Notes under the pieces: model-generated | The model's input: only the letters and a program-made list of their open reading frames with translations | Databases searched by the model: none | Told to the model about the DNA's origin: nothing | NCBI GenBank assembly: GCA_965223265.1 | Contig: OZ244999.1 | Coordinates: 8,544,001 to 8,608,000, forward strand | Source of the DNA: Planctomycetota bacterium | GTDB taxonomy: Bacteria; Planctomycetota; UBA8108; SXIK01 | Direction of reading: 5' to 3' | Length of the DNA: 64,000 nt | Translations under genes and position numbers: made by a program | Part shown: piece after piece, positions 1 to 64,000 of the stretch | Layout of the letters: the number at the start of each line of letters is the position of its first letter | Position numbering within the stretch: the stretch's first letter is position 1

Positions 1-2
1 AG

Positions 3-3000
3 CTCGTTCACCATGATCCTTTTTTCGAGGAGCCAGAACGCGGGCGCATCCGCTATCACGCGCCGCTCGATGGTTCGCTCGGGATTTTGCAGGCCGAGCC
101 GCGGCAGCGATATACGCTCACGCTCTTCGATCTGGACGGGGCGATCGTGCGCGACACGCGCGTCGAAGCCGTCGTTCACGATCGCGTCCAGAGCAGCCGC
201 ACCGATGAGCAGGGACGAGTGACCCTTGGCGTCGCGGTGCCGACTTCTCTCACGCAACCAACCGTCGCATCGCTGACGACGCTCAGCCCAGACTATTTTC
301 AGCGAACTGTGACGTTTCCGGCGCCGCGTGAGCCTGCCGTTGCAACGCTCGGTGCACGCACCGCGCCGCGCCTACGATTTCGTGCCCTGCGGGTTGTCGA
401 CGATGTCGAACGCCCAGTGGAACCGATCACCCCGTCTTCGGTGCAGCTGGCGCACGAAATGACTCTTGTCCGCCTGGACGGTGACGGCGGCGTTCACTAC
501 GTCGGCGAGCTGCCCCCAGCAGGGATCGCTTTGGAGATCTTCATCAGTGGTTTCTTGCCACGTTATGTCACCACGCCGCCACTTCCGATCGGCGCTGCGG
601 AGCTCGATCTTGGCGACATCGTTTTCGATCCTGGTTGGACGCGGGAAGTGGATCTTCGAGGCTTGCGGCTCGAAACGGACGATTGCCGTGGCTGCTCCGT
701 CTTGGTCAGCAGCGAGGGCGATCCGCACCTGGTGCATCGCTACGTCGCCGATCGAGCAGAGCGAGTTCTTCTCGGTGGCCTTTCACGCGGTTTCTACACC
801 GTCACGATCGAAGGACCTGATCTGGCAACCCGAACGACCCGCTTCGAGATGCTCGAATCGCTGCAGGCGGCGCCGCTTTCCTTCGACGGAGCATGGGTAC
901 ATCACTCTCGCGTCCGCAGCGCCGGAGCGGTTCACTCTGTCGCGGAGTCGGAGTTTGCGGGCGCGGAAGTCATCGAGCTGTATCAAGTCGCGGGGACGGA
1001 GGGTGAGGTGAAGTCGGTGTCTTATCCGCTCGCTCCCGATGGATCTTTCGGGACGACTTTGGAAATGGAGAACATGGACCTGCTGCGCGTTGGTGTCGTC
1101 ACACCGCAAGGCCGGGTCGCTCTCGGGGTTGGAGGTGAACCAATCGCCGTCGGCAAAGATCGCTGGCTCTATGAATTCGGGCTGTTGAACTTCCTCAAGC
1201 GACCCTCTGCGCGGATCGATTTCATCGCTCCAGGGCTTGGGCGCGTGGAGCCGCCGCATCGCGTGAGCGTCCACGACGCTGCAGGCTTCTCCCAGCTGGC
1301 GCGATTTCGTGTGTACGAACGTAGCTTGTGGATCGATTCTCTGCTGCCGGGAGCCTATGACCTGCGCTGGCAAGTTGGTGACGGCGCGGAAGCAACCGTC
1401 GGCCTGGTGATCCGCAGCAACGAAGAGTTGCGTGTGCGCGTGGAGCGCTCGGTGCTTCCCGAAGAAACGATCGAGATTCTGGTCGTCGATCGTGACCGTC
1501 GGCCGATCGAAAGTGCTGCGGTGTCGCCGAGCGGGAGGTCCTTCGGTGTCGATCGTGATGCCTTGCCACCGGGAATCCACCTAACGAGAATCCGCACGCG
1601 TGAGACCACCACGCTGAGGGTCGAGGCGCCGGGGTTTGTTCACGCCACGGCGACGATCGAAGCGGGAGGGGTCGCGCCCAGCGAGGTCATTCTCTACGGC
1701 GCCGCACGCGCGAAGGGCCTCGTTCTCGACGCGGACGGACTCCCCGCAGTCGGTGAGCTGTGGATTGACTGGCGGCCTCTGAAGCCAAGTCGGATCTCTT
1801 ACGGCGATCGCATAGCCGTCGAGCTCACGGACGGGCGATTCGTCGTCGATGAATTACCAGCCCTGCCGCTGGAGTTCACGTTTCGTCTCGCTGATTCGAG
1901 CATCCAAGTTCAGCGTACGGCCAGCCTCGTTGCGGACGACGAAATCCATGACTTCGGCACCCTGCCGCTGATCGAAACTCGATCCCTCTCAGGGACCGTG
2001 TTCTTGCCGGACGGCTCGCGCGCCGCTGGTGCTGACGTGCTGCTTGTCGACGAGCGTTTCCTTCGCGTGCCTCTTAGGTCGCTCGCGGAGCGGGACGTGC
2101 GGTTTCGAGCCACGACCGATTCGCAGGGCGCGTTCGAGCTCCGAGAGATTCCTCTGGCGTTGGACGCGGATCTCCTTCTCGTGGCGCGACTGGATGGTTA
2201 CGGAGATGCATTCGCTGCTCGTCCAGACCTCGGTGAGAGCAGCTACGAGTTACAGCTCTCGCCGGCAGCTGGCCTGGAGCTCGCCGTTGGCTACTTGGAT
2301 GCCGCCGCGCGTCCGGAGTTTAGATTCGCGCTCGAGTTTCAGCCAGATCCTGAGGACGTCACGACTCGGACTGAGCTCGGTGAGATCCCAGCTGAGCTCT
2401 ACGGAGCGAATGTCTACGAGAATATCGAACCGGGCCTCTATCGTGTCACGTGGGGACCGCGGGACGCCTACGAACCTATCGCGCCGTTGACGGAGGAAGT
2501 GGTCGTCGTACCAGGAGAGATTCGTAGTCTCCACTTGACGCTCGAAGGCAGGGAACTGCGCGGCACGGCGTCGCTCAATGGTCAAGCCGTCGAGCGCGGT
2601 TGGATTCTACTCACTGACGAACCGGGCGCGAGCAGTTCGCGCGTCGGTCGCATCGTCGACAGCCGATTTCTGGTTGTCGACCCTCCCCTTGGTTTTCAGG
2701 TCTACGGGGCGATTGTTCCAGAAGGCAAGCCTCAGGCGCAGCAAAACATTGCCCGCGGCGAAGCGTTGCCGCTGCGTGTACCGCTTTACGATCAGGCGCG
2801 GCGCAACGGCTTTCTGCGCTTCGACTACGTCGCCTACGATCTCAGACTCAAATTCTCAGAGGAGTTCCTTCACCGCTACCCAGGTGCACAGCTCGTCTAC
2901 GACCAATATCGCTGGGACGGCAGCAGGTTCGTGAGTTACAAGGCGAGCGAACTGGTCGCCGCTTCATTCGTCGATTTCCGACTTCTCCGACCTGCAGTCT

Positions 3001-3092
3001 ATCGGCTGTCGCTGCGCACGGCGTCCGGTGGTCTGATCGTGGCGCGCCCGATCGCGATCATCGATCATGACACCGAAATCGAGTTGCGCTGA
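3..3092 (+). CDS. Large hypothetical protein with carboxypeptidase-regulatory-like (beta-sandwich) domains; 5' truncated by the window edge
   Basis: Frame is open from base 3 (LVHHDPFFEE...). Repeated motifs of the type G.V...DG.PA.GA.V, TDSQGAFEL and PG.Y.V.W are typical of CarboxypepD_reg-like repeats. Confidence 0.6.
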   Translation, partial: LVHHDPFFEEPERGRIRYHAPLDGSLGILQAEPRQRYTLTLFDLDGAIVRDTRVEAVVHDRVQSSRTDEQGRVTLGVAVPTSLTQPTVASLTTLSPDYFQRTVTFPAPREPAVATLGARTAPRLRFRALRVVDDVERPVEPITPSSVQLAHEMTLVRLDGDGGVHYVGELPPAGIALEIFISGFLPRYVTTPPLPIGAAELDLGDIVFDPGWTREVDLRGLRLETDDCRGCSVLVSSEGDPHLVHRYVADRAERVLLGGLSRGFYTVTIEGPDLATRTTRFEMLESLQAAPLSFDGAWVHHSRVRSAGAVHSVAESEFAGAEVIELYQVAGTEGEVKSVSYPLAPDGSFGTTLEMENMDLLRVGVVTPQGRVALGVGGEPIAVGKDRWLYEFGLLNFLKRPSARIDFIAPGLGRVEPPHRVSVHDAAGFSQLARFRVYERSLWIDSLLPGAYDLRWQVGDGAEATVGLVIRSNEELRVRVERSVLPEETIEILVVDRDRRPIESAAVSPSGRSFGVDRDALPPGIHLTRIRTRETTTLRVEAPGFVHATATIEAGGVAPSEVILYGAARAKGLVLDADGLPAVGELWIDWRPLKPSRISYGDRIAVELTDGRFVVDELPALPLEFTFRLADSSIQVQRTASLVADDEIHDFGTLPLIETRSLSGTVFLPDGSRAAGADVLLVDERFLRVPLRSLAERDVRFRATTDSQGAFELREIPLALDADLLLVARLDGYGDAFAARPDLGESSYELQLSPAAGLELAVGYLDAAARPEFRFALEFQPDPEDVTTRTELGEIPAELYGANVYENIEPGLYRVTWGPRDAYEPIAPLTEEVVVVPGEIRSLHLTLEGRELRGTASLNGQAVERGWILLTDEPGASSSRVGRIVDSRFLVVDPPLGFQVYGAIVPEGKPQAQQNIARGEALPLRVPLYDQARRNGFLRFDYVAYDLRLKFSEEFLHRYPGAQLVYDQYRWDGSRFVSYKASELVAASFVDFRLLRPAVYRLSLRTASGGLIVARPIAIIDHDTEIELR

Positions 3093-3140
3093 TCCCCGCG
3101 TCGGCCGACATGTACGGCCGAACGCTCAGGGGGCCGGTGG

Positions 3141-5972
3141 TCAAAACCCAATCAGCAGCCCTGTCATGATGCCGCGTCCTGCACCGGCGCCGCTTCCCGT
3201 CTTGAGCAGCGGGATGTCGCCGCGAACGAACGCTTCGATTTGATCCGTCAGATGAAGTGAAGCGCCCGGGCGAAGGACGAGGTCAAAGCTGGCTTGGTCG
3301 ACGTCGACGGGGGTACGCCCGGACGATCGACGATCTTTGGCTTTCAGGAGACCGCGCGCGCCGAGGAACAGGGAAACGTGACCGTGGCGCTCGGAGTAGG
3401 TGAGGGCGCTTTCCCACAGGTCGCCGGGGCGGCGCCCTTGGTGGCGATCGATCGCTGTCGTGTAGAGGGTTTCGAGGGTCAGCGCTCTATAGGTGTTCCA
3501 CGTCAACTCAAGCGCACCGCCCGCTGTTGGTCGCCACACACCGCTGCCACGCGCGAATGCGAATGGGGCAGCGCTGGCAGCGTTAGCAGTTGGGGCGGTC
3601 GTTGCCAGTCGAGGGATGAGCCGGAGCGCATCGCCCTCCGTTTCCGACGCAGCGAGCAGAAACGGTCGCTGCACGCCGAACTCAAGGTCGCGGACCCCCT
3701 CATCCGAGCCGCGTACTCCTGCGACTTTCCAGTCAGCGCGCCGGTAACCACCCGCGGCGTCGAGTTCGATCTCCCACGGCCCCCGCACGGCGGCGCGCAG
3801 CGTCACATCGCGCAGTCGGCCGCGGGCGCCGTCGCCGCCTCCCAGTCGATCGCGGTACCAAAAGGAAGACTCGAAGCGGACGCGATCTGGCACCGTATCG
3901 AGAATCTGTTGACCGAATCGCCGACTCTGAGGGCCGGTTGGACTTCCGTAAGGCGTCGGTTCAAGGCCGGCGTAACGCGGCGCCGCGCGCTCGCTTCTGT
4001 CGTACGGCCTGGCCATCGTGACGGCGGCCGGCGCGGTCGCCTCGCCCGACCAAAAGTGCTCGAGCATGTCGAGTCCCTGCTCGACTGTTTTGGCGCCGTG
4101 CGCCGGACCGTTGAGGGCGACGAAGCTTGTCGGGTCCAGTTTGCTACGCGCGTGGTTGGCTTGAGTGACCGCGTAGCCGCTGTAGGCGTTCGCGTGTGTG
4201 ACGACGAATGTGCTGGCCGCCGGGCTGCGCTGCTTGAGATCGAGACCCAAACGAACAGCGATTTCGGACGACGTAGCCACGATCGCGGTGTCGCCGATGC
4301 GCAGGGTTTGCAGCGGTGCGTACTTTGGCCAGTCGATCAAAGATCCAACGAGCCAGTCCAGCGGAAAGAGCAGGTCTGGAATCAAGTTGGGGTTGAAAGG
4401 GGGCAACGCGAAGTAGGTCGTCATTGCGCCGAGTTCAACGTCGCTGCGTGTCGCGATCGAGTCGATGTGGCCACGAACCGCTGTGAAGAGCTCAGCCGCT
4501 ACTTCTTCGGCGAGGCCTTCGGATGCCCATTGACCTGGACGGCGTGGCGACACCGCGTTGAGATCTCCGAGGGCACCGGCGAGGAAGAGACCGAAGCCGA
4601 ACGTGTCGTCGAGCTTCGAGGCGAGGTGTCCAGGGTAGTCGGGCGAAACGAATCCGTCGGCGGGCGAGAGAATCGGGTGGGCGGCGAAGTTGACGACGAC
4701 GGCGATGGGATCTCCTGCCGCGTCGACGACTTTCAGAATTCCAACTTCGGGATCGACGGTGGTGCCGTGGCGTCGATTCGCGCTGAGCCCGCCGGCAGCT
4801 GCGCTGCCGGCGCCGATAGCGGCCGGCTCGAGAGCATTGACTGCGTCGACTACCGCGTCGGCAATGCGCGTAACGAGTTGACTTCGGAGTTCCTCTTGGA
4901 ACGGACCGAACATGTAGAATTCGTAGAGTCCGTGATCCACGAAGCCGCCGACGCTCGTGTGCGTGTGGGTGGCGGCCACGAGCAAGTCGTCGAGCTCGAC
5001 GCCACGCTCGCCCAGACGGACCGCGACGAGGCGACGAAGTTCAGCGTCGGTGATGAGCAGATCGGCGCTGACGACTGCAACGCGCAGATCGTCCACTTCG
5101 AGGGCGATGGCGCGGGCGAACACCGGGGTTCGGACACCGGCGGCGACGCCTGGGCTCGGGCCGTAGGTCGCTAGCTGGACTGGACCGGTCCATCCATCGA
5201 GAAGATTTCGCTTTCCAACCCCTGCCCGCAGTGAGCCACGACGGGTGCGGGTGCTCCCCGAGACGAGTGGATACATGGTGAAAACGCGCTCTTCAAGTTC
5301 GCGGATGCGCTCTTCGTCGTCGAGGAGGCCGGGGTTGTCGATGAACGGTCGATAGAGCTCGACCGGAAACAGGTCGATGAATTGAAAGACGTTCGGATAG
5401 ACCGGCGGGATATGAAAGTGGTACGACGTTTCCCGTTTGAGTCGTTCGCGGTCCTTCACCCCCTGAAAGAGCATGCGCCACGCGGCTGACATCATGCCGG
5501 TACGGTCGGCGCCGGCGCGGCAGTGCATGAGGAAGGGACGGCGGGACTCCTGGGCGCGCAGCGTGACGCGAATCATCTCGAGGATTTTGCGCGGCGTCGG
5601 TGGCCTCGCGGCCGACATGCGAACGTGTGTGTAAGTGCCACTACGTGCCTCGATGAACGCCTTTTCATCGGGGTCGGGCTTGCGTTGTAGATCGAGGATT
5701 TCGCCGAGATTGACTCGTTCGCTGAGAAACTCGAGAAGCGCGCGGCTTGGCTCGTGGGAGCGATAGGCGATTCCTGGGGCAAGCTCGCCGAGGTTGTCGA
5801 AAAGAAAGCGCGTCTTCTCGCCGGCGCTCAGGGGTTCAACGTCGCTCGGTACTTCGAGCGGTGGCAAAGGTTCCGGAACTTCGACGAGCAAGCTGCAGCT
5901 GCTCGTGAGGCTCATGAGGCCCGCGACCCAGGCGGCGGCGACCTGCAGGCGTGCACATCGGGATCGACACAT
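3141..5972 (-). CDS. Putative lipoprotein: CX5R (dual-specificity/PTP-like) phosphatase + neutral/alkaline ceramidase-like domain + C-terminal outer-membrane beta-barrel
   Basis: HCRAGADRTG P-loop; ceramidase-like ATHTHT, NFAAHP and GALGDLN; amphipathic strands ending in ...GLLIGF. Start moved to ATG 5972, which precedes a signal-like stretch ending LTSSC. Confidence 0.75.
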   Translation of the reverse strand: MCRSRCARLQVAAAWVAGLMSLTSSCSLLVEVPEPLPPLEVPSDVEPLSAGEKTRFLFDNLGELAPGIAYRSHEPSRALLEFLSERVNLGEILDLQRKPDPDEKAFIEARSGTYTHVRMSAARPPTPRKILEMIRVTLRAQESRRPFLMHCRAGADRTGMMSAAWRMLFQGVKDRERLKRETSYHFHIPPVYPNVFQFIDLFPVELYRPFIDNPGLLDDEERIRELEERVFTMYPLVSGSTRTRRGSLRAGVGKRNLLDGWTGPVQLATYGPSPGVAAGVRTPVFARAIALEVDDLRVAVVSADLLITDAELRRLVAVRLGERGVELDDLLVAATHTHTSVGGFVDHGLYEFYMFGPFQEELRSQLVTRIADAVVDAVNALEPAAIGAGSAAAGGLSANRRHGTTVDPEVGILKVVDAAGDPIAVVVNFAAHPILSPADGFVSPDYPGHLASKLDDTFGFGLFLAGALGDLNAVSPRRPGQWASEGLAEEVAAELFTAVRGHIDSIATRSDVELGAMTTYFALPPFNPNLIPDLLFPLDWLVGSLIDWPKYAPLQTLRIGDTAIVATSSEIAVRLGLDLKQRSPAASTFVVTHANAYSGYAVTQANHARSKLDPTSFVALNGPAHGAKTVEQGLDMLEHFWSGEATAPAAVTMARPYDRSERAAPRYAGLEPTPYGSPTGPQSRRFGQQILDTVPDRVRFESSFWYRDRLGGGDGARGRLRDVTLRAAVRGPWEIELDAAGGYRRADWKVAGVRGSDEGVRDLEFGVQRPFLLAASETEGDALRLIPRLATTAPTANAASAAPFAFARGSGVWRPTAGGALELTWNTYRALTLETLYTTAIDRHQGRRPGDLWESALTYSERHGHVSLFLGARGLLKAKDRRSSGRTPVDVDQASFDLVLRPGASLHLTDQIEAFVRGDIPLLKTGSGAGAGRGIMTGLLIGF

Positions 5973-6409
5973 ATTCAGGCGACTCTCTTCCGCTTCTTCC
6001 GATCTTCTCTGGTTCTCTTCTGATCTGCGCTGATCTTTTCTGCCGCTGTCTGCGGCTTCTGACGACGGCAGCGCGCGGCACATGGGCGCTGAATTATAGT
6101 GTGCGACGGTCGAGAACTCGAACGAGATCCGAGCCTCAGTCGCGCGCTGTTTCCCTCTGAGTGAGGAGAGCCGTAGGCTGTTCGCCGAGGACTGCACGCG
6201 TGTGGATTCAAGCGAGCCGTGTCGTAGAGGTTCGACCCACCCCAGAGAAAGCGACAGGGGCTGTTCGCGCGGTCCTATTGAGGCGCTATCTCGTGACCGT
6301 CGATGAGGCCGGACTCGCCCGTTGCGCTGGCTCCGATGAACCGTCATCCTCAGTGTGCTCGTCGTCGACAAGCATCAATGTCCCATCAACCGAAGGAGTG
6401 ACGCACGTC

Positions 6410-7468
6410 GTGAGCGATCACCTGCCGGAGCCTTTTCAGTGGCTGCGGGAAGCACCTTTCTTTCAGGCCGGACTGGCGGGCTATTCCGACGCCGCGATGC
6501 GCATCGTAGCGCGGCGACATGGTTGCCCCTACTGTGTCACCGAGTCGATCCAAGATGACGTGCTGGTGCACGGGGGCAAGGGGCTCGAGGCAGCGCGGCT
6601 TGATCCGGAGGATCACCCGATCGCCGGCCAACTCATGGGCACGTTTCCAGACTCGATCGCAGCGGGCGCCCGGATTCTCGTCGAGCTCGGTTACGATGTG
6701 ATCGACGTCAACCTGGCGTGTCCGACGAAGCGCGTCCGGGCTCGATGCCGTGGCGGCCTCTTGCTGTCGGCGCCAGACGAAGCCATTGAGATTCTTACGG
6801 CGGTGCGCGATTCCGTGGCGGGGCGGAGGCCACTGACGGTCAAGCTGCGTCGTGGCTACGACGACTCGACTGAGTCGGCGCAGAACTTTTACCGGATCGT
6901 CGAGGCCGCGATCGACCTTGGCTACTTTGCCGCGACGGTCCATGGCCGGACGGTGACGCAAAAATACGTCGGTCCGTCGTCGTGGAACTTTCTCGCCAGT
7001 CTGACCCGTCGATATCCGAGTTTCCGCTTCTTCGGTTCCGGTGACGTCTTCGACGCTGCTGCTATTTTCAATATGCTCGAGACGACGAACGTGCGCGCCG
7101 TCGCCGTGGCCCGAGGTGCGATCGCCAACCCGTGGATTTTTCGCCAGGCGCATGCAGTCCTGCATGGTGGCACCGCTGCGCCGCCGACCCGCGCCGAGCA
7201 GCGAGGAGTCCTCGAGCAGCACTTTCAATTGGCCTCTCGATTCACCCCGGAGCGAGCTGTCCGTATGATGCGCAAGTTCGGGATTAAGTTCAGCCGCCAC
7301 CACCCGAACGCGGCCGACGTTGCGCGGGCTTTTATTGCCGTGAAGTCGTCCGCCGACTGGTGGGGCGCTCTTGAGGCGCATTACCCGCAGGGCAGGGTCA
7401 TCGACGCTGCTGTGACGTCTGGCGTCGACGGTCGTGCTTCGGTTGACCGTCGGAACGCGACTTGTTGA
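6410..7468 (+). CDS. dusB: tRNA-dihydrouridine synthase
   Basis: AGLAGYSD, DVNLACP, TVKLRRG, VHGRT, SGDV and ARGAIANPWIF motifs; AAGGAG upstream of GTG 6410. Confidence 0.88.
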   Translation: MSDHLPEPFQWLREAPFFQAGLAGYSDAAMRIVARRHGCPYCVTESIQDDVLVHGGKGLEAARLDPEDHPIAGQLMGTFPDSIAAGARILVELGYDVIDVNLACPTKRVRARCRGGLLLSAPDEAIEILTAVRDSVAGRRPLTVKLRRGYDDSTESAQNFYRIVEAAIDLGYFAATVHGRTVTQKYVGPSSWNFLASLTRRYPSFRFFGSGDVFDAAAIFNMLETTNVRAVAVARGAIANPWIFRQAHAVLHGGTAAPPTRAEQRGVLEQHFQLASRFTPERAVRMMRKFGIKFSRHHPNAADVARAFIAVKSSADWWGALEAHYPQGRVIDAAVTSGVDGRASVDRRNATC

Positions 7469-8423
7469 TCTGCCGGAGACGCCTAGCAATCCATCTGCGT
7501 TCAGACTTGAAGCCCTCTTTTGCCGCGAGATCTTTCGCCAAAGCCTCGTAGCGCTCGGTGATGTCGAAACCGACGCTGTGCTGCATCTTGCGAAGGCACA
7601 CCGGACAGAGAAACAGCGGTCGTGCGTCCGACTCTCTGAGATGGTTAGAGCCGTTCATGAGACAGTTGTAGTAGACGCAGTGACGCACCCCGAACATGTG
7701 ACCGATCTCGTGGGTCATCGTCTTGAGGCTGCGACGTTCGATCAGGTGGCGTGCCTGCGAGGTATTCGATGGCCGGCGCGGTGTATAGCGTGCAAAGCTG
7801 TAAATGCCGACACGTCGTGAGAGCGATGCTTGGCCAAACACGAAGTTCCAGTCGTCGCGCGGGTAGAGATCCTCGAGCGTGAAGCCAAGCAGACAGAACG
7901 CGTCGGGCGGTAGGCGGATTCTGAGGTAACTCAGAATATCCTTTGTCCAGATCTGACGACCAGCGTACTCATGCGCGCGCGTCTTGAAACCGAGGCCATC
8001 AATCGGCGTCGTTTTAAGAAGCGTGCATTCGAGTTGAAAGAAGGCGCTCACGTAGGCGCGGAGGGACTCGAAGTCGGGACTCTTGTCCGCGGAGAAGCTG
8101 CCGAGTGGCAGCAGGTAGATGCGGCGTCGCGTTGAGTTTGGAACGTGGCGTCGCGCGGCGAGAAAGCGGGGGAAGGATTGCGGTTCTTCTTCACGCACGT
8201 CGAGCCAATCGCCGCGACGCGGCTGCCCGAGCGGAGAGAAGTGGTTCGCGGGAAGAAAGGCGCGGCGCTCGCGTGGGGTGAGATCCTCGAGCGAGCCCAC
8301 GGCTGCGCGACGCTTTGCAGTGCTGATGAACGGAGCCTCAGCAGGGTCTTCGGCGGCGTTCGCGGGAAGCGTGAGCAGAGAGAACGCGACAACGGCAGTG
8401 CTGCAGGGGTTGAAGTCGGCCAC
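7398..8423 (-). CDS. Archaemetzincin-family zinc metalloprotease (secreted)
   Basis: HEIGHMFGVRHC..CLMNGSN...LCPVC; DLYP..WNFVFGQA; N-terminal signal peptide. Confidence 0.88.
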   Translation of the reverse strand: MADFNPCSTAVVAFSLLTLPANAAEDPAEAPFISTAKRRAAVGSLEDLTPRERRAFLPANHFSPLGQPRRGDWLDVREEEPQSFPRFLAARRHVPNSTRRRIYLLPLGSFSADKSPDFESLRAYVSAFFQLECTLLKTTPIDGLGFKTRAHEYAGRQIWTKDILSYLRIRLPPDAFCLLGFTLEDLYPRDDWNFVFGQASLSRRVGIYSFARYTPRRPSNTSQARHLIERRSLKTMTHEIGHMFGVRHCVYYNCLMNGSNHLRESDARPLFLCPVCLRKMQHSVGFDITERYEALAKDLAAKEGFKSERRWIARRLRQINKSRSDGQPKHDRRRQTSQQRR

Positions 8424-8526
8424 TGAAATACCTCCCGATCAGCCCTTTCTCGCCACGTCGGGATGATGACGGCAAGCAGGCGCCGCCGCCACAGGTCGCG
8501 GCGTGTTTTTTGTGTAAGCTCCCGTC

Positions 8527-8650
8527 GAGGCAGAGGCGGAGACGGATTGCGGTGCATGCCCCACGCCCACTCCCACTCCCACTCCCACGCCCACGCCCAC
8601 GCACTCGCACTCGCACTCGCACTACTCGCACTCGCACTCGCACTCGCGAA
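8527..8650. repeat. Two-arm hexamer repeat tract (GGCAGA/GGCGGA/GACGGA, then CCACGC/CCACTC/GCACTC)
   Basis: Period-6 repeats are directly visible in the intergenic region. Confidence 0.85.
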
Positions 8651-8932
8651 CAGACCGGCTGCGAATCGCGTGCGCAAGCCGGCGACTGATGCAGACACCC
8701 CATCAGGATCACGGAAGAGCGTTCTCGCCGGCGTTGTTCCCTAACGTCCCCTCGCCCGTCGCGAACTTTCACCGACGCTGCGCCGTGTCCAACTCTGCAA
8801 TCGCGAGTTCACCCTGGTCGGATGTGTTGGTTATAATGGTCCGAAGCTGACGCTCCGGCGCGGGTTGGTCGCTCCGTTGGTTTGGTCCAGGGCGTTTTCG
8901 AGGATGACTTTGTAGAAAGGGTTGCAACTTTG

Positions 8933-11821
8933 ATGGCGAATGCTGATCTGAGCGCGCGTCTGAAGTTGGTCGTGGCTCTGGGTGCCTTTGCCGTGGGCTT
9001 CTCCGTTGCCAGTTTTTCTCCTGTCGCGGCGGCGGACCCGGCCGCACTCGAACGCGCTGGCACCACGATTCTCGCTCAGCGCTGCATCAAGTGTCACAAC
9101 AGCGAGAAACTTTCCTCTGGACTTGACCTGACGCAGCGCGTGTCCGCTCTGCGCGGCGGTGACAGCGGTGCCGCCCTCGTTCCCGGCGCGGCGCAGGAGA
9201 GTCTCCTTTTCGAGAAGGTTCGCGACGGCGAGATGCCGCCGAAAGAACCACTCCCGGCACGGGAGCGCCAAGCGCTGCGCGACTGGATCGCCGCTGGTGC
9301 GCCGTGGAGCGAGATCCTGAAGCCCGCGGTGCAGCCCCGCGCGGAGGCCGACTGGTGGTCGCTCCAGCCGCTGCAAGACCCAGCGCCGCCGTCAATGGAG
9401 GGGGTCCCGGAAGCGTGGACGCGCTCGCCGATCGATCGCTTCGTCTTTGCGCATTTGCGAGAGAAGGGACTTGAACCGTCACCACCGGCCGATCGGCGCA
9501 CGCTCATCCGACGCGCGACATACGACCTCACTGGGTTGCCGCCGACTCCGGAGGCCGTCGCCGCGTTCGTCGCCGATTCGAGCCCGGAGGCGTACTCCCG
9601 TTTGCTGGACCGTCTTTTGAGTTCGCCGCACTATGGCGAGCGTTGGGGGCGGCACTGGCTGGATGTTGTGCGGTTCGGCGAGAGTCATGGTTACGAGCAA
9701 AACCATTTGCGGGCGAACGCGTGGCCGTTTCGTGATTACGTCATTCGTTCGTTCAATGCCGACAAGCCCTTCGATCAGCTTGTGTTGGAACATTTGGCCG
9801 GTGACCAAGTGGGAGCCGGCGACCCCGACGTGGAAGTCGGCACTGGATTCCTCGTCGCCGGCACCTACGACACCGTGGACATCGATAACATCGAGGGCAT
9901 GTTGCAGCAGCGAGCCAACAATCTCGACGACATGTTGTCGACCACGATCGCAACGTTCATGGGATTGACCGCGAACTGCGCGCGTTGTCACGACCATAAG
10001 TTCGACCCCATCCTGCAGCGCGACTATTACCGCTTGCAGGCAGTGTTTGCTGGCGTCGTGCACGGCGAACGTGAAGTGGCGACGCCGGAGAAGAAGGCGC
10101 AGCGCGACGCCGCCGCGGCGGAGATCTCTGCGGCGCTGGAGGATGTGACCGGAAAGATCGAAGCGCTTGAAACTGAAGCATTGAAGCGTGCCGAAGGCCG
10201 CCGTGACGAGCTCCTGAGCGACTTGCGACCGCCGGTGTCGTCGCGCGGCACCGAGGAACGATTCGACCCAGTCAGAGCGCGCTTCGTGCGCATGGAAGTT
10301 CATAAGACGGACAGAAGCTCTGCGACCATCGATGAATTTGAAGTGTGGAGCAGCGGCGACTCACCGCAGAACGTCGCGCTCTTGAGCGCCGGCGCTCAGG
10401 CGAGCGCGCGGGCGACTCGTAGCTCCGATGGTGACACCAGCTTTTACTCGCCGACGTTCGCCATCGATGGTGAATTCGGCCAGGCTTGGATTTCCGGAGA
10501 ACGACCGCAGGCGCAGCTGACGGTCGCGCTCGGTAGCGAGCACGTCATTAACCGGGTGTACTGGTCGCGCGATCGCCTGGGCGGTTTTACGGGTGTGTTT
10601 CAGGGCGGCGTGCCCGTGAAGTACGCGATCGAGGTGTCGCTCAACGGTGAGACATGGGAGCGTGTCGCCGACTCGTACGATCGGGTTCCACCGCGCGAGA
10701 ACCTCGTCCGCGAAGTCCTTCTCGATAGAGTTCTCTCGGACGACGAACGCTTGCAGCTTGCAGATCTTAGAGCCCGTAGGGAAGAGGTAGAGAAGGCTCG
10801 CGCTGCGCTGCCGAAGATCCCACGAGCCTATGTCGGCAGGTTTCAACAACCCACCGAGCCGGTCCATGTCTTGATTCGCGGCAACCCGATGACAAAGGGT
10901 GACGTTGTTCGGCCTGGAAGCATGAGCACGCTCGCGAGTGTGGCGCCTGCGTTCGAGCTCGACGGTGAGGCACCCGAGGGCGAACGACGCCTGGCGCTCG
11001 CCCGTTGGATCAGCCAGGACGCCAACCCTCTGACGCCGCGCGTTCTGGCCAACCGTGTTTGGCACTACCACTTCGGCCGAGGGCTCGTCGCGACTCCCAG
11101 CGACTTTGGCTTCAACGGTGCACCGCCTACGCATCCAAAGTTACTGGACTGGCTTGCCCGCCGCCTTCACGTTCTCGGCTGGCGACTGAAACCGCTTCAC
11201 AAAGAGATCATGCTCTCGATGACCTATCGACAGGCGAGCGATGTACGCACCGACGCTGCCCAAGTCGATCGAGACGCGCTCTTTCTGTGGCGCTTTCCAG
11301 CGCGGCGGTTGGCTGCTGAGGAGGTGCGCGACTCGATGCTTGCTGTCGCCGGCACACTGGATCGCTCCATGGGCGGCCCAGGGTTTCGACTTTACCGATA
11401 CACCGTCGACAACGTGGCTACGTACCTTCCTCTGACAACCGTGGACGAATCGACGTTTCGGCGATCGGTGTATCACCAACATGCCCGCTCGGTGAAGGTG
11501 GACTTGCTCGGCGAATACGATTGCCCTGACTCCGCGCTGGCTGCACCGCGCCGAGAAGTGACGACCTCACCCCTGCAAGCGCTCACTCTTCTCAACGGCG
11601 ACTTTGTTCTGCGGCAAGCGCAGGCGTTTGCCGAGCGTGTGGAGCGAGAGGTCGGAGGCTCTGAGCCGGTGCAGCAGGTGGAGCGAGCTTTCGTCTTGGC
11701 GTTCGGTCGGCCACCCATGGCGGACGAATTGGAACGCTCGGTAGAGTTCGTCAAAGCTCACGGCCTGTTCGTTTTCTGTCGCGCACTCCTGAATGCCAAC
11801 GAGTTTGTCTATGTCATGTGA
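8933..11821 (+). CDS. Planctomycete cytochrome c + DUF1549 + discoidin-like + DUF1553 (PSD1) protein
   Basis: CIKCH and CARCHDHKFDP; YGERWGRHWLDVVR; NPLTPRVLANRVWHYHFGRGLV; ends LLNANEFVYV. Confidence 0.92.
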   Translation: MANADLSARLKLVVALGAFAVGFSVASFSPVAAADPAALERAGTTILAQRCIKCHNSEKLSSGLDLTQRVSALRGGDSGAALVPGAAQESLLFEKVRDGEMPPKEPLPARERQALRDWIAAGAPWSEILKPAVQPRAEADWWSLQPLQDPAPPSMEGVPEAWTRSPIDRFVFAHLREKGLEPSPPADRRTLIRRATYDLTGLPPTPEAVAAFVADSSPEAYSRLLDRLLSSPHYGERWGRHWLDVVRFGESHGYEQNHLRANAWPFRDYVIRSFNADKPFDQLVLEHLAGDQVGAGDPDVEVGTGFLVAGTYDTVDIDNIEGMLQQRANNLDDMLSTTIATFMGLTANCARCHDHKFDPILQRDYYRLQAVFAGVVHGEREVATPEKKAQRDAAAAEISAALEDVTGKIEALETEALKRAEGRRDELLSDLRPPVSSRGTEERFDPVRARFVRMEVHKTDRSSATIDEFEVWSSGDSPQNVALLSAGAQASARATRSSDGDTSFYSPTFAIDGEFGQAWISGERPQAQLTVALGSEHVINRVYWSRDRLGGFTGVFQGGVPVKYAIEVSLNGETWERVADSYDRVPPRENLVREVLLDRVLSDDERLQLADLRARREEVEKARAALPKIPRAYVGRFQQPTEPVHVLIRGNPMTKGDVVRPGSMSTLASVAPAFELDGEAPEGERRLALARWISQDANPLTPRVLANRVWHYHFGRGLVATPSDFGFNGAPPTHPKLLDWLARRLHVLGWRLKPLHKEIMLSMTYRQASDVRTDAAQVDRDALFLWRFPARRLAAEEVRDSMLAVAGTLDRSMGGPGFRLYRYTVDNVATYLPLTTVDESTFRRSVYHQHARSVKVDLLGEYDCPDSALAAPRREVTTSPLQALTLLNGDFVLRQAQAFAERVEREVGGSEPVQQVERAFVLAFGRPPMADELERSVEFVKAHGLFVFCRALLNANEFVYVM

Positions 11822-13220
11822 TTCTTTGATTCCCCGACGTCACTTTTTTTCCTCGATGAGCGATGGACTGGTGGGCGCTGCACTTCTTTCGCTGCTCGGC
11901 GGGAGCCGTGCCACCGCGGAATCGCCACGATCGCAGGCCAAGGCGAAGCGCGTGATTCAGATTTTCTGCCCCGGCGGTGTGTCGCACGTCGACACGTGGG
12001 AGTACAAGCCAGAGCTGACGGCCTACCACGGCAAGCCTCTACCGAACGAAGGTAACTTTGTTTCGTTCATGGGGCGAAACGGAAATCTCATGCAGAGTCC
12101 GTGGGAGTTTCGTCGCTGCGGGGAGAGCGGCAAGCTGGTCTCGGAACTCTTTCCGCATCTTGGCGAGCTCGTCGACGACATCGCCTTCATTCACTCGATG
12201 ACGTCGAAGACAAACACGCATGGCCCCGCGTGTGTGTTCATGAACACGGGATTCGTGGCGGAGGGGTTCCCGAGCGCGGGTTCCTGGACCAGCTACGCTC
12301 TTGGGTCTGAAAACGATGACCTTCCCACATATATCGCGATGCCCGATGTGCGCGGGATTCCGCCGTCGGGACCGGCGAACTGGAACGCGGGTTTCCTCCC
12401 CGCGGAGCACCAGGCGATTGTCATGACGGCTGCGGAGCCGATTCGAAACATCGCGCGTCCGGCTGCCGTCTCACCGCAGTCGGATGCCTCTTCTCGTGAG
12501 TTCATCACTTTTCTCAACCGAGCGCACATGCGTCGTCACGCAGGCCGCTCCGAACTGGAAGCCCGGGTCGCCGCTTACGAGCTCGCCGCGCGGATGCAGC
12601 TCTCTGCACCAGAAGCGAGCGATCTCAGCCAAGAGTCTCGGATTACCCACCAGCTCTACGGCACCGACGACCCGAATCCGCTGGCCGCCACATACGCCCG
12701 GAACTGTTTGCTGGCGCGGCGTTTCCTTGAGCGCGGCGTCCGTTACATCACGCTCTACTGTGGCTCGCGCGCTTCTGGCGTTGACGGGCTACTGAATTGG
12801 GACGCCCACAAGACGCTAGAGAAGGACTACGAGCGGCATGCGCCGATTCTGGATCGAGCCTCTGCGGCGCTCATCAAAGATCTCCGTGTGCGCGGTCTTC
12901 TCGACGAAACCTTGGTGCTTTGGACGACGGAGTTCGGACGCATGCCGACGCATCAGGAGGGCACGCTTGGGCGCGACCACAATCCAGATGGCTTCACTGT
13001 CTGGATGGCCGGCGCTGGCGTCAAGGGTGGGGTGAGCTATGGTGCCACGGACCCGCTCGGGAGAAAGGCAGCGGTTGACGTTGCGTCGGTCTACGACTTT
13101 TACGCCACGGTTCTGCATCTCCTTGGTCTCGATCACACCAAGGCGACGTACTACCACAACGGGATCGAGCGACGTTTGACCGACGTTCACGGACACGTGA
13201 TCGACGCGGTCCTTGCCTGA
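11811..13220 (+). CDS. DUF1501 domain protein
   Basis: Tat-like RRHFF leader; GGVSHVDTWEYKP; EFGRMP; GRDHN; RRLTDVHG. Confidence 0.92.
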   Translation: MSCDSLIPRRHFFSSMSDGLVGAALLSLLGGSRATAESPRSQAKAKRVIQIFCPGGVSHVDTWEYKPELTAYHGKPLPNEGNFVSFMGRNGNLMQSPWEFRRCGESGKLVSELFPHLGELVDDIAFIHSMTSKTNTHGPACVFMNTGFVAEGFPSAGSWTSYALGSENDDLPTYIAMPDVRGIPPSGPANWNAGFLPAEHQAIVMTAAEPIRNIARPAAVSPQSDASSREFITFLNRAHMRRHAGRSELEARVAAYELAARMQLSAPEASDLSQESRITHQLYGTDDPNPLAATYARNCLLARRFLERGVRYITLYCGSRASGVDGLLNWDAHKTLEKDYERHAPILDRASAALIKDLRVRGLLDETLVLWTTEFGRMPTHQEGTLGRDHNPDGFTVWMAGAGVKGGVSYGATDPLGRKAAVDVASVYDFYATVLHLLGLDHTKATYYHNGIERRLTDVHGHVIDAVLA

Positions 13221-13285
13221 CCCTGGGCCGATTGGCAAGTCGACGCTTGAGAGAGTGGTGAGTCGATCCGAACGACGGGTTGAGA

Positions 13286-13456
13286 CTAGGCGAGGCGAAC
13301 GTCCCGTGACCCACCGAGACGGCCGTCCAGGTCGCTGCTGCGGCGCCGCTCGCGCCATGCTGCGACACCTTCTCGTCCTGCAACGGAGAGCGCATAGGAC
13401 GTGAGGACGACGATGAGAACCGGAGTCCAGTTGGAGAAGAAGACCGTTTCGAACAT
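13286..13456 (-). CDS. Small (56 aa) single-TM protein MFETVFFSNWTPVLIVVLTSYALSVAGREG...; absent from the ORF track
   Basis: Perfect RBS AAGGAGGT 5 nt before the ATG; hydrophobic N-terminus followed by a basic tail; sigma-54 motif upstream. Confidence 0.65.
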   Translation of the reverse strand: MFETVFFSNWTPVLIVVLTSYALSVAGREGVAAWRERRRSSDLDGRLGGSRDVRLA

Positions 13457-13528
13457 TCCCTACCTCCTTCAGTTGTTGCCGCTGGTTGAACGCCGCGATC
13501 CCAGGCCTCCCACCGTGATGATGGTGAC

Positions 13529-13543
13529 GCAAGGTGCGTGCCG
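13529..13543 (-). promoter_or_regulatory. Sigma-54 -24/-12 promoter (CGGCACGCACCTTGC)
   Basis: GG-N10-GC with a near-consensus GGCACG...TTGC, about 70 nt upstream of the small ORF. Confidence 0.6.
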
Positions 13544-13624
13544 GTTGCCTCGGTAAGTCGTAACCATCTGCTGACAGGGAGGTTGAGGAACAACCGCAAC
13601 GGCGCGGCAGAGGCAGGGGAATCA

Positions 13625-13644
13625 CTCGATTGTCCACAATCGAG
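13625..13644. promoter_or_regulatory. Perfect palindrome CTCGATTGT-CC-ACAATCGAG; candidate activator or operator site
   Basis: 9-bp perfect inverted repeat about 110-130 bp upstream of the inferred sigma-54 start site. Confidence 0.5.
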
Positions 13645-13829
13645 ACTTTCCGTCGAGGGAAAGCGACATATGGACCTGTCACCCTGTGCGGGAGAGGAAG
13701 GGCGCGAGGGAGAGACGCCGGCGCGATCGCGACTCCCGAGACGCTGACGCCCGGGTCGCTGAGGAAACAGTCGCGGGGAGTGGCCGGCAAGCTGCAGCAA
13801 CTCTCCGAAGCTTCTCGTGACGACCTCGA

Positions 13830-14891
13830 CTATCTCGGCACGATCCACACATTGCGGTAGCGCACGGGATTGCTGTGGTCTTGGAGGTAGACGGGGCCGG
13901 GGGACGCCCCTTCAGTCCGCACGATCGCAGCACGGGTAGTTTTCGGTACTTCGACGTCGTTCTGCACGAGGACGCCGTTGTGATACACAGTCAAGCGAGC
14001 GTTTCTTGTCTTTTTCCCGTTGCCATCGAACTGTGCCGCCGTGAACTCGATGTCGTACGTTTGCCAGGAGAGCGGCGGCAGACACATGTTGATCGCTGCA
14101 TCGCTCGTCTCATAGATGCCTCCAGCCTCGAAGTTCTTTCCGGTGAGTCCGAAGGAGTCGAGGATCTGGACCTCGTAGCGCCCCTGCAGGTAGCAGCCGC
14201 TGTTGCCACGTCCTTGCCCGCGAGCGTGTGGCATATACGGTGTCATGAACTCAAGGTGGAGTTTGCAGCTTTGAAAGTGTTCCTTGCTCTGAACCCCTTG
14301 TTCAAGGAGCCCGTCGGGGGTCACCTGTGCGCCCTCGAAGTTGGCGCCTGAAGTCCCGTCGAAAAGAACGATCGCACCCTGGGGAGCCGCCGCTCCGAGC
14401 GTTGGGCTGCGTCTGTGTGTGCGCTGGAGGGTGCCAAGTCGACCGCCGTCGGGTCCGAGTAGCTTCGCTTCGCCGTACTCCAACTTGACCTCGGCGACGA
14501 GGGTCGAGCCTTGCTGAGGCGTCGGACGGACCTGACGCCGCAGCAACGCGGTGCCGGTCGACGAGTTGCCTGAGAATAGGAGCTTGGCGCTGCGGTTCCA
14601 ACCGTCGCCAGGAAGGCCGCCCCAGTAGCCCACCGCGTCGAACGCTCCACCGCCCAGGGCGATCACCTGCAGGCCAATCTTTCCGCCCAATCCATCGAGA
14701 TTCACTTGGCCGGCGTACTCCCCTTGAACGTGAAAGTCGGCATCCACCTCGCTGAGCTTTGTTGTCACGAGTTCCGTTGGCTTCGCCGACTTGTCGGCCG
14801 CATGGCTGGACGGTGACGTGGCCATCGTTAGAAATGGGGAGACGGCGACAACTATGACGAGAGCCTGTGAGTTGATTGGCAGGTGTAGCAT
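13830..14891 (-). CDS. DUF1080 (3-keto-disaccharide hydrolase-like) secreted protein
   Basis: GAIVLFDG, LHLEF, GNSGCYLQGRYEVQILDSFG, LQDHSNPVRYRNVW. Confidence 0.88.
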   Translation of the reverse strand: MLHLPINSQALVIVVAVSPFLTMATSPSSHAADKSAKPTELVTTKLSEVDADFHVQGEYAGQVNLDGLGGKIGLQVIALGGGAFDAVGYWGGLPGDGWNRSAKLLFSGNSSTGTALLRRQVRPTPQQGSTLVAEVKLEYGEAKLLGPDGGRLGTLQRTHRRSPTLGAAAPQGAIVLFDGTSGANFEGAQVTPDGLLEQGVQSKEHFQSCKLHLEFMTPYMPHARGQGRGNSGCYLQGRYEVQILDSFGLTGKNFEAGGIYETSDAAINMCLPPLSWQTYDIEFTAAQFDGNGKKTRNARLTVYHNGVLVQNDVEVPKTTRAAIVRTEGASPGPVYLQDHSNPVRYRNVWIVPR

Positions 14892-15023
14892 GATTTTCCT
14901 CGCTGCGTGATTCGTTTGCCGAAACGCACCAATCAAGCGGCGATGTGAGGATCGTCCGAGAGCGCGGCCGTCGACTCGGTCGAACGCCCCTCGTACGTGC
15001 GCTGCGCCACTCTGCGCTTCAGC

Positions 15024-15866
15024 TCAATCTCGATGTTGGGCGGCGGCTTCGCTCTTTCTCTTGCTCTTCTTCGGTTGTCGAGACTCGCCGAGGACCCAGC
15101 GGGGAGTGAAACGCGGCCCCTTCATGACCGCCTTTGTCACTTGTTCGGCCGCCTCGTCCGGGGAATCCGTCAAAATGAAGCGGTCAAAGTCGGCAGCGTC
15201 AATGGTCCCTTCCCGAACCATTGTGTTGCGCATGAAGTCGAGGATTGGATCCCAGTAATCGAGTCCCATGAGGACGAGGGGAAAGTTTCCGATCTTTCCC
15301 GTTTGAATCAGTGTCGCCGTCTCAAAGATCTCGTCGAGTGTGCCAAAGCCGCCTGGCATGACCACGAACGCCTGCGAGTATTTGACGAGCATGACCTTGC
15401 GAACAAAGAAGTAGCGAAACTCGAGCCAGAAATCGAGATAGGGATTCGGATGCTGTTCATGCGGCAGTTCGATGTTGCAGCCGATCGAAAGTCCGTCAGC
15501 GTCCTTAGCGCCTCGGTTCGCCGCTTCCATGATTCCCGGTCCGCCGCCGGTCATGATGCCGAAACCCTGGCGTACCAGGGAGGCGGCCGTTTCTCGCGCG
15601 AGCTGATAGTAGCGGTGATCTTCTTCGAAACGGGCCGAACCAAAGACCGTGACACACGGCGCCTCGAGAAAGTGAAGACGTCGAAACCCACGAATGAACT
15701 CGGCGGTGATACGAAGAACGCGAGCTAGTTCCGCGCGGCGAGTTGATGGACCCTCGAGCAGTCGTCCTTCGTCGGGAGCGCGCGTCGCTTTTCCCCAGCG
15801 CGGCGCGGGAAGTGATGTTTTGTGCATGGAGTCTTTCTGGTCGTTCGTCATTTCGTCGCGCTTCAA
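15024..15866 (-). CDS. LOG-family nucleotide phosphoribohydrolase (TIGR00730-type)
   Basis: TGGGPGIMEAANRGA, RKVML, PGGFGTLDE. Confidence 0.92.
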   Translation of the reverse strand: MKRDEMTNDQKDSMHKTSLPAPRWGKATRAPDEGRLLEGPSTRRAELARVLRITAEFIRGFRRLHFLEAPCVTVFGSARFEEDHRYYQLARETAASLVRQGFGIMTGGGPGIMEAANRGAKDADGLSIGCNIELPHEQHPNPYLDFWLEFRYFFVRKVMLVKYSQAFVVMPGGFGTLDEIFETATLIQTGKIGNFPLVLMGLDYWDPILDFMRNTMVREGTIDAADFDRFILTDSPDEAAEQVTKAVMKGPRFTPRWVLGESRQPKKSKRKSEAAAQHRD

Positions 15867-16876
15867 GCGTTCAGTTCGCGGGCGGCGTCGATCGCTGCGT
15901 AGGTGAGAATCATATCAGCTCCCGCGCGGCGAATCGCCACGAGAGTCTCAAGCATGATGGCTTTGCCGTCGAGCCAGCCGCGTTCAGCGGCTGCCTTCAT
16001 CATGGCGTATTCGCCGCTCACCTGATAGGCCGCAACAGGACGTGTTGTCGACTCTCTGACAGCCGAGATGACATCGAGATATGGTAGCGCCGGCTTGACC
16101 ATCACGATGTCCGCGCCTTCCTCGCAATCCAAGTTCACCTCGAGGACCGCTTCGCGACGATTGGCGGGATCCATTTGGTAGGTCTTCTTGTCGCCGTGTT
16201 TCGGGGCGGAGTCGAGCGCATCGCGAAACGGGCCATAGAACGACGATGCGTACTTGGCCGAGTAGGCTAGGATCCCGACAGAGGTATGGCTCGACTCGTC
16301 GAGCGCGCGGCGAATGTACCCGACACGGCCGTCCATCATATCGGATGGGGCGACGATGTCGGCTCCTGCCTCCGCTTGGCTGACTGCCATGGCAGCGAGG
16401 ATCTCCAGCGTCGCGTCGTTGACGATTTCGTCGGCTTCGACAAGTCCGTCGTGCCCGTCACTGGAGTACGGATCCATGGCGACGTCCGTAATCACGACGA
16501 CCTCTGGAAACGCATCCTTGAGAGCACGAATCGTCCGCTGAAGAAGGCCTGTCGGGTTGACCGACTCCGTGGCCCGTTTGTCCTTGAGTTTGTCTTTGAG
16601 TGCCGGAAAGAGTGCGATCGCTCGGACTCCCACCTGCGTTGCTTGCCGTACCTTCTGCACCGTGAGATCAATCGTCGCACGGCTGACGCCCGGCATCGAA
16701 GGAATGGGTTCTTCTCGGTCGTCTCCGTCGATGACAAACAAGGGAAGAATGAAGTCAGCCGGTGTCAATCGAGTTTCGCGTACCAGGTCACGCATGGCTG
16801 CGCAGCGACGATTGCGCCGCGGACGCAGCGGTAGAAACGGTAGCGGCGGCGGCGACTTTCTTGAGGCGTCAGGCAT
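15863..16876 (-). CDS. hemB: Porphobilinogen synthase
   Basis: APSDMMDGRV, YSAKYASSFYGPFRDA, MVKPALPYLD, AYQVSGEY. Confidence 0.97.
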   Translation of the reverse strand: MPDASRKSPPPLPFLPLRPRRNRRCAAMRDLVRETRLTPADFILPLFVIDGDDREEPIPSMPGVSRATIDLTVQKVRQATQVGVRAIALFPALKDKLKDKRATESVNPTGLLQRTIRALKDAFPEVVVITDVAMDPYSSDGHDGLVEADEIVNDATLEILAAMAVSQAEAGADIVAPSDMMDGRVGYIRRALDESSHTSVGILAYSAKYASSFYGPFRDALDSAPKHGDKKTYQMDPANRREAVLEVNLDCEEGADIVMVKPALPYLDVISAVRESTTRPVAAYQVSGEYAMMKAAAERGWLDGKAIMLETLVAIRRAGADMILTYAAIDAARELNA

Positions 16877-16897
16877 GCTGGCGGTGACTCTTCGCGA

Positions 16898-18289
16898 TTA
16901 CTCGGAGTGCGGCGGTAGGGTTGGTGCTTCGACATGATCCGTGGCGGCTTCTCTCGATGCACCCGGTTTTGGATCGTCGAGGGACCGTGGTGGCAGGCAC
17001 CGCTCGAGCGCCATCAGCGCGAACGACGTTCCATAGGGTTGATGATAGTCGTAGAACGGAAAATCCCACCATGAACCATCGGTTTCTTGCCGTTTGAGCA
17101 GGGTCGAAGCGACTCGCTGCTGATAGATGCGTCGCTCCCCGATCGGTAACTGCTCGAGGCTGAGCGCAGCATAGTAGTAGCCATAGTAATAGAAGTAGCC
17201 GGCAACTTGAAACCACGCCTCGTGCGGAATCGGGCGCTTGCGACCGATGTCGAGCCACACGCTACGCGCTAGTAGCCGGTCAAGCCACGATCGCATGACG
17301 TCGCTCGTCACGCTCTCGTCGTCCCACAGGTGCAGGGCGAGGTTGCACGCCTGCGAACGTCCGAGGCTACCACCGGGCCGATTGATCGGATGCATGGGAC
17401 GCCACGTCCAATACGCGCTGTAGAGGTAACTGAAGTCAGGCTTCTTCAAGCGCTGGAGGGAGGCCACGGCGCGGCGCGTCAGCTGTCGCGGCGGTTTGAT
17501 CCCAGCGGCGTCTGCGTTCTTCAAGGCAATCAACGCGGTCGCGGTGGTGAAGCTGGTTGCAGCGCCGGCTGGTTTTTGCATGCCGTAGTGAAAGTCGTAG
17601 TACCCCCAACCGCCGCTGAGATTCTCGAATCTGGAGAGAAACGCGATCTGGCCGCGGAGTAACTCCAGCGCGGTCGATCTCGTCTCTGGGCCGAAGTTCG
17701 ACTGCGCAAGTGTTGAGAGCGCGTCGACCGCGTAGGCGTGAGCCCAGACGTTGTAAATCGCTGCGGGAGTCCCACGTCGGAGGCGAGGCAAGTTCTCCTC
17801 GAGCCACTCGACTCCGCGCTCCACGGCGGCGCGTCCGTCGCGCCTTAGCGCTGCTGCGTCTTCGCCTAACTCGCGTCGGTTAAGCTCCACGAGCGCTTTC
17901 ACCGCAAGCGCGGTCACGGCGGCATGAAAGGATCTGTGGGCACCTGGAACTGGAGCGTAGACGTTGAGACCCTTTGTACGACGTGGGCTACCCCAAGATC
18001 CGTCCTTTCGCTGTGCGTTCAGCAGAAAGTGCGCGCCGCGTACCATACCAGCCGTGGTCATCGCCGGCCAGTCGGCCGCAGCTTCACCACGGCTTGTCGG
18101 CTTGTTGCTCGAGCCGACCATGTCTCCTACCAGAGTTGCATTCGCAGGGTCGGCCGCCTGGTCCAAGATGCCAGTTTCGTCCGGAGCGGCGATGGCGTGC
18201 TCAAGAACGCCCAGTCCGACAAAAACGGTCGCGATCGCCGCGAGCTGCGCCACGACGCGTGGGCGCTCCCGATCTGCGGTGTGCCTCAT
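16898..18289 (-). CDS. Secreted prenyltransferase/squalene-oxidase-repeat (alpha/alpha toroid) protein
   Basis: QW-like repeats AQRKDGSW and RQETDGSWW, plus GGWGY; signal peptide. Confidence 0.75.
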   Translation of the reverse strand: MRHTADRERPRVVAQLAAIATVFVGLGVLEHAIAAPDETGILDQAADPANATLVGDMVGSSNKPTSRGEAAADWPAMTTAGMVRGAHFLLNAQRKDGSWGSPRRTKGLNVYAPVPGAHRSFHAAVTALAVKALVELNRRELGEDAAALRRDGRAAVERGVEWLEENLPRLRRGTPAAIYNVWAHAYAVDALSTLAQSNFGPETRSTALELLRGQIAFLSRFENLSGGWGYYDFHYGMQKPAGAATSFTTATALIALKNADAAGIKPPRQLTRRAVASLQRLKKPDFSYLYSAYWTWRPMHPINRPGGSLGRSQACNLALHLWDDESVTSDVMRSWLDRLLARSVWLDIGRKRPIPHEAWFQVAGYFYYYGYYYAALSLEQLPIGERRIYQQRVASTLLKRQETDGSWWDFPFYDYHQPYGTSFALMALERCLPPRSLDDPKPGASREAATDHVEAPTLPPHSE

Positions 18290-19827
18290 CCCTCACCTTC
18301 GAGCTCGCGGGTGTAGATTTCATCTCCCGCCTCCAGGCCACTGAGAATCTCAGTCTCTTTCTCAAACTGCCTTCCAGCCTTGACGCTTCGCCGGACGCGG
18401 CCTTCTGCCGCCTTCACGTAGACAAAACGCTCTTCACCGTCGAGCGGATCGTTGAAAAGGTATGCGGAGGGAATGGTGACCGCGCTCGGATTTGTGTAAG
18501 CGGTCACATGAACAGCGCAGGTCATACCGGGCATCAGGCCGTCCGCCTCTGCGTCGTGGGGTACGTCGACGGTCGCGACGAACTCGCCCGGGCTGAGCGG
18601 CAGCGTCGACACTTCCCCGACGCGCGATCTGATGCGCTGCTCCGGTCGTGCCGCCGGTACGACCCTGACAGCGTGTCCGGGGCGTACATCACGCAGATCC
18701 TTCTCGTCGACTTTGGCGTGCACCCGCAGCGGCGACGTCGCAACAACGGTCATGAACACGCTGCGCACGTCCAATCTTCCACCCGGGATCAGTTTGGCTC
18801 GTGCGACATTCGCAAGACTCCAATCAGGATTCATCTTGCCGTAATATACAACGCCATCCATCGGCGCACGGACAACGAGAGCCTCTCGGTCACCGCGCAA
18901 TCTTTCGAGTTTTTGCTCGAGCTCGGAGTGGTCTCGCGCCAGTGCGGCCACCTCCAAGCGTGTCTTCTCCAGCCGTGCGGGTAGCGCGACTTCGGCCTTT
19001 TCCAACGCGATCGATTGCTTCGTGAGCAGCGCTTCGAGCTGAATCTGGCGGCGCGGAAGAGTCGACTCGAGTTGCTTGTCCTGGAGGACGCGCATTTTCT
19101 CGACTCCGAACATTGCGTCGTTGACGGCGTCTCGCTGGCGCCTGACGATGATTTCCTCTGTCTCTTCCGTCAAGTCATCCGCCTGATACATCTTTTCAAG
19201 CTGACGCAGTTCTTCTTTCTGATAAGCCAGATAGTTGTCAGCTCGTTTGACCTGGAATCGCGCCTCCTGTTCTGCGAAGGGACGCGCGGCGCGCTCGAAT
19301 CGACGGAGATCCTCCTCGCTGTGGCGTTTTTGCAGTCGCAAGTCGGCGACTTCAAGCGGCGCGAGCTTCTCCAGGGTCCGCGTTTCGAGCTTTTTCTCCT
19401 CGAGGCTGATCTGGCTGCGCGCGACCTGGGCTTCCAAACGGTGGATTTCCCGGTCGATCCGGTCGGTCTCGCAGCGAACCAGGACTTCGTCCCGGCGAAC
19501 GCTTTCGCCGTGTGCGATCGCCTCGACGACGATCAACTCCTTCCACTCTTCCGTCTCCAGCTGCACCGGCGCGGTCTTGGTGGACTGGAACGTTCCGCTC
19601 AGCGTTACCTTGACCTGAACAGGTTTGCTGCGGACAGTGTGCGTCTCGGGTTCGGGCTTTGCGTCCTCGCCTGAGCCTGAAGGTTCGGTGCCCGGCGTCT
19701 CTTGACGACTCAGCTCGTTCGGCGGCGCTTGCTCGCGGCCGCTTGATTGTTCAGCGGCCGCCAGCCCGGTCACGGCCACCCCGAGGATCCACGCTGCTAC
19801 GAGCGGCACGATGCATTCTCGGAACAT
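18286..19827 (-). CDS. HlyD/RND-type periplasmic adaptor with a long coiled coil
   Basis: VRAPMDGVV, LMPGMTC, EILSGLEAGD; long helical central region. Confidence 0.82.
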   Translation of the reverse strand: MFRECIVPLVAAWILGVAVTGLAAAEQSSGREQAPPNELSRQETPGTEPSGSGEDAKPEPETHTVRSKPVQVKVTLSGTFQSTKTAPVQLETEEWKELIVVEAIAHGESVRRDEVLVRCETDRIDREIHRLEAQVARSQISLEEKKLETRTLEKLAPLEVADLRLQKRHSEEDLRRFERAARPFAEQEARFQVKRADNYLAYQKEELRQLEKMYQADDLTEETEEIIVRRQRDAVNDAMFGVEKMRVLQDKQLESTLPRRQIQLEALLTKQSIALEKAEVALPARLEKTRLEVAALARDHSELEQKLERLRGDREALVVRAPMDGVVYYGKMNPDWSLANVARAKLIPGGRLDVRSVFMTVVATSPLRVHAKVDEKDLRDVRPGHAVRVVPAARPEQRIRSRVGEVSTLPLSPGEFVATVDVPHDAEADGLMPGMTCAVHVTAYTNPSAVTIPSAYLFNDPLDGEERFVYVKAAEGRVRRSVKAGRQFEKETEILSGLEAGDEIYTRELEGEG

Positions 19828-20114
19828 GCAGCGACGACGAAGATGAAATTGAGTATGAAGTCTGTCGTGGTCACGACCGCTGTAACGTATAGGGAAATGC
19901 ATGTGGGAACGAACTCCTGGGCGATGACCGTTGCTCTCAGCGTCGACAACAGGTTTTATCGACGTCCTTTCCGAATCGCCGCAGGCAATGAACGGAAATT
20001 AGCCGACTCTCTCACGCGGTCTGGACCGTTTGGCGCTTATCGACGAAAATGCTAGACGACGCGGACCGCGGACCTGTCCGTCCTTGAGAATTTTGCAGGC
20101 CTCTCTACGAACCG

Positions 20115-21986
20115 ATGAACGAACATCTTTCCGGTCTGGCCCTGGTGATCTTGCTCGGAATCTCGGCGCAGTGGCTTGCGTGGCGACTCCGCCTCCCCTC
20201 CATCTTGCTGCTGCTGCTCTTTGGATTCGCAGCCGGTCCACTCGCTGGGATAGTCGATCCTGATCTAAGGCTAATCGATCCCGATAAGATCTTCGGCGAA
20301 CTTCTCTTTCCGATCGTCTCGGTCTCGGTGGCGATCATTCTTTTCGAGGGAGGTTTGAGCCTGAGATTCGCCGAGCTCGAGCGTCTTGGCGGTGTCGTTC
20401 GCAACCTGGTGACGGTCGGCGCGCTCGTGAGCTGGGGACTGACCGCCGTCGCGGCGCGTTGGTGCATCTTCGACTCGTGGGATCTCTCTTTGCTCCTTGG
20501 TGCCATTCTCGTGGTGACCGGGCCGACGGTGATCGTACCTCTCCTCAGACACGTCCGTCCTTCCCGGCGCGTTGGTTCGGTGCTCCGCTGGGAAGGCATT
20601 GTGATCGACCCGATCGGTGCTGTCCTCGCCGTCCTCGTCTTCGAAACGATCCAACAGGGCGAAGCCGGCACGGCGCATGCCGTGGTCGCCTTCCTCACGT
20701 CTGTGGCAGTCGGTCTGATCGGCGGAATCCTCGGCGCTGGATTTTTCTACATCATGGTTCGGCGGCACTTGCTTCCGGATTTCCTTCAAAACCCCGTGTC
20801 CTTGATGGTAGTGGTCGGGATTTTTGCCGTCTCGAATCAGATTCAGGAGGAATCTGGTCTTTTCAGCGTCACCGTGATGGGAATCGTTCTGGCCAATCAG
20901 CGTTCGTTCGCGGTGAAGCATATCCTCGAGTTTAAGGAGAACCTTCGCGTCCTGCTGATCTCGTGCTTGTTCGTCTTGCTCGCCGCAAGACTCGATCTCG
21001 AGCTGCTGCGTGAAACGGATGCATGGACCGTCCTCTTCGTCTTGCTACTTGTGGTGGTGGTGCGCCCGGTCACGGTTCTAGTGTCGACTTATCGATCCCA
21101 GCTGACGCGGCGGGAGCGCGCCTTTCTCGCCGCGATGGCGCCGCGCGGCATCGTCGCCGCCGCGGTGGCGTCCGTCTTCGCGATCCATCTCGTCGAGGGC
21201 GGACGGGAGGAAGCGGAAAAACTTGTGACGGTTGTTTTCTTCGTCATCGTCGGCACTGTCATGCTGTATGGCTTGACCGCAGTCCCAGTAGCGCGTGCTC
21301 TCGAGCTGGCTCGACCTAACCCACAGGGCGTTTTGATCGTCGGCGCGCACTCATGGGCGCGAGCGCTTGGAAAGATCCTTCGCGATGAAGGGTTCGACAT
21401 TGTGCTCGTCGACACCAACTGGAACAACCTGCGCGCAGCGCGCATGATGGAGATGCCGATTTACTACGGCAGCTCACTCACCGAGATCGCGCACGAGGAA
21501 ATCAGCCTCGAGGGGTTGGGGCGCCTCCTTGCGTTGACGTCAGACGACTTGGAAAACTCGCTCGCGGCGCTGCACTATGCAGAGGTGTTCGGCCGCACTG
21601 GAGTCTTTCAGCTGTCGCCGGAATCGGCGGACGACGAGCGTATGGAAGTGCCGAAGCATCTGCGCGGCAGCTACTTGTTCGGCAAGGGGATGTCGTTCGC
21701 CGAAATCGAGCACCGCTGGGAGACCGGCGCACGGTTTAAGAAGACGAAGCTCTCGGCGGAATTCGACTACGAGGCCTACAAGAAGATGTACGGCGAATCC
21801 GCGGTCACGTTCTTCGTCATCGACGAGAAGCAGAAGCTGCAGGTCATGACAACAGCGACGACGGTTTCGCCGACTGCCGGTCAAACCATCGTCGGGCTTG
21901 TGTACGGTGAAGAGGACCCGGAGGGGGTGCCGGTCGCGAGCCAGTCGGCAGATCAGAGCGGCCCGGAACTAACCGCAGGCGCGTAG
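20115..21986 (+). CDS. CPA1 (NhaP-like) cation:proton antiporter with a C-terminal TrkA-N-like domain
   Basis: About 12 TM helices; ILFEGG, TGPTV, WEGIVIDP, APRGIVAAA. Confidence 0.9.
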   Translation: MNEHLSGLALVILLGISAQWLAWRLRLPSILLLLLFGFAAGPLAGIVDPDLRLIDPDKIFGELLFPIVSVSVAIILFEGGLSLRFAELERLGGVVRNLVTVGALVSWGLTAVAARWCIFDSWDLSLLLGAILVVTGPTVIVPLLRHVRPSRRVGSVLRWEGIVIDPIGAVLAVLVFETIQQGEAGTAHAVVAFLTSVAVGLIGGILGAGFFYIMVRRHLLPDFLQNPVSLMVVVGIFAVSNQIQEESGLFSVTVMGIVLANQRSFAVKHILEFKENLRVLLISCLFVLLAARLDLELLRETDAWTVLFVLLLVVVVRPVTVLVSTYRSQLTRRERAFLAAMAPRGIVAAAVASVFAIHLVEGGREEAEKLVTVVFFVIVGTVMLYGLTAVPVARALELARPNPQGVLIVGAHSWARALGKILRDEGFDIVLVDTNWNNLRAARMMEMPIYYGSSLTEIAHEEISLEGLGRLLALTSDDLENSLAALHYAEVFGRTGVFQLSPESADDERMEVPKHLRGSYLFGKGMSFAEIEHRWETGARFKKTKLSAEFDYEAYKKMYGESAVTFFVIDEKQKLQVMTTATTVSPTAGQTIVGLVYGEEDPEGVPVASQSADQSGPELTAGA

Positions 21987-22030
21987 GTTGCTCGTTGCTT
22001 CGGGCGTTGCCGACGGTGAGTCACGTCGGG

Positions 22031-22100
22031 AGGCAGAGGCGGAAGCAGAGGCAGAGACGGAGTGCTGGTACTCCCGCGCCCACGCCCACGCCCACGCGCA
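22031..22100. repeat. Short two-arm hexamer tract (GGCAGA/GGCGGA, then CCACGC)
   Basis: Shares AGGCAGAGGCGGA with the tract at 8528. Confidence 0.75.
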
Positions 22101-22270
22101 TGGCCTGGGTCGCTTTTCTTTTTCAACAATGGGGTCGTAGTGTGTCAGACCGGACGACACACGACGTTGCCTGCTCCTTTGGACGGTCTTGCTTCGTTGA
22201 CTTGGCTTCGTTCTGTTCGATTCTTGTTCTGATCTCTTTGAATCTTGAGAAGCGGCAGGCGCTCGAGGAT

Positions 22271-22436
22271 CCACGCCCACGCCCACGCCCACGCCCACGC
22301 CCACGCCCACGCCCACGCCCACGCCCACGCCCACGCCCACGCCCACGCCCACGCCCACGCCCACGCCCACGCCCACGCCCACGCCCACGCCCACGCCCAC
22401 GCCCACGCAAACGCAAACGCAAACGCAAACGCAAAC
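22271..22436. repeat. Perfect (CCACGC)23 followed by (AAACGC)4
   Basis: Counted directly: 22271-22408 and 22409-22432. Confidence 0.97.
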
Positions 22437-22660
22437 CCGCGCCGGTCGCGAAACGAGCCCAAAACGACGCCCGGACGTCGACGTCAGTTACGACGGTGCA
22501 TCCAACTCTGAGCTCTGCCGCGCGGCGGTCAAAGAAAATGCCAGATGCCAACCCCGTCTCGGGGGTCGACACCTGGCCGTCTGGGGCAAGACTAAGTGCG
22601 TCCGTCGACGCCCGCCGCGTGGTGCGGGGGCGTCGACATCGGCTTGTGGCTCCTTAACCT

Positions 22661-25600
22661 CTAGTTTGCGGCGTCTGCGGCTGGCAGCAGCGCGGGGCAG
22701 AACGAGAGAGCGCAGCCAAGAGGTGCTGGTCTTGTGCCACAGAAGGGGTATGGAGCGGGAGGAGGTGGTCCTTTGTCGAAGAGGAACTGGAGGGTGTAAA
22801 TCGGGTCGGCGATATCAACGGCTTCGCTACCGTTGGAGTCGGTTGCCTCCACGCAAGTTGGATCCTCGACGTTACCGACGAAGAGCCAGTTGAGGGTGTA
22901 GATCGGATCGCTGACGTCGACGATGGTGTCGACGTTCGCGTCGCCACGAATGAACCCGGGCTCCAATGCGATGCGGAAGATGACCGAGCCGCCCATCGTC
23001 TCGGGTCGTACGCCGAAACCGCCGACGACGTAAAGAACGTCGATGGCAGGATCACCGAGCGTGTCGCAATAGGTCACTGGATACCGTACTCCCGGAATCG
23101 CGTCCGGACCCTGGGCGTACTGAACGTTCAGGAGGCGGTGAGCCGAGCCGACAGGCAAAGTGTCTGTGCCGTCGAGAGTGTCGACGACCGCCGCCATCGT
23201 CACACCACGCTCGCTGATGCGAATCTCAAGGAACGTCGGTCCGGAGCCACCATTGAGCAGCGCGGTGTCCGTGCCGTCGATGTTGGCGTCTTCTGGGATC
23301 AGAACGGAAGAGTCGGAGCAAACGCCGAACGACCAACCTTGAAGCGGCCGGGAATTGCTCGCCATACAGATGACACGACCGGAGCCTGTGATGGCCACCA
23401 CGTCGGAGTTTTCATCGACGATCGCGGTGTCCGCATTGGGTATCGGGTCAAAGAGTAGGCTTGAGAAGAAGAGCACGTCGGGCGGAGGCGGCCCGTCGAT
23501 GACGACGCGACACTCTTCGATGCGACTTCGTCGTCCCCCATGGACGCCGGCGACACCGTACTCGTAGACGCCAGGCTCGAGACCGCCGTCTTTGAACAGG
23601 TTCGAGTCTCCGCCCAGCGTCGCGATCAAGTCACCGAATCGGAAGATGAGGATCGAATCGTAGTCGATCGGGTTCTCCCAGCGCAGGACTGCTGTCGGTC
23701 CGGCCGCATCCGTGATCACAGCGAAACACCGCAGTGATTCGACAGGGGGCACGGGGTTTGGTGGCACGTCGACGTCACAGCAGGTTCGCGGACTCGTACT
23801 CAGGATACCGACACCGAATACACAGTACGTGTGGCCGCCGCGATCGGGGCCGATGTCGCGGTAGACCATGGCGTCGCCCGGAAGCGTCGCGATCGGAATT
23901 CCGTCGCGCTCAACGACGATGCCGCGATAGAGGAATGGGTTCTCCCAGGTCAACTTCACAACCGGAATCGAGGGAATGTCAGTGCCTTCTGGCGCCGCCG
24001 GGAGTATCTCGTTGACCTCACAGCGCAGGTTTTTCGGCGGTGGCAAGAACGGCGGCGGCACCTCTACGATGCACGTCGCAGGTTCGCTCTCGCGATTCAG
24101 GACGACGCCGAAAACCGAGTAGAGCACCTTGCCCGAACCTGCAGGGGGAAAGTCGATATGACTGGTCGTGTCGCCCGGCAGGGTCGCGAGTAGCATCTTG
24201 TTTCGCGTGATGATGATCTTGTCGTAACGGACGGGGTTCCACCAGCTGAGATGCACTGCCAGGGACGCGAAAACGTCGACGACAACGTCGCCGATCGCCA
24301 CGGCGTCACCGTCCGCACTGATTGCTCCGAAGTCAGCGAGATCAACGGGTTCGACAGGGTCAATTGGGACCGGACCCCCGATCACCGCGCAGCGAAGATC
24401 GCGCGGCGGTGGTACGACGCCGACGGGAACCTTCACGTCACAGATTGCCGCCTCACTTCGTCGTAATCCGACGACGCCGAAGACGCGGTATTCGTTGTGT
24501 CCCGCCGGTGGATTGAAATCGCTGTAGCTCGTGGCGTTGCCCGCAATCTTGGCGATCGGCGAGCCGTTTCGTACCACGACGATCCATTCGTAAGCTTGAC
24601 CGTTTTCCCAGTTCAGACGCACGAATCCATCGACGATGTCAGCGAGATCATCGGCTGCGGTCTTGCCGATGAACTCACAGCTGAGATTTGATGGTGGCAG
24701 GATCGGCGGACGCGGCAGTTGGACGATGCACTTTGCAGGTGCGCTGATCTGATCGCCGACGACTCCAGAGACGCTGTAGACGTGTTCTCCGGCCGGCACG
24801 TTTCGATCAACGAAGTAGAACTGGTCTCCTGGAATACGTGCGATCACGGCATCGTTACGTGCAATCACGACGTGGTCATACTCGACAGGCTTCTGCCAAA
24901 CGAGCAGCACGTCGTGCGGACCCACGAGGCTTAGGTCATCGAGCGCCACGTCTGGGGCGTTGAGGTCGACGCACGTGAGCTCTTGCGGTGGGGGAACCTC
25001 TCCACCCGGAACGACGACCTTGCATTCACCGACCGGGAAGAGAAAGTCTGGGGGTAGCGACGCCAGTTCGTCGTCAGGCGCCTCGAGCACGATTCCTGAA
25101 ACCATGAATACCTGGTAGTGGTGTTCTCCAGGTCCAGGTCTGTCGACATAGCTGAGCTCAAGGGTTCTCGCAACGTTGACGCCATCGCGAACGACGAGAA
25201 AGAACGAGAACGCGATGCGCGGTAGAGGCACTCGAGACCAGTCGATCAGCACATTCGGTGCGTCCACCTTGCACACAAAGCCATCGCCAGCGACCACCAC
25301 CGTACATGCTCCGACGAGGAACTCACTGTCCTCAGAGACGACACCGTGGACCGTGTAGCGATGGGTGCCAGCTGGCACGTTCTCATCTGTATAGGAACCG
25401 AATTCTCCCTGCGGAACCCTCGCGATGGGAACGCCATCGCGACGTACGAGAAAGTGATCGAACGCGATGTCGATGAGGATGGGACCCCACTTGAGATCGA
25501 CGGTCGAACCGCTCACGGCACACTCGACACCGAAGTCACCCACGATGGCGCAGCAGCGTCCGATGCTGAAGATGTTGCCGTCGAAGTTGATCGCTTGGAG

Positions 25601-25852
25601 TTCGTAGAAATGCTGGCCGTCGCTGACGCCGCTGTCGAGATAACTGTTGGCTTCCGGCGGCAGGTCGGCGATGGCAATGCCGTCGCGCGACACGACCCAA
25701 CCCAAAATCGGGGCGACGAAGACGATGTTCCAGCTCAGCGTGACGTCCTCGCCACGGACGCTACATTTGAGACTCTCGCTGTCTGAGCCGAACGCCGCGC
25801 CAGGCGAGTTCCAGACGATGAGTCCGGCGAGTAGCAGCGTTGTTGTTCGCAT
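22661..25852 (-). CDS. Large secreted protein: 8 Cys-bracketed FN3/Ig-like repeats + cohesin-like domain + planctomycete-type dockerin
   Basis: Signal peptide after an AAGGAGG RBS; repeats of C...V.L.W....YD.I...R.G..IA.LPG; LQGWSFGV; RGDAN.D..VDVSDP...DSN...VDIADP...PPPAPYP.CG. Confidence 0.8.
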   Translation of the reverse strand: MRTTTLLLAGLIVWNSPGAAFGSDSESLKCSVRGEDVTLSWNIVFVAPILGWVVSRDGIAIADLPPEANSYLDSGVSDGQHFYELQAINFDGNIFSIGRCCAIVGDFGVECAVSGSTVDLKWGPILIDIAFDHFLVRRDGVPIARVPQGEFGSYTDENVPAGTHRYTVHGVVSEDSEFLVGACTVVVAGDGFVCKVDAPNVLIDWSRVPLPRIAFSFFLVVRDGVNVARTLELSYVDRPGPGEHHYQVFMVSGIVLEAPDDELASLPPDFLFPVGECKVVVPGGEVPPPQELTCVDLNAPDVALDDLSLVGPHDVLLVWQKPVEYDHVVIARNDAVIARIPGDQFYFVDRNVPAGEHVYSVSGVVGDQISAPAKCIVQLPRPPILPPSNLSCEFIGKTAADDLADIVDGFVRLNWENGQAYEWIVVVRNGSPIAKIAGNATSYSDFNPPAGHNEYRVFGVVGLRRSEAAICDVKVPVGVVPPPRDLRCAVIGGPVPIDPVEPVDLADFGAISADGDAVAIGDVVVDVFASLAVHLSWWNPVRYDKIIITRNKMLLATLPGDTTSHIDFPPAGSGKVLYSVFGVVLNRESEPATCIVEVPPPFLPPPKNLRCEVNEILPAAPEGTDIPSIPVVKLTWENPFLYRGIVVERDGIPIATLPGDAMVYRDIGPDRGGHTYCVFGVGILSTSPRTCCDVDVPPNPVPPVESLRCFAVITDAAGPTAVLRWENPIDYDSILIFRFGDLIATLGGDSNLFKDGGLEPGVYEYGVAGVHGGRRSRIEECRVVIDGPPPPDVLFFSSLLFDPIPNADTAIVDENSDVVAITGSGRVICMASNSRPLQGWSFGVCSDSSVLIPEDANIDGTDTALLNGGSGPTFLEIRISERGVTMAAVVDTLDGTDTLPVGSAHRLLNVQYAQGPDAIPGVRYPVTYCDTLGDPAIDVLYVVGGFGVRPETMGGSVIFRIALEPGFIRGDANVDTIVDVSDPIYTLNWLFVGNVEDPTCVEATDSNGSEAVDIADPIYTLQFLFDKGPPPPAPYPFCGTRPAPLGCALSFCPALLPAADAAN

Positions 25853-25906
25853 CTCCAATCCTCCTTGGCGTGTAGGCAGACACAGAAGCCCGGGCGAAGC
25901 TTGAAC

Positions 25907-25921
25907 GCAAACCGCGCGCCA
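25907..25921 (-). promoter_or_regulatory. Sigma-54 -24/-12 promoter (TGGCGCGCGGTTTGC)
   Basis: GG-N10-GC, 55 nt upstream of the 25852 start, with an AT-rich tract just upstream. Confidence 0.55.
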
Positions 25922-26636
25922 TTGATGCGAAAGATTCTTTAACTCGTTTTGACGCTGCAGGTTGCGGTTCGAGCGTCGGCTCGATGTAAAGCTGGCTTCG
26001 CATCGGTCGCCTGCCGATTGACGCCTGGCGTCTTTCGCGGACGGGACGGACGGCGGTGTCCCACGTTTGGACAACTGCAATACCGACCTACCCCCCCGGC
26101 GCCACTCCCGGAGTTACGGCGACCCCGGGACCTGGGCGCAACCTAACCCGCCCAGCGCGGGCGCTTTGCGGTCCGAGTGTGGATTATTTTCGCGCTCCAC
26201 GTGCGCGCTGGGCACATTTCTTCCTACTCTCCCGGGTAGTCAACGCGAGTTGACGATCTCAACAAGCCCTACACTCCCCTTTCTCAAAGCGCCGGACTCA
26301 CGCAAAAACGCACGCTGAAGCCTTCCACGGCTTCTCCGAACGCAGCCAATCACCGAGAGCACGTGTCCACCGGTTTCCCGCCCGTACACACTGATCTCGA
26401 GTGAACCCAATCGCCTCCCTCCCTACCCAACGCGATTGGGTCTCAGCTCTACGACCCGACACACCCTTCCTCCCCTACGACGTGAGTCCGGCCTCTCTCT
26501 TCCCCGCCGCCTGAAAAGTGGCGAGCAAGAACGGCGAAGAGTGCGACAGCAGCGGTTCAAGCGTGGCGCACGGCACGCTAGTCGCCGAGCCGAACGAGTT
26601 TCTTGCCGCGAGGTTTGTCGTCGTTGGAGTCTTCTC

Positions 26637-26951
26637 TCAGGTCGCGTTGCCGACGATCAGAGCCGCGGCGACGATGACACTGACGAGGAGCAGAACGCCG
26701 GACGGCATGAATTTCTTGGTCTTGGCAAGCCGCAGGGCAAACACGCAGGAGAGAAGGATCGAGATACCAGCGCCGACCCAGACGCCGGCGGTCAGGTCGG
26801 ACCACGTGAGAGCCAGCGCTACGAGAATCAACACGGCGCTCGCCACTCCCGCGATCAACGACGGTTTCGATTGCGCCTTAGTGTATCCAGCGACGCCGCC
26901 ACCGGCCATGAGTATCGCGTAGAGGAGTAGTACAGATTGCATCCAGTGCAT
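26637..26951 (-). CDS. TMEM14-family small membrane protein
   Basis: GGGVAGY.KA.SKPSLIAG and KT.KFMPSG signature; four hydrophobic segments. Confidence 0.85.
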   Translation of the reverse strand: MHWMQSVLLLYAILMAGGGVAGYTKAQSKPSLIAGVASAVLILVALALTWSDLTAGVWVGAGISILLSCVFALRLAKTKKFMPSGVLLLVSVIVAAALIVGNAT

Positions 26952-27032
26952 GGCACGTCGGTTCCGGTGGAGTTCCTGTCTTGTAGACACCGCATCGAGA
27001 CGGCAGCGCGACGCGAAAGCCGGGTCGCATGA

Positions 27033-29213
27033 TCAAAAGCGTCGCTCGCGGTGCACGATCGCCAGCGGCCCGGTTGGACGACCTTGTTTGTCGGTGACTG
27101 TCACGCGGATCGGGGGCGTGCAGAACGGAACGAAGACGCTGAATTCGATCGGTACCAACCCGATGACCACCGTCTCCACACCCGTGATCGGCGCCGCGTC
27201 CGCTTCCGCCGTCAGCGCGATGCGGCCCTCGACGTCGCTACCGTTAATTCCCGTTCGACTTTCCTTGTCGTTGACGACGACGCCCGGCGGGAGAGAGTTT
27301 CCGAACACATTCCGACCAAACCGCCAGTCGCCCCAGAGCGACACGCTGCCCGAGGCGTACTGGCTGCCGCGGACAAGCTCGACGTCGATGTACTTCGTCT
27401 CTCCCGGTGCGAGGTGAATCTCCGTCAGCGGCGTCGTGACCTCGATGTCGGACGCCGCGGTGACCGCAATGCCGCCAGTGCGGCCGACGACGCGGCGGGC
27501 TTGGTAGATCTCCACCAGTGGTGTGGCTCGACGCTCGACGCGGCTCTCGGCCCCCGTGGAAGACTTGAGGGTTCCGCGGCCGCGGATGCGGAAGATCGAA
27601 CCGTCGGTCGGCGCGTCAGGGGACACTGAGAAGACCAGGCAGGCGTCACGCATGCCAGCACGAATTGGCGTGGTGGTTGCCGTCACCCCTTTGGGGAGCC
27701 CTTCGACCTCCAGATCGATCTGGCCGTTGAATCCACCGCGACGGTGAGCCCGGACGTAGATCGGCGTCCGATTGCCGGGACCCACCATGCAGAGCTCCGG
27801 ATCGAAACTAAGAGCGAAGTCCTGCTCGTCGACGCTGCACTCGAGCTGGTAGACCGAATCGGCACCGCCGCGCTGATGAAGATCGCGGAGCTGTAGGAAG
27901 TAGGTGCCGTCGGCTGGCGCCTTCCAAACGACGACAGGGTCTTTGATCGGGCGCCCCGCCAGGTCTTTCGCGTCGTCCCCGGTTGCCAAGCGCTTGCCGT
28001 CGGCGTCGAGCACAGAGAGGACCGCGTCGAGGCGGCTGAAAAGCCGCCGCGCGTACACTTCGAATCGGTACGTGGTGCCCGCGGTCGCCCTGAACGCGTA
28101 GGTGTCGACATCTGCGTCGATGGCAAGTCGACCGGCAACGCCCGCCGGCAGGTTGATCGGCTGGGCATTCTCGATCGCATCGTTGACGTTTCCGCCCGGC
28201 TCCGCCTCCTGTGCGGCTGGCAGTCGTGCGGCAATGACGGACAGTTCGTTGAGGGCGGTGCCATCGGCTGCGAGCGGTGTGACAAGATACGTGTCGCCGG
28301 CGACGGCTCGAAGGGGAAGTTTGATCCGCGCGCGACTTCCCGGTCCGTACCCCGGGCCGATCACCTCAACACTGGTGCTCTCACCCGGCACTGCGACAAG
28401 CGGCAACGTGATCTGTGCGTACGGACCGCGCGTCGCGAGAATGGTGTAGGTGTAGGACCGGTGTCCCTTGTAGTTGGCGTCACGCACAGCGAGCCGGTAC
28501 TCGCCGTCCGCGTCGAACTCATGCGAAAGGAGCGGGTCTGCGAAATAGTGATCGTCGCCAGTCGCCACCTCACGCCCGGTGCCATCGTAGAGGGTGAGGT
28601 GGGCATCGAAATGCGGTGTGAAGCGACCAACTTTGCAGATCGTCTCGTGCAGGCGGGTGCCGATCAGGTTGAAGTTGATGCGATCGCCTCGGCGAGCATG
28701 AAAGCGGTACCAGTCGATCTCCACCGCGCCGCCGATGCGGCCAGTGACGGCACCTTCGATCGAAATCTCTTGCGCTTTCTCCTGGCTCCCGTGGTCACTC
28801 GTTTCGACCGTTGTCGGTAAGTGTGTGACGTAGAAGCGCGCCACCGTAGTGATCGACTCCTTGGTCACGAGACGCAGATCGTGGGGGCCGAGAGCGGCGG
28901 CGCGACCGACGGTGACGCGAACACGGGCATGACCGTCAGGCAGCTTCTTTTCCGCATCGCGGGGCAGCACTTCAGCCGCGATATCGCCGTCAGCGACAAG
29001 TGCCTTGTGCGCCGACTTGACGTTGCCGTTCGTTTCGATCGTGAGGTCGCTCGTGCTGCCAAGACTGACGCAAACAGGGTAGACCGAATCGACGTGCGGA
29101 TACTTCGTCTGGGCTACAAGCGGCGTTACAGCGAGGGTCGCGGCAAGGAGCATGGCCGGTCCGAGCGTAAACCAGCGCGGGATGGACGTTATCGCCGCGG
29201 CGCGGCGCCGCAT
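27033..29213 (-). CDS. PPC (pre-peptidase C-terminal) domain secreted protein
   Basis: EIDWYRF/DVDTYAF, DPLL.HEF.ADGEY, ND..E.AQ.I.LP motifs; a usual partner of DUF1501/DUF1553 genes. Confidence 0.8.
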   Translation of the reverse strand: MRRRAAAITSIPRWFTLGPAMLLAATLAVTPLVAQTKYPHVDSVYPVCVSLGSTSDLTIETNGNVKSAHKALVADGDIAAEVLPRDAEKKLPDGHARVRVTVGRAAALGPHDLRLVTKESITTVARFYVTHLPTTVETSDHGSQEKAQEISIEGAVTGRIGGAVEIDWYRFHARRGDRINFNLIGTRLHETICKVGRFTPHFDAHLTLYDGTGREVATGDDHYFADPLLSHEFDADGEYRLAVRDANYKGHRSYTYTILATRGPYAQITLPLVAVPGESTSVEVIGPGYGPGSRARIKLPLRAVAGDTYLVTPLAADGTALNELSVIAARLPAAQEAEPGGNVNDAIENAQPINLPAGVAGRLAIDADVDTYAFRATAGTTYRFEVYARRLFSRLDAVLSVLDADGKRLATGDDAKDLAGRPIKDPVVVWKAPADGTYFLQLRDLHQRGGADSVYQLECSVDEQDFALSFDPELCMVGPGNRTPIYVRAHRRGGFNGQIDLEVEGLPKGVTATTTPIRAGMRDACLVFSVSPDAPTDGSIFRIRGRGTLKSSTGAESRVERRATPLVEIYQARRVVGRTGGIAVTAASDIEVTTPLTEIHLAPGETKYIDVELVRGSQYASGSVSLWGDWRFGRNVFGNSLPPGVVVNDKESRTGINGSDVEGRIALTAEADAAPITGVETVVIGLVPIEFSVFVPFCTPPIRVTVTDKQGRPTGPLAIVHRERRF

Positions 29214-29621
29214 GAATCGATCACTCACTTTTGCCTCCGCCTGACGATGAACGATCTTTGCCCCATAGCCGCTTTCATGTTCGACTGCTCTCACAATATG
29301 CGTGGTGAGGCACGAAAGCAATCTCGCGCTGGGCAGAGCTGGACCCCAACGCCTGCAAAAAAATGACGGCAAGAAACGCCTTCGGCTCGGTGATAGCACG
29401 CCATTAGCGACGTTCGAACCGCGTCGGCAATGCTCACGTACCGTGAACTACGCGCCGCGAGCCGCCACGTCTCAAACGCCGCTACTGACGCACTCTTCAC
29501 CGTTCTTATTCGCCATTTTTTGCAACGTTTGGGGCTGGAGTCGTGGTCCCACCGTTCAGATCGGCTGGTAAGCGCTTCGCGGCTCAGCACTCGAGTTTTG
29601 GAGTCGATCGTCGCTCTATGT

Positions 29622-30047
29622 CTATAGATGCGCCACGAGTAGCGCCACGACCACCTGAATGGCGACGAACATTACGCCGACGGCGATGTCGTCCCGGCCG
29701 GGAAGCCAGCAGAAGTCGTAGAATCCCGTTCTCGAGGTTTCAAGTCGACTGCCGCACTGTGGACAGAGCGCGTTTCGACGCGCGCGAAGGGTTGCCGCCA
29801 CGCGGCTCGCGAGGATGGCGAGCGCCAGGCCGCCCACCACCGCGGCCATGGCTGCAGGCCAGGCGCCGCGCCAAGCGTCACCGAAGCGTCCACGAAATCG
29901 CGGCACTTGGAGAATCAACCCGACAGCTACAAGGAGCGTCCAGTACAGAATCGCACTGCTGTGCTGCTCGAGCCGTCGGTAGTCGCAACTGGCGCAGGAG
30001 AGTTCTTCTTGACTGCCGGAAAAAAGCATCGGGGGAGCCCCCACCAT
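29622..30047 (-). CDS. Small membrane protein with two CxxC motifs
   Basis: Non-overlapping 3' part of the 686-aa antisense ORF; CASC, 2 TM, CPQC, 1 TM. Confidence 0.5.
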   Translation of the reverse strand: MVGAPPMLFSGSQEELSCASCDYRRLEQHSSAILYWTLLVAVGLILQVPRFRGRFGDAWRGAWPAAMAAVVGGLALAILASRVAATLRARRNALCPQCGSRLETSRTGFYDFCWLPGRDDIAVGVMFVAIQVVVALLVAHL

Positions 30048-30158
30048 TGCTGAGCGTTCGCCAGACGTAGTTGCAACCGTCGAAGGCGACCGCCATGATA
30101 GGTGAAACCGTGCTCCCGCGACAGTGGGTAAAGAAGGACCTATGGGTAACACCGCAAG

Positions 30159-32186
30159 ATGAGCCATCGTGCTGCCCTGAAACGCAGTTTCGTGCCGACT
30201 CTTTGGGTCGCGAGTCATTGGTGGTTCGGCTTGGTGTGTGTCGCTGCCGACGCGCACTCGGAGCGATTCTCCGAGCGGCTCCAGCTCGGCGCCCCGTTGA
30301 GCAGCGGTGGCTGCCGCGACATCGCCGGTCGTCAGCACGAGCTTTCGCCATCGTCTGGCGTGGCGGCCACAGTGCTCGCCTTCAACGGCATTGGTTGCCC
30401 GCTTTCTGAGCTCTACACACCGCGCGTTGAGGAGCTCGCAACACGCTTCGCGAGTCGAGGTGTTCGTTTTTTTGCGGTCAATAGCAACCACCACGACACG
30501 GTCGATGAGTTGCGCCAATTCGCGCAGCGCCACGACCTGAAGATCCCTCTTCTGAAGGACTTTGATCACGCTTTGGCCGATCGACTCGGAGCGACACGGA
30601 CGACGGAGGTCTTTCTTTTCGACGCCGATTTCAAGCTGCGCTACCGCGGTCGCGTCGACGATCAGTACAGCCTCACGGATCTTTCCGTTGGCGTGCGTAA
30701 GGCGCGACCGGAGCGAGGTTTTCTGGCAGACGCGATTGAGACCGTGCTCGCCGGTGGAGATGTCAAGACGTCGACGACAGAAGCGGTCGGTTGCGTGATC
30801 GATCGCAAACGTGACGTCAAGCAAGGTGGTGGCGTGACGTTTCATCGTGACGTTGAACCGATCCTTCAAGCGCGCTGCCAAAGTTGCCATCGCGACGGCG
30901 AGATCGCTCCGTTTCCGCTGCTCGACTATGATGATGTCGCGGGCTGGAGTGGCATGATTCGAGAGGTTGTGCTGAACCGACGCATGCCACCCTGGCATGC
31001 GGATGCAGGAGTTGGCGACTTCATCAACGATCGCAGCCTCACCGACGGGGAGGTCGATACCCTCGTACGTTGGGTGGATCATGGTGCGCCCCGAGGTGAC
31101 GTGCGGGATCGTCCGCCTGCAGTGGAGTTTCCCGACGGCTGGCAGATTGGGGAGCCCGACGCCATCTACGGGATGCCTGAGGCGTTCGAAGTGCCGGCGG
31201 AAGGGACTGTGCGTTACCAGTATTTCAAGATTGAGACCAACCTCGACGAGGATCGTTGGGTCACGGCTGCGGAGGTGCGACCGGGAAACCGCGCCGTCGT
31301 CCATCACATCCTCGTCTTCGCGATCGACCCGAAGCGCCCCCGCGCGTGGCGCCGCGACCGTGGCGGTGCGGCGGGTTACTTTGCGGCTATGGTTCCTGGC
31401 GAGCGCCCAGTGATCTACCCGCCAGGGGCTGGCAAGCGCCTGCCGGCGGGCGCGACGCTCGTCATGCAGGTGCACTACACGGCTAACGGTCAACCACAGA
31501 CGGATCGATCGCGAGTCGCATTTCGATTCGCCCAGGCGCCGGTGACGCGTGAGGTGAGGACGCGAAGTGCATATCAGGACCACCTGCTGATCGTTCCACC
31601 GAACACCGCCGATCATCCGGTGAGCGCACGCTTCACGTTTAAGCGCGACGCACATCTGCTGAGCTTCCTGCCGCACATGCATCTACGCGGCAAGGCATTT
31701 GAGTACGTCGCGCACTATCCAACCCGGGCACGGGTCTCTGTAGCTCCTAACCTCGGCAAGTTGTCGGCGGCAGACTTCATTCGACTCAACTATGACGAGG
31801 CGACTGGGGAATTGACTTGGGTCGGCGAGATGGACGATGCGACGTTCGCGAAACTGCAGGCGATGTACGCCGGCAACAACGACGATCTCGAAGCGATCGA
31901 CACGTTGCGGCGACAGGCTCGCTCGGAGACGCTGCTGAGCGTCTCGCGTTACGACTTTGGCTGGCAGAGTACGTATCGCCTCCGAGAACCGAAGTGGATG
32001 CCACGCGGAGCGCAGATTTCTTGCACCGGATGGTTCGATAACTCATCGACCAACCTTGCGCTCACGAGCGACATGTGGTCGCAGACGGTGCGCTGGGGAG
32101 AACAGACATGGGAAGAGATGTTGATCGGTTATTTCGACTACATTCCCGCGAAGCCGAGCGCCGCGCCGCGCAGGAAGGGCGATTGA
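30159..32186 (+). CDS. Redoxin (AhpC/TSA) + c-type heme + copper type II monooxygenase-like protein
   Basis: GCP...YRGRVDD; CQSCH; VVHH, QVHY, PHMHLRGK, YDFGWQ, EEM. Confidence 0.85.
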   Translation: MSHRAALKRSFVPTLWVASHWWFGLVCVAADAHSERFSERLQLGAPLSSGGCRDIAGRQHELSPSSGVAATVLAFNGIGCPLSELYTPRVEELATRFASRGVRFFAVNSNHHDTVDELRQFAQRHDLKIPLLKDFDHALADRLGATRTTEVFLFDADFKLRYRGRVDDQYSLTDLSVGVRKARPERGFLADAIETVLAGGDVKTSTTEAVGCVIDRKRDVKQGGGVTFHRDVEPILQARCQSCHRDGEIAPFPLLDYDDVAGWSGMIREVVLNRRMPPWHADAGVGDFINDRSLTDGEVDTLVRWVDHGAPRGDVRDRPPAVEFPDGWQIGEPDAIYGMPEAFEVPAEGTVRYQYFKIETNLDEDRWVTAAEVRPGNRAVVHHILVFAIDPKRPRAWRRDRGGAAGYFAAMVPGERPVIYPPGAGKRLPAGATLVMQVHYTANGQPQTDRSRVAFRFAQAPVTREVRTRSAYQDHLLIVPPNTADHPVSARFTFKRDAHLLSFLPHMHLRGKAFEYVAHYPTRARVSVAPNLGKLSAADFIRLNYDEATGELTWVGEMDDATFAKLQAMYAGNNDDLEAIDTLRRQARSETLLSVSRYDFGWQSTYRLREPKWMPRGAQISCTGWFDNSSTNLALTSDMWSQTVRWGEQTWEEMLIGYFDYIPAKPSAAPRRKGD

Positions 32187-32280
32187 AGGATCGCTCGGTG
32201 CGGCCACATTCGCCTTGAAATCAGCGTCTCGGAAGCTTCTACTGAAGTCTTCGGTCGGTCAAGGCGCGGCGAGGTGCGTG

Positions 32281-34848
32281 ATGTCCATCTGTTTTGGCAC
32301 GAGTCAGTTAAAAAACGTCGCGCCGTCGTTCGTAGCTTCAATTAGCTGCTTTCTGCTCACTTGGTGTGCGCCACTGCATGCAGACGGTGAGCGGGACGGC
32401 CTGGAAGACCGCCGCCGCGGCGAAGCGTTGCGAGTAACTGCGTCTGTCGAGACCTACGACCAGATCGAGGCCTTCCCGCGCCGTGTTCAACTGCGCGGCG
32501 CCGAAGCGTTTCAGCGTGTGGTCGTGCGCGGTCGCACCGCGACGGGCCAGTGGGTCGACCTGACGCGTCAAGCCCAATTCACGACTGAGCCGGAGGGTGT
32601 CGTGCGCCTCGGTCCTGTCGACGCTGAGAGTCGACCGGCTCTACACGCCGGTCGTGACGGAGACGCCACGGTGACAGTTGCCGTTGGCGATGCAGTGACC
32701 CAGCTCGCCGTGATCGTCCGCGGCAGCGACGCTGCCGCGCCGCCGCGATTTGTCGAAGACGTGATCCACAACTTGACGCGCGCAGGTTGTAACTCGGGTG
32801 CCTGCCACGGGGCTCAACATGGAAAAGGCGGATTCAAGCTTTCGCTTCTCGGGTACGTTCCCGAGCAGGATTACACCGCCGTCACACGCGATGCGGGCGC
32901 GCGGCGTGTGGTCGCAGGAGCTGCGCAGCGCAGCTTGCTGCTAGCGAAACCATTGCAATTAGTCCCGCACGAGGGCGGCCTCGTGCTGCAGCCAGAGTCG
33001 ACCGCGCATAGAAGCATCGCGCGATGGATCGCCGCGGGAGCACCGGCGCAGCCTCAGGACGCTCCCGCTCTAGAGGCCATCGAAGTGTATCCCATCGAGA
33101 GCGTCGTTGCGCCGGGGGACGAATTCTACTTGGCAGTGAGCGCACACTACTCGGACGGCCGGCGGGAAGACGTCACCGGTCAAGTGCTCCTCGAGACACT
33201 CAACGACGGTGTCGCGAGCGTCGACGGTGACGGCCGGGTGCGCGCGAATGCCTCCGGCGAGACTTCGATCATGGTGCGATACGCGGGGGACGCTGTGACG
33301 ACGCGCGTCACGGTGCCTTTTCCCGAGCGCGCCGACTCTGAAAGTCGCGACGTTTTTGCCGCCTTCGCTCCGAGGACACCGCTGGACCGCGCCGTCGCTA
33401 AGAAGTGGGCATTACTCGGCCTGCATCCATCTCCTGGCGCCAGTGACGCGGAGTTCATGCGGCGACTTTATCTCACGGCCATCGGCACACTGCCGAGCCC
33501 AGACGAGGTCGAGGCTTTTCTTGCCGACGGCTCCGCTGAGAAGCGTGATCGGCTGATCGATCGAGTTCTCGAGCGTCCCGAATATGTGGACTATTGGACG
33601 CTGAAGTGGGGCGACGTCCTTCGTGTCAAACGCTCCACCATGGGTGAAAAGGGCATGTGGAGCTTCTACAGTTGGCTGCGCGAGCAGCTGCGTGACAATC
33701 GCCCGCTCGATGCGCTTGTCCGTGACCTCCTTGTCGCACAGGGGAGCACGTTTACCACCGGCCCAGCGAACTACTATCGCGTGTCAAGCCAGCCCAAGGA
33801 GCTTGCTGAGATCACCAGCCAGGTGTTCCTCGGGCTGCGGCTGCAGTGTGCGCAGTGCCATCATCATCCATTCGAAAGATGGAGCCAAGATGACTACTAT
33901 GGCATGGCTGCTTATTTCGCGCGTCTGGGGGTCAAGTCGAGCGCCGAGTTCGGCGTCTACGGGACCGAGCGCGTCGTGTATGTGAAAGAGCGCGGCGAGC
34001 TTCGCCACCCGAAGAGCGGTGCCGTGGTCGTGCCGAAGCCGCTCGACGCGCCACCGGCCGACGACGCTGTGGACCGTCGCCGTGCCCTGGCGACGTGGCT
34101 CACGGCGCGGGACAACCGATTGTTCGCGAGAAACCTCGCCAACCGCTTGTGGGGATACGTCATGGGGCGTGGCGTTGTCGAACCGATCGATGACCTTCGC
34201 GTGACGAATCCACCGACGAATCCCGAGCTGCTCGAGGCACTCGCCGACGCCCTGATCGCAGCGGATTTTGATCAGAAGGCGCTCCTGAGAGTGATCTTTC
34301 GCTCGCGTGTGTTTCAGCTGTCGTCGCTGCCCACTGCTGACAACCAAGGCGACGAGATGTTTTTCTCGCATTACTTGATTCGACGATTGCCTGCCGAGGT
34401 GCTCCTCGACGCCATCGCTGCCAGCACCGAGGTGCCGGAGGCGTTCGGTGGTGTGCCGAAATCGACGCGCGCCATTCAGCTTCCCGATCCAACGTATAAC
34501 TCCTATTTTCTTAGTGCGTTTGGCAAGCCGAAGCGGGCGATTTCTTGCGAGTGTGAGCGAGTCAGCAAGCCGAACCTGGCGCAAGCGCTGCATCTCATGA
34601 ATGGCGATGCGATCCAGAGGCGCGTTGCCGCTGAGGATGGGCGCGTCGCAAGGATTGTCAAAGACGAGCAAAAAACGGATTCCGAGGGCATCACGGAGCT
34701 CTACCTGGCTACTTTTTCGCGCCCACCGACGTCGCAGGAGCTCGAGCGTGCTCGCAGCGCCGTGGCGGCGGCGCCGACGCGGCGCGAGGGCTTCGAGGAC
34801 CTTCTTTGGGCGCTGTGCAATGCGACAGAATTCCTCTTCAATCACTGA
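32281..34848 (+). CDS. Ig-like (BIG2) + DUF1549/DUF1553 protein
   Basis: GCNSGACHG, CAQCHHHPFERW, CECER, EFLFNH. Start is uncertain. Confidence 0.9.
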   Translation: MSICFGTSQLKNVAPSFVASISCFLLTWCAPLHADGERDGLEDRRRGEALRVTASVETYDQIEAFPRRVQLRGAEAFQRVVVRGRTATGQWVDLTRQAQFTTEPEGVVRLGPVDAESRPALHAGRDGDATVTVAVGDAVTQLAVIVRGSDAAAPPRFVEDVIHNLTRAGCNSGACHGAQHGKGGFKLSLLGYVPEQDYTAVTRDAGARRVVAGAAQRSLLLAKPLQLVPHEGGLVLQPESTAHRSIARWIAAGAPAQPQDAPALEAIEVYPIESVVAPGDEFYLAVSAHYSDGRREDVTGQVLLETLNDGVASVDGDGRVRANASGETSIMVRYAGDAVTTRVTVPFPERADSESRDVFAAFAPRTPLDRAVAKKWALLGLHPSPGASDAEFMRRLYLTAIGTLPSPDEVEAFLADGSAEKRDRLIDRVLERPEYVDYWTLKWGDVLRVKRSTMGEKGMWSFYSWLREQLRDNRPLDALVRDLLVAQGSTFTTGPANYYRVSSQPKELAEITSQVFLGLRLQCAQCHHHPFERWSQDDYYGMAAYFARLGVKSSAEFGVYGTERVVYVKERGELRHPKSGAVVVPKPLDAPPADDAVDRRRALATWLTARDNRLFARNLANRLWGYVMGRGVVEPIDDLRVTNPPTNPELLEALADALIAADFDQKALLRVIFRSRVFQLSSLPTADNQGDEMFFSHYLIRRLPAEVLLDAIAASTEVPEAFGGVPKSTRAIQLPDPTYNSYFLSAFGKPKRAISCECERVSKPNLAQALHLMNGDAIQRRVAAEDGRVARIVKDEQKTDSEGITELYLATFSRPPTSQELERARSAVAAAPTRREGFEDLLWALCNATEFLFNH

Positions 34849-34964
34849 AGTTTTAACGTCCTCGGCATGTCGAACGGCGTTGCCCGCCAGCCGATCGTTG
34901 TCGCCGACGCTCGACGACATGACCGCAGAGTTCGCTCTGCGTGAATCGCAGGAGACGAAGAGCC

Positions 34965-36287
34965 ATGTTTGAAATCGACACCGGAACCACCGCGGCCAAC
35001 TGCGAAGGTGTGGGGCGCCGAGAGTTCATCAAAGTGGGCGCGCTTTCGGCGTTTGGTTTGTCGCTGCCGACTTTGCTTCGTGCCGAGGCTCGTGCGGCCG
35101 ATGCGACATCCGGGCGACCAGTTTCCTGTATTCTTCTGTGGCTCAACGGCGGTCCCAGTCACATCGACACCTGGGACCCGAAGCCCGACGCGCCGGCTGA
35201 GATTCGAGGCGAATTCGGGACGATTCCGACGACGATTCCGGGCTACCGCGTGACTGATCTGATACCGCGTTTGGCGCGACGCCTCGACAAGTACAGCGTT
35301 CTTCGTTCCGTCACCTCGTCCGAGAACGGACACGAGAGGGCCGCGCACTACTTGCTGACTGGCTATCCGTTCAACCCGGCGATCGAGTACCCGTCGTACG
35401 GCTCCGTTTTCAGCCGTGAGCTCCAAGGCGCCGCCGAGATGCCGTCGTACGTGTTGCTTGGCGGCTACCCGTTCGGGGCGGGCGGCGCGGGTTACATGGG
35501 CGACGCGCACAATCCTTTCAACATCCAGGACAATCCCGCAGCCGCGGGATTTCGCGTTCGAGATGTATCGCTTCCAGGCGGCTTTAGCATGAGCCGTGTC
35601 GAGCGGCGACGATCGATGTTGGCGACGGTCGATGTGTTTCAACGGCGAGTTGAATCGGCGGCAGAGATCAAGTCGATGGAGTCGTTTTACGAGAAGGCCT
35701 ATGCGTTGATCACCTCACCGCGCGCCAAGGAAGCGTTCGACCTTGAGCGTGAGCCGGCCTCGGTGCGCGAGCGCTACGGCAAGTCGAGCCGATTCGGTCA
35801 ATCGTGCCTGCTCGCCCGGCGCCTCGTCGAGTCGGGTGTCAGGTTCGTTACCGTCAACCACTCTGGCTGGGACACCCACCAGAACAACTTCAACGCGCTG
35901 CGCAGCAAGCTTCCGGATGTCGATCAGGCCTACTCGGCACTCCTTGATGATTTAGCCGCACGAGGTCTCCTCGAGGATACGATCGTTATCTGCATGGGCG
36001 AATTCGGGCGCACGCCGAAAGTAAATCCCTCGGCAGGGAGGGATCACTGGGGGCGTGCGATCAGCGTCTGCATCGGCGGCGGCACGGTAAAGACCGGTAT
36101 GATCATCGGCGCAACAAATGAACGCGCCGAGGAGCCAATCGATCGCCCGATTCGTGTCGAGGACCTGGCCGCGACCATCTACCGAGCCTTGGGCGTGGAC
36201 TTCATGCACGAATACTTGACGCCGCAAAATCGTCCAGTGCGGATCAACTATGACGGTCAGCCGGTGGACGAGATTCTCACCGTTTGA
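34965..36287 (+). CDS. DUF1501 domain protein
   Basis: RREF Tat-like leader; GGPSHIDTWDPKP; WDTH; GEFGRTP; GRDHW. Confidence 0.92.
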   Translation: MFEIDTGTTAANCEGVGRREFIKVGALSAFGLSLPTLLRAEARAADATSGRPVSCILLWLNGGPSHIDTWDPKPDAPAEIRGEFGTIPTTIPGYRVTDLIPRLARRLDKYSVLRSVTSSENGHERAAHYLLTGYPFNPAIEYPSYGSVFSRELQGAAEMPSYVLLGGYPFGAGGAGYMGDAHNPFNIQDNPAAAGFRVRDVSLPGGFSMSRVERRRSMLATVDVFQRRVESAAEIKSMESFYEKAYALITSPRAKEAFDLEREPASVRERYGKSSRFGQSCLLARRLVESGVRFVTVNHSGWDTHQNNFNALRSKLPDVDQAYSALLDDLAARGLLEDTIVICMGEFGRTPKVNPSAGRDHWGRAISVCIGGGTVKTGMIIGATNERAEEPIDRPIRVEDLAATIYRALGVDFMHEYLTPQNRPVRINYDGQPVDEILTV

Positions 36288-36391
36288 GGTGGTGAAAGGT
36301 TTGGCTTTGGGGGGAATTCAGGGCGGTCGCAGCTTGTGGGGGCTGAGGGCGTCAGCTGTGGACGCTGCCGGAAGCAAACACTGTGAGGATC

Positions 36392-37270
36392 ATGAAAGCG
36401 ATGACGATGTCGATCAGAGCGGCGACGATCTGGCGATTGGGGCTCGGTGCAGCACTGCCGATCCTGTTGTCCACGGGGTGCCAGTGGATTGAGTCTGTCC
36501 CGTCCGCTTCCTTTCCGGAGTTCGACGACCGCATCGAGACCTGGACCGACAAGACGATTCTCGTCGTCACTCCACACCCGGACGACGAAGCTTTTGGCGC
36601 TGCCGGGACGCTGGCGATGCTCGCAGCACGCGGCAACAAGATCCACGTCGTCGTTTGCACCAATGACGACAAAGGCTCGCGCGACCCCGACATGACGTCT
36701 GAGCGCTTGACGATGATTCGGCGGCAGGAGGAGGAACGTGCCTCCGAGATCGTCGGCATTCCCACGGAGAACCTCGTCTGGCTCGGGCACGAGGATGGGA
36801 TGCTTGAGTACGTCGACGCACGAGATCTGACCAAGCAGATCGCCCGCGAGATTCGGCGTGTGCGACCCGACGCGCTCTTCAGCATCGATCCGGGTGAAGA
36901 TTTTCGTCGCTGGCACAAATCGGACCACAACGCCGGCGCTTTCATCACCGTCGATGCAGTGCGCGCTGCACGCTGGCGCCTCTATTTTCCGGAGCTCGAG
37001 CAGGACGAAGGCTTGAAGGCGTACTCCGTCCCCATCTGCTACATGTTCTACTCGACGCAGCCCAACTACAAAGTTGACATCCACGACTATATCGAGCAGC
37101 GACTCGCGGCCATGGCAGCGCATGAATCGCAGTGGGATCCGTACGTCGACAAATACGCCCCGATGACCGAAGAGGTGCGCACCCAGCTGATCGCGCAGCT
37201 ACGCGAAGGTCGTTTGGCGCCGCGCGAGAACGGGCGATTTGTGGAGTATTTCCGCCGCGCTGAGTACTGA
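36392..37270 (+). CDS. PIG-L/LmbE-family deacetylase (lipoprotein)
   Basis: PHPDDE, RRQEE, HKSDH, AHESQ; lipobox LSTGC. Confidence 0.88.
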   Translation: MKAMTMSIRAATIWRLGLGAALPILLSTGCQWIESVPSASFPEFDDRIETWTDKTILVVTPHPDDEAFGAAGTLAMLAARGNKIHVVVCTNDDKGSRDPDMTSERLTMIRRQEEERASEIVGIPTENLVWLGHEDGMLEYVDARDLTKQIAREIRRVRPDALFSIDPGEDFRRWHKSDHNAGAFITVDAVRAARWRLYFPELEQDEGLKAYSVPICYMFYSTQPNYKVDIHDYIEQRLAAMAAHESQWDPYVDKYAPMTEEVRTQLIAQLREGRLAPRENGRFVEYFRRAEY

Positions 37271-37740
37271 GGCGGAGACGGAGACAGAGACACATCCGAC
37301 AGTTGCATAAGTTTTCGCAGGAAGGGCTCAGAAACCCTTTCCCTGAGGTTCGATCGGCAGTTGAAGGACCCGTCGGGATCGCGCACGACGAACGCGCGTT
37401 TACCGGTGCCGTTGTCGGTGTTTGGTTGCTCCTCGACCACCGCTCCGAGTCCCTGGGCGCGCTCCCATGCTGCGTCGAAGTCGTCGATCACGAACCAGAG
37501 CAGTAGGCCTTTGCCGATGTTTCCCTCCTCCGGGTGGGAAAGCGACGGGTGCTCGTGATCTCCATTCGGACCGGATGGGCCCCAACTGTGAAGGCATAGG
37601 AGGATCGTGTCGTCTTCGTCGAGGATCTGGTCGAACACCGTCCCATTCGGGTGGTTGTTGCGCGCTGCGAGCAGTTCGACGTACCACGCCGAGCTTCGGA
37701 TCACGTCCGCCACCGCGATGATCGGCCACGTCCGTTTCAC
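37087..37740 (-). CDS. VOC/glyoxalase-family protein with an aberrant C-terminus (possible pseudogene)
   Basis: VADV.RS.AWY..., LWF.IDDFDAA, F.VRDPDG; the frame then reads through non-homologous DNA into the convergent gene. Confidence 0.65.
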   Translation of the reverse strand: MKRTWPIIAVADVIRSSAWYVELLAARNNHPNGTVFDQILDEDDTILLCLHSWGPSGPNGDHEHPSLSHPEEGNIGKGLLLWFVIDDFDAAWERAQGLGAVVEEQPNTDNGTGKRAFVVRDPDGSFNCRSNLRERVSEPFLRKLMQLSDVSLSPSPPQYSARRKYSTNRPFSRGAKRPSRSCAISWVRTSSVIGAYLSTYGSHCDSCAAMAASRCSI

Positions 37741-38642
37741 GAGGCGTTTTCTTCACGCTCGCGCTTCGTCAGGTAGCGAAGGATTCCGTCGACGGTCATG
37801 AACAGCGGATTGGCAACCTCGTACTGAACGAGCTCCGTGTCCGACAGGCCGGAGGCGAGCGCTCGCTCGCGGTTCCACTCGGCGTGGGCCGCGACGATGG
37901 CATCGCGTGCTGCACCACTGTTGCGGTGGCGCGCGACGAATTCAGTGACGTCGTCGAGAACTTGGTGCAGGCGCTCGAAGTGCGCTGGGACGTCTCGCAC
38001 GGGTCCGAAGTGTGTTGGATAGATCACCGACAGGTCCTGTCGTGCGAGCGTGTCGATGGTCGTGTGCCAAGCTTCGCGGTGGAATTCTGGTGGCGGCGCC
38101 GGCGCTTGAATGAAGTCGCCGCCTTCGAGACGAACCCCTGCGGCATCGCCTGTGAACGCCACGTCTTCCATGCAAAAGACGATGTGGTGCTTCGCGTGTC
38201 CCGGCGAATCGATCGTCCTCACTTTGACGCCGCAGATGTTGACTTCTTGATCACCCTTGAGCGGTTCCAATTGGTTCGGGTCGAGCGGCGTGACCTCGCC
38301 CCACAGACGATCCATGTCATCGCCGTAGATCCGTGTCGCGCTCGCTACAAGCTTCGACGGATCCACCAAATGCGGCGCTCCCAAGTGATGGACGTGAACG
38401 CGAGCACCTTGACGTGCCCACCAGCCTGCAGCGCCGGCATGATCGAGGTGAATATGAGTTACCAGTACGTGCTGGACGTCGCCTGGCGAAACGCCGTGCA
38501 CGGCAAGCTTGCGCTTCAAAGTATCGAGCGTCGTTGTCGGTCCGGACTCAACAAGAATCGGTCCCTGCGGCGCTTCTACCAGATACACTGCGATGGAGTG
38601 CGGTACGTCCTGATGTTCGAGATCGATCGTGTGGATGCGCAT
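37737..38642 (-). CDS. MBL-fold metallo-hydrolase
   Basis: THIHLDHAG, PGHAKHH, FTGDA, PTHFG. Confidence 0.92.
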   Translation of the reverse strand: MRIHTIDLEHQDVPHSIAVYLVEAPQGPILVESGPTTTLDTLKRKLAVHGVSPGDVQHVLVTHIHLDHAGAAGWWARQGARVHVHHLGAPHLVDPSKLVASATRIYGDDMDRLWGEVTPLDPNQLEPLKGDQEVNICGVKVRTIDSPGHAKHHIVFCMEDVAFTGDAAGVRLEGGDFIQAPAPPPEFHREAWHTTIDTLARQDLSVIYPTHFGPVRDVPAHFERLHQVLDDVTEFVARHRNSGAARDAIVAAHAEWNRERALASGLSDTELVQYEVANPLFMTVDGILRYLTKREREENAS

Positions 38643-38885
38643 GGGTGTTCGGCGTCTTCTTGGGCTGCGAATCGGCGCGCATCGCGAACCGAGGAGCGCG
38701 TCGTGGATCGCTGACGATACCACTTGTTCCAGGTCCGTGCGAACCTTATGCTGAGACTTTCGATTCACGATGAACTTTCGAGGTATCCCGTCGCCTCTCG
38801 CTCCGCGTGATCGGTTTTGGCCGCTGCAACCGAATGATTTGCGAGGCGCGACCGGAGATTCGATGGTGTTTTTGAGGTCGGTCTG

Positions 38886-40295
38886 ATGTTGCAAAGGATT
38901 GGGCGCTGCCGCTTGCTCTCGGTTGCCTTCTCGCTCGTCGTGGTGACTGAGATCGACGCCGATTCTTGGCCAAGCCACCGTCACGACAGTGCACGCAGCG
39001 GCATCAGCTCGGAGCAGCTCAGCTTGCCGCTCGAAGACGCGTGGGTCTTTGCTTCACGCTATCCGCCGCAGCCCGCGTGGAGCGGGCCGGCAAGGCGCGA
39101 CGGTTGGCACAAAGTTGATCACCTCAAAGCGCGGATGATTTTCGATTGGGCGTTTCACGTCGTCATGAGCGATGACGCCGTCTTTTTTGGTTCATCGGCG
39201 GACGATCAGGTCTACGCACTCGACGCCGACGATGGGCGGGTGCGGTGGAGCTTCTTTACCGAGTCTCCGGTGCGGCTGGCCCCGACTGTGGCTTCCGGCC
39301 GCGTCTTCGTTGGTTCGGACGACGGCTTCGTTTACTGCCTTGAAGCAGTCACGGGCGAGCTCGTATGGAAGGTGCGCGGCGCCCCGCAGGCGCAGCGAGT
39401 CTCCGGCAATGGCCGCTTGATGTCGCTATGGCCAGTGCGTTCAGGAGTCGCGATAGTCGACAACACGGCGTATTTTTGCGCCGGTCTTTTCCCATTCGAG
39501 GGCGCGTACCTGTGCGCTGTCAGCGTAGATGATGGCAGCGTGGTTTGGAGGCACAAACTCGATTTCCTCGCACCGCAGGGGTACATCCTGGCTTCGGCCT
39601 CTCGGCTGTACGTGCCCATGGGGCGGGGGCGCCCGGCGATTTTCGACCGCCGTGACGGTCGACACGTTCGGACTCTGGGTGGCTCTGGCGGGACTTTCTG
39701 TCTGCTGACCGACGATCTTCTGATCTACGGCCCAGGAAAAACTGGGCAGCTGGAGGCGTTCAAAACGGAAGTGCCGGATCAGCTGGCGACGTTCCAAGGC
39801 AATCAGATGGTTGTCACCCCCGGGTCTTCGTACCTGCACACTGATACCGAGTTGACGGCTCTCGACCGAAGTCGCTATCGCGAGATCGCCGAAGCGCGGC
39901 TCGTCCTTGTGAACAGGCGCGAGTCAGTGAAGGAACAGCTCAAGAAGACCGCGAATGCCGCCGCCGAAGCCGCCAACAGCGCAGACGAGCTGCGTCAACT
40001 TTTGAGTGAAATCGAAGAGAAAATTGCAGCGAGTGAAATGTCGATGCGCGAGACGATCCTGTGGCGGCGCTCGTTTGCGTTTCCTTACTCACTCGTGCTG
40101 GCGGGAGACCTCCTTCTGGCCGGAGGAAACGACAGGGTCGCGGCTGTCAGTCGCGACAGCGGAGAGACGATGTGGAGCGCAGCGGTGACCGGACGGGCGC
40201 TCGATCTTGCCGTCGCCTCCGGGCGTCTCATCGTCAGCACCGATCGGGGGACGATTCACTGTTTTCGCAGCCGGAGTGCGGAGGGCGGTGACTGA
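38886..40295 (+). CDS. PQQ-like (BamB-type) beta-propeller protein
   Basis: WP..RHD..RSG start; repeated Y.L.A..G...W docking motifs. Confidence 0.85.
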   Translation: MLQRIGRCRLLSVAFSLVVVTEIDADSWPSHRHDSARSGISSEQLSLPLEDAWVFASRYPPQPAWSGPARRDGWHKVDHLKARMIFDWAFHVVMSDDAVFFGSSADDQVYALDADDGRVRWSFFTESPVRLAPTVASGRVFVGSDDGFVYCLEAVTGELVWKVRGAPQAQRVSGNGRLMSLWPVRSGVAIVDNTAYFCAGLFPFEGAYLCAVSVDDGSVVWRHKLDFLAPQGYILASASRLYVPMGRGRPAIFDRRDGRHVRTLGGSGGTFCLLTDDLLIYGPGKTGQLEAFKTEVPDQLATFQGNQMVVTPGSSYLHTDTELTALDRSRYREIAEARLVLVNRRESVKEQLKKTANAAAEAANSADELRQLLSEIEEKIAASEMSMRETILWRRSFAFPYSLVLAGDLLLAGGNDRVAAVSRDSGETMWSAAVTGRALDLAVASGRLIVSTDRGTIHCFRSRSAEGGD

Positions 40296-43200
40296 TGGCG
40301 ATGACGCACGTTGCAGGATCCTTCGCACATCTCTGGCGGTGGCCGGTTTCGATGCGCGCGCTTTTCGTGCTGGTGGCGACTGCCGCTTTCCTGTGGGTCC
40401 CGACACGCTTGGCGTACGGCGATCCCTTAGCGCATTGGATCTTTTCTGCGCAGAGGCTCGAGCGTGCAGCGGCAGCGGACAGCGGTGAGCGCGGAGCAGG
40501 TGGTGGAATTGACGTTGGACTCGACGGTGCGCTCGACGGTGCGCTCGACGGTGCGCTCGACGGTGCGCTCGACGGTGCGCTCGACGGTGCGCTCGACGGT
40601 GCCGCGCGACTGGCAAGCGTCGTCGATGGCCCGGCTCTCACCGTGCGTGGCCGTGTTGCGTTTCGACCAGGGTTCCCCGCCGGTGCGCTGCTGATCGATG
40701 GAGACGCCACGGAGGTCGAGACTGCTTACACTCCTGACGCTGCCTATTTGCCGCGTCGCGCGTTGACCGTGTCGGCGTGGGTCGCCAACGAAAATACGGT
40801 TGAGTGGGGCGGCATTGTCGGGGCGATTCAAGACCAGCGGAACCTGCAGAAGGGATGGCTCCTGGGCTTTCGGCAATCGAGCTTCAGTTTCGGACTGGCA
40901 TCCACTGGCGCCGACGACGGCGACGGTAAGATCACCTTCGTTCGTTCGCCACACAGTCTCGAGTGGGGGCGCTGGTATCACGTTGTCGGTACCTACGACG
41001 GTGTCGAGCAGAGGCTCTATGTGGATGGTGAGCTCGTCGGTAAGTCCGCAGTGCAGCATGGCGACATCCTCTATCCGCAGGCAGCTCGGTTCCTCATTGG
41101 AGCGTTCAACGACGACGATCAGAGCTTTCGCCATCGCAGCTGGGTGCACGAGGTGCGCCTCGAAGACCGCGCTCTCTCGGCGGCGGAGGTGAAGGAGCGC
41201 TTCGCCGCCAAGCGTCACTTCTTTCCAGAGAGCCTGGATTTCTCTGTCACCCCTGTGGTCACGCGTCTGGATCGAGAATCGATCCGAATCGTCTGGTCCA
41301 CTCGCACGGAACAGCCGACGATCGTCGCGTTCGGTGATCGCCTGCCGCTGGTGCATCGACAGGTGCGGAACGAGGCGTCGACGCGGCGGCATCAGGTGGT
41401 TGTGGAAAACCTGCGCCGCGACCGCATGTACTACTATCGCATCTTCGCTGCCAGAGAAGCTCCGCGGGCTGCGGATTCGGGCGCAGACGCCGGTGCGGAA
41501 CGCCCGAAGAATCGCGATCCCTGGCGAGTTTCTCGTCTGTTCGAATTCGACGCGACGTTCGACTACACGTCACAGCCGCTGCACTGGGCCAGCACGGAAC
41601 CTTCCGCTCGCGCCCCTCTTTCTGCCGCCGAGCTGCTCGCCGACGCGGTGGTTCGTCGCGGTGTTCCAGCGCGCGGCTACTGCCTCATCCTTGGCTGCGA
41701 AGACGGTGATCTTGCCGAGGCGATGGCTCGCCGTACGGGGCTCAAGATCGTCTGCCGAGACGAAGATGCCGACAGAGTGGAACGGCTGCGCCGGCGGGTG
41801 AGCGCTGCGGGTGTCTACGGCGTCCGAGTGAGTGCGCACGTGGGGTCACTTGAGAAACTCGACTACGCGGATTTTCTCTTCAACGTGATTCTGTCGGAGC
41901 GCGCACTTGTTCGCGGTGAATTGCCCCCGAGCCCGTCGGAAGCGTGGCGTGTGCTGCAACCGGGGAGCGGTCTCGTTTACTTCCAACTGCCGGTTGTGGC
42001 AGACGCCAACGAGCGGCCCCAGCATCGCGAGCGTTTGGAGCGTTGGTTGGACTCAGCTACAGCGACGAGTCGCGACGCCGGCGACGCCGGCTCTGCGGCG
42101 ATCTGGGCCTCGGCACGCCGCGAGGAGTTGCCCGCCGCGGGCGAGTGGACGCATCAGTACGCAGATGCTGGTCATTCGGCGAACAGTGGCGACGCGATTG
42201 CAGGCGGCGACATGCGGGTTCTGTGGTTCGGAGAACCCGGGCCGCGGCCGATGGTCGATCGGGGGACGCGGTCGCCGGCGCCTCTGGCCGTGGGTGGACG
42301 CCTTTTCATCCAGGGAGATCGAAGGTTGTTCGCTCTTGACGCTTATAACGGAACGATGTTGTGGACGCTCGAGATTCCGGACCTGCGGCGGGCGAACATT
42401 CCGCGAGACGGCAGCAATATGGTGGCGACGCGCGACTCGCTTTACGTCGCCGTGCGGGATCGTTGCTGGCGGCTGGACGCTCGCACGGGAGAGATGCTGA
42501 AGGCGTTCGTGATCCCGTCTGCGTCGCGCCGCGAGGGCGACGCTGGGCGCGAGCCGGAAGATGGCCATGCAGACGCTCGCCGCAGTGAAACTCCACGAGG
42601 TGAGACTTCAACCGACGAGGCGCCGATACCGGAGTGGGGTTACGTCGGCATCGTCGGCGATGTTTTGTACGGCAGTGCGGTGCGCCGCGGCGGTTCTTAC
42701 GTCGGTGCCGACGGCGAGTGGTATGATCGGCCGGGCGAGGAATCGTTCAAGGTCGTCAGCGAACGTCTCTTCGCGCTCGACCGACGCAGCGGCGAGGTTC
42801 AATGGAGCCGCAGCGGTGGACTGGTCGTCAACTCGACGATCGCGATAGGCGACGGCAAAGTCTATCTTGTCGAGTCGCGCAGCCCAGCTGCCCGCAAGCT
42901 CCAGGCTGGTCGCGTCGGTGACGAGCTCAACACGGACCGCTATCTCGTCGCCGTTGACGCCGCCACCGGCGAGGATGCCTGGGAGCAGTACTACGACTTT
43001 AGTGAAGGTCGTTTCGTTTTCTACCTGACGTACTCAGCCGGGACGCTGTTTGCGCTGAGCACCTCGGACAAGTATCACGCCTATGCTTTCGACGCATCGA
43101 AGGGCGACCTCCTGTGGAAGAAGACGTATCCATGGGCGCGCGATCACCACGGGGGTGCCATGCAGCACCCCGTGATCGTCGAAGACACGGTCTACGCCGA

Positions 43201-43498
43201 GCCGGTTGCCCTAGGACTCAGAACCGGCGACGTCCTGCTCGACGATCTACCGCCGAGACGCGGGTGCGGCGCGATCTCGGCGTCGAAGCGAGCGCTGTTT
43301 TTTCGCGACGGCGACCACACGATGCTCGATCTGGAGACAAAGAAGCGGCGCCGTTGGTCGGGAATTCGATCGGGTTGTTGGCTCAGCATGATTTCTGCCG
43401 GGGGTATCCTCCTGGCGCCTGAGACGAGCGCGGGGTGCTTCTGCGCGCATCCGATACAAACTTCCCTTGCGTTCTTCAGTCTGAACCCCACGCCATGA
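40295..43498 (+). CDS. LamG + FN3-like + SAM-methyltransferase-like + PQQ-like propeller multidomain protein
   Basis: WYHVVGTYDG..LYVDG; LILGCEDG; WTHQYAD; ALDAYNG; C-terminal RSGCW...GC.C. Confidence 0.8.
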   Translation: MAMTHVAGSFAHLWRWPVSMRALFVLVATAAFLWVPTRLAYGDPLAHWIFSAQRLERAAAADSGERGAGGGIDVGLDGALDGALDGALDGALDGALDGALDGAARLASVVDGPALTVRGRVAFRPGFPAGALLIDGDATEVETAYTPDAAYLPRRALTVSAWVANENTVEWGGIVGAIQDQRNLQKGWLLGFRQSSFSFGLASTGADDGDGKITFVRSPHSLEWGRWYHVVGTYDGVEQRLYVDGELVGKSAVQHGDILYPQAARFLIGAFNDDDQSFRHRSWVHEVRLEDRALSAAEVKERFAAKRHFFPESLDFSVTPVVTRLDRESIRIVWSTRTEQPTIVAFGDRLPLVHRQVRNEASTRRHQVVVENLRRDRMYYYRIFAAREAPRAADSGADAGAERPKNRDPWRVSRLFEFDATFDYTSQPLHWASTEPSARAPLSAAELLADAVVRRGVPARGYCLILGCEDGDLAEAMARRTGLKIVCRDEDADRVERLRRRVSAAGVYGVRVSAHVGSLEKLDYADFLFNVILSERALVRGELPPSPSEAWRVLQPGSGLVYFQLPVVADANERPQHRERLERWLDSATATSRDAGDAGSAAIWASARREELPAAGEWTHQYADAGHSANSGDAIAGGDMRVLWFGEPGPRPMVDRGTRSPAPLAVGGRLFIQGDRRLFALDAYNGTMLWTLEIPDLRRANIPRDGSNMVATRDSLYVAVRDRCWRLDARTGEMLKAFVIPSASRREGDAGREPEDGHADARRSETPRGETSTDEAPIPEWGYVGIVGDVLYGSAVRRGGSYVGADGEWYDRPGEESFKVVSERLFALDRRSGEVQWSRSGGLVVNSTIAIGDGKVYLVESRSPAARKLQAGRVGDELNTDRYLVAVDAATGEDAWEQYYDFSEGRFVFYLTYSAGTLFALSTSDKYHAYAFDASKGDLLWKKTYPWARDHHGGAMQHPVIVEDTVYAEPVALGLRTGDVLLDDLPPRRGCGAISASKRALFFRDGDHTMLDLETKKRRRWSGIRSGCWLSMISAGGILLAPETSAGCFCAHPIQTSLAFFSLNPTP
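40520..40603 (+). repeat. In-frame 12-bp tandem repeat (CTCGACGGTGCG) x7, encoding LDGA
   Basis: Counted directly. Confidence 0.95.
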
Positions 43499-44433
43499 AT
43501 CGAACTGGCGCTGGAGAAACGAGCGCTGCGCGGACCGACGCCGGCGGCACTGTTGCGCTGATCCTCAACGTGGTCGCCTGGGGGGCGACTCCGGTGCTCC
43601 TTAAGGCCCTGACCGGGCACGTCGACGCCTGGACGGCCAACGGACTGCGTTATCCTCTAGCTGCTTGTCTCTACCTCCCGTTTGTGGTGCGAGCTGCGCG
43701 CACTCAGCGCATCCCCACGGGCGCCTGGCGTCGCGCGCTCATTCCAGCATCGCTGGCGCTGAGTGGACAGGTGCTCTGGGCGCTCTCTCCGTACTACGTT
43801 TCCGCTGAGCTGATGGCATTTCTTATCAAAGCGTCGATTCCATGGGCTCTGTTTGGCGCAATGATTCTCTTTCCGAGCGAACGCTTGCTGCTGCGTAGCC
43901 GAGCGTTCTACGGCGGCCTGGGGCTGGCTGCGGTTGGGTTCGTGGGTCTGTCATACCTTGGCGGCGCGTTTGAACATTCCGTCACCGGCGTCGGGGTGGT
44001 CATCGTGTTCTTTTGCGGGCTGTTTTTCGGGCTCTACGGAGTCAGTGTTCGCTTCTGTTTGCACGATACGCCACCCGCGTTCGCGTTCGGGATCGTGTCG
44101 CAGTACGTTGGTGCCTGCACGTTCGTTCTCATGCTCGTTCTGGGGACCACACCCATAGCCTCTGTGATGCCATCGGGGTGGATTTTGCTCGTCGCATCGT
44201 CGTTGATCGGGATCGCGCTGTCGCACACGTTTTTCTACATCGCGATTCAGCGGCTCGGCCCATCGATCGCGGCGTCTGCACACCTTGTTGGGCCGTTCGT
44301 CACCTTGGCGCTGACCCGATGGTTCTTCGCACGCGAGCTGTCGGCTGCCGAGTGGGTTTCGGGGGTGGCCATGGTCGCTGGCGGTGGCCTTCTTCTCCGC
44401 GCCCAGAGCCGTGTCGTGGCTGGCCAAACGTGA
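43495..44433 (+). CDS. DMT/EamA-family transporter
   Basis: About 10 TM helices in two EamA-like halves. Confidence 0.85.
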   Translation: MNRTGAGETSAARTDAGGTVALILNVVAWGATPVLLKALTGHVDAWTANGLRYPLAACLYLPFVVRAARTQRIPTGAWRRALIPASLALSGQVLWALSPYYVSAELMAFLIKASIPWALFGAMILFPSERLLLRSRAFYGGLGLAAVGFVGLSYLGGAFEHSVTGVGVVIVFFCGLFFGLYGVSVRFCLHDTPPAFAFGIVSQYVGACTFVLMLVLGTTPIASVMPSGWILLVASSLIGIALSHTFFYIAIQRLGPSIAASAHLVGPFVTLALTRWFFARELSAAEWVSGVAMVAGGGLLLRAQSRVVAGQT

Positions 44434-44696
44434 GAACTGCCCACTGGTTCAGTGTGGCCGGGTGGTGTTGGGGAGTTTTCACCTTCTCGATTCCGCGGCA
44501 ACCTCGTATCATAGCGCACTCTTCGGTCGTGTGATGGCGTTGCGAACGATCAGTTCCGTTCGGTCGCCCTTGTCGTAGTCGTCCCGCGAGTACTTCGCGA
44601 GTGATCGCTGCGAGGCCGCCGGACTCGTGTCAGCGGGGTGTTGGCACGCGACTTCATGTCAGTGCGTGGCGACAGAAGGTGAGGTTTTAGTTCTTC

Positions 44697-45329
44697 ATGC
44701 AGAAACGATATCCAACCGTGCTCCTATTCGGAGCCCCAGGTGCGGGGAAGGGTACCCAAGGAAAAATCCTGGGGCAGATTCCGGGATTCTATCACCTCTC
44801 CTGCGGCGAAGTTTTTCGCACGATCGATATCCATTCCGAGATCGGCAAACTGGTGTACGAGTACTCGTCGCGTGGAGAACTTGTTCCCGACGACGTCACC
44901 GTCCGCATGTGGCGCGACAACATTCACGCCCAGACGGTTCTCAGCCTATACAAGCCACATACGGATTTACTGGTACTCGACGGGATTCCACGCAACGCTG
45001 ATCAGGCCAAGTTGCTCGACGATTACATCGAAGTGCTCAAGGTCATCTACCTCGTCTGCTCGGACAAGAACGAGATGGTCAAGCGCCTGCGGCGGCGAGC
45101 ACTCAAAGAAAACCGTGCGGACGACGCGCGAGAGTCGGTGATCCTCAAGCGCTGGGAGGTGTTCGAGGAGGAAACCAAGCCGATTCTTGGCTACTACTCC
45201 AAGGAGTTGACCGCGGAAGTCGACGCCATCGGCAGTCCGGCTCACATTCTGCAGTCGATCCTGGAGCACGTTGTTCCCGTGCAGGAGACGCACTTCAGCA
45301 ATCCGGTCGGCGGTGAAATTCCCGTGTGA
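44697..45329 (+). CDS. adk: Adenylate kinase family (short LID)
   Basis: GAPGAGKGTQ, GELVPD, LDGIPR, RADD. Confidence 0.85.
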   Translation: MQKRYPTVLLFGAPGAGKGTQGKILGQIPGFYHLSCGEVFRTIDIHSEIGKLVYEYSSRGELVPDDVTVRMWRDNIHAQTVLSLYKPHTDLLVLDGIPRNADQAKLLDDYIEVLKVIYLVCSDKNEMVKRLRRRALKENRADDARESVILKRWEVFEEETKPILGYYSKELTAEVDAIGSPAHILQSILEHVVPVQETHFSNPVGGEIPV

Positions 45330-45399
45330 CGAGCGCGGGTGATTTGCCGAAAGGTAGGAATCGTCGAGAATCTTCCCGTGCCTTTTTTGGAAGCGCGTG

Positions 45400-47049
45400 A
45401 TGGCCTACCTGGAAACGTCGCTTGGAGGCGGGCAGCGCCAACTCGAGTTGGATGAGCAGCCACTCGTTATCGGACGCAGCCGTGGCTGCGGGCTCGTACT
45501 CGATGGGCTCACCGTGTCTCGACAGCACGCTCGCATAACGGGACACGAGGGCAGGTTCCAAATCGAGGACCTAAACAGTCGAGATGGCACACTCGTCAAC
45601 GGCGAACGTGTCACCGGGTCTCGCGCCTTGATCGACGGCGACACGATCAACATCTGCGACTATCGTTTCGTGTTTTTCGCAGGTTCGGCGAGCTCGAAGT
45701 CAAAGGAGCCGCCGCTGAGTTTTTCCGACCCGATCGATAGCAACACGATGATCATGTCGACGATCGATGTCGGCGCGCGTCGGTCTGTGCCGGAGGTGCA
45801 TCCAGAGGCAAAGTTACGAGCACTGCTCGAGATCAACGGATGTCTACGCGGCACACTCCGCGTCGAGGAACTCCTGCCGAAGGTGTTGGATCGACTCTTT
45901 CATATTTTTCCTGTCGCTCTGGGCGGATTCGTTTTGCTCAAGGACGACGAAAGCGGCGAGCTTGTACCAAAAACCAGTCGCAATCGGGATGGTTCGGATG
46001 CTTCGTTGCGAATGAGTCGTACCGTCGTCCGGCAAGCATTCGAGCGGGAGCAAGGAATTCTTTCGACTGACACGGCCAGTGACGATCTCTTCAAGTCCAG
46101 CGACTCGATCTCGTCGCTCGGTATTCGCTCGGTGATGTGCGTTCCTCTCATGAGCCCCGGAGGAGACGCTTTCGGAGTCCTGCAACTCCACGCAGAGGAA
46201 GGTGGTCACACGTTTTCTACCGAGGATTTGGACCTTCTCGTCAGCGTCGGCGCGACAACGGCGATGGCGCTGGAAAACGTTCGGCTTCACCATCGCCAAC
46301 TCTTGCAGGAGCGCATGCAGCGTGACGTTGAGCTGGCGAGCGATGTGCAGCGGCGATTCCTGCCGGCGCGAAACCCGGAGGTGCCGGGCTATTCGTTCTT
46401 CGCGCACTACGATTCCGCTTACTCTGTTGGCGGTGACTACTACGGGTACGTCGATCTTCCGGGCGGGCGAATCGGCATGGCCATCGGTGATGTGTCGGGC
46501 AAGGGTGTGCCAGCCGCAATGCTCATGGCTCGCCTCTCGAGCGACGTCCGCTACTCGATGACGAGCACGCCTGATGTCGCTTCTGCGATGGGAATGGTGA
46601 ATGTAGCGCTCGCCGAGGCGGAGATTGACGACAAGTTCGTCACGCTCCTCTTGATGGTTCTTGATCCCAAGGAGCACACGGTCACGCTCGCCAGCGCTGG
46701 ACATCTCCTGCCGGTTCTGCGCGACTGCGATGGAGAGTTGACCGAGCTCGGTCGCGGAACCGCTGGTATGCCACTGAACGTTGATCCACGTCCGGAGTAC
46801 ACGTATCGCCAGGCCCGTTTTGACATTGAGCCTGGAAGCGCCGTGCTCTGCTACACCGACGGCATTACGGACACGCAGAGTGCCGATAACGAGTGGTATG
46901 GCATGGAGCGGCTCTATCGAATCTTTGCTACGGCACCACCCGGTGCCGTAGCCGCCGGTGGTGCCATCCTCGACGACGTGCGCGCATTTGGCGCAGGTAT
47001 GCCCGCCGGCGACGACTTGACGCTCCTGTGCTTTGGGCGTGAGGTGTAG
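45400..47049 (+). CDS. FHA + GAF + SpoIIE (PP2C) phosphatase, RsbU-like
   Basis: IGR..VSRQHA..SRDGT; SVMCVPL; VGGDYY, GDVSGKG, YTDG, DDLT. Confidence 0.92.
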   Translation: MAYLETSLGGGQRQLELDEQPLVIGRSRGCGLVLDGLTVSRQHARITGHEGRFQIEDLNSRDGTLVNGERVTGSRALIDGDTINICDYRFVFFAGSASSKSKEPPLSFSDPIDSNTMIMSTIDVGARRSVPEVHPEAKLRALLEINGCLRGTLRVEELLPKVLDRLFHIFPVALGGFVLLKDDESGELVPKTSRNRDGSDASLRMSRTVVRQAFEREQGILSTDTASDDLFKSSDSISSLGIRSVMCVPLMSPGGDAFGVLQLHAEEGGHTFSTEDLDLLVSVGATTAMALENVRLHHRQLLQERMQRDVELASDVQRRFLPARNPEVPGYSFFAHYDSAYSVGGDYYGYVDLPGGRIGMAIGDVSGKGVPAAMLMARLSSDVRYSMTSTPDVASAMGMVNVALAEAEIDDKFVTLLLMVLDPKEHTVTLASAGHLLPVLRDCDGELTELGRGTAGMPLNVDPRPEYTYRQARFDIEPGSAVLCYTDGITDTQSADNEWYGMERLYRIFATAPPGAVAAGGAILDDVRAFGAGMPAGDDLTLLCFGREV

Positions 47050-47301
47050 GGGCCGTCGTCGCGGCGTTTCAATCGTGTCGTCCAAGCGGTGAGCAGAGCT
47101 CGCGCTCCTGTTGCCGGCCTCCGCGGACTCTGCTAACATGGTCCGCGCTTTCAATCGATGCCGTGGAACTAGCCCGCATTTCTCACCAGAATCCTGCTGC
47201 GGGCTAGTCGCTGGAATCCATTGACGTTGAGATCGTGCCTCCAGCCGATCGCAAGCGCGCTCTCTTTGTTGCGACGATCAGCGGGGCGAGGGAGTCCAAA
47301 C

Positions 47302-47739
47302 ATGTGGGAGTCACAGTTTCACGTGTCGGTACCCGCGCAGGCATGTTTCCTGAAGGCGCTTCGCGCTTACTTTACGCCTGTTCTGGCGGAGTTCTTTTCT
47401 CGCGAGGAGGCGGATCGGCTCGTTTTAGCGCTCGACGAATCGTGCTCCAACGTGATCAAGCACCAGGCGAAGCCAGAAACCTCTGGAAGAATCTCCGTTC
47501 GCCTCGATGTTGCAGCGCACGTCGTTCGTTTCGAGGTGTGCGACTACTGCTGCGAGGACGACATCCCACACATCAAACCACGCGACCTTGACAAGGTGCG
47601 ACCCGGTGGCCTCGGGATGCACTTTATTAACGAGATTATGGATAACGTTGAGTTCAAGCCTGATCGTGGTCGGCCGGACCGGATGAGTTTGGTGTTGGAG
47701 AAGGCGCGCCCGAGAGCTGCGAGCAAGACCGATGAGTAA
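47302..47739 (+). CDS. RsbW-like anti-sigma factor / Ser kinase (HATPase_c)
   Basis: LALDESCSNVIKH and GGLGMHFI..IMD. Confidence 0.88.
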   Translation: MWESQFHVSVPAQACFLKALRAYFTPVLAEFFSREEADRLVLALDESCSNVIKHQAKPETSGRISVRLDVAAHVVRFEVCDYCCEDDIPHIKPRDLDKVRPGGLGMHFINEIMDNVEFKPDRGRPDRMSLVLEKARPRAASKTDE

Positions 47740-48061
47740 GAGCTTCTCTGTGTCGCTGTCCGACGCACCGGAAGGAGTCGTCTGCACCGTCATTGGTAGA
47801 GTCGACTTCGAATCATCGCCAGAGCTCCTCAAGGCGTTGGAGGTCGCGACGCGGAGAAAAATGGATGTAAAGCTCAACTTGAGCAAAGTCGACTATGTCG
47901 ATTCCTCCGGCATCGCCGTGCTGATTCAAGGCGTCAGAATGGCACGGCGGAGCTCGGTAGGGTTCTCACTCCGCGGCGTCCAGCGAACGGTCATGTCGGT
48001 GATCGAGCTGAGCCAACTGCAGCAATTCTTCGACATCGAGCGCGCAGAGGCCGACCAATGA
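47732..48061 (+). CDS. STAS-domain anti-sigma antagonist (RsbV/MlaB-like)
   Basis: V.YVDSSGIAVL phosphoacceptor motif. Confidence 0.9.
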   Translation: MSKSFSVSLSDAPEGVVCTVIGRVDFESSPELLKALEVATRRKMDVKLNLSKVDYVDSSGIAVLIQGVRMARRSSVGFSLRGVQRTVMSVIELSQLQQFFDIERAEADQ

Positions 48062-48906
48062 ACCGCTCGGCCGCGGTGGGAGGGTGGCTGGGCCACCTCT
48101 TCGGCAGCATCGGACGCCTCGCCCATGAGCTTGGCCGCGGTATTGTTGAGTGCTTGGTTCACATCGACGGAGTCGCTCGGCTCCTCATGCGAACGCTCTA
48201 CTTCGCTTTCGTCGCACCGTTTTTTGGGCGGGTCAAGTTGGCGAAGCAGCTATTTCCCATGTTGAGTAACGTCGGCGTACGTTCGTTTCCTATCGTCGCG
48301 CTCATATCGTTTCTCATGGGGGCGATTCTAATTCTGCAGTCCGGGGAGCCACTGCGACGCTTTGGCCAGATCCACGAAGTTCCGGGCGCTGTGGCATGGT
48401 CGTTGACTCGAGAGATTTCGCCGCTGCTGACCGCGATCATCATGACGGCTCGAGTTGGAGCGTCGTTCACCGCGGTGCTGGCTTCCATGAAGATTAACGA
48501 GGAGATCGTTGCCCTCGAAACCATGGCGATCAGCCCGATCGGATATCTCGTGGCGCCGAGGCTGCTGAGCATGGCCGTCATGCTTCCTTGTTTGACGGTC
48601 TTCTCGTACCTCATTGGCATGGTGGGCGGTGCTCTGGTTGCGCACACTGTCTATGACATCTCTTACGCCATGTACGTACACAAGACCGTGCAATACCTCG
48701 CCATGAAGGACATCTACTCTGGAGTCGTGAAGGCAGGAGTCTTCGGTGTGCTCATCACGCAGATTTGCTGCTATTTCGGACTGAGAACAGAGGGTGGTTC
48801 GGTCGGACTTGGCCGCAATGTTATGGTTGCAGTCGTCACGACGCTTGTCGCTATTATCGTCGCCGACGCTCTCTCGACGGCGATCATCAATAACTACGTT
48901 CTGTAG
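48058..48906 (+). CDS. mlaE: MlaE-family ABC permease
   Basis: REISPLLTA...ARVG, MKINEEI.ALE.M, LVAPR. Confidence 0.92.
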   Translation: MNRSAAVGGWLGHLFGSIGRLAHELGRGIVECLVHIDGVARLLMRTLYFAFVAPFFGRVKLAKQLFPMLSNVGVRSFPIVALISFLMGAILILQSGEPLRRFGQIHEVPGAVAWSLTREISPLLTAIIMTARVGASFTAVLASMKINEEIVALETMAISPIGYLVAPRLLSMAVMLPCLTVFSYLIGMVGGALVAHTVYDISYAMYVHKTVQYLAMKDIYSGVVKAGVFGVLITQICCYFGLRTEGGSVGLGRNVMVAVVTTLVAIIVADALSTAIINNYVL

Positions 48907-48923
48907 ACGACGTGTAGACACGC

Positions 48924-49709
48924 ATGGCGATTCAGGTCGATCAAATCACGAAACGGTTCGGGGCGGTGGAAGTCCTCAAGGGGATTTCATTCACGGTGCC
49001 GGACGGTAACACTCTCTGTATTCTGGGAGGCTCGGGGTGCGGCAAGTCAACACTGCTGAAGATCATGTTCGGTGCGATCAAGCCTACTTCCGGTAGGGTG
49101 GTGATCGACGGTGAGGACATTTCTTCCATGCGGCCGAAACAGCTTGACCAAGCACGTCGGCGATTCGGGGTCATGTTTCAGAGTGGTGCACTCTTCAATT
49201 CCTTGACCGTGGCTGAGAATGTCGCATTGCCGCTTGAGTATCACACGAAGCTCGATGCTGAAACGATTTCAACAGTTGTGAAGATCAAATTGCAGCAGGT
49301 GGCGATGCTTCATGCGAGCGATCGCAAGCCCGCCCAGATCTCAGGAGGCATGCAGAAACGGGCAGCTGTGGCCCGCGCGCTGGCACTGGACCCCGGGACT
49401 CTCTTTTACGATGAGCCGTCGGCGGGTCTCGATCCGATCGCAACCGCGCGGATCGATCAGCTGATCAATATGCTGAAGACGAGCATGGGAATGACCAACA
49501 TCGTTGTGACGCATGTTATGGAGAGCGTGAAACGCATCGCGGATCGAGTCGTCATGCTGCACCGCGGCGAAGTGCTCCTGGACGGGAGCCTCGAGAACCT
49601 TCTCGAGAGCGAGGATCCTTTCGTCACTCAGTTTGTGAGCGGCGACCTCGAAGGCCTGTCAGAGGAGTCGTCGAATCTCAAGGGCTACTATAAAGACTTA
49701 CTCGTGTAG
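48924..49709 (+). CDS. mlaF: MlaF-family ABC ATPase
   Basis: GGSGCGKS, FQSGALF, ISGGMQKR, YDEPSAGLDP. Confidence 0.92.
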   Translation: MAIQVDQITKRFGAVEVLKGISFTVPDGNTLCILGGSGCGKSTLLKIMFGAIKPTSGRVVIDGEDISSMRPKQLDQARRRFGVMFQSGALFNSLTVAENVALPLEYHTKLDAETISTVVKIKLQQVAMLHASDRKPAQISGGMQKRAAVARALALDPGTLFYDEPSAGLDPIATARIDQLINMLKTSMGMTNIVVTHVMESVKRIADRVVMLHRGEVLLDGSLENLLESEDPFVTQFVSGDLEGLSEESSNLKGYYKDLLV

Positions 49710-49780
49710 TTGAGGCGATTTCGAGGCTGCGGCTAGCTGGCCGCGTTCGGAAATCCAGCGGTAAAGACCGGGAAAAATCG

Positions 49781-50935
49781 ATGTCAGAGTATCGACGAAA
49801 CGAGATCGTCTCCGGAGTCTTCATCTGTTTGGCTCTTCTCGTTCTCGGGCTTTTCGCGTTTCGAGTCGGCCGCTTCGACCTTTGGGGTTTTCTCAAAGGC
49901 GATGTTATTCGCTGCGAGTCGTTCTTTCTCAACGTCAAGTCGCTTGAGTCAGGCGCCGTTGTCAAAGTGGGAGGGCAGACCGTCGGCAAGGTCACTGCGG
50001 TCGTCATGGAAGAGCGCCAACTGGAGGAAGAGCAAGCTAGTCTCCTGCGCCGTTCCGCAACGATCTCCAGGGCGCAGGCGATTCGAGCCGGCATGATGAG
50101 ACAGCTGATGAAGGTCGAATACGAACTTTTCGAGTCAACCCTGAAGATTGACCAAGCGTCGGCTACCGTCAGTCTTGCCGCCGACAGCTTGCTAGCGCCG
50201 TTCTATCTCGAGCTTGACCCGGGAAACTGGGACGCGGGCAATACGAAGATCAAGACTCTCTTCGCGGCCTCTCATCCGGACCCGCTCGAGATCGCATCGA
50301 TGGAGGAGTCAGGTCTCGACGAGCTGGTTGCGCTTGCCAAGCCGATACTCGAAGACGTCGGCGAGGCGGTCGATCGGCTCAACAAGAGGCTGTTCAGTGG
50401 CGAGAATCTTGAGAGGATGGGGTCGCTACTCGCGACAGCTGAGTCAGTTTTTACAGAGCTTCGGGAGGTCGTCGCGCGCCTTGATGATCACGTGCTGAGC
50501 GAAGACAACACAGCCCGGCTGACGGCTGCGATTCAGGAGCTCGAAAAGACTGCACAGGGCAGCAGCGAGTTGATTGCAGCCTTGAATCGTTTACTCGATC
50601 GGGAGAAGGATCCACGCCTGCACCAGATTGTCGACGACGTCTCACAGGCGACGCAGGGTCTTGACGGCCGGTTGCGTGGCTTACAGATCGAAATGCAGGA
50701 GCTGGTGAGCGACCTGCGGGCCGTGGTCGGCGAAAACCGCGGTTCCATTGCCGAATCGACGTCGCGGCTCAAACGCGCCCTTTGGCATGCGGAGTTGGCG
50801 CTCCGAAAGATCCGCGCCAATCCTGCCGTTCTTCTCTTCGGTGCCGAGGAGGACGCATTCGAGGCAGAGGTCGTCGATGAAACGCGTTTACGAGCGGGCG
50901 CACGTGCCCGCCCGTACGGACAGCGTGAGGAATAG
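49781..50935 (+). CDS. mlaD: MCE/MlaD protein with a long helical C-terminus
   Basis: N-terminal TM; L..GA.V..GG..VGKV; ends I..NP..LLFG. Confidence 0.85.
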   Translation: MSEYRRNEIVSGVFICLALLVLGLFAFRVGRFDLWGFLKGDVIRCESFFLNVKSLESGAVVKVGGQTVGKVTAVVMEERQLEEEQASLLRRSATISRAQAIRAGMMRQLMKVEYELFESTLKIDQASATVSLAADSLLAPFYLELDPGNWDAGNTKIKTLFAASHPDPLEIASMEESGLDELVALAKPILEDVGEAVDRLNKRLFSGENLERMGSLLATAESVFTELREVVARLDDHVLSEDNTARLTAAIQELEKTAQGSSELIAALNRLLDREKDPRLHQIVDDVSQATQGLDGRLRGLQIEMQELVSDLRAVVGENRGSIAESTSRLKRALWHAELALRKIRANPAVLLFGAEEDAFEAEVVDETRLRAGARARPYGQREE

Positions 50936-50938
50936 AGA

Positions 50939-51982
50939 ATGCGGCTCGAGCGGAGGACTCCATCTTGCAGCACCACGAGCGTCTTTGGTACGGCGCTTCG
51001 TCGCAACTGTGCCGTAGCTCTTGTCATCTTCACAGGGTGTGGTTTTGGCGGCAAGGGCGTGACACCCATTCGTTCGTCATACAACAAAGGTGTCTACTTC
51101 TCGAGCACTGGACAGTGGGATGCAGCGATCGCCGCGTACCGCTCCGCGGTTGAAGAGGACGAGTACGATTTTCGCGCCCGTTTTAATTTGGCGGCGGCAC
51201 TCGATGCGAAGGCATTTGAGCTCGAGGAGGCGGAGGGCACCGCCACCGCGGCCGATCTTCGCCAAGCCGCCTCCGCTGAGTACCGACGCCTTCTCGAGCA
51301 GCGACCTGATTCTGTGCGGGCGGCGGTGAATCTCGCCGCGTGTACGTATGACCTTGGCGAGGAATCCACTGCACTGGAGAACTTGAGACAGCTGGCAGTG
51401 AAGTTCTCGGATTCCCATTTGCCGCATCAGGCGCTTGCGGCCCGAATGCTGGGGCGGTTTCAAAAGGGCGACATCGATGCGCTGCGCGATGGGCTGGAGC
51501 ACGCAGAGCGCGCGGTAGATCTCAATCCAGGGAGCGTCGCGACACAGATGATGCTCGGCGATCTCCTGGTGGCCCAGGTCCTTAGACAGCGCCAAGGCTC
51601 TCAGGATCGCACGGCCAGCGCCGAAGACCTCGAGCGAGCGAAGGAGGTCTACTCGAGCGCGCTGGAAATCGCTCCGGAGGACATCGCCGCGTTGCTCGCT
51701 CGTGCGCGACTGGCTCAACTCGAGGGCGCGCCGAGTGATGCTCTCTTCTATTTTGGTCGCGTGCTGAGCGTCGATCCTGATCATTTGGGAGCGCTCCTCG
51801 GGGCGAGCGAGGCGCACCGCAGTGAGGGAGACCTCGAGGGCGCGACGACGGCGCTATGGCGCGCGCGTCGCATCGATCGAGGTCGCACACCGCGCGTCGC
51901 TCAGGCAGAGTATCGCCGGCGGTTGCGGGAGCTTTACGAGCTGCTCCTGAGCGAAGAGGTTTCGGCCGAGGCGAATGAGTAG
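50939..51982 (+). CDS. TPR-repeat lipoprotein
   Basis: Lipobox FTGC; multiple TPR helices. Confidence 0.8.
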   Translation: MRLERRTPSCSTTSVFGTALRRNCAVALVIFTGCGFGGKGVTPIRSSYNKGVYFSSTGQWDAAIAAYRSAVEEDEYDFRARFNLAAALDAKAFELEEAEGTATAADLRQAASAEYRRLLEQRPDSVRAAVNLAACTYDLGEESTALENLRQLAVKFSDSHLPHQALAARMLGRFQKGDIDALRDGLEHAERAVDLNPGSVATQMMLGDLLVAQVLRQRQGSQDRTASAEDLERAKEVYSSALEIAPEDIAALLARARLAQLEGAPSDALFYFGRVLSVDPDHLGALLGASEAHRSEGDLEGATTALWRARRIDRGRTPRVAQAEYRRRLRELYELLLSEEVSAEANE

Positions 51983-52056
51983 CGGTTGGGAATTCGCCAT
52001 CCGTGAGGCAGCCACCGAGCTTGTGACCGCAAAACCGCGATCGGAGGCGAGGCTCT

Positions 52057-53142
52057 TTACCGCGGGTCGAAATCCAGAACGCCGAAGAGCTCCGTGCGCA
52101 CGGCGGCATCCGCGGGGCGCTGCTCGAGCAGGTCGAGGCTGGCGCGCAGATGACCAGGCTGCTGCTCGTTGCCGGGGACGAAGAGTAGTTTGACCGGGTC
52201 GTAGCGGACTTCTCCGAATGGGCCAAGCGTGTCCCACAGCTGCGCGCCGGAGATGATCGTCTCGTCTACCTTGCGGCCGAAGAAGCCTCGACGCGCCCGC
52301 GGGCGTCTGTGAAGGACGAGATCCGTTTGCGGCAGCATGGTGGCCTGGGTGGAGTTCCAAACGCAGAGTGTTTGAATCTTGCCATCGACGCGTGCTGGTT
52401 GAATCAGCGGCACCTCAACAACTCCTGGCTCATAGAAAGCGAGCACCATCCGCCGGGTGCAACCGAACTTGTAGAGATACTCGCATTTCTCTTTCGGCCA
52501 GATCTGGATCGCACCTTCGTTCGGCAGCGCAGCGTAAAGAACCCGGTGTCTGTCACGCCAACGCTCGAAGGCGTCGTCTCGGTCGACTGGCTGTGGCTCT
52601 TCATCCTCATCGCCCGCTTCGTTGTCGTTATCGTGAAGCATCACGACGTCCAATCCTGCCGCGCTCTTGAGCTCGTCGATGAAGCGCCAGGCCTCGGTAA
52701 GAAAGAACCTCGGACAGAAGATGGGAATGTGGATGGCGACTGGCGGTGCGTCGACGAAGACGTCCTCATCGTCGTCGGATTCGAATAACTCGTCGTCATC
52801 GCGCGCGGCGTGGATCGTGTCGTCGAGAACGTCGACGTGCCGAGGTACAGCCGAATGCCGCAGGTGGTCTTCGATGTCCCCGGGGCCTTGTAAAAGGCCG
52901 GTCGACAGCACGACCGAAAAACGAACACACGTGCCTTCATCGTAGTACACAAAGTGCCCATCGTCCGAGGTTGGGAGCAGATGGGGATAGCCGAGCACTT
53001 TTTCGACGACGAGCTCGGGGTTGACTGTGTGGTCGGAGAGCGGCACCAGGAAAAGATCGAACGTTGGTCTGGCCACAGCGAGGACGTTGCTCTTGCGATG
53101 GAGATGAAGCGGTCTTTCGGCGGAGGAAGGACGATACCACAA
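52057..53142 (-). CDS. Hypothetical protein (acidic)
   Basis: Long ORF with protein-like composition; no motif recognised; start uncertain. Confidence 0.6.
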   Translation of the reverse strand: MWYRPSSAERPLHLHRKSNVLAVARPTFDLFLVPLSDHTVNPELVVEKVLGYPHLLPTSDDGHFVYYDEGTCVRFSVVLSTGLLQGPGDIEDHLRHSAVPRHVDVLDDTIHAARDDDELFESDDDEDVFVDAPPVAIHIPIFCPRFFLTEAWRFIDELKSAAGLDVVMLHDNDNEAGDEDEEPQPVDRDDAFERWRDRHRVLYAALPNEGAIQIWPKEKCEYLYKFGCTRRMVLAFYEPGVVEVPLIQPARVDGKIQTLCVWNSTQATMLPQTDLVLHRRPRARRGFFGRKVDETIISGAQLWDTLGPFGEVRYDPVKLLFVPGNEQQPGHLRASLDLLEQRPADAAVRTELFGVLDFDPR

Positions 53143-53145
53143 ACG

Positions 53146-53292
53146 AGGTAGAAACTGGAGGGGATCGGACTCGGATGCCGGGTAGAGAGGGAGCCAGAGT
53201 CAGAATCACAGACGGATACAGATACAGATGCAACAACAGAGACGGATTCGGATATCGGAAACAGAGCCAGATACAGATTGCGGCAGTCGGAT
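53146..53292. repeat. Degenerate purine-rich hexamer tract (consensus NNCRGA)
   Basis: GCCAGA GTCAGA ... GACGGA TACAGA TACAGA ... GACGGA TTCGGA. Confidence 0.75.
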
Positions 53293-53362
53293 CCCGAGTA
53301 CGGGTGGCCCGTGCAGGCGGCCCACCGAGGCGGGCTAAAGACTGATGAGAAGCGCCGTGACC

Positions 53363-53390
53363 AGCGCCCGCTACGAAAGTAGCGGGCGCT
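53363..53390. terminator. Perfect 12-bp hairpin AGCGCCCGCTAC-GAAA-GTAGCGGGCGCT
   Basis: Lies 12 nt past the four-helix-bundle stop codon. There is no U-tract, so terminator function is uncertain. Confidence 0.45.
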
Positions 53391-53402
53391 TGGGCGTCTC
53401 GC

Positions 53403-53726
53403 TCAGCGCGTGAGTCCGCTGAGAAGGGCTAGGAGTCGATCGAGGGTCTGGAGAGGCACTGAGACGTCTTCGGTCTTGAGATCGCCCCGGGCCACCGAGA
53501 GCTGCAGGGCAGTCTCGACCTCCCGGGCACTGCCGCGCGCAACGCGATAGAGGTGCAGCCGATCCTTTCCAGCGCGCTCGGCACCCTCCGAGAGATTGAG
53601 CGCGACGGAAGAGGCAGCCCGACGAATCTGCCGATGGAGATCGGGATCAAGCCGACGCAGCCGCAGCAATGGAGCCCGCAAGTCGCGAATCAAACCGAGA
53701 CTGACATCGAGAGCGATGAAGCGCAT
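53403..53726 (-). CDS. Four-helix-bundle protein (23S-IVS/Avd-like family)
   Basis: QIRRAASSVALNLSEG...ARGSA.EV..AL signature; GGAGG RBS before ATG 53726. Confidence 0.9.
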   Translation of the reverse strand: MRFIALDVSLGLIRDLRAPLLRLRRLDPDLHRQIRRAASSVALNLSEGAERAGKDRLHLYRVARGSAREVETALQLSVARGDLKTEDVSVPLQTLDRLLALLSGLTR

Positions 53727-53880
53727 GGGAGACCTCCGCAGAACGTAGAGTGAACAGCTCCGCCGCATCCGGGCGGCGGTACTCCACCCCCCAACGCGGA
53801 GCGGAGTGGGTGTCAAGGGCGCGCAGCGCCGAGCGCAGCGAGGGGACTCTTGACCACGGGTAGCCCACACTGATGTTGGT

Positions 53881-54330
53881 TTGACGACCGTAACGGTCTT
53901 CTATCCCTACCACCCCCTTGCGGGACGCTCTCTGCCGGTCGTTCGGCGGACCTCGAGAGAACCGCCCTGCTACTTGGTTCAAATCGAGAAGCGCCAGCTC
54001 TTGGTGCCGTGCTGGATGACCGAGGAGAGCGCTATGTGGGTGGAGCTGTGTAGATCGCCCCACATCGACGTGGAGGAGCTCCTCGTCATTGCGGCGATCG
54101 TAGAGTCTCGACTCCAAGAAGCACCATCGTCCATCCTTGACTCAGAACCAACTCGAACCAAGGAGGAGGACGATGGTGTGGACGCAGCTTACTCTACCGT
54201 TCTTGCCGCCGGAAGATCAAAGCGTGCTCGCAGTGCTGAGCGCGAAGGAGCGGGAGGAAATCGCTCGGGCAGTGGCGATTCTCCTGCAGGCGATCATCGA
54301 GAACCACGGTGTGGAGGGCGAGAACGATGA
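53881..54330 (+). CDS. Recombinase-associated small protein (DUF5372-like), lacking an RBS in the integrated state
   Basis: V.YPYHPL.G...VP.WMT motif, as seen upstream of such recombinases. Confidence 0.55.
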   Translation: MTTVTVFYPYHPLAGRSLPVVRRTSREPPCYLVQIEKRQLLVPCWMTEESAMWVELCRSPHIDVEELLVIAAIVESRLQEAPSSILDSEPTRTKEEDDGVDAAYSTVLAAGRSKRARSAEREGAGGNRSGSGDSPAGDHREPRCGGRER

Positions 54331-54340
54331 GGATCGATAG
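54173..54340 (+). CDS. Small helical accessory protein (55 aa)
   Basis: AGGAGGAGG RBS; overlaps the recombinase start. Confidence 0.6.
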   Translation: MVWTQLTLPFLPPEDQSVLAVLSAKEREEIARAVAILLQAIIENHGVEGENDEDR

Positions 54341-56417
54341 CAATCATCCAGGTGGCGTCACTACCGAGCACCTCAGGCGCGCGGCAGTAGTATACATTCG
54401 TCAATCGTCGCCAACACAGGTGAAGAACAACGAAGAGAGCACGCGCCTGCAACGCGAACTGAGGCACAAGGCGGTCGATCTTGGCTGGCGCGAGCCGATT
54501 CTCATCGAGGACGATCTCGGCGAGTCGGCTTCTGGATTCGTCGATCGCCCCGGCTTCGAGAAACTGAAGAGCTGGGTCATTGCCGGGGAAGTCGGGATTA
54601 TCTTCTGTCTCGAGATTTCCCGACTGTCGAGGAATTCGGTGGACTGGGCGCGACTGATGGAGCTTTGTCAGCACTTCAATACGCTGATCGCGGACACCGA
54701 GCAGGTCTACGATCTGTCGCTCTCTAACGACAGACTGTTGATCGGCATCCGTGGCTCGATCTCAGAAGCCGAGCTTGCGACGATTCGCTTGCGATTGCGC
54801 CTAGGTCAGCAGGCGAAAGCGAAGCGAGGTGAGCTGTGGATTCAGTTACCGATCGGCTACGTCTACGACGACACTGAGATTGTCTTCGATCCCGACGAGA
54901 GAATCCGTACCGCGATCCGCCGTGTCTTTCAGGACTTCCGTGGCTCCAGTAGTGCCCGACAGCTCGCATTGCATTACCGAGACGCGGGGATCGAGTTTCC
55001 GAGTCGGGGCTTGGGCAACAAGACGGTCAGGTGGGCGGTGCCGTCGGCCAAGTCGCTACACAACCTCCTGGTCAATCCGACCTATGCTGGAGCCTACGCT
55101 TGGGGTCGTTCAAGGACGACAAGCAAGATCGCCGATGGGAGGCTGGTCAAACAGCGTGAACGTCGGCAAGATCCTGGTGAAGCTCGGGTGATGATCCGTG
55201 ACCATCACCCAGCCTACATCGATTGGTCAGAGTACGAAGCGAACTTGAAGAAGCTATCGCAGAATCGACCGCGAAGAGGGCTCGACGGCAACCGAGGAGC
55301 CGCGCGGGAAGGCCAGGCTCTCCTGGCGGGGATGTTGCGTTGTGGTCACTGTGGCGATCAGCTGAAGGTCCGGTACCGATACGAGAAGGCCTTCTATTAC
55401 TGCGACGGCACACGAAAGGGGAACTCACGCATTTGTCTCTCTGTTGGGGCATGTCGCGTTGACCCGATCGTCGCGCAGCAGTTGTGTCGAGCGCTTGACT
55501 CCTCGGGGATCGAGGCTGCGACCAGGGCGTTCGAGCAGATCGAGAAGAGCCGAGCCGACGAGTTGAACTACGCGAAGCAGCAGGTCGAGGCTGCGCAGTA
55601 CGCCGCCAGTCATGCATTCGAACAGTTCGACGCGTGCGATCCGAGGAATCGCCTTGTTGCGGACAACCTCGAGAAACGTCTCAACGACAAGCTTCAGCGG
55701 CTTGCCGAGGCAAAGGAGACACTCCACAAGCAGCAGTCGTCGAGATTGACGTTGACTGTCGCAGAGCGAAAACGTCTCGAGACTCTCGCACGGAACTTCC
55801 AGTTGGTCTGGCGATCGACGATTGATGTCAGGCTGAAGAAGACTCTGCTGCGAGCAGCGATTCACGAGATCATGATCAAGGAGAGCGGCGAGCTCGTTGG
55901 ATCCAATCGGCAAAGTCGCCGCCTGGAATTGACGATTCACTGGAAGGGCGGCGTACACTCTACCTCCGAGCTGTTGCGATTCCCCTCTCCGAAGGCATCA
56001 AGGGAAGTTTCGGTGCTCGAGCTGATCAAGCGGCTCAGCGCCGCGGCGCATAGTGACAGCGAGATTGCCTTAGTGCTTAACAGACGAAGGCTCACGACCA
56101 CACGGTGGACCAAAGACAAGGTGACCGAATTTCGCAAACACAACGGTATCAATTCAGCGCAGTCCTCCGATGATGCGTTGTCGATGAACGGCGCCAGCAA
56201 GTACCTAGGAGTTTCCTCGATAGCATTACGTACGCTTGTCGAACGAGGATTGATCAGGAAAAACCAAGTCGCCGAGTTCGCCCCCTGGCGCGTCTCTCGC
56301 CACGAGCTGGACTCCCCAGGAGTCCGGAGCCTCGTGGCGACGCTCAAGGCGACGGGTCGATTCCCGCCTAAGGAGGGCTGCGCGAAGAACCAGATGACGC
56401 TCTTCGACGACCTATGA
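54327..56417 (+). CDS. Large serine recombinase (resolvase + recombinase + Zn ribbon + coiled coil + HTH)
   Basis: VYIRQSS catalytic Ser; EISRLSRN; NPTYAG; CGHCG...YYC. Confidence 0.95.
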   Translation: MRIDSNHPGGVTTEHLRRAAVVYIRQSSPTQVKNNEESTRLQRELRHKAVDLGWREPILIEDDLGESASGFVDRPGFEKLKSWVIAGEVGIIFCLEISRLSRNSVDWARLMELCQHFNTLIADTEQVYDLSLSNDRLLIGIRGSISEAELATIRLRLRLGQQAKAKRGELWIQLPIGYVYDDTEIVFDPDERIRTAIRRVFQDFRGSSSARQLALHYRDAGIEFPSRGLGNKTVRWAVPSAKSLHNLLVNPTYAGAYAWGRSRTTSKIADGRLVKQRERRQDPGEARVMIRDHHPAYIDWSEYEANLKKLSQNRPRRGLDGNRGAAREGQALLAGMLRCGHCGDQLKVRYRYEKAFYYCDGTRKGNSRICLSVGACRVDPIVAQQLCRALDSSGIEAATRAFEQIEKSRADELNYAKQQVEAAQYAASHAFEQFDACDPRNRLVADNLEKRLNDKLQRLAEAKETLHKQQSSRLTLTVAERKRLETLARNFQLVWRSTIDVRLKKTLLRAAIHEIMIKESGELVGSNRQSRRLELTIHWKGGVHSTSELLRFPSPKASREVSVLELIKRLSAAAHSDSEIALVLNRRRLTTTRWTKDKVTEFRKHNGINSAQSSDDALSMNGASKYLGVSSIALRTLVERGLIRKNQVAEFAPWRVSRHELDSPGVRSLVATLKATGRFPPKEGCAKNQMTLFDDL

Positions 56418-56569
56418 AGGTAAATCGACCGGGTTGTATCAAAGATTCGTCAGATTACGTCGGCTTACACCGAAAGGACTTACGACAGCGGAAGGTTGGA
56501 GGTGCATTGTGTGCTCGACTTCACACCCGCGAGCACCGCGTACGCTCGACAAGACCGCCGCCGTACGGT

Positions 56570-57018
56570 GACCCCAACCCACACGGACTCCCACAACTCC
56601 CACACGGACTCCCACACGGACTCCCACACGGACTCCCACACCCACGGGAACGGCCGACGCGCACGCCGACAAGGCCGGACGGCACACGGCGTGTGCCTGC
56701 CACGTTGAAGAGGCGCGCACCCACTCCCACACGGACTCCCACAACTCCCACACGGACTCCCACACGGACTCCCACACCCACGGGAACGGCCGACGCGCAC
56801 GCCGACAAGGCCGGACGGCACACGGCGTGTGCCTGCCACGTTGAAGAGGCGCGCACCCACTCCCACACGGACTCCCACAACTCCCACACGGACTCCCACA
56901 CGGACTCCCACACCCACGGGAACGGCCGACGCGCACGCCGACAAGGCCGGACGGCACACGGCGTGTGCCTGCCACGTTGAAGAGGCGCGCACCCACTCCC
57001 ACACGGACTCCCACACGG
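56570..57018. repeat. Three 136-bp tandem units, each with CACACGGACTCC 12-mers and a GTGG-tagged REP-like palindrome
   Basis: Identical cores start at 56641, 56777 and 56913; GGCACAC-GGC-GTGTGCC stem. Confidence 0.92.
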
Positions 57019-57193
57019 CCTCCCCCTCCCACGCCCACGCCCACTTCCCCTCCCACTCCCCCTCCCACACGGACTCCCCCTCCCACTCCCCCTCCCCCTC
57101 CCACGCCCACGCCCACGCCCACGCAAACGCCCACGCAAACGCCCACGCCCACGCAAACGCAAACGCAAACGCAAACGCAAACGCGAACGCAAC
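57019..57193. repeat. C-rich hexamer tract grading CCCCTC/CCACTC > CCACGC > AAACGC
   Basis: Directly visible; same units as at 22271-22436. Confidence 0.9.
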
Positions 57194-57393
57194 AAGATTT
57201 GCCGACACGTCGAGCCTGCCCGCTTCTGACAGAGACCGAACCAGCGACGGACGCCGGCCCCACGATGGCCCGGGCAGCTGGAAACTCGTCCGCGATCGCC
57301 GCCGCGGATCCGTTACACTACGCAGGCCGCCGGTTCGTTCTGGACTGGTTGGCGCGTCGAGGTGTCATCCAGTGCAAGGCTTGCAGGTGATTC

Positions 57394-58659
57394 ATGGGAC
57401 CGTTGACTGAGTTTGTTCGCAGCCTACCGATTACCGACGTGCACGAGCACCATCTGCCTGAGGTTTTCCTCAACCGCGATGTCGGCCTGCTCGATCTCCT
57501 TCATCAGAGTTATGCCGGCTGGACGCAGGCGCGCCCGTATCCCCTACCGTCAGAGGCACGTGAGGAGGATCCGATGCTTGCCAGTCGCGGCGAGGGTTCA
57601 TGGGAGGAGGTCGCGCGCTTTGTCGAAGGGAGTGGCTCGTCGACGTTTGTGCGTAACCTCGTTTGTGCTTTGATTGAGCTTTACGACCTCGACCCGTCTG
57701 GAATCACGGCCGAGAACTGGCGCGATGTGGATGCCGAGGTGCGGCGTCGTCACCGTGACCCCGATTGGCCTTCGGAGGTCATGCGGCGGGCGCGGACGAC
57801 CCACATCATCACCGACGCCTACTCCAACCCGCTCTTAGACGCACGGCCAGCACTGGGCGCTTCCTATCGCTCTGTCATGCGGATCAACGGTTTTGCCATG
57901 GGCTTTCATCCCGACCGCGCCGACCACAACGGCAACAGCGCATTCAGCTTGGCTGCGCAGCTCGGGCGTCGCCTCGATCACTTCGACGACTTTGTCGATT
58001 TTCTCGATCACGCCGTCGAAACGATGGCAGATCGAGGCCAAGTCGCGATCAAAAACGCGCTGGCATACGACCGTGATCTTTGTTTTGACGCACCGAATGA
58101 AGATCTTGCTCGCAGCGCGTGGGGGCAATTCGATCCACCTCCGGAGGCGCAGAAAGCCTTCGGCGACTTTGTTGTCGACCGATTCTGTCGGCTGGCGGCT
58201 GAGCAGGACATCCCTGTGCAGATGCACCTTGGCTCGGCTCTGATCCGCGGTTCACACCCCCTCAACGTCGCAGATCTGATCGAACGGCATCCCGCGACGC
58301 GTTTTCTTCTCATGCACTTCGCCTACCCGTGGAGCGTCGACTTGCTCGGGCTGGCGTTTGTTTACCGCAATATCTGGCTTGACCTGACATGGTCGTTTCT
58401 CCTAAGCCCGACGCATTTCAAGCGCGCTCTTCACGAAGCCATCGAAGTTTTGCCGAACGAGGCGCGGATGATGCTCGGCGGCGACAACTGGCACGCCGAA
58501 GAGAGCTACGGCACCTTCGAGTTGGCGCGCCGGTTGATCGGCGAGGTTTTGGACGAGAAGGTAGAAGCGGGTTACTTCGCTCAGCGCGACGCAGAGCGGC
58601 TTGCACGGAAGGTCTGCAGCGAGAATGCGAACGAGTTTTTCCAGTTGGATGCTGTGTGA
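57394..58659 (+). CDS. Amidohydrolase-family (TIM-barrel) protein
   Basis: DVHEH, QMHLG, LMHFAYP, GGD. Confidence 0.85.
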   Translation: MGPLTEFVRSLPITDVHEHHLPEVFLNRDVGLLDLLHQSYAGWTQARPYPLPSEAREEDPMLASRGEGSWEEVARFVEGSGSSTFVRNLVCALIELYDLDPSGITAENWRDVDAEVRRRHRDPDWPSEVMRRARTTHIITDAYSNPLLDARPALGASYRSVMRINGFAMGFHPDRADHNGNSAFSLAAQLGRRLDHFDDFVDFLDHAVETMADRGQVAIKNALAYDRDLCFDAPNEDLARSAWGQFDPPPEAQKAFGDFVVDRFCRLAAEQDIPVQMHLGSALIRGSHPLNVADLIERHPATRFLLMHFAYPWSVDLLGLAFVYRNIWLDLTWSFLLSPTHFKRALHEAIEVLPNEARMMLGGDNWHAEESYGTFELARRLIGEVLDEKVEAGYFAQRDAERLARKVCSENANEFFQLDAV

Positions 58660-58719
58660 CGTCACAGCGCTCTAATTCAGGTGCAGCCGTTAGTGTCCAC
58701 TGCGATTGCACGCAAGTCG

Positions 58720-59715
58720 CTACTTCCGCCGATCGAACCTAAACGGCCGCTTCGGGTCGTCTGTGACGATCACTTCGACTGGTGGGGCGATGCCGCCTTG
58801 GTCGACCTGCACGCGGAGGACGTTCTGCGCGTCGAACGGCCGGTCTCGCAGCCAGTTGTGTCCGTCGCCGTGCAGGTAGAGGACGGGTCGCTTGAATGAC
58901 CGCGCCGCAGCCGTGAGACCGTTGACGAAGATGGTGTGGTTCGCCGTCAGATTGGCGTGACCAAAGACGACGGCAGCGTAGATCTCGGCGCTCGCCCGAT
59001 CGAAGTGCGCTCCGACCCAAGCGGCATCGTCGGTCAAGCGTCGTCGCCACTCATTCGGGTCGTTGATGCGACCGCCGACCACGTTGACGCCGATGAAGAC
59101 GACACCGGAACGCACGAACGCAAAGTTTTCCTCACGGCCTTCCTGACGCACGACGGGAAAGTCGTGCTCCCAGCGACGATCGAAGCGGAGAAACGTTTGA
59201 GACCAGAATTCCCACGCCGCGTTCGGAATGAGGCAATCGTTCCACTCGTTGTCCCCGGGGACGATGAACGTCGGCACCTTCGAGGCGAGCAAAATTTCGG
59301 CGATGCGCTGATAGCGGGACTCGCTACACGGAGTGGAGGAGCGTTTGATGTCACCGAGGTGGACTAAGAACTCTGCCGTCGGCGGTAAGTTGAGCACCTG
59401 CTGATGCAGCAGCGCCTCTTCTTGGATGGCGTACGGCACGTCTCCCGTTGCGCAGAAAGAAACAAGTTGTTTCGAGGCCGACGCTGCTCGCGCTGCACCG
59501 TCGGCGCCCGCTGTCGCGGCGATGGGGGCTTCCGGACTGCTCGCCTGATTCGCGGCGGAGTTGTCACTGCGTGCGTGCTTTTCGGCAGGCGTCGACGCTT
59601 CGGGCTCTGCGCGAGTCCCCGGCGGGTGGGCTCCGCTGCCATTGCAGCCGCTCGCGAAATGGGTGACGGTGATGCCCACCGCTGTCATCACAAGTGCGCT
59701 ACGGAACAACTTCAT
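58720..59715 (-). CDS. Calcineurin-like metallophosphoesterase (lipoprotein)
   Basis: GDVPY, HLGDIK, PGDNEW, HGDGH; lipobox ASGC. Confidence 0.85.
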   Translation of the reverse strand: MKLFRSALVMTAVGITVTHFASGCNGSGAHPPGTRAEPEASTPAEKHARSDNSAANQASSPEAPIAATAGADGAARAASASKQLVSFCATGDVPYAIQEEALLHQQVLNLPPTAEFLVHLGDIKRSSTPCSESRYQRIAEILLASKVPTFIVPGDNEWNDCLIPNAAWEFWSQTFLRFDRRWEHDFPVVRQEGREENFAFVRSGVVFIGVNVVGGRINDPNEWRRRLTDDAAWVGAHFDRASAEIYAAVVFGHANLTANHTIFVNGLTAAARSFKRPVLYLHGDGHNWLRDRPFDAQNVLRVQVDQGGIAPPVEVIVTDDPKRPFRFDRRK

Positions 59716-59771
59716 GAACGCATCCTCGCCGCGGTGACTGACATGTCAAGAGCGCGTGTCGGGCTGTTAGG

Positions 59772-62700
59772 TTAGCCTGAATCGCGCTTGCGCAGTTCCG
59801 TCGGCTTGATGTTGAGCTGCTGCAGCCGGATGTAGAGGTTGCGCTTGGTCATGCCGAGCTCGCGAGCCATGGAATCGAGCTTGCCACCGAATCGTTCGAA
59901 GAGGTGCAGCATGTACTCACGCTTGACCGTCTGCACGACCTCATCGAAGGTGCGGTTCTCAAGGATCCACCGCGGAAAGCGCGACGAATGCCCGTCGATA
60001 CCCAGGGCCTGGCGGAGATCATTCTCGCTGACCGAGCCAACGGCCGTGAGTGCCAATCGTCGCAGTACGGACTCCAATTCGCGCACGTTTCCCGGCCACG
60101 TGTGCGCTTTGAGTGTCTCAATGGCTCCAGTCGGCAAGATCAACGGCGACGCAAGCTGTCTCTGAAACTGCTCGATCAGCGATGGTATGTCTTCTGCGCG
60201 CTCCCTAAGCGGGGGAACGTCTAGTGTGATCCGAGCCAGCCGAAAGTAAAGATCGGAGCGAAACTGTCCCTGTCGGCACAGCTCACGGAGATCTCGTTGG
60301 CTCGAGGCAATCACGCGAAGATCGAGCTCCACCGACTTCCGACCGCCGAGCGGGCGTACGCGACCAGATTCAATCGCGCGTAGAAGCTTGCTTTGAACCT
60401 CCAGGGGCAACGAGTCGACGTGGTCGAGGTAAAAGGTGCCGTGGTTGGCGGCTTCCAAGTAGCCAGGTTTCGATTTTTCGGCTCCCGTGAACGCTCCTGC
60501 CTCGTAGCCGAACAACTCGGCTTCGAACAGCTCCATTGGCACCGCTGAACAATCGTGCGCTACGAACGGCTGCTGGCGTCGCTGGCTGATCGAGTGGACG
60601 TAGCGCGCGAGGTAATCTTTGCCGCTACCCGACTCACCGCTGATCAGCACCGGGAGGTTCGATTCGCGCGTTCGATGCACCAGCGTCATGAGTTCCTTCA
60701 TGCGCGGCGATTGCCACGTGACGCGCAGTGGCGACGCAATCTCGTGGGTACGCGATCGTGACACCAACGAGGCAGTCGACTCTCCGCTCGCTTGGGCGGG
60801 TCGTGCGGCGAGATTGAAGCTACAGGCGAGGATCTGCGCTGCGACGTCGAGAAAGGCCATACACTCGCGCCTCTCCCCATGCCCCGAACCCGGCGCCAAT
60901 TCGATGTAAAGCACGCCAAGGCGCGGTTGATTCCACGACCTAACCGCCGCGCAGTAGCCACGCTTGAATTCGCTGGCGGCATTTCGCAATGCCTCCGGGC
61001 GGAGCGCTGTGAGCTGGCTCTCGCGGCTGCTACGCCGCGTGCACACGACCGTCAACTCCTCACTACTCTCACAGAAGAGCGCGCCACCGGGGGAGTGTAG
61101 CACTGCAAGGATTGACTCGATCGCCTCTCGCAGATCCGGGCACGAGCCGAGGCGGCGAAGCGCTGCGAGGCGTTGGGTCGCGCGCTGCTGCAGCTCGAGG
61201 GCCTCGAGGTAAGCGGGTGGTGCGTCGAGTCCGAGCCGGAGACGATGGTTTCGCTGTAGGTAGGTGTTCTTGTCAGCAGCGTCGAGCCGCGATGCAAAGC
61301 GCTCTTGAGTTTCGCGCCAGTTGCTGGCGGGTCCTCCGCTGCTCTCCTCGCTGTCGATGAGCTCGCCCAACCATTCCCATTCACCCAGTCGCCTTTGACG
61401 TAGCCGGCTTTCCACGCTCACCGTTCCCGAACCTGGACCCGAACCTGGAGGTGTCGCCCCTTTGGCTGATGCCAGACGGGCGCGCTGCTCGAGCAGCTCC
61501 AAGCGGACAGTGCTCGCCCGCACAGCCGTCCCGGCTGCCTCAACAAATCCCCTGACTTCCTGCATCCATTTCTCGGCCTGCGCCACGCTCGAGCGTCTGA
61601 GTTCCGTGTCGGCTAAGAGCAAGCAGCACTCAACAATGCCCGCAGGTTGCTTGTAGCGGCGAAAGGCTTGACGTGTGTCTTCGAGAACGTGAGCCGCGCC
61701 TTCGTAGTCTGCGAGTTCCATCAGGGTCGCGCCTACGAACACACGATCCCAGATTCTGGAGGAATCGATCCGATCGTTCTTAGCGGGTCTTGAGCGGATT
61801 CTTTCAACTTTTGAATCGATCAAGGCTCGGGCCGCATCGCGGTGGCCGCAAAGCGCCTCGAGGTACGCGGCCCGCGTTTCCACGGCGTGGGCGAGGTGCT
61901 CGTCGTCTTTTTTGTGGCTGTCGAGCCGTTCGATCGTGCGGCGCGCATCGAGCCAACGTCCGAAGAGAAGGTCGTTTTCGAGGAGATTGACGAGCGCGTA
62001 GCTCGTGAAGAGCGGATCTTCCAGCTCGGAAGCGTGTCGATACGCTTCGTGCCACCACTCGGCTGCGTCGTTGAGTTCGATACGCTCGATCTGCGCTCTC
62101 GTGTAGGCGACGAGCAGACGCGCCCGGGTGGAGTCTTTGACAAGCGTCGTGCGCTGTTCAACGTTCGCGAGCTTTTCACGGGCGGCGGCCAAATCTCCAA
62201 CGCGGGCAAGAATGCTTGCGACGTTACATTCGATGCTGAACTTCGCCGTGTCGTCACCGAGTTCTCCTGCCAATCCCGCCGCACGTTTGTACACTTTGAG
62301 CGCTTCTGGCAAGCGGTTTGCCTGCATGTATGCGACGCCCAGGTTGTTGAGGATCAACGACAGCGCCTTTTCCGACGCACCGTCGCGCGCATGCTCGAGG
62401 CACTTGGAGTACTCCTCGATGGCGCGATCGTACTCGAGTTGCCTCAAGAAGGTATGCCCGGTGACGGAGTGGAGGTTCAGCGCGTGGGTTGAGTACGTCG
62501 CAGGTCCGAGGTCCTGCGCTCGTTCCGACGCAAGAATCTCGAGGCCGTGGTGGGCGAACGTCGTCGCGTGAGCGAACTTGTTCTGGTAGAGGTCGAGCGC
62601 CGCGATCTCATTGAGGATGTGGAGATGTTCGTCAACGTCGTCAACCCCCTCGAGCTCTTCGAGTCCCGCCTCGAGAAGCCGACGTGCCTGCGCCGTGTCG

Positions 62701-63998
62701 CCCCGCCGCTGCCGCGCTCCACCGCTCTTGCGAAGGAGGCGGACGCGAGCGCGCACTGGCAGACGGTCGTCGTCCAGTACTGCCTCGTAGCAAGCGACGG
62801 CGGCCTCCAGCTCCCCGATCTTTTGGTGGAGGTCGCCTTGTTCTTCCAGAAGATGCCGTTGATAAGGCTGCCGGGGTTGACTAGCGAGGATCGCTTTCGA
62901 TACCTCGAATGCAGCGTCGACTCGACCTTGGCTCTGAAGTTCATGGAAGACATCGATCGCGTAGGTCAAATCGTGCTCTTCGACCTGATTGGAAGAGACC
63001 AAGTAGATCGCAGCTTCGAGCTTCTTCTGCAGGTCATGAAAAGCCAGATCTCGAGCCCTTCTTCCGAACTGGCCTCGGTAACGACCCACGTCCGACGGTT
63101 TGAGATGGCGATGCCACTTAGCAGAATTGTCGCGAATCCCGAAACGGCGAGCCTCCGACTTGACGAGTCCCGCATCACAGAGGAGCTTCAGGGAGCGCCG
63201 CACCGAAGTTAGAGGTAGCCCGGTGACGTCGGCGAACACTTTCGCAGGGTATGGGCGGATCGCGGCTGCGAGAGCGCTCGCGACTTCCTTGTCTTCTGCG
63301 CTGAGATTCGGCCATTCGTCGTCGTCTTGCTGCGCCGCGGAGTGAATCGCGGCGCGATCGTCACACAGCTCGGTGAGGCGCCCCGGCAATCCATCGGCTC
63401 GCTCAACAATCCGCGCGATCTCCGTTGACGACAGGCGCGGAGCCAACCCGCGGGCGATCTGCGTTGCTGCCTGTGTGTTGACACCTGTGAGGCACAGCGA
63501 GACGCCTTTTTCGCCGGCCAGTTGATCGATTCCTTCTTCGAGGTCGACGGCGGCGATCGTGATGGCTAGCTGCACGGCTCCTGACGTCTGATGTACGGCT
63601 CCGGCAAGTCCTTGGAGCGTACGCCACAATGCCTCGCTGACCCCGGCATCCGCATCGATCACGAGAGCGAGTCGCGGGATCTTGTGTCTTTGGAGCGCTT
63701 CGACGGTCGATGCCCAGTTGTGTTTGCGAGATCCATCAGGTGTGACCAAGCGCGGGCGTGTCTTGAGCGTCGGTCTAGACAGCTTGTCTTCGTCGAGGTT
63801 GGCGAGGCTTGTGATGAGGGATGCTGCGGCTTCGGTGTCCGCGCTTTTGAGAGTCAAGGTCATGAATTCGGCGGCCACAAGCTCGGTCTCGAAGTGCTCC
63901 AGCAGTCTTGTCTTGCCGGAGCCCAGTGGGCCGGTGATCGCAAACGCGGAGACGCACTCGGTCGTCGCTTGTTCCAGCCAACTGAGGAAGCTTTGGAG
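59772..63998 (-). CDS. AAA/STAND-like ATPase + TPR + sigma-54 interaction domain + Fis HTH regulator; 5' truncated by the window edge
   Basis: Frame is open to the window end with Walker A GPLGSGKT; TPRs; GESGSGKD, GAFTGA, WPGNVREL. Confidence 0.88.
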   Translation of the reverse strand, partial: LQSFLSWLEQATTECVSAFAITGPLGSGKTRLLEHFETELVAAEFMTLTLKSADTEAAASLITSLANLDEDKLSRPTLKTRPRLVTPDGSRKHNWASTVEALQRHKIPRLALVIDADAGVSEALWRTLQGLAGAVHQTSGAVQLAITIAAVDLEEGIDQLAGEKGVSLCLTGVNTQAATQIARGLAPRLSSTEIARIVERADGLPGRLTELCDDRAAIHSAAQQDDDEWPNLSAEDKEVASALAAAIRPYPAKVFADVTGLPLTSVRRSLKLLCDAGLVKSEARRFGIRDNSAKWHRHLKPSDVGRYRGQFGRRARDLAFHDLQKKLEAAIYLVSSNQVEEHDLTYAIDVFHELQSQGRVDAAFEVSKAILASQPRQPYQRHLLEEQGDLHQKIGELEAAVACYEAVLDDDRLPVRARVRLLRKSGGARQRRGDTAQARRLLEAGLEELEGVDDVDEHLHILNEIAALDLYQNKFAHATTFAHHGLEILASERAQDLGPATYSTHALNLHSVTGHTFLRQLEYDRAIEEYSKCLEHARDGASEKALSLILNNLGVAYMQANRLPEALKVYKRAAGLAGELGDDTAKFSIECNVASILARVGDLAAAREKLANVEQRTTLVKDSTRARLLVAYTRAQIERIELNDAAEWWHEAYRHASELEDPLFTSYALVNLLENDLLFGRWLDARRTIERLDSHKKDDEHLAHAVETRAAYLEALCGHRDAARALIDSKVERIRSRPAKNDRIDSSRIWDRVFVGATLMELADYEGAAHVLEDTRQAFRRYKQPAGIVECCLLLADTELRRSSVAQAEKWMQEVRGFVEAAGTAVRASTVRLELLEQRARLASAKGATPPGSGPGSGTVSVESRLRQRRLGEWEWLGELIDSEESSGGPASNWRETQERFASRLDAADKNTYLQRNHRLRLGLDAPPAYLEALELQQRATQRLAALRRLGSCPDLREAIESILAVLHSPGGALFCESSEELTVVCTRRSSRESQLTALRPEALRNAASEFKRGYCAAVRSWNQPRLGVLYIELAPGSGHGERRECMAFLDVAAQILACSFNLAARPAQASGESTASLVSRSRTHEIASPLRVTWQSPRMKELMTLVHRTRESNLPVLISGESGSGKDYLARYVHSISQRRQQPFVAHDCSAVPMELFEAELFGYEAGAFTGAEKSKPGYLEAANHGTFYLDHVDSLPLEVQSKLLRAIESGRVRPLGGRKSVELDLRVIASSQRDLRELCRQGQFRSDLYFRLARITLDVPPLRERAEDIPSLIEQFQRQLASPLILPTGAIETLKAHTWPGNVRELESVLRRLALTAVGSVSENDLRQALGIDGHSSRFPRWILENRTFDEVVQTVKREYMLHLFERFGGKLDSMARELGMTKRNLYIRLQQLNIKPTELRKRDSG

Positions 63999-64000
63999 CT

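Follow-up and report, generated by a model that had tools for sequence, protein, structure and literature searches.

What is a single gene doing when it joins, in one reading frame, a lipoprotein signal peptide, a phosphatase, a ceramidase-like amidase and an outer-membrane barrel? This question is raised by a 64,000-nucleotide stretch of a Planctomycetota genome, referred to here as the window, and bears on how lipids are handled at the bacterial outer membrane. The parts of this protein are known while their combination is new, and we propose that the probable task of the gene product is to process molecules akin to sphingolipids at the cell envelope. The features underlying the argument lie on the minus strand as follows.

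3141..5972, minus strand: whole gene, encoding a lipoprotein of 943 aa that combines phosphatase, ceramidase-like amidase and outer-membrane barrel (ORF, translation)
5895..5972, minus strand: signal peptide with lipobox, whose Cys26 is predicted to carry the lipid as first residue of the mature protein (sequence, alignment)
5829..5894, minus strand: Pro/Glu-rich tether behind the lipid anchor (translation)
5268..5828, minus strand: Cys-based phosphatase domain (PTP/DSP fold), aa ~49-235 (Pfam, PDB profile search, Foldseek)
5496..5525, minus strand: P-loop HCRAGADRTG with nucleophile Cys151, Asp156 and Arg157 (coordinates verified)
4041..5267, minus strand: neutral-ceramidase-fold zinc amidase domain, aa ~236-644 (Pfam, PDB profile search, Foldseek)
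4965-4967, 4959-4961 and 4677-4679, minus strand: metal-site residues H336, H338 and H432 (aligned to 2zws)
4263-4265 and 4173-4175, minus strand: metal-site residues E570 and Y600 (aligned to 2zws)
3948..4040, minus strand: disordered, poorly conserved linker, aa 645-675 (model, alignment)
3882..3947, minus strand: conserved non-helical segment before strand 1, candidate lumen plug, aa 676-697, 22 aa (models)
3144..3881, minus strand: 12-stranded outer-membrane beta-barrel of the COG4313/FapF type, aa 698-943, ending in Phe (model, Foldseek)
3585..3593, minus strand: P794-T-A, the family 'PTG' motif at the base of the long loop after strand 5 (alignment)

One reading frame in a rare family

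The initial annotation had read positions 3141..5972 as one ORF with three domains, and our analysis arrives at the same start and an uninterrupted frame. The open frame on the minus strand extends further than the chosen gene, from a TTG at 6371 to the stop codon at 3141-3143. By sequence criteria the true start is the ATG at 5972, both because the 943-aa product opens with a signal peptide ending in the lipobox cysteine C26, aligned in all 19 homologues that have an N-terminus, and because the frame ahead of this ATG runs over a dihydrouridine-synthase gene encoded on the plus strand (6161-7468; Pfam Dus at 6.1e-44; 61% identity to a neighbour ORF in locus L006). The homologue alignment has 23 rows, four of them N-terminally cut, and the residue at +2 is S, N, R or G. 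The lipobox of the window protein, T-S-S-C, is slightly off the L-x-x-C usual in most homologues; we infer from sequence that Cys26 is lipidated, in keeping with the lipoprotein-like N-terminus that had been noted initially. An AlphaFold2 model of the whole protein has a mean pLDDT of 84.3 and a pTM of 0.82, with residues 1-30 modelled at low confidence and without regular structure (means of 34, 37 and 53 for successive 10-residue blocks) before confidence rises to 89 from residue 31.

Nineteen protein clusters cover 94-100% of the 943 residues at 44-59% identity, a full-length homology that places the whole feature far beyond chance. The same frame runs uninterrupted in 13 of 15 Planctomycetota loci; the polypeptide is single, uninterrupted and conserved. 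It is also rare. The architecture search that the initial annotation had proposed, carried out on one genome per species across 185,579 species, recovers the family in 15 loci, and we found no description of the domain arrangement in print. None of the three outcomes that the initial annotation had listed as refuting, a widespread and already characterised architecture among them, was observed. The three parts stay joined in 19 of 19 near-full-length homologues and in six of six further full-length representatives, while the lineage P0022 is without the phosphatase. A profile of the barrel alone has 28 matches among 1.84 billion representative proteins, comprising 11 fused proteins of at least 773 aa, one truncated fused protein, 14 fragments and two weak repeat proteins; within that set, the barrel occurs essentially only in the fused family. 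Some database relatives (P0039, P0043 and P0023) are artefactual or broken.

The fusion gene stands alone among housekeeping neighbours. No conserved lipid-metabolism neighbour gene was found in the window or in nine syntenic loci, and no channel or phosphatase lies beside the stand-alone ceramidase-like homologues among 30 ORFs around six loci.

Two enzyme domains with conserved catalytic residues

The N-terminal enzyme was called a Cys-based phosphatase in the initial annotation, a call borne out here by four Pfam PTP families that score just over their cut-offs (27.1-31.6 bits) and by the fold. The Pfam matches are PTP-NADK (31.3 bits), Tc-R-P (31.6) and Y_phosphatase2 (28.1), all with cut-offs of 27, and Y_phosphatase3 (27.1, cut-off 22.2), the last confined to aa 125-165. 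A profile search of the PDB retrieves 2m3v (2.4e-11), TpbA (4r0s, 5.3e-11) and Siw14 (4.7e-10), and Foldseek gives TM scores of 0.75-0.76 to TpbA and Siw14 (6byf), with which the domain shares both the fold and the CX5R loop. This loop, HCRAGADRTG, had been placed one base off, at ~5497-5526. Its C151, D156 and R157 are kept in all 21 homologues that have the phosphatase domain. In a short alignment to TpbA (2m3v), Ala122 stands opposite an Asp that we take to be the general-acid (WPD-type) residue, and the column is non-Asp in every homologue.

An Asp within the loop before the Arg, together with the apparent lack of a general-acid Asp in that short alignment, resembles MptpB-type and myotubularin-type lipid phosphatases. 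The MptpB-type signature is reported as HCXXGKDR[TA]G (PMC3091653); the window P-loop has its Asp, Arg, Thr and Gly, but falls short of the full signature in that the Lys is missing, this position being Ala or Ser in the fusion family. In contrast to the known Cys-based phosphatases (TpbA, Siw14 and the MptpB type), the window phosphatase shares its polypeptide with an amidase and a barrel.

The second enzyme matches Pfam Ceramidase_alk (PF04734) at 63.5 bits against a cut-off of 32.1 (E 1.9e-17), in two stretches of which the best spans only profile positions 12-205 of 509. In the PDB, profile search finds 2zws (8.9e-26) and 4wgk (1.5e-24), and Foldseek finds the same two structures (9.2e-24 and 2.6e-22) at target-normalised TM scores of 0.50-0.53. 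H336, H338, H432, E570 and Y600, invariant in 23 of 23 sequences, align opposite H97, H99, H204, E411 and Y448 of 2zws, which we take to form the metal site (a His/His/Glu/Tyr zinc site and the catalytic His). The neutral-ceramidase-like domain first sketched at ~5230-4050 therefore holds up, at ~4041-5267, in its fold and its invariant aligned metal-site residues.

The relationship to true neutral ceramidases is a distant one. Although the catalytic-domain fold and the Pfam family are shared with CerN/PaCD (2zws, 2zxc) and human neutral ceramidase (4wgk), Foldseek aligns the domain to them at only 15-17% identity, and the NCBIfam equivalog for neutral ceramidase (NF041649) reaches 25.8 bits where its cut-off is 1200; judged by sequence, the domain is orthologous neither to CerN nor to the human enzyme. 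Known neutral ceramidases have a C-terminal beta-sandwich domain. The window protein is without it and carries the barrel instead: Pfam finds no match after ~aa 645, where the model has the linker and the barrel. It further differs from both enzymes in being fused to a phosphatase and, by prediction, lipid-anchored, whereas CerN is described as an extracellular enzyme (PMC3900636). Because the domain lies so far from true neutral ceramidases in equivalog score, identity and C-terminal domain, its substrate may be an N-acyl lipid other than ceramide. The ceramidase-like superfamily includes many uncharacterised bacterial proteins of 430-490 aa.

A C-terminal barrel of the COG4313/FapF fold

Behind the enzymes, a linker of variable length (aa 645-675, pLDDT <50) leads into a short conserved segment and then the barrel. 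Mean pairwise identity is 0.25 in the linker, 0.42 in the segment and 0.46-0.52 in the three folded domains. The segment (aa 676-697) has the family consensus DPTxPQSRR..., with Q682 and R684 at least 90% conserved, and is modelled as coil, the pLDDT means of its blocks being 60-88 when the whole protein is modelled and 79-97 when the C-terminal part is; neither model predicts a helix before strand 1.

The initial annotation had seen ~260 aa of amphipathic strands ending in Phe. We find ~246 aa (3144-3881) of alternating hydrophobicity, which a model of the C-terminal 269 aa folds confidently into a barrel of 12 long strands (pLDDT 95.0, pTM 0.89). Long connections (20, 13, 17 and 7 residues) follow strands 5, 7, 9 and 11, and all others, the even-strand turns included, are short. 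An aromatic residue closes the chain in 20 of 22 aligned homologues and in 10 of 13 complete loci; in the window protein it is Phe. Mean pairwise identity of the barrel (0.46) is close to that of the enzyme domains (0.51-0.52), and the barrel has invariant charged residues; for these reasons it looks functional, more than a passive anchor.

The best Foldseek match of this barrel is FapF (5o65; also 5o67 and 5o68), at TM 0.71-0.73 and E 6e-10, and Pput2725 (4rl8, chain C) equals it at TM 0.73/0.73. No Pfam family matches any of 14 C-termini at E<=10; PF13557 (Phenol_MetA_deg) in particular matches none of the 14 at E<=10 and is absent from the whole protein at E<=1, and a PDB sequence search with the barrel profile returns nothing at E<=10. 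Protein-language-model features, which we treat as a lead only, give 30 nearest Atlas clusters of which 21 carry PF13557 (score 0.96, with 163-169 features in common); the families that come next behind PF13557 are again small outer-membrane barrels and not autotransporters. The likeness to the Phenol_MetA_deg/SphA channels that had been drawn from the motifs EGVRDLEFG, APT...GSGVW and PGD, all of which are in the translation, thus stands in part: the fold, the Atlas clusters and the PTG motif speak for it, and the PF13557 HMM does not. Since that HMM finds none of the C-termini even at E<=10, we consider kinship to Phenol_MetA_deg/COG4313 at best remote.

The COG4313 channels (Pput2725, SphA, TcpY) resemble the window barrel in having 12 strands over ~270 aa (TM 0.73), an ordered stretch without helix ahead of strand 1 and, after strand 5, a motif of the PTG type. 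Contrasting with the window protein, in which ~675 aa of lipoprotein enzymes come first, they are stand-alone proteins of 270-320 aa with a free N-terminus in the lumen, and the PF13557 HMM is blind to the window barrel. They are reported to bind detergent, and hydrophobic or amphipathic molecules have been proposed as their cargo, SphA being named as a sphingosine channel, while the structure paper gives the substrate of Pput2725 as not known (PMC4493636). An N-terminal segment is held in the lumen of COG4313 barrels (PMC4493636) and likewise in FapF (PMC5557850, PMC6173800), whose N-terminal periplasmic domain is joined to the barrel through this plug (PMC5557850, PMC6173800). FapF is described as having a conserved PTG at the base of its beta5-beta6 loop; Pput2725 has this motif too, and there it is proposed to be a lateral gate (PMC4493636, PMC5557850, PMC6173800). 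In the fusion family 22 of 22 homologues keep the Pro of the motif and 14 of 22 the complete PTG, while the window protein reads PTA. FapF thus offers 12 strands, the PTG position and an N-terminal periplasmic domain with a lumen plug, for which aa 676-697 is the candidate counterpart here. FapF differs in its helical plug, its trimerising coiled coil and its fap operon; the window protein, whose N-terminal domains are enzymes, has no predicted helix before strand 1 and no coiled coil, and there are no fap genes near the fusion gene in the window, where the neighbours are unrelated. Only the barrel fold is common to the two.

A putative lipid-processing machine at the cell envelope

We posit, at a probability of roughly 0.4, that the fusion is a machine of two enzymes, lipid-anchored and embedded in the outer membrane, whose targets are amphipathic lipids bearing a phosphate and an amide-linked acyl chain, with ceramide-1-phosphate, sphingosine-1-phosphate and ceramide as candidate substrates. 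The barrel would sit in the outer membrane with the conserved DPTxPQSRR segment plugging its lumen, and the two enzyme domains would be held on the periplasmic face by the N-terminal lipid and the barrel, as FapF sets a precedent for; both this membrane face and the substrate are inferred. An exogenous lipid could then enter through the barrel or a lateral gate at PTG, the phosphatase could take off the head-group phosphate and the amidase could cleave the N-acyl bond, leaving the cell with a sphingoid base, a fatty acid and phosphate.

A parallel is found in Pseudomonas aeruginosa, where, as the initial annotation correctly stated, sphA and the ceramidase gene are co-induced by sphingosine: the SphR regulon is reported to consist of sphA, the neutral ceramidase gene cerN and sphBCD, and sphingosine-1-phosphate to induce it only after phosphatase treatment (PMC3900636). 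Since sphA, cerN and the phosphatase-dependent induction meet in this regulon, the fusion joins three activities that converge on sphingosine; it mirrors in one polypeptide the SphA and CerN that P. aeruginosa encodes separately within a single regulon.

We further entertain, as a possible but doubtful extension, that this is the first hydrophobic-substrate outer-membrane channel of the COG4313/FapF type to be covalently coupled to enzymes that process its cargo, such that a phosphosphingolipid-like molecule would pass via the lateral gate to a lipid phosphatase and a ceramidase-like amidase that a lipid anchor keeps under the membrane. If true, this natural fusion would be independent evidence for COG4313 channels such as SphA as conduits for sphingoid lipids, and planctomycetes would harvest or recycle sphingolipids. 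COG4313 channels are widespread, with substrates and transport mechanism largely unknown, and fusion to a ceramidase-fold amidase and a lipid-type phosphatase provides a direct, testable hypothesis on the cargo of such barrels, in a 943-aa protein compact enough for expression and assay. It would add a new architecture to the short list of enzyme-bearing outer-membrane barrels. It also hints that Planctomycetota process sphingolipids or N-acyl lipids, a topic on which our full-text literature search turned up no ceramidase paper.

The initial annotation had offered an autotransporter-like display as its alternative, in which the barrel would act as a type V translocator that threads a phosphatase-ceramidase passenger to the surface, external lipids being attacked there and the products diffusing in. 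Type Va autotransporters (EspP, NalP, Hbp, AaaA) do share the domain order, with the enzyme first and a 12-strand barrel at the C-terminus. We nevertheless consider this reading unlikely and less favoured: the TM scores to EspP (0.47-0.58) and NalP (0.51-0.52) are lower than the 0.71-0.73 to FapF and Pput2725, the models predict no alpha-helical segment that would fill the pore ahead of strand 1, no Pfam autotransporter family matches the whole protein (E<=1) or the 14 C-termini (E<=10), and the next Atlas families after PF13557 are other small outer-membrane barrels. The protein also has a lipoprotein signal peptide, and its N-terminal lipid anchor would need to cross the outer membrane. Feeding might not be the purpose at all if the barrel instead gives periplasm-tethered enzymes access to the cell's own sphingolipids, lipid A or aminolipids for remodelling or turnover in envelope adaptation. 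These lipids bear amide-linked acyl chains and phosphates, and would suit an outer-membrane protein combining a phosphatase with an N-acyl amidase; PagL and LpxR, barrel enzymes that modify lipid A, are precedents; and a stand-alone gene amid housekeeping neighbours is usual for envelope maintenance. Some planctomycetes may moreover make sphingolipids, because 138 Planctomycetota MAGs in one study are reported to encode Spt-like proteins (PMC11334938). Against such a role, no sphingolipid or lipid A gene lies nearby in the window and related loci, and a family of so few loci is unlike a core envelope function; we regard it as rather improbable.

That the barrel is a mere anchor, for a TpbA-like periplasmic protein phosphatase in signalling and a ceramidase-like domain acting on an unrelated non-lipid amide, would fit the place of TpbA among the nearest solved relatives of the phosphatase and the many uncharacterised bacterial members of the ceramidase-like superfamily, but is very unlikely, as the near-enzyme conservation of the barrel, its invariant charged residues and its PTG motif go beyond the needs of an anchor, and the three parts stay joined in every full-length relative counted above. 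An assembly or annotation artefact, with three separate genes read through as one, has its clearly artefactual or broken counterparts in P0039, P0043 and P0023; for the window gene it is effectively refuted by the uninterrupted frame in 13 of the 15 independent loci, by the 19 clusters at 44-59% identity and by its position on a 9.18-Mb contig. On the opposite strand, an antisense ORF of 626 aa (3294-5174, plus strand) is a shadow frame of the GC-rich fusion gene.

Gene model and spread of the fusion

The gene at 3141-5972 (minus strand) lies within a longer open frame that begins with a TTG at 6371 and closes with the stop at 3141-3143. We discarded the 1076-aa ORF starting at this TTG because its upstream portion overlaps the dihydrouridine synthase (Dus) gene on the opposite strand and because homologues begin at a lipoprotein signal; comparison with them places the true start at ATG 5972. 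The resulting 943-aa product, P0002, opens with a basic n-region followed by a hydrophobic core and Cys26, which aligns with the lipobox cysteine in all 19 homologues that have an N-terminus, bearing out the initial annotation's single ORF with a lipoprotein-like N-terminus. A 626-aa ORF on the plus strand (3294-5174) is an antisense shadow frame of this gene. Translating every part of the protein again confirmed its coordinates. Scans of the window for Rfam families and promoters gave no match, and no paralogue of the gene was found within it. Two sites resembling terminators lie inside the target gene, a number that does not exceed the 2.8 expected from shuffles.

The same three-part architecture recurs elsewhere. 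A word-indexed search over 5.8 billion clusters returned 24 proteins, 19 of which (P0003-P0021; 900-981 aa) align with 94-100% of the query and are 44-59% identical to it; the precomputed Pfam column lists a ceramidase family and one or more PTP families for each. A genome scan, with one genome per species, gave 75 loci, and 15 of these (L001-L015) match at 40-51% identity across essentially the entire protein; all 15 carry titles of Planctomycetota or Planctomycetia MAGs or 'uncultured bacterium', and the frame continues unbroken to a stop past the barrel in 13, the remaining two leaving the contig end. An exhaustive search added six full-length representatives, every one with both enzyme families. 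Taken together, the 19 near-full-length clusters, the 13 of 15 unbroken frames and the six representatives indicate a conserved but rare family, restricted to Planctomycetota and of putative function, and in practice exclude separate genes read through as one; an assembly artefact can thus be practically dismissed.

While each separate part is of a known kind, the literature searched, a body that leaves out most subscription journals, yielded no description of a ceramidase joined to either a phosphatase or a barrel, and public records name the homologues only as 'neutral/alkaline non-lysosomal ceramidase N-terminal domain-containing protein' or hypothetical. One lineage carries a 773-aa protein (P0022) with a lipoprotein signal, ceramidase-like domain and barrel and without the phosphatase. 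It nests within the family in a quick tree (SH-aLRT 86), the backbone being unresolved in the careful tree, and it may represent either a secondary loss or the ancestral form.

Two enzymatic domains with remote relatives

The ceramidase-like domain (aa ~236-644) proposed from the sequence at the outset is recovered by independent methods: it scores 63.5 bits against Pfam Ceramidase_alk (cut-off 32.1), and the P. aeruginosa ceramidase 2zws and human neutral ceramidase 4wgk are matched by the family profile against the PDB (8.9e-26 and 1.5e-24) and rank first in Foldseek (9.2e-24 and 2.6e-22). In the printed alignment H336, H338, H432, E570 and Y600, unvarying in 23 of 23 sequences, stand opposite H97, H99, H204, E411 and Y448 of 2zws, which we take to be zinc ligands and the catalytic histidine. 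Nevertheless, the domain is remote from the characterised neutral ceramidases, with which it shares only 15-17% identity in the Foldseek alignments, and it has no counterpart of their C-terminal part; its score for the NCBIfam equivalog is 25.8 bits, where the cut-off is 1200. Its closest non-fused relatives are proteins of 430-493 aa from Planctomycetota, Bacteroidota and others, at 22-31% identity and in some cases with twin-arginine-type N-termini. In the careful tree the fused family is monophyletic (100/100), a long branch separating it from five non-fused planctomycete relatives.

The phosphatase domain (aa ~49-235) scores slightly above the cut-offs of Pfam PTP-NADK, Tc-R-P, Y_phosphatase2 and Y_phosphatase3, while its family profile finds 2m3v (2.4e-11), TpbA 4r0s (5.3e-11) and Siw14 (4.7e-10) in the PDB and its model superposes on TpbA and Siw14 at TM 0.75-0.76. 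The CX5R loop read at first inspection, HCRAGADRTG, is confirmed, its Cys, Asp and Arg being kept in 21 of 21 sequences. There is no conserved Asp upstream of this P-loop at the column facing the Asp of the TpbA chain 2m3v, where the window has Ala122. According to Beresford et al. (PMC3091653), MptpB-type lipid phosphatases carry the signature HCXXGKDR[TA]G, use the in-loop Asp in catalysis, lack a WPD loop and are likened to myotubularin. The P-loop studied here shares the in-loop Asp and the DRTG tail with these enzymes but lacks the signature Lys. We infer a lipid-phosphatase-like active site; the domain itself falls outside the MptpB-type family proper.

The C-terminal barrel and the proposed mechanism

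The amphipathic strands previously noted at the C-terminus are predicted to form a barrel. In the full-length AlphaFold2 model (pLDDT 84.3, pTM 0.82) the C-terminal part comprises a disordered linker (aa 645-675), an ordered non-helical stretch that is a candidate plug (676-697), 12 long strands and a terminal Phe, and the C-terminal domain modelled alone, with 41 sequences, reaches pLDDT 95.0 and pTM 0.89. Long connections, of 20, 13, 17 and 7 residues, follow strands 5, 7, 9 and 11, and short ones follow strands 1 and 3 and all even strands; the modelled pattern largely fits long outer loops with both barrel ends periplasmic. Prediction of a FapF-like homotrimer scored 0.00 against a mark of 0.42, which counts neither for nor against.

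Kinship with the Phenol_MetA_deg/SphA channels (PF13557, COG4313), part of the same initial annotation, has support from fold, learned features and a local motif, but not from family membership by sequence. Foldseek against the PDB ranks FapF first (E ~6e-10, TM 0.71-0.73) and the COG4313 channel Pput2725 second (4rl8_C, TM 0.73/0.73), above NanC (0.54/0.69) and the autotransporter barrels EspP (0.47-0.58), Hbp (0.54) and NalP (0.52). When the same region of the homologue P0013 stood in for the window's own C-terminus as the query of an Atlas feature search, its protein-language-model features led to Phenol_MetA_deg clusters (score 0.96; 21 of 30 matches; 163-169 shared features); with that family removed, the search returned only other small outer-membrane barrel families (0.93-0.94), and there was no autotransporter family among the matches. 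Conversely, the Pfam library matched none of 14 C-termini at E<=10, which counts against Phenol_MetA_deg membership, and the barrel profile found nothing among PDB sequences at E<=10. As for the motif, COG4313 channels are described by Van den Berg et al. (PMC4493636) as 12-strand barrels with ~14 N-terminal residues in the lumen, resembling autotransporter barrels, binding detergent and having a conserved cluster, including Pro119-Thr120-Gly121, proposed as a lateral gate. In FapF the beta5-beta6 loop has this same PTG motif at its base, and the plug turns back, leaving the N-terminal domain in the periplasm (Rouse et al.; PMC5557850, PMC6173800). The present family shares this motif with both: Pro immediately follows strand 5 in 22 of 22 sequences, and PTG is complete in 14 of 22, the window's version being PTA.

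This barrel is known to us essentially only from the fusion. A profile of 14 C-termini, run with HMMER against all 1.84 billion representatives at E<=0.001, matched 28 proteins: fused forms of 773-984 aa account for 11 and a truncated fused form for one more, 14 are fragments (46-377 aa), and two are weak matches to repeat proteins. A word-indexed search with the barrel profile matched four proteins, all pieces of the same fused family. Neither search yielded a stand-alone barrel of this kind, and when 35 candidate ORFs taken from the window and the loci were searched locally by HMM, none matched. The fragments inspected (P0028, P0029, P0033, P0039, P0043 and P0045) are pieces of fused genes, or broken or chimeric. 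As possible alternative passengers, the 377-aa P0039 appears to be an assembly artefact, joining an acyl-transferase piece, a mid-ceramidase-like piece and an adapter-like peptide tail, and P0043 is frameshifted. P0045, a 232-aa fragment, has a signal peptide and a ~130-aa domain ahead of the plug and barrel start; this domain is common to proteins of 425-456 aa (P0051-P0063), several with PF04338 (DUF481), while the plug and barrel portion shares 86% identity with the family member P0032, so that P0045 looks chimeric, or would represent a second passenger on this barrel. Inspection of these three established no passenger other than the ceramidase-like fusion.

We suggest, with a probability of about 0.4, that the protein acts as a membrane-held phosphatase-amidase-barrel machine for an amphipathic phospho-amide lipid: the N-terminal lipid and the barrel would tether both enzymes at the membrane, the barrel would let in or gate the lipid, the phosphatase would strip its phosphate and the amidase its acyl chain. 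A parallel exists in P. aeruginosa, where the sphingosine-sensing regulator SphR induces the COG4313 porin gene sphA, the neutral ceramidase gene cerN and sphBCD, confirming the co-induction of sphA and the ceramidase gene stated in the first description of this DNA; ceramide induces the regulon only via cerN, and sphingosine 1-phosphate (S1P) only once phosphatase-treated (PMC3900636). The target unites the three corresponding activities in a single chain, with its phosphatase, its ceramidase-fold amidase and its COG4313-like barrel.

The weakest step of this lipid-processing reading is the side of the membrane. FapF provides the analogy for our placing the enzyme domains on the periplasmic face; a second reason is that the lipidated N-terminus would otherwise need to cross the membrane. 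Autotransporter-like display of the enzymes at the cell surface is the foremost alternative, though an unlikely one given the lipid anchor and the lower Foldseek ranks of autotransporter barrels. Ranked after it, and also doubtful, is remodelling of endogenous sphingolipids, lipid A or aminolipids, a reading that gains plausibility from the Spt-like genes of 138 Planctomycetota MAGs from the Black Sea (PMC11334938). That the barrel is merely an anchor for a TpbA-like protein phosphatase agrees with the TpbA fold match and is improbable in view of conservation. Among 17 full-length sequences (136 pairs; six partial rows excluded), mean pairwise identity in the barrel (0.46) is close to that in the phosphatase (0.51) and the ceramidase domain (0.52), the linker being at 0.25; a barrel nearly as conserved as the enzymes, and with unvarying charged residues, speaks for a functioning channel or gate and against a passive anchor. 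So clean a natural fusion opens the long-standing question of COG4313 cargo to direct testing.

Genomic surroundings

The window is typical planctomycete DNA, with PSCyt/PSD1 and DUF1501 pairs among other genes, and the target gene is neighboured by Dus, an M54-type peptidase and a large CarboxypepD_reg protein.

Features of the window around and beyond the target gene
3-3092, plus: large ORF of >1000 aa, open at the window start; sole Pfam match CarboxypepD_reg
6161-7468, plus: dihydrouridine synthase (Pfam Dus, 6.1e-44), divergent from the target; 61% identity to a neighbour ORF at locus L006
6386-7489, minus: shadow ORF of the Dus gene
7398-8423, minus: 341-aa ORF, Peptidase_M54 (archaemetzincin-type, 1.3e-14); 47%-identity relative at the edge of locus L012
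8882-13220, plus: planctomycete-specific PSCyt/PSD1 (DUF1549/DUF1553) and DUF1501 pair, additionally with cytochrome c and F5/8 type C domains
22661-25852, minus: 1063-aa ORF with coding-like GC3, no Pfam family at 1e-5
29622-31682, minus: 686-aa ORF with coding-like GC3, no Pfam family at 1e-5
32278-36287, plus: second PSCyt/PSD1 (DUF1549/DUF1553) and DUF1501 pair
54309-56417, plus: large serine recombinase with Resolvase, Recombinase and zinc-ribbon domains

The ORF at 3-3092 is convergent with the target and ends 49 bases from its stop. The listed start of the Dus ORF is probably too far upstream, since its Pfam match begins only at aa 104. The serine recombinase possibly marks an integrated element; the ORFs adjoining it (52057-53076 and 56480-57208) have no Pfam match.

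Gene context is neutral, neither helping nor contradicting the proposed function, because there is no conserved neighbour across the family and stand-alone ceramidase-like genes in other planctomycetes lack a channel or phosphatase nearby. The 12 loci with flanks share only the target-gene family from the window ORFs (its antisense shadow ORF is matched in 10 of them), and neither a channel nor a phosphatase that would make up a split system was found among the 30 ORFs flanking six planctomycete ceramidase-like genes that stand alone. Nine loci (L002, L004, L005, L008-L011, L013 and L015) have a common gene order around the homologue, comprising a divergently oriented Peptidase_S46 gene upstream, genes of chorismate-binding and pterin-binding type, a member of the His_biosynth family, a 4-HFC-P synthase and an LTD/CotH protein of 1300 aa, a synteny that we read as reflecting relatedness rather than function.

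Follow-up and report, generated by a model that had tools for sequence, protein, structure and literature searches.

Intervening sequences (IVSs) of 23S rRNA genes, found in Leptospira, Coxiella, Xanthomonas and others, are the closest described systems to the locus reported here. According to the passages of PMC4990558 that deal with them, IVSs are selfish elements whose mode of mobility is unknown and which carry an ORF of the S23p (four-helix-bundle) family in the loop of a stem cut by RNase III; ahead of the ORF stand two to three perfect tandem GACAGAT heptamers, variable between strains, and one degenerate unit. A second system is that of the DGRs, whose accessory protein Avd has the same fold and is described, in a passage of PMC10053308, as essential for retrohoming.

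Dispersed short tandem repeats form a third comparison. Those of cyanobacteria are heptamers that reportedly bear the name STRR and go back to a description of 1990. Related arrays are GGGAATC in Xanthomonas and TAACTGA in Beggiatoaceae; intergenic heptamer arrays can number hundreds per genome, and the passages of PMC4692102 and PMC4679880 that describe them mention no link to a four-helix-bundle gene. Elsewhere, a passage of PMC4060949 notes that G-patterns are strongly over-represented in the planctomycete Isosphaera.

Here we examine a locus in which a gene of the IVS protein family lies between polar hexamer arrays, within a 64-kb stretch of DNA that we analysed as a whole (the window). 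In our preferred reading, to which we give a probability of roughly 0.55, the locus is a nested composite: a multi-copy, selfish, IVS-like cassette that has the arrays as its own cis parts and that later received an IS-like insertion.

Architecture of the locus

The central gene (P0001; 53403-53726, minus strand) encodes 107 aa plus a stop codon and has a GGAGG Shine-Dalgarno sequence 8 nt ahead of its ATG. Its product is a four-helix-bundle protein, as the initial annotation had recognised from the letters alone, and a member of the TIGR02436/PF05635 (23S rRNA IVS protein) family: the Pfam profile PF05635 matches with E 6.7e-14 (52.4 bits, cut-off 33.8) and TIGR02436 with E 2.2e-14 (53.6 bits, cut-off 24). 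The AlphaFold model (pLDDT 97.6) is an up-down four-helix bundle of the type of Xcc0516 (2GSC) and BT_0352 (2RLD), and Foldseek matches it to both of these (2gsc_E, E 7.5e-5, TM 0.83; 2rld_E, TM 0.83) and to Avd (4DWL), with 2GSC also found by sequence (E 4e-9). The protein is basic (pI 11.2), and pentamers have been reported for Xcc0516 (as cited in PMC4990558, in the passage on this protein). The 3' spacer of the gene (53293-53402, minus strand) contains, immediately past the stop codon, a 12-bp terminator-like hairpin with a GAAA loop (53363-53390), and folding of this region exceeds that of all 200 shuffles (z -3.96), which agrees with the structured spacer and hairpin first proposed. On the other side, the leader (53727-53870, minus strand) includes the GGAGG and a GTCAAGGG...CTCTTGAC stem at 53812-53854; the stem, annotated earlier as a hairpin, does occur in the predicted fold, though the leader (53727-53875) has no folding advantage over shuffles (z +0.5).

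Both arms that had been described around the gene are present. The arm at 53146-53292, downstream of the gene, consists of the plus-strand units CAGATA, CGGATA and CAGAGA; it is 68% purine, and pyrimidine-rich on the sense strand of the gene. Scored in 48-nt windows, its self-match at period 6 rises to 0.65, where the background is about 0.29 (sd about 0.08) and no value outside the tract loci of the window exceeds 0.56, and TRF does not report it at a score of at least 40, so that we regard it as a decayed array. It aligns with the purine arms of three further loci discussed below (A, B and D), sharing its inner end GATTGCGG with locus A. The C-rich arm at 56570-57193, upstream of the gene and G-rich on its sense strand, runs from CCCACACGGACT 12-mers (5.6 copies) through three copies (x3.0) of a 136-bp unit (56608-57015; copies 100% identical) to CCCACG, CCCACT and ACGCAA hexamers (12-22 copies), and is in register with the arm of locus B (up to 84% over 166 nt). 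Sequence complementarity is lacking between the arms that flank the gene (duplex z -1.4 to +1.5 vs shuffles), and pairing between G-rich and C/U-rich RNA is possible by composition only.

Between the leader and the C-rich arm lies an IS-like element of 2.7 kb (53871-56569, plus strand; ends approximate), comprising ORF1 (53881-54135, plus strand; weak DUF5372 match), ORF2 (54137-54340, plus strand) and a large serine recombinase gene (54327-56417, plus strand) with Resolvase, Recombinase and Zn-ribbon domains (Pfam E 1.9e-19, 1.8e-13 and 9.4e-6). The recombinase falls in a 100%-identical cluster of three variants on the 9.18-Mb contig that also carries the paralogues described below, its homologues usually sit on contigs of 2.3-3.4 kb, and it has matches in 452 plasmid records at up to 13 places per record, whereas the related cassettes considered below have, as a rule, no such gene adjoining. 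The element is thus a separate insertion, as had been supposed, and it probably entered after the cassette was in place. Without it there would remain a cassette of about 0.6 kb, itself one of many copies, in which the gene has a ribosome-binding site and a terminator hairpin of its own and would be bracketed on the sense strand by short-period arrays that are G/purine-rich upstream and pyrimidine-rich downstream.

Arms without a gene

The window holds two arm pairs without a gene and one single arm, all at the places where the initial annotation had put them to within a few bases. Pair A (8527-8650), between divergent genes, has a purine arm GAGGCAGAGGCGGAGACGGA, a 13-nt spacer and CCCACG, CCCACT and CACTCG hexamers. 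Pair B (22028-22437, given earlier as 22031-22436), between convergent genes, has a purine arm, a short C-rich arm, a 171-nt T-rich spacer, a perfect (CCACGC)23 and (ACGCAA)5. The lone short purine arm D (37269-37297) begins within the stop codon of a PIG-L-family gene. Pairs A and B share arm order, strand and ends with the gene-bearing locus, and all 40 matches to CCCACGCCCACK (at most one mismatch; 0.85 expected) are on the plus strand and confined to three tract loci. Neither pair has a trace of a gene remnant, both fold worse than shuffles, and the arm ends show no recognisable target duplication. Most simply, such pairs would be cassettes that have lost their ORF or sites that are still unfilled; they may also be host repeats of independent origin, or the non-autonomous partners that the initial annotation proposed. 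Since three of the four tract loci are gene-less, arrays can exist independently of the gene. Strong tracts occupy three of about 11 intergenic gaps of at least 100 bp in the window (on a crude gene map), and the gene is present at just one of the four tract loci, so that the association within the window is weak by itself and its weight must come from other genomes.

Recurrence in other genomes

The gene is multi-copy. On one 9.18-Mb contig (9,179,496 bp) there are at least 18 protein variants, with clusters at 97% (P0002, 8 members), 87% (P0003, 1), 83% (P0004, 4) and 82% (P0005, 4) identity to P0001, and a further relative at 60% (P0010) is frameshifted mid-gene; a multi-copy gene with a frameshifted copy is what would be expected of a proliferating element. 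In another genome of 74% GC (L001), a homologue 57% identical in amino acid sequence belongs to two convergent family genes placed amid housekeeping genes, with hexamer arrays of another sequence on both sides (1744-1984; 2842-2947 and 2998-3161, the last containing a perfect (CCGGAG)17 at 3031-3134). Repeats also extend into the proteins: among 83 non-domain extensions taken from 265 family proteins, six contain dipeptide repeats, against 0.26 +/- 0.51 expected from a control drawn from two genomes only, with none of 300 resamples reaching six.

Plasmids supply a further sample. We analysed 19 of 40 matching records, mostly cyanobacterial, partly related (13 clusters at >=70% identity) and carrying a different subfamily, P0001 itself having no plasmid match when used as the query. 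Defining arrays by a period of 5-24 and at least three copies, counting those that lie no more than 100 nt from a gene, and taking as controls the other ORFs of at least 100 aa at the same loci, we found arrays at 31 of 38 family-gene flanks but at just 20 of the 182 flanks of controls, an odds ratio of 36 (p 8e-18). The excess persists when the locus that prompted the test is set aside (29/36) and when one locus per >=70% identity cluster is kept (22/26). Arrays lie on both flanks in 13 of the 19 loci (8 inverted, 3 direct, 2 other) and are missing from one or both flanks in the remaining six, L015 having none at all. That gene and arms belong together is therefore supported from outside the window.

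The orientation of these arrays follows the gene: upstream units are purine-rich in 13 of 14 cases and downstream units pyrimidine-rich in 14 of 17, the same polarity as in the window. The period is 6 in the window vs 7-8 on plasmids, and distances to the gene are 111 nt and about 170 nt for the arms of the window vs 0-94 nt for the plasmid arrays. As plasmid arrays are often inverted, a stem would enclose the ORF as in 23S rRNA IVSs, and in L005 the arrays are predicted to pair into a stem around the whole ORF (z -7.5). We suggest that this bracketed-ORF design may be an architecture of the whole family and that inverted arrays would give the transcript a long, register-tolerant stem around the ORF, which could hide the purine-rich, Shine-Dalgarno-like repeats and let host RNase III trim the insert from the surrounding transcript; insertion within operons might thereby be tolerated. 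As DNA, the arrays would slip, expand and decay, and the cassette might multiply by recombination through them or by means of an unseen trans-acting enzyme; the basic protein may also bind the arrays. Because the arms in the window are not complementary, the stem and RNase III part of this explanation has no counterpart there. Just one cassette copy can be seen in the window, and neither its ends nor a target duplication or mobility enzyme could be established.

Alternative explanations for the arrays

One alternative, which we consider possible but somewhat unlikely, is that the arrays are pre-existing host repeats with a structural or regulatory role of their own, as in Nostoc, Xanthomonas and Beggiatoaceae, and that cassettes and insertion sequences enter them as preferred targets or safe havens. 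The gene-less majority of tract loci in the window, the ends and block order that pairs A and B have in common, and the presence of a second mobile element in the same gap are all consistent with it, as are the 52 arrays found apart from the gene in 147,790 nt of plasmid sequence, the heptamer arrays described without a stated gene link, and the excess of G-patterns in Isosphaera, the last two as far as the cited passages go. However, cassettes that entered arrays at random should be found in either orientation, and the observed polarity thus counts against this explanation unless insertion is directional; furthermore, the plasmid arrays are often within a few bases of the start and stop codons, and different loci have different units under the same design.

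Could the proteins instead be the trans-acting factor behind dispersed short tandem repeats, both the hexamer arm pairs seen here and the heptamer arrays of cyanobacteria and others? They would bind the arrays as DNA or RNA and seed, extend or copy them, either by themselves or together with a polymerase or reverse transcriptase from another locus, a role close to the one proposed in the initial annotation. We think this unlikely; if it were true, the many gene-less arm pairs of the genome would be products of gene-bearing cassettes.

Quite improbable, in our view, is that the gene is resident and non-mobile and the arrays serve as signals for its expression, with ribosome standby or autoregulation sites upstream and a complementary terminator or stabiliser downstream. 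Such signals would fit the plasmid upstream units, in which GGAG and AGGAG abound and which extend as far as the start codon, and the palindromes that include the Shine-Dalgarno sequence at both L001 genes (z -6.2 and -9.0), but they leave unexplained the many paralogues and the frameshifted copy that a single genome contains, the gene-less arm pairs, the atypical composition of the L001 genes (GC3 0.86 vs 0.95-0.97 in their neighbours) and the plasmid cassettes that stand between unrelated genes of operons (cas6/cas4, cas10/cmr3 and ribonucleotide reductase subunit genes).

Highly improbable is a retro-mobile cassette, in which the Avd-like protein would partner a reverse transcriptase from another locus, with the arrays arising by reiterative (telomerase-like) copying at transcript ends. 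The fold is indeed that of Avd (4dwl_E: TM 0.83, rmsd 1.8, 7% identity; DGR ribonucleoprotein chain 8ub7_E: TM 0.84 on the query; other DGR entries 0.78-0.81; rmsd 1.8-2.4), and Avd's part in retrohoming would lend the idea a precedent. Against it, Pfam searches found no reverse transcriptase or nuclease family among the 41 ORFs of the window, in agreement with the initial annotation, and no reverse transcriptase is encoded among the eight ORFs of L001; poly-A-like tails and target duplications are absent; sequence identity to Avd is no more than 6-8%; and the window has no TR/VR-like direct repeat, since its direct repeats of at least 45 nt are confined to the tract families, a 12-mer array in coding sequence and an intragenic 51-nt pair.

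Coincidence in long, tolerant intergenic gaps, to which a single co-occurrence in the window might be put down given how many of its large gaps carry tracts, is made extremely unlikely by the recurrence in L001, in protein extensions and, above all, at the plasmid flanks.

Comparison with known systems

In the literature we found no description of a cassette made of this gene and arrays, and each known system matches it in part. Large-serine-recombinase mobile elements resemble the inserted 2.7-kb segment in domains and multi-copy state, a likeness confined to the nested insertion and not shared by the cassette. Autonomous transposon/MITE pairs likewise have the same ends with and without an internal gene, the gene-less copies being commoner; here, however, dissimilar arms take the place of terminal inverted repeats, no catalytic role is known for the internal gene, and neither a target-site duplication nor a transposase was found for the window cassette. 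The arms are closer to dispersed short tandem repeats, which are described (in passages of PMC4692102 and PMC4679880) as dispersed in intergenic regions, asymmetric between the strands with one of them G-rich, and often in inverted pairs: three to four loci in the 64 kb of the window share short intergenic units and strand, with a period of 6 rather than 7. Avd and P0001 are both small and basic, but their sequence identity is 6-8%, and the window has no adjacent reverse transcriptase or template/variable repeat.

The 23S rRNA IVSs, as a relative of the arrangement, had been missed in the initial annotation. They differ from the window element in several respects: it lies outside rRNA genes, between protein-coding genes, whereas IVSs occupy helix 25 or 45 of 23S rRNA, and no Rfam family, rRNA included, reached its gathering cut-off in either the window or L001; its arms are hundreds of bases of non-complementary hexamers; and it is multi-copy in one genome, with gene-less arm pairs present. 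Nevertheless, the ORF is of the same family, short tandem repeats stand directly ahead of IVS ORFs in strain-variable number (in the part of PMC4990558 cited above), and sequences that pair into a stem bracket the ORF both in IVSs and on the plasmids, though not in the window. The design may therefore be the non-ribosomal counterpart of IVSs and, given that genes of one family in distant bacteria are likewise flanked by arrays, would represent a previously undescribed selfish cassette related to the rRNA inserts.

A four-helix-bundle gene between two polar repeat arms

The window, a piece of planctomycete chromosome of 61% GC with PSCyt1/PSCyt2/PSD1 and DUF1501 genes, holds at locus C (53146-57193) a four-helix-bundle (4HB) gene lying between two divergent genes (52057-53142 (-) and 57394-58659 (+)). 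From left to right, this gap contains an arm of decayed, purine-rich period-6 repeats (53146-53292); a spacer in which a 12-bp hairpin lies at 53363-53390; the 4HB gene for 107 aa (53403-53726 (-), with GGAGG ahead of the ATG and a leader of 144 nt); a block of two small ORFs and a serine recombinase of 696-702 aa (about 53871-56569); and a C-rich arm composed of 12-mers, three copies of a perfect 136-bp unit, and hexamers (56570-57193). The left arm is uncalled by TRF; its period-6 self-match of 0.65, against a maximum of 0.56 elsewhere outside the tract loci, bears out the purine-rich hexamer arm described in the initial annotation. That portion of the 136-bp unit which is not 12-mer (56640-56722 and two further copies) includes the palindrome GGCACACGGCGTGTGCC; on neither strand does it fold better than shuffles, and it is unmatched elsewhere in the window.

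The encoded protein, P0001, is basic (pI 11.2) and matches PF05635 (E 6.7e-14) and TIGR02436 (E 2.2e-14), the 23S rRNA intervening sequence (IVS) protein family, with Xcc0516 (2GSC) as a sequence-level match. Its AlphaFold model is an up-down helical bundle (pLDDT 97.6), whose top structural matches are 2GSC and 2RLD, then Avd, the accessory protein of diversity-generating retroelements (DGRs; 4DWL, TM 0.83); Avd chains of the DGR ribonucleoprotein are also among the matches. The kinship with Avd proposed earlier is seen at the level of the fold; sequence identity is 7%. A HEPN-like R-x6-H motif in P0001 was discarded because neither residue falls in a conserved column of an 80-sequence alignment. 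PADLOC gave no defence family for 6 proteins, and Rfam at the gathering threshold gave no match over 76,388 bases. A scan of 52900-57500 yielded no promoter-like site and one terminator-like site, within the recombinase gene.

The recombinase at locus C is a separate guest and not part of the cassette of array, 4HB ORF and array. As first proposed, it is an insertion: it has domains of its own (Resolvase, Recombinase, Zn-ribbon), a cluster of 3 variants at 100% identity lies on the same 9.18-Mb contig, and L001, a contig from a second organism's metagenome-assembled genome (MAG), has no recombinase gene within 12 kb. It has more than 3,500 homologues, for the most part on contigs of 2.3-3.4 kb, and on plasmids the family is found in 452 records at up to 13 places per record, rhizobial plasmids carrying homologues up to 13 times each. 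The element is about 2.7 kb long, with an ORF1 weakly similar to DUF5372 (E 0.019, below the cut-off) and an ORF2 of 67 aa, and looks like a member of an IS-like family. Two candidates for its ends, CCCACAC (7 bp) at either side and palindromes at ~53887 and ~56558, were seen by eye in one copy, were not significant and were dropped.

The arms as a dispersed element of the window

In this genome the arms form a dispersed element. A purine arm followed by a C-rich arm recurs, in the order claimed for gene-less pairs in the initial annotation, at locus A (8527-8650, 13-nt spacer, between divergent genes) and locus B (22028-22437, between convergent genes), and a purine arm stands alone at locus D (37269-37297). 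The purine arms align and have a common outer end, GAGGYRGA, with the inner end GATTGCGG common to loci A and C; the C-rich arms keep the same order, CCCACG-type units and then ACGCAA, and align in register with up to 84% identity over 166 nt. All 40 matches of CCCACGCCCACK (0.85 expected) are on the + strand and at three loci only, and purine-arm matches with at most one mismatch are likewise on the + strand in every case; the GC skew of this strand is positive throughout the window. The perfect blocks (CCACGC)23 and 3x136 bp show that arrays have expanded recently. No remnant of a 4HB gene was found at the loci that lack one, and no non-repeat sequence is shared between loci or with L001 beyond palindromes.

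No pairing between the arms is seen: loci A and B are less stably folded than their shuffles (z +1.7 and +5.9), and duplexes across the arms do not exceed shuffles (z -1.4 to +1.5). Within the window, Rho utilisation or G-quadruplex formation would fit the composition of the C-rich arm (58% C, 12% G), the low structure of loci A and B and the (GGGCGT)n on the opposite strand; as a common denominator it was rejected, because the L001 arms are self-complementary and not C-rich. The motif GAGACGGA was also rejected as a signal, its count being that of chance (5 vs 5.16) and the motif being the arm unit itself: four of its five window matches lie within the four purine arms, and its single L001 match lies 7 nt beyond an arm end. 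A two-mismatch match at 13604-13618 is not an arm. The perfect 12-mer CTCGACGGTGCG, repeated 6.9 times at 40520-40602 within a 1067-aa gene (40295-43498), is a tandem repeat in coding sequence and has no relation to the arms. Two further observations concern the surroundings of the arms. Directly ahead of arm pair A, a GC-rich hairpin with a T-run (8478-8513, + strand) lies in a gap of divergent genes in which no gene of the + strand terminates; at locus D, a glyoxalase-like ORF (37087-37740 (-)) is open through the purine arm and 184 nt into a convergent PIG-L gene.

Gene copies and a relative in a second organism

The database clusters closest to P0001 are all on one 9,179,496-bp contig, with identities of 97% (8 member sequences), 87% (1), 83% (4) and 82% (4), and a 60% copy on this contig is frameshifted in the middle; judged from these sequences, one genome holds at least 18 variants of the 4HB gene. 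Other 4HB homologues are mostly on contigs of 0.5-3 kb (an uncontrolled observation), and a search for longer family proteins returned one read-through protein only.

L001 (74% GC, 57% identity to P0001) carries a convergent pair of family genes (2074-2394 (+) and 2449-2775 (-)) that have a common terminator and are flanked by genes for a glycosyltransferase and a thiolase. Their GC3 (0.86) is below that of the neighbours (0.95-0.97). Ahead of each of the two stands a long, near-perfect palindrome (2008-2068, z -6.2; 2786-2850, z -9.0) containing the gene's Shine-Dalgarno sequence, an arrangement that may serve translational masking. Hexamer arrays with units unlike those of the window bracket the pair, CGGCTG-like on the left and CCGGCA with a perfect (CCGGAG)17 on the right, and the two arrays on each side pair together (z -6.0 and -9.5). 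Elsewhere in L001 a single period-6 stretch comes near these arrays, with a window score of 0.69, and several weaker ones score 0.56-0.60. The 0.69 stretch (4578-4677, within a period-6/24 signal at 4560-4680 (-)) was rejected as an intergenic tract, being the coding, repetitive, His/Gly-rich C-terminal tail of a YHS/TRASH-domain protein.

Open frames running from the 4HB gene into its flanks served as a proxy for flanking DNA among 265 family proteins, which gave 83 segments of at least 14 aa outside the domain. Dipeptide repeats occur in six of these (P0274, P0278, P0294, P0303, P0308 and P0329); length-matched pieces of six-frame ORFs, drawn from those parts of the window and of L001 that are not tract loci, gave an expectation of 0.26 +/- 0.51, and none of 300 resamples reached 6. 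P0239, a 6182-aa animal-type repeat protein, was the top match through 20 weak stretches; as a false positive it was left out.

Arrays bracket 4HB genes on plasmids

P0001 as a query had no match on plasmids. The second L001 protein led to one plasmid gene, in Anabaena sp. 90, between cas6 and cas4, with ~300 bp of GGTGACA/GGGAACA heptamers upstream, reaching the ribosome-binding site, and (CTGTCAC)4.3 downstream. With the Anabaena protein as query, 40 plasmid records were retrieved, from which 19 loci (17 cyanobacterial, Gemmatirosa and Azospirillum) were selected to span diverse organisms, ahead of any look at their sequences; the sample represents a subfamily other than that of P0001, and is mostly cyanobacterial. 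Defining arrays as TRF calls of period 5-24 with at least 3 copies, we find one within 100 nt at 31/38 flanks of 4HB genes versus 20/182 control flanks (odds ratio 36, Fisher p 8e-18), the controls being other ORFs of at least 100 aa in the same loci, not de-replicated and without flanks facing the 4HB gene. An enrichment of repeats at 4HB-family genes over other genes, for which the initial annotation proposed a test, is found on plasmids, and it persists with the discovery locus removed (29/36) and with one locus per cluster of at least 70% identity (22/26 flanks, 13 clusters).

Both flanks carry arrays at 13 of the 19 loci (8 inverted complements, 3 direct, 2 other), and one locus, L015, lacks any array. 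On the sense strand, upstream units are purine-rich in 13/14 cases and downstream units pyrimidine-rich in 14/17. The upstream arm of the window gene is G-rich and the downstream arm pyrimidine-rich on its sense strand, so that the window obeys this polarity rule too, with arms that are much longer and a period of 6. At L005, a stem enclosing the whole ORF is predicted between the (AGUAGGG)n and (UCCCUAC)n arrays (z -7.5). Several plasmid 4HB genes (L002 5896-6264; L007 4004-4363; L003 4001-4357; L005 4001-4369) lie within operons of unrelated function, namely cas6/cas4 twice (type I-D), cas10/cmr3 (type III-B) and ribonucleotide reductase subunit genes.

Discussion

With good confidence, the array-ORF-array order with fixed polarity is a conserved design. 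The cassette inserts between unrelated genes, one genome carries many copies together with a decayed one, and the arrays change fast. We put the probability of our overall explanation at roughly 0.55, with good confidence in the architecture and modest confidence in the mechanism, because the window lacks the stem. We infer that the cassette is selfish and that the arrays are its own cis parts. Inverted arrays would form a register-tolerant stem hiding the purine-rich repeats, and this stem could let RNase III cut the insert from host transcripts, by analogy with rRNA. More speculatively, copies might multiply when arrays recombine with each other or by means of an unseen enzyme, and the arm pairs without a gene might be emptied or unfilled sites.

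The main rival takes the arrays for host repeats and the 4HB gene for a visitor entering in one direction. Strong tracts occupy 3 of about 11 window gaps of at least 100 bp (on a crude gene map) and only one of them has a 4HB gene, so the window alone is little proof, and the gene-less pairs would suit such a reading. The tie between array polarity and gene orientation on plasmids sits less easily with it, and we regard it as possible yet unlikely. That the arrays are expression signals would agree with heptamers reaching a ribosome-binding site in Anabaena; we consider this reading improbable. A retro-mobile cassette would make sense of the Avd-like fold; it is decidedly improbable given that, as stated at the outset, no reverse transcriptase occurs among the 41 scanned window ORFs, and that the window has no template/variable-type repeat. 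Mere coincidence of gene and arrays, conceivable from the window, is scarcely credible at the plasmid flanks.

TIGR02436 proteins are widespread, often multi-copy and Avd-related, with solved structures; to our knowledge, stand-alone members have no assigned function. Dispersed short tandem repeats, to which the window adds a planctomycete case, are catalogued in cyanobacteria, xanthomonads and sulfur bacteria and are quadruplex-forming, and we know of no established origin or role for them. The 4HB gene with its fixed, polar bracket of arrays links these two old unknowns, which would merge into one testable problem. In practical terms, arrays of this kind disrupt assemblies and give rise to spurious ORFs, and the cassettes recognisably mark insertion-tolerant sites.

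In the published texts consulted, we found no description of arrays around these 4HB genes. Heptamers of Xanthomonas, Nostoc and Beggiatoaceae form hundreds of intergenic arrays, some of them inverted pairs, and the text of these papers makes no mention of four-helix, S23 or intervening (PMC4692102, PMC4679880). G-patterns are reported as strongly over-represented in Isosphaera, Anabaena, Nostoc and Microcystis (PMC4060949), and a figure legend of a CRISPR survey places '23S rRNA IVP' among new associations found for CRISPR adaptation modules (PMC10910872). By analogy, the nearest precedent of the cassette design is the 23S rRNA IVS. In Coxiella the IVS is called a selfish element whose RNase III-cut stem holds an ORF in its loop; directly ahead of this ORF lie two to three perfect tandem GACAGAT heptamers, strain-dependent in number, and one degenerate unit, and an older idea cited there is that the ORF serves mobility (PMC4990558). 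Compared with the IVS, the cassette extends this design to ordinary chromosomal and plasmid sites, the interiors of CRISPR-cas operons included, with the enclosing stem present at L005, although not in the window.
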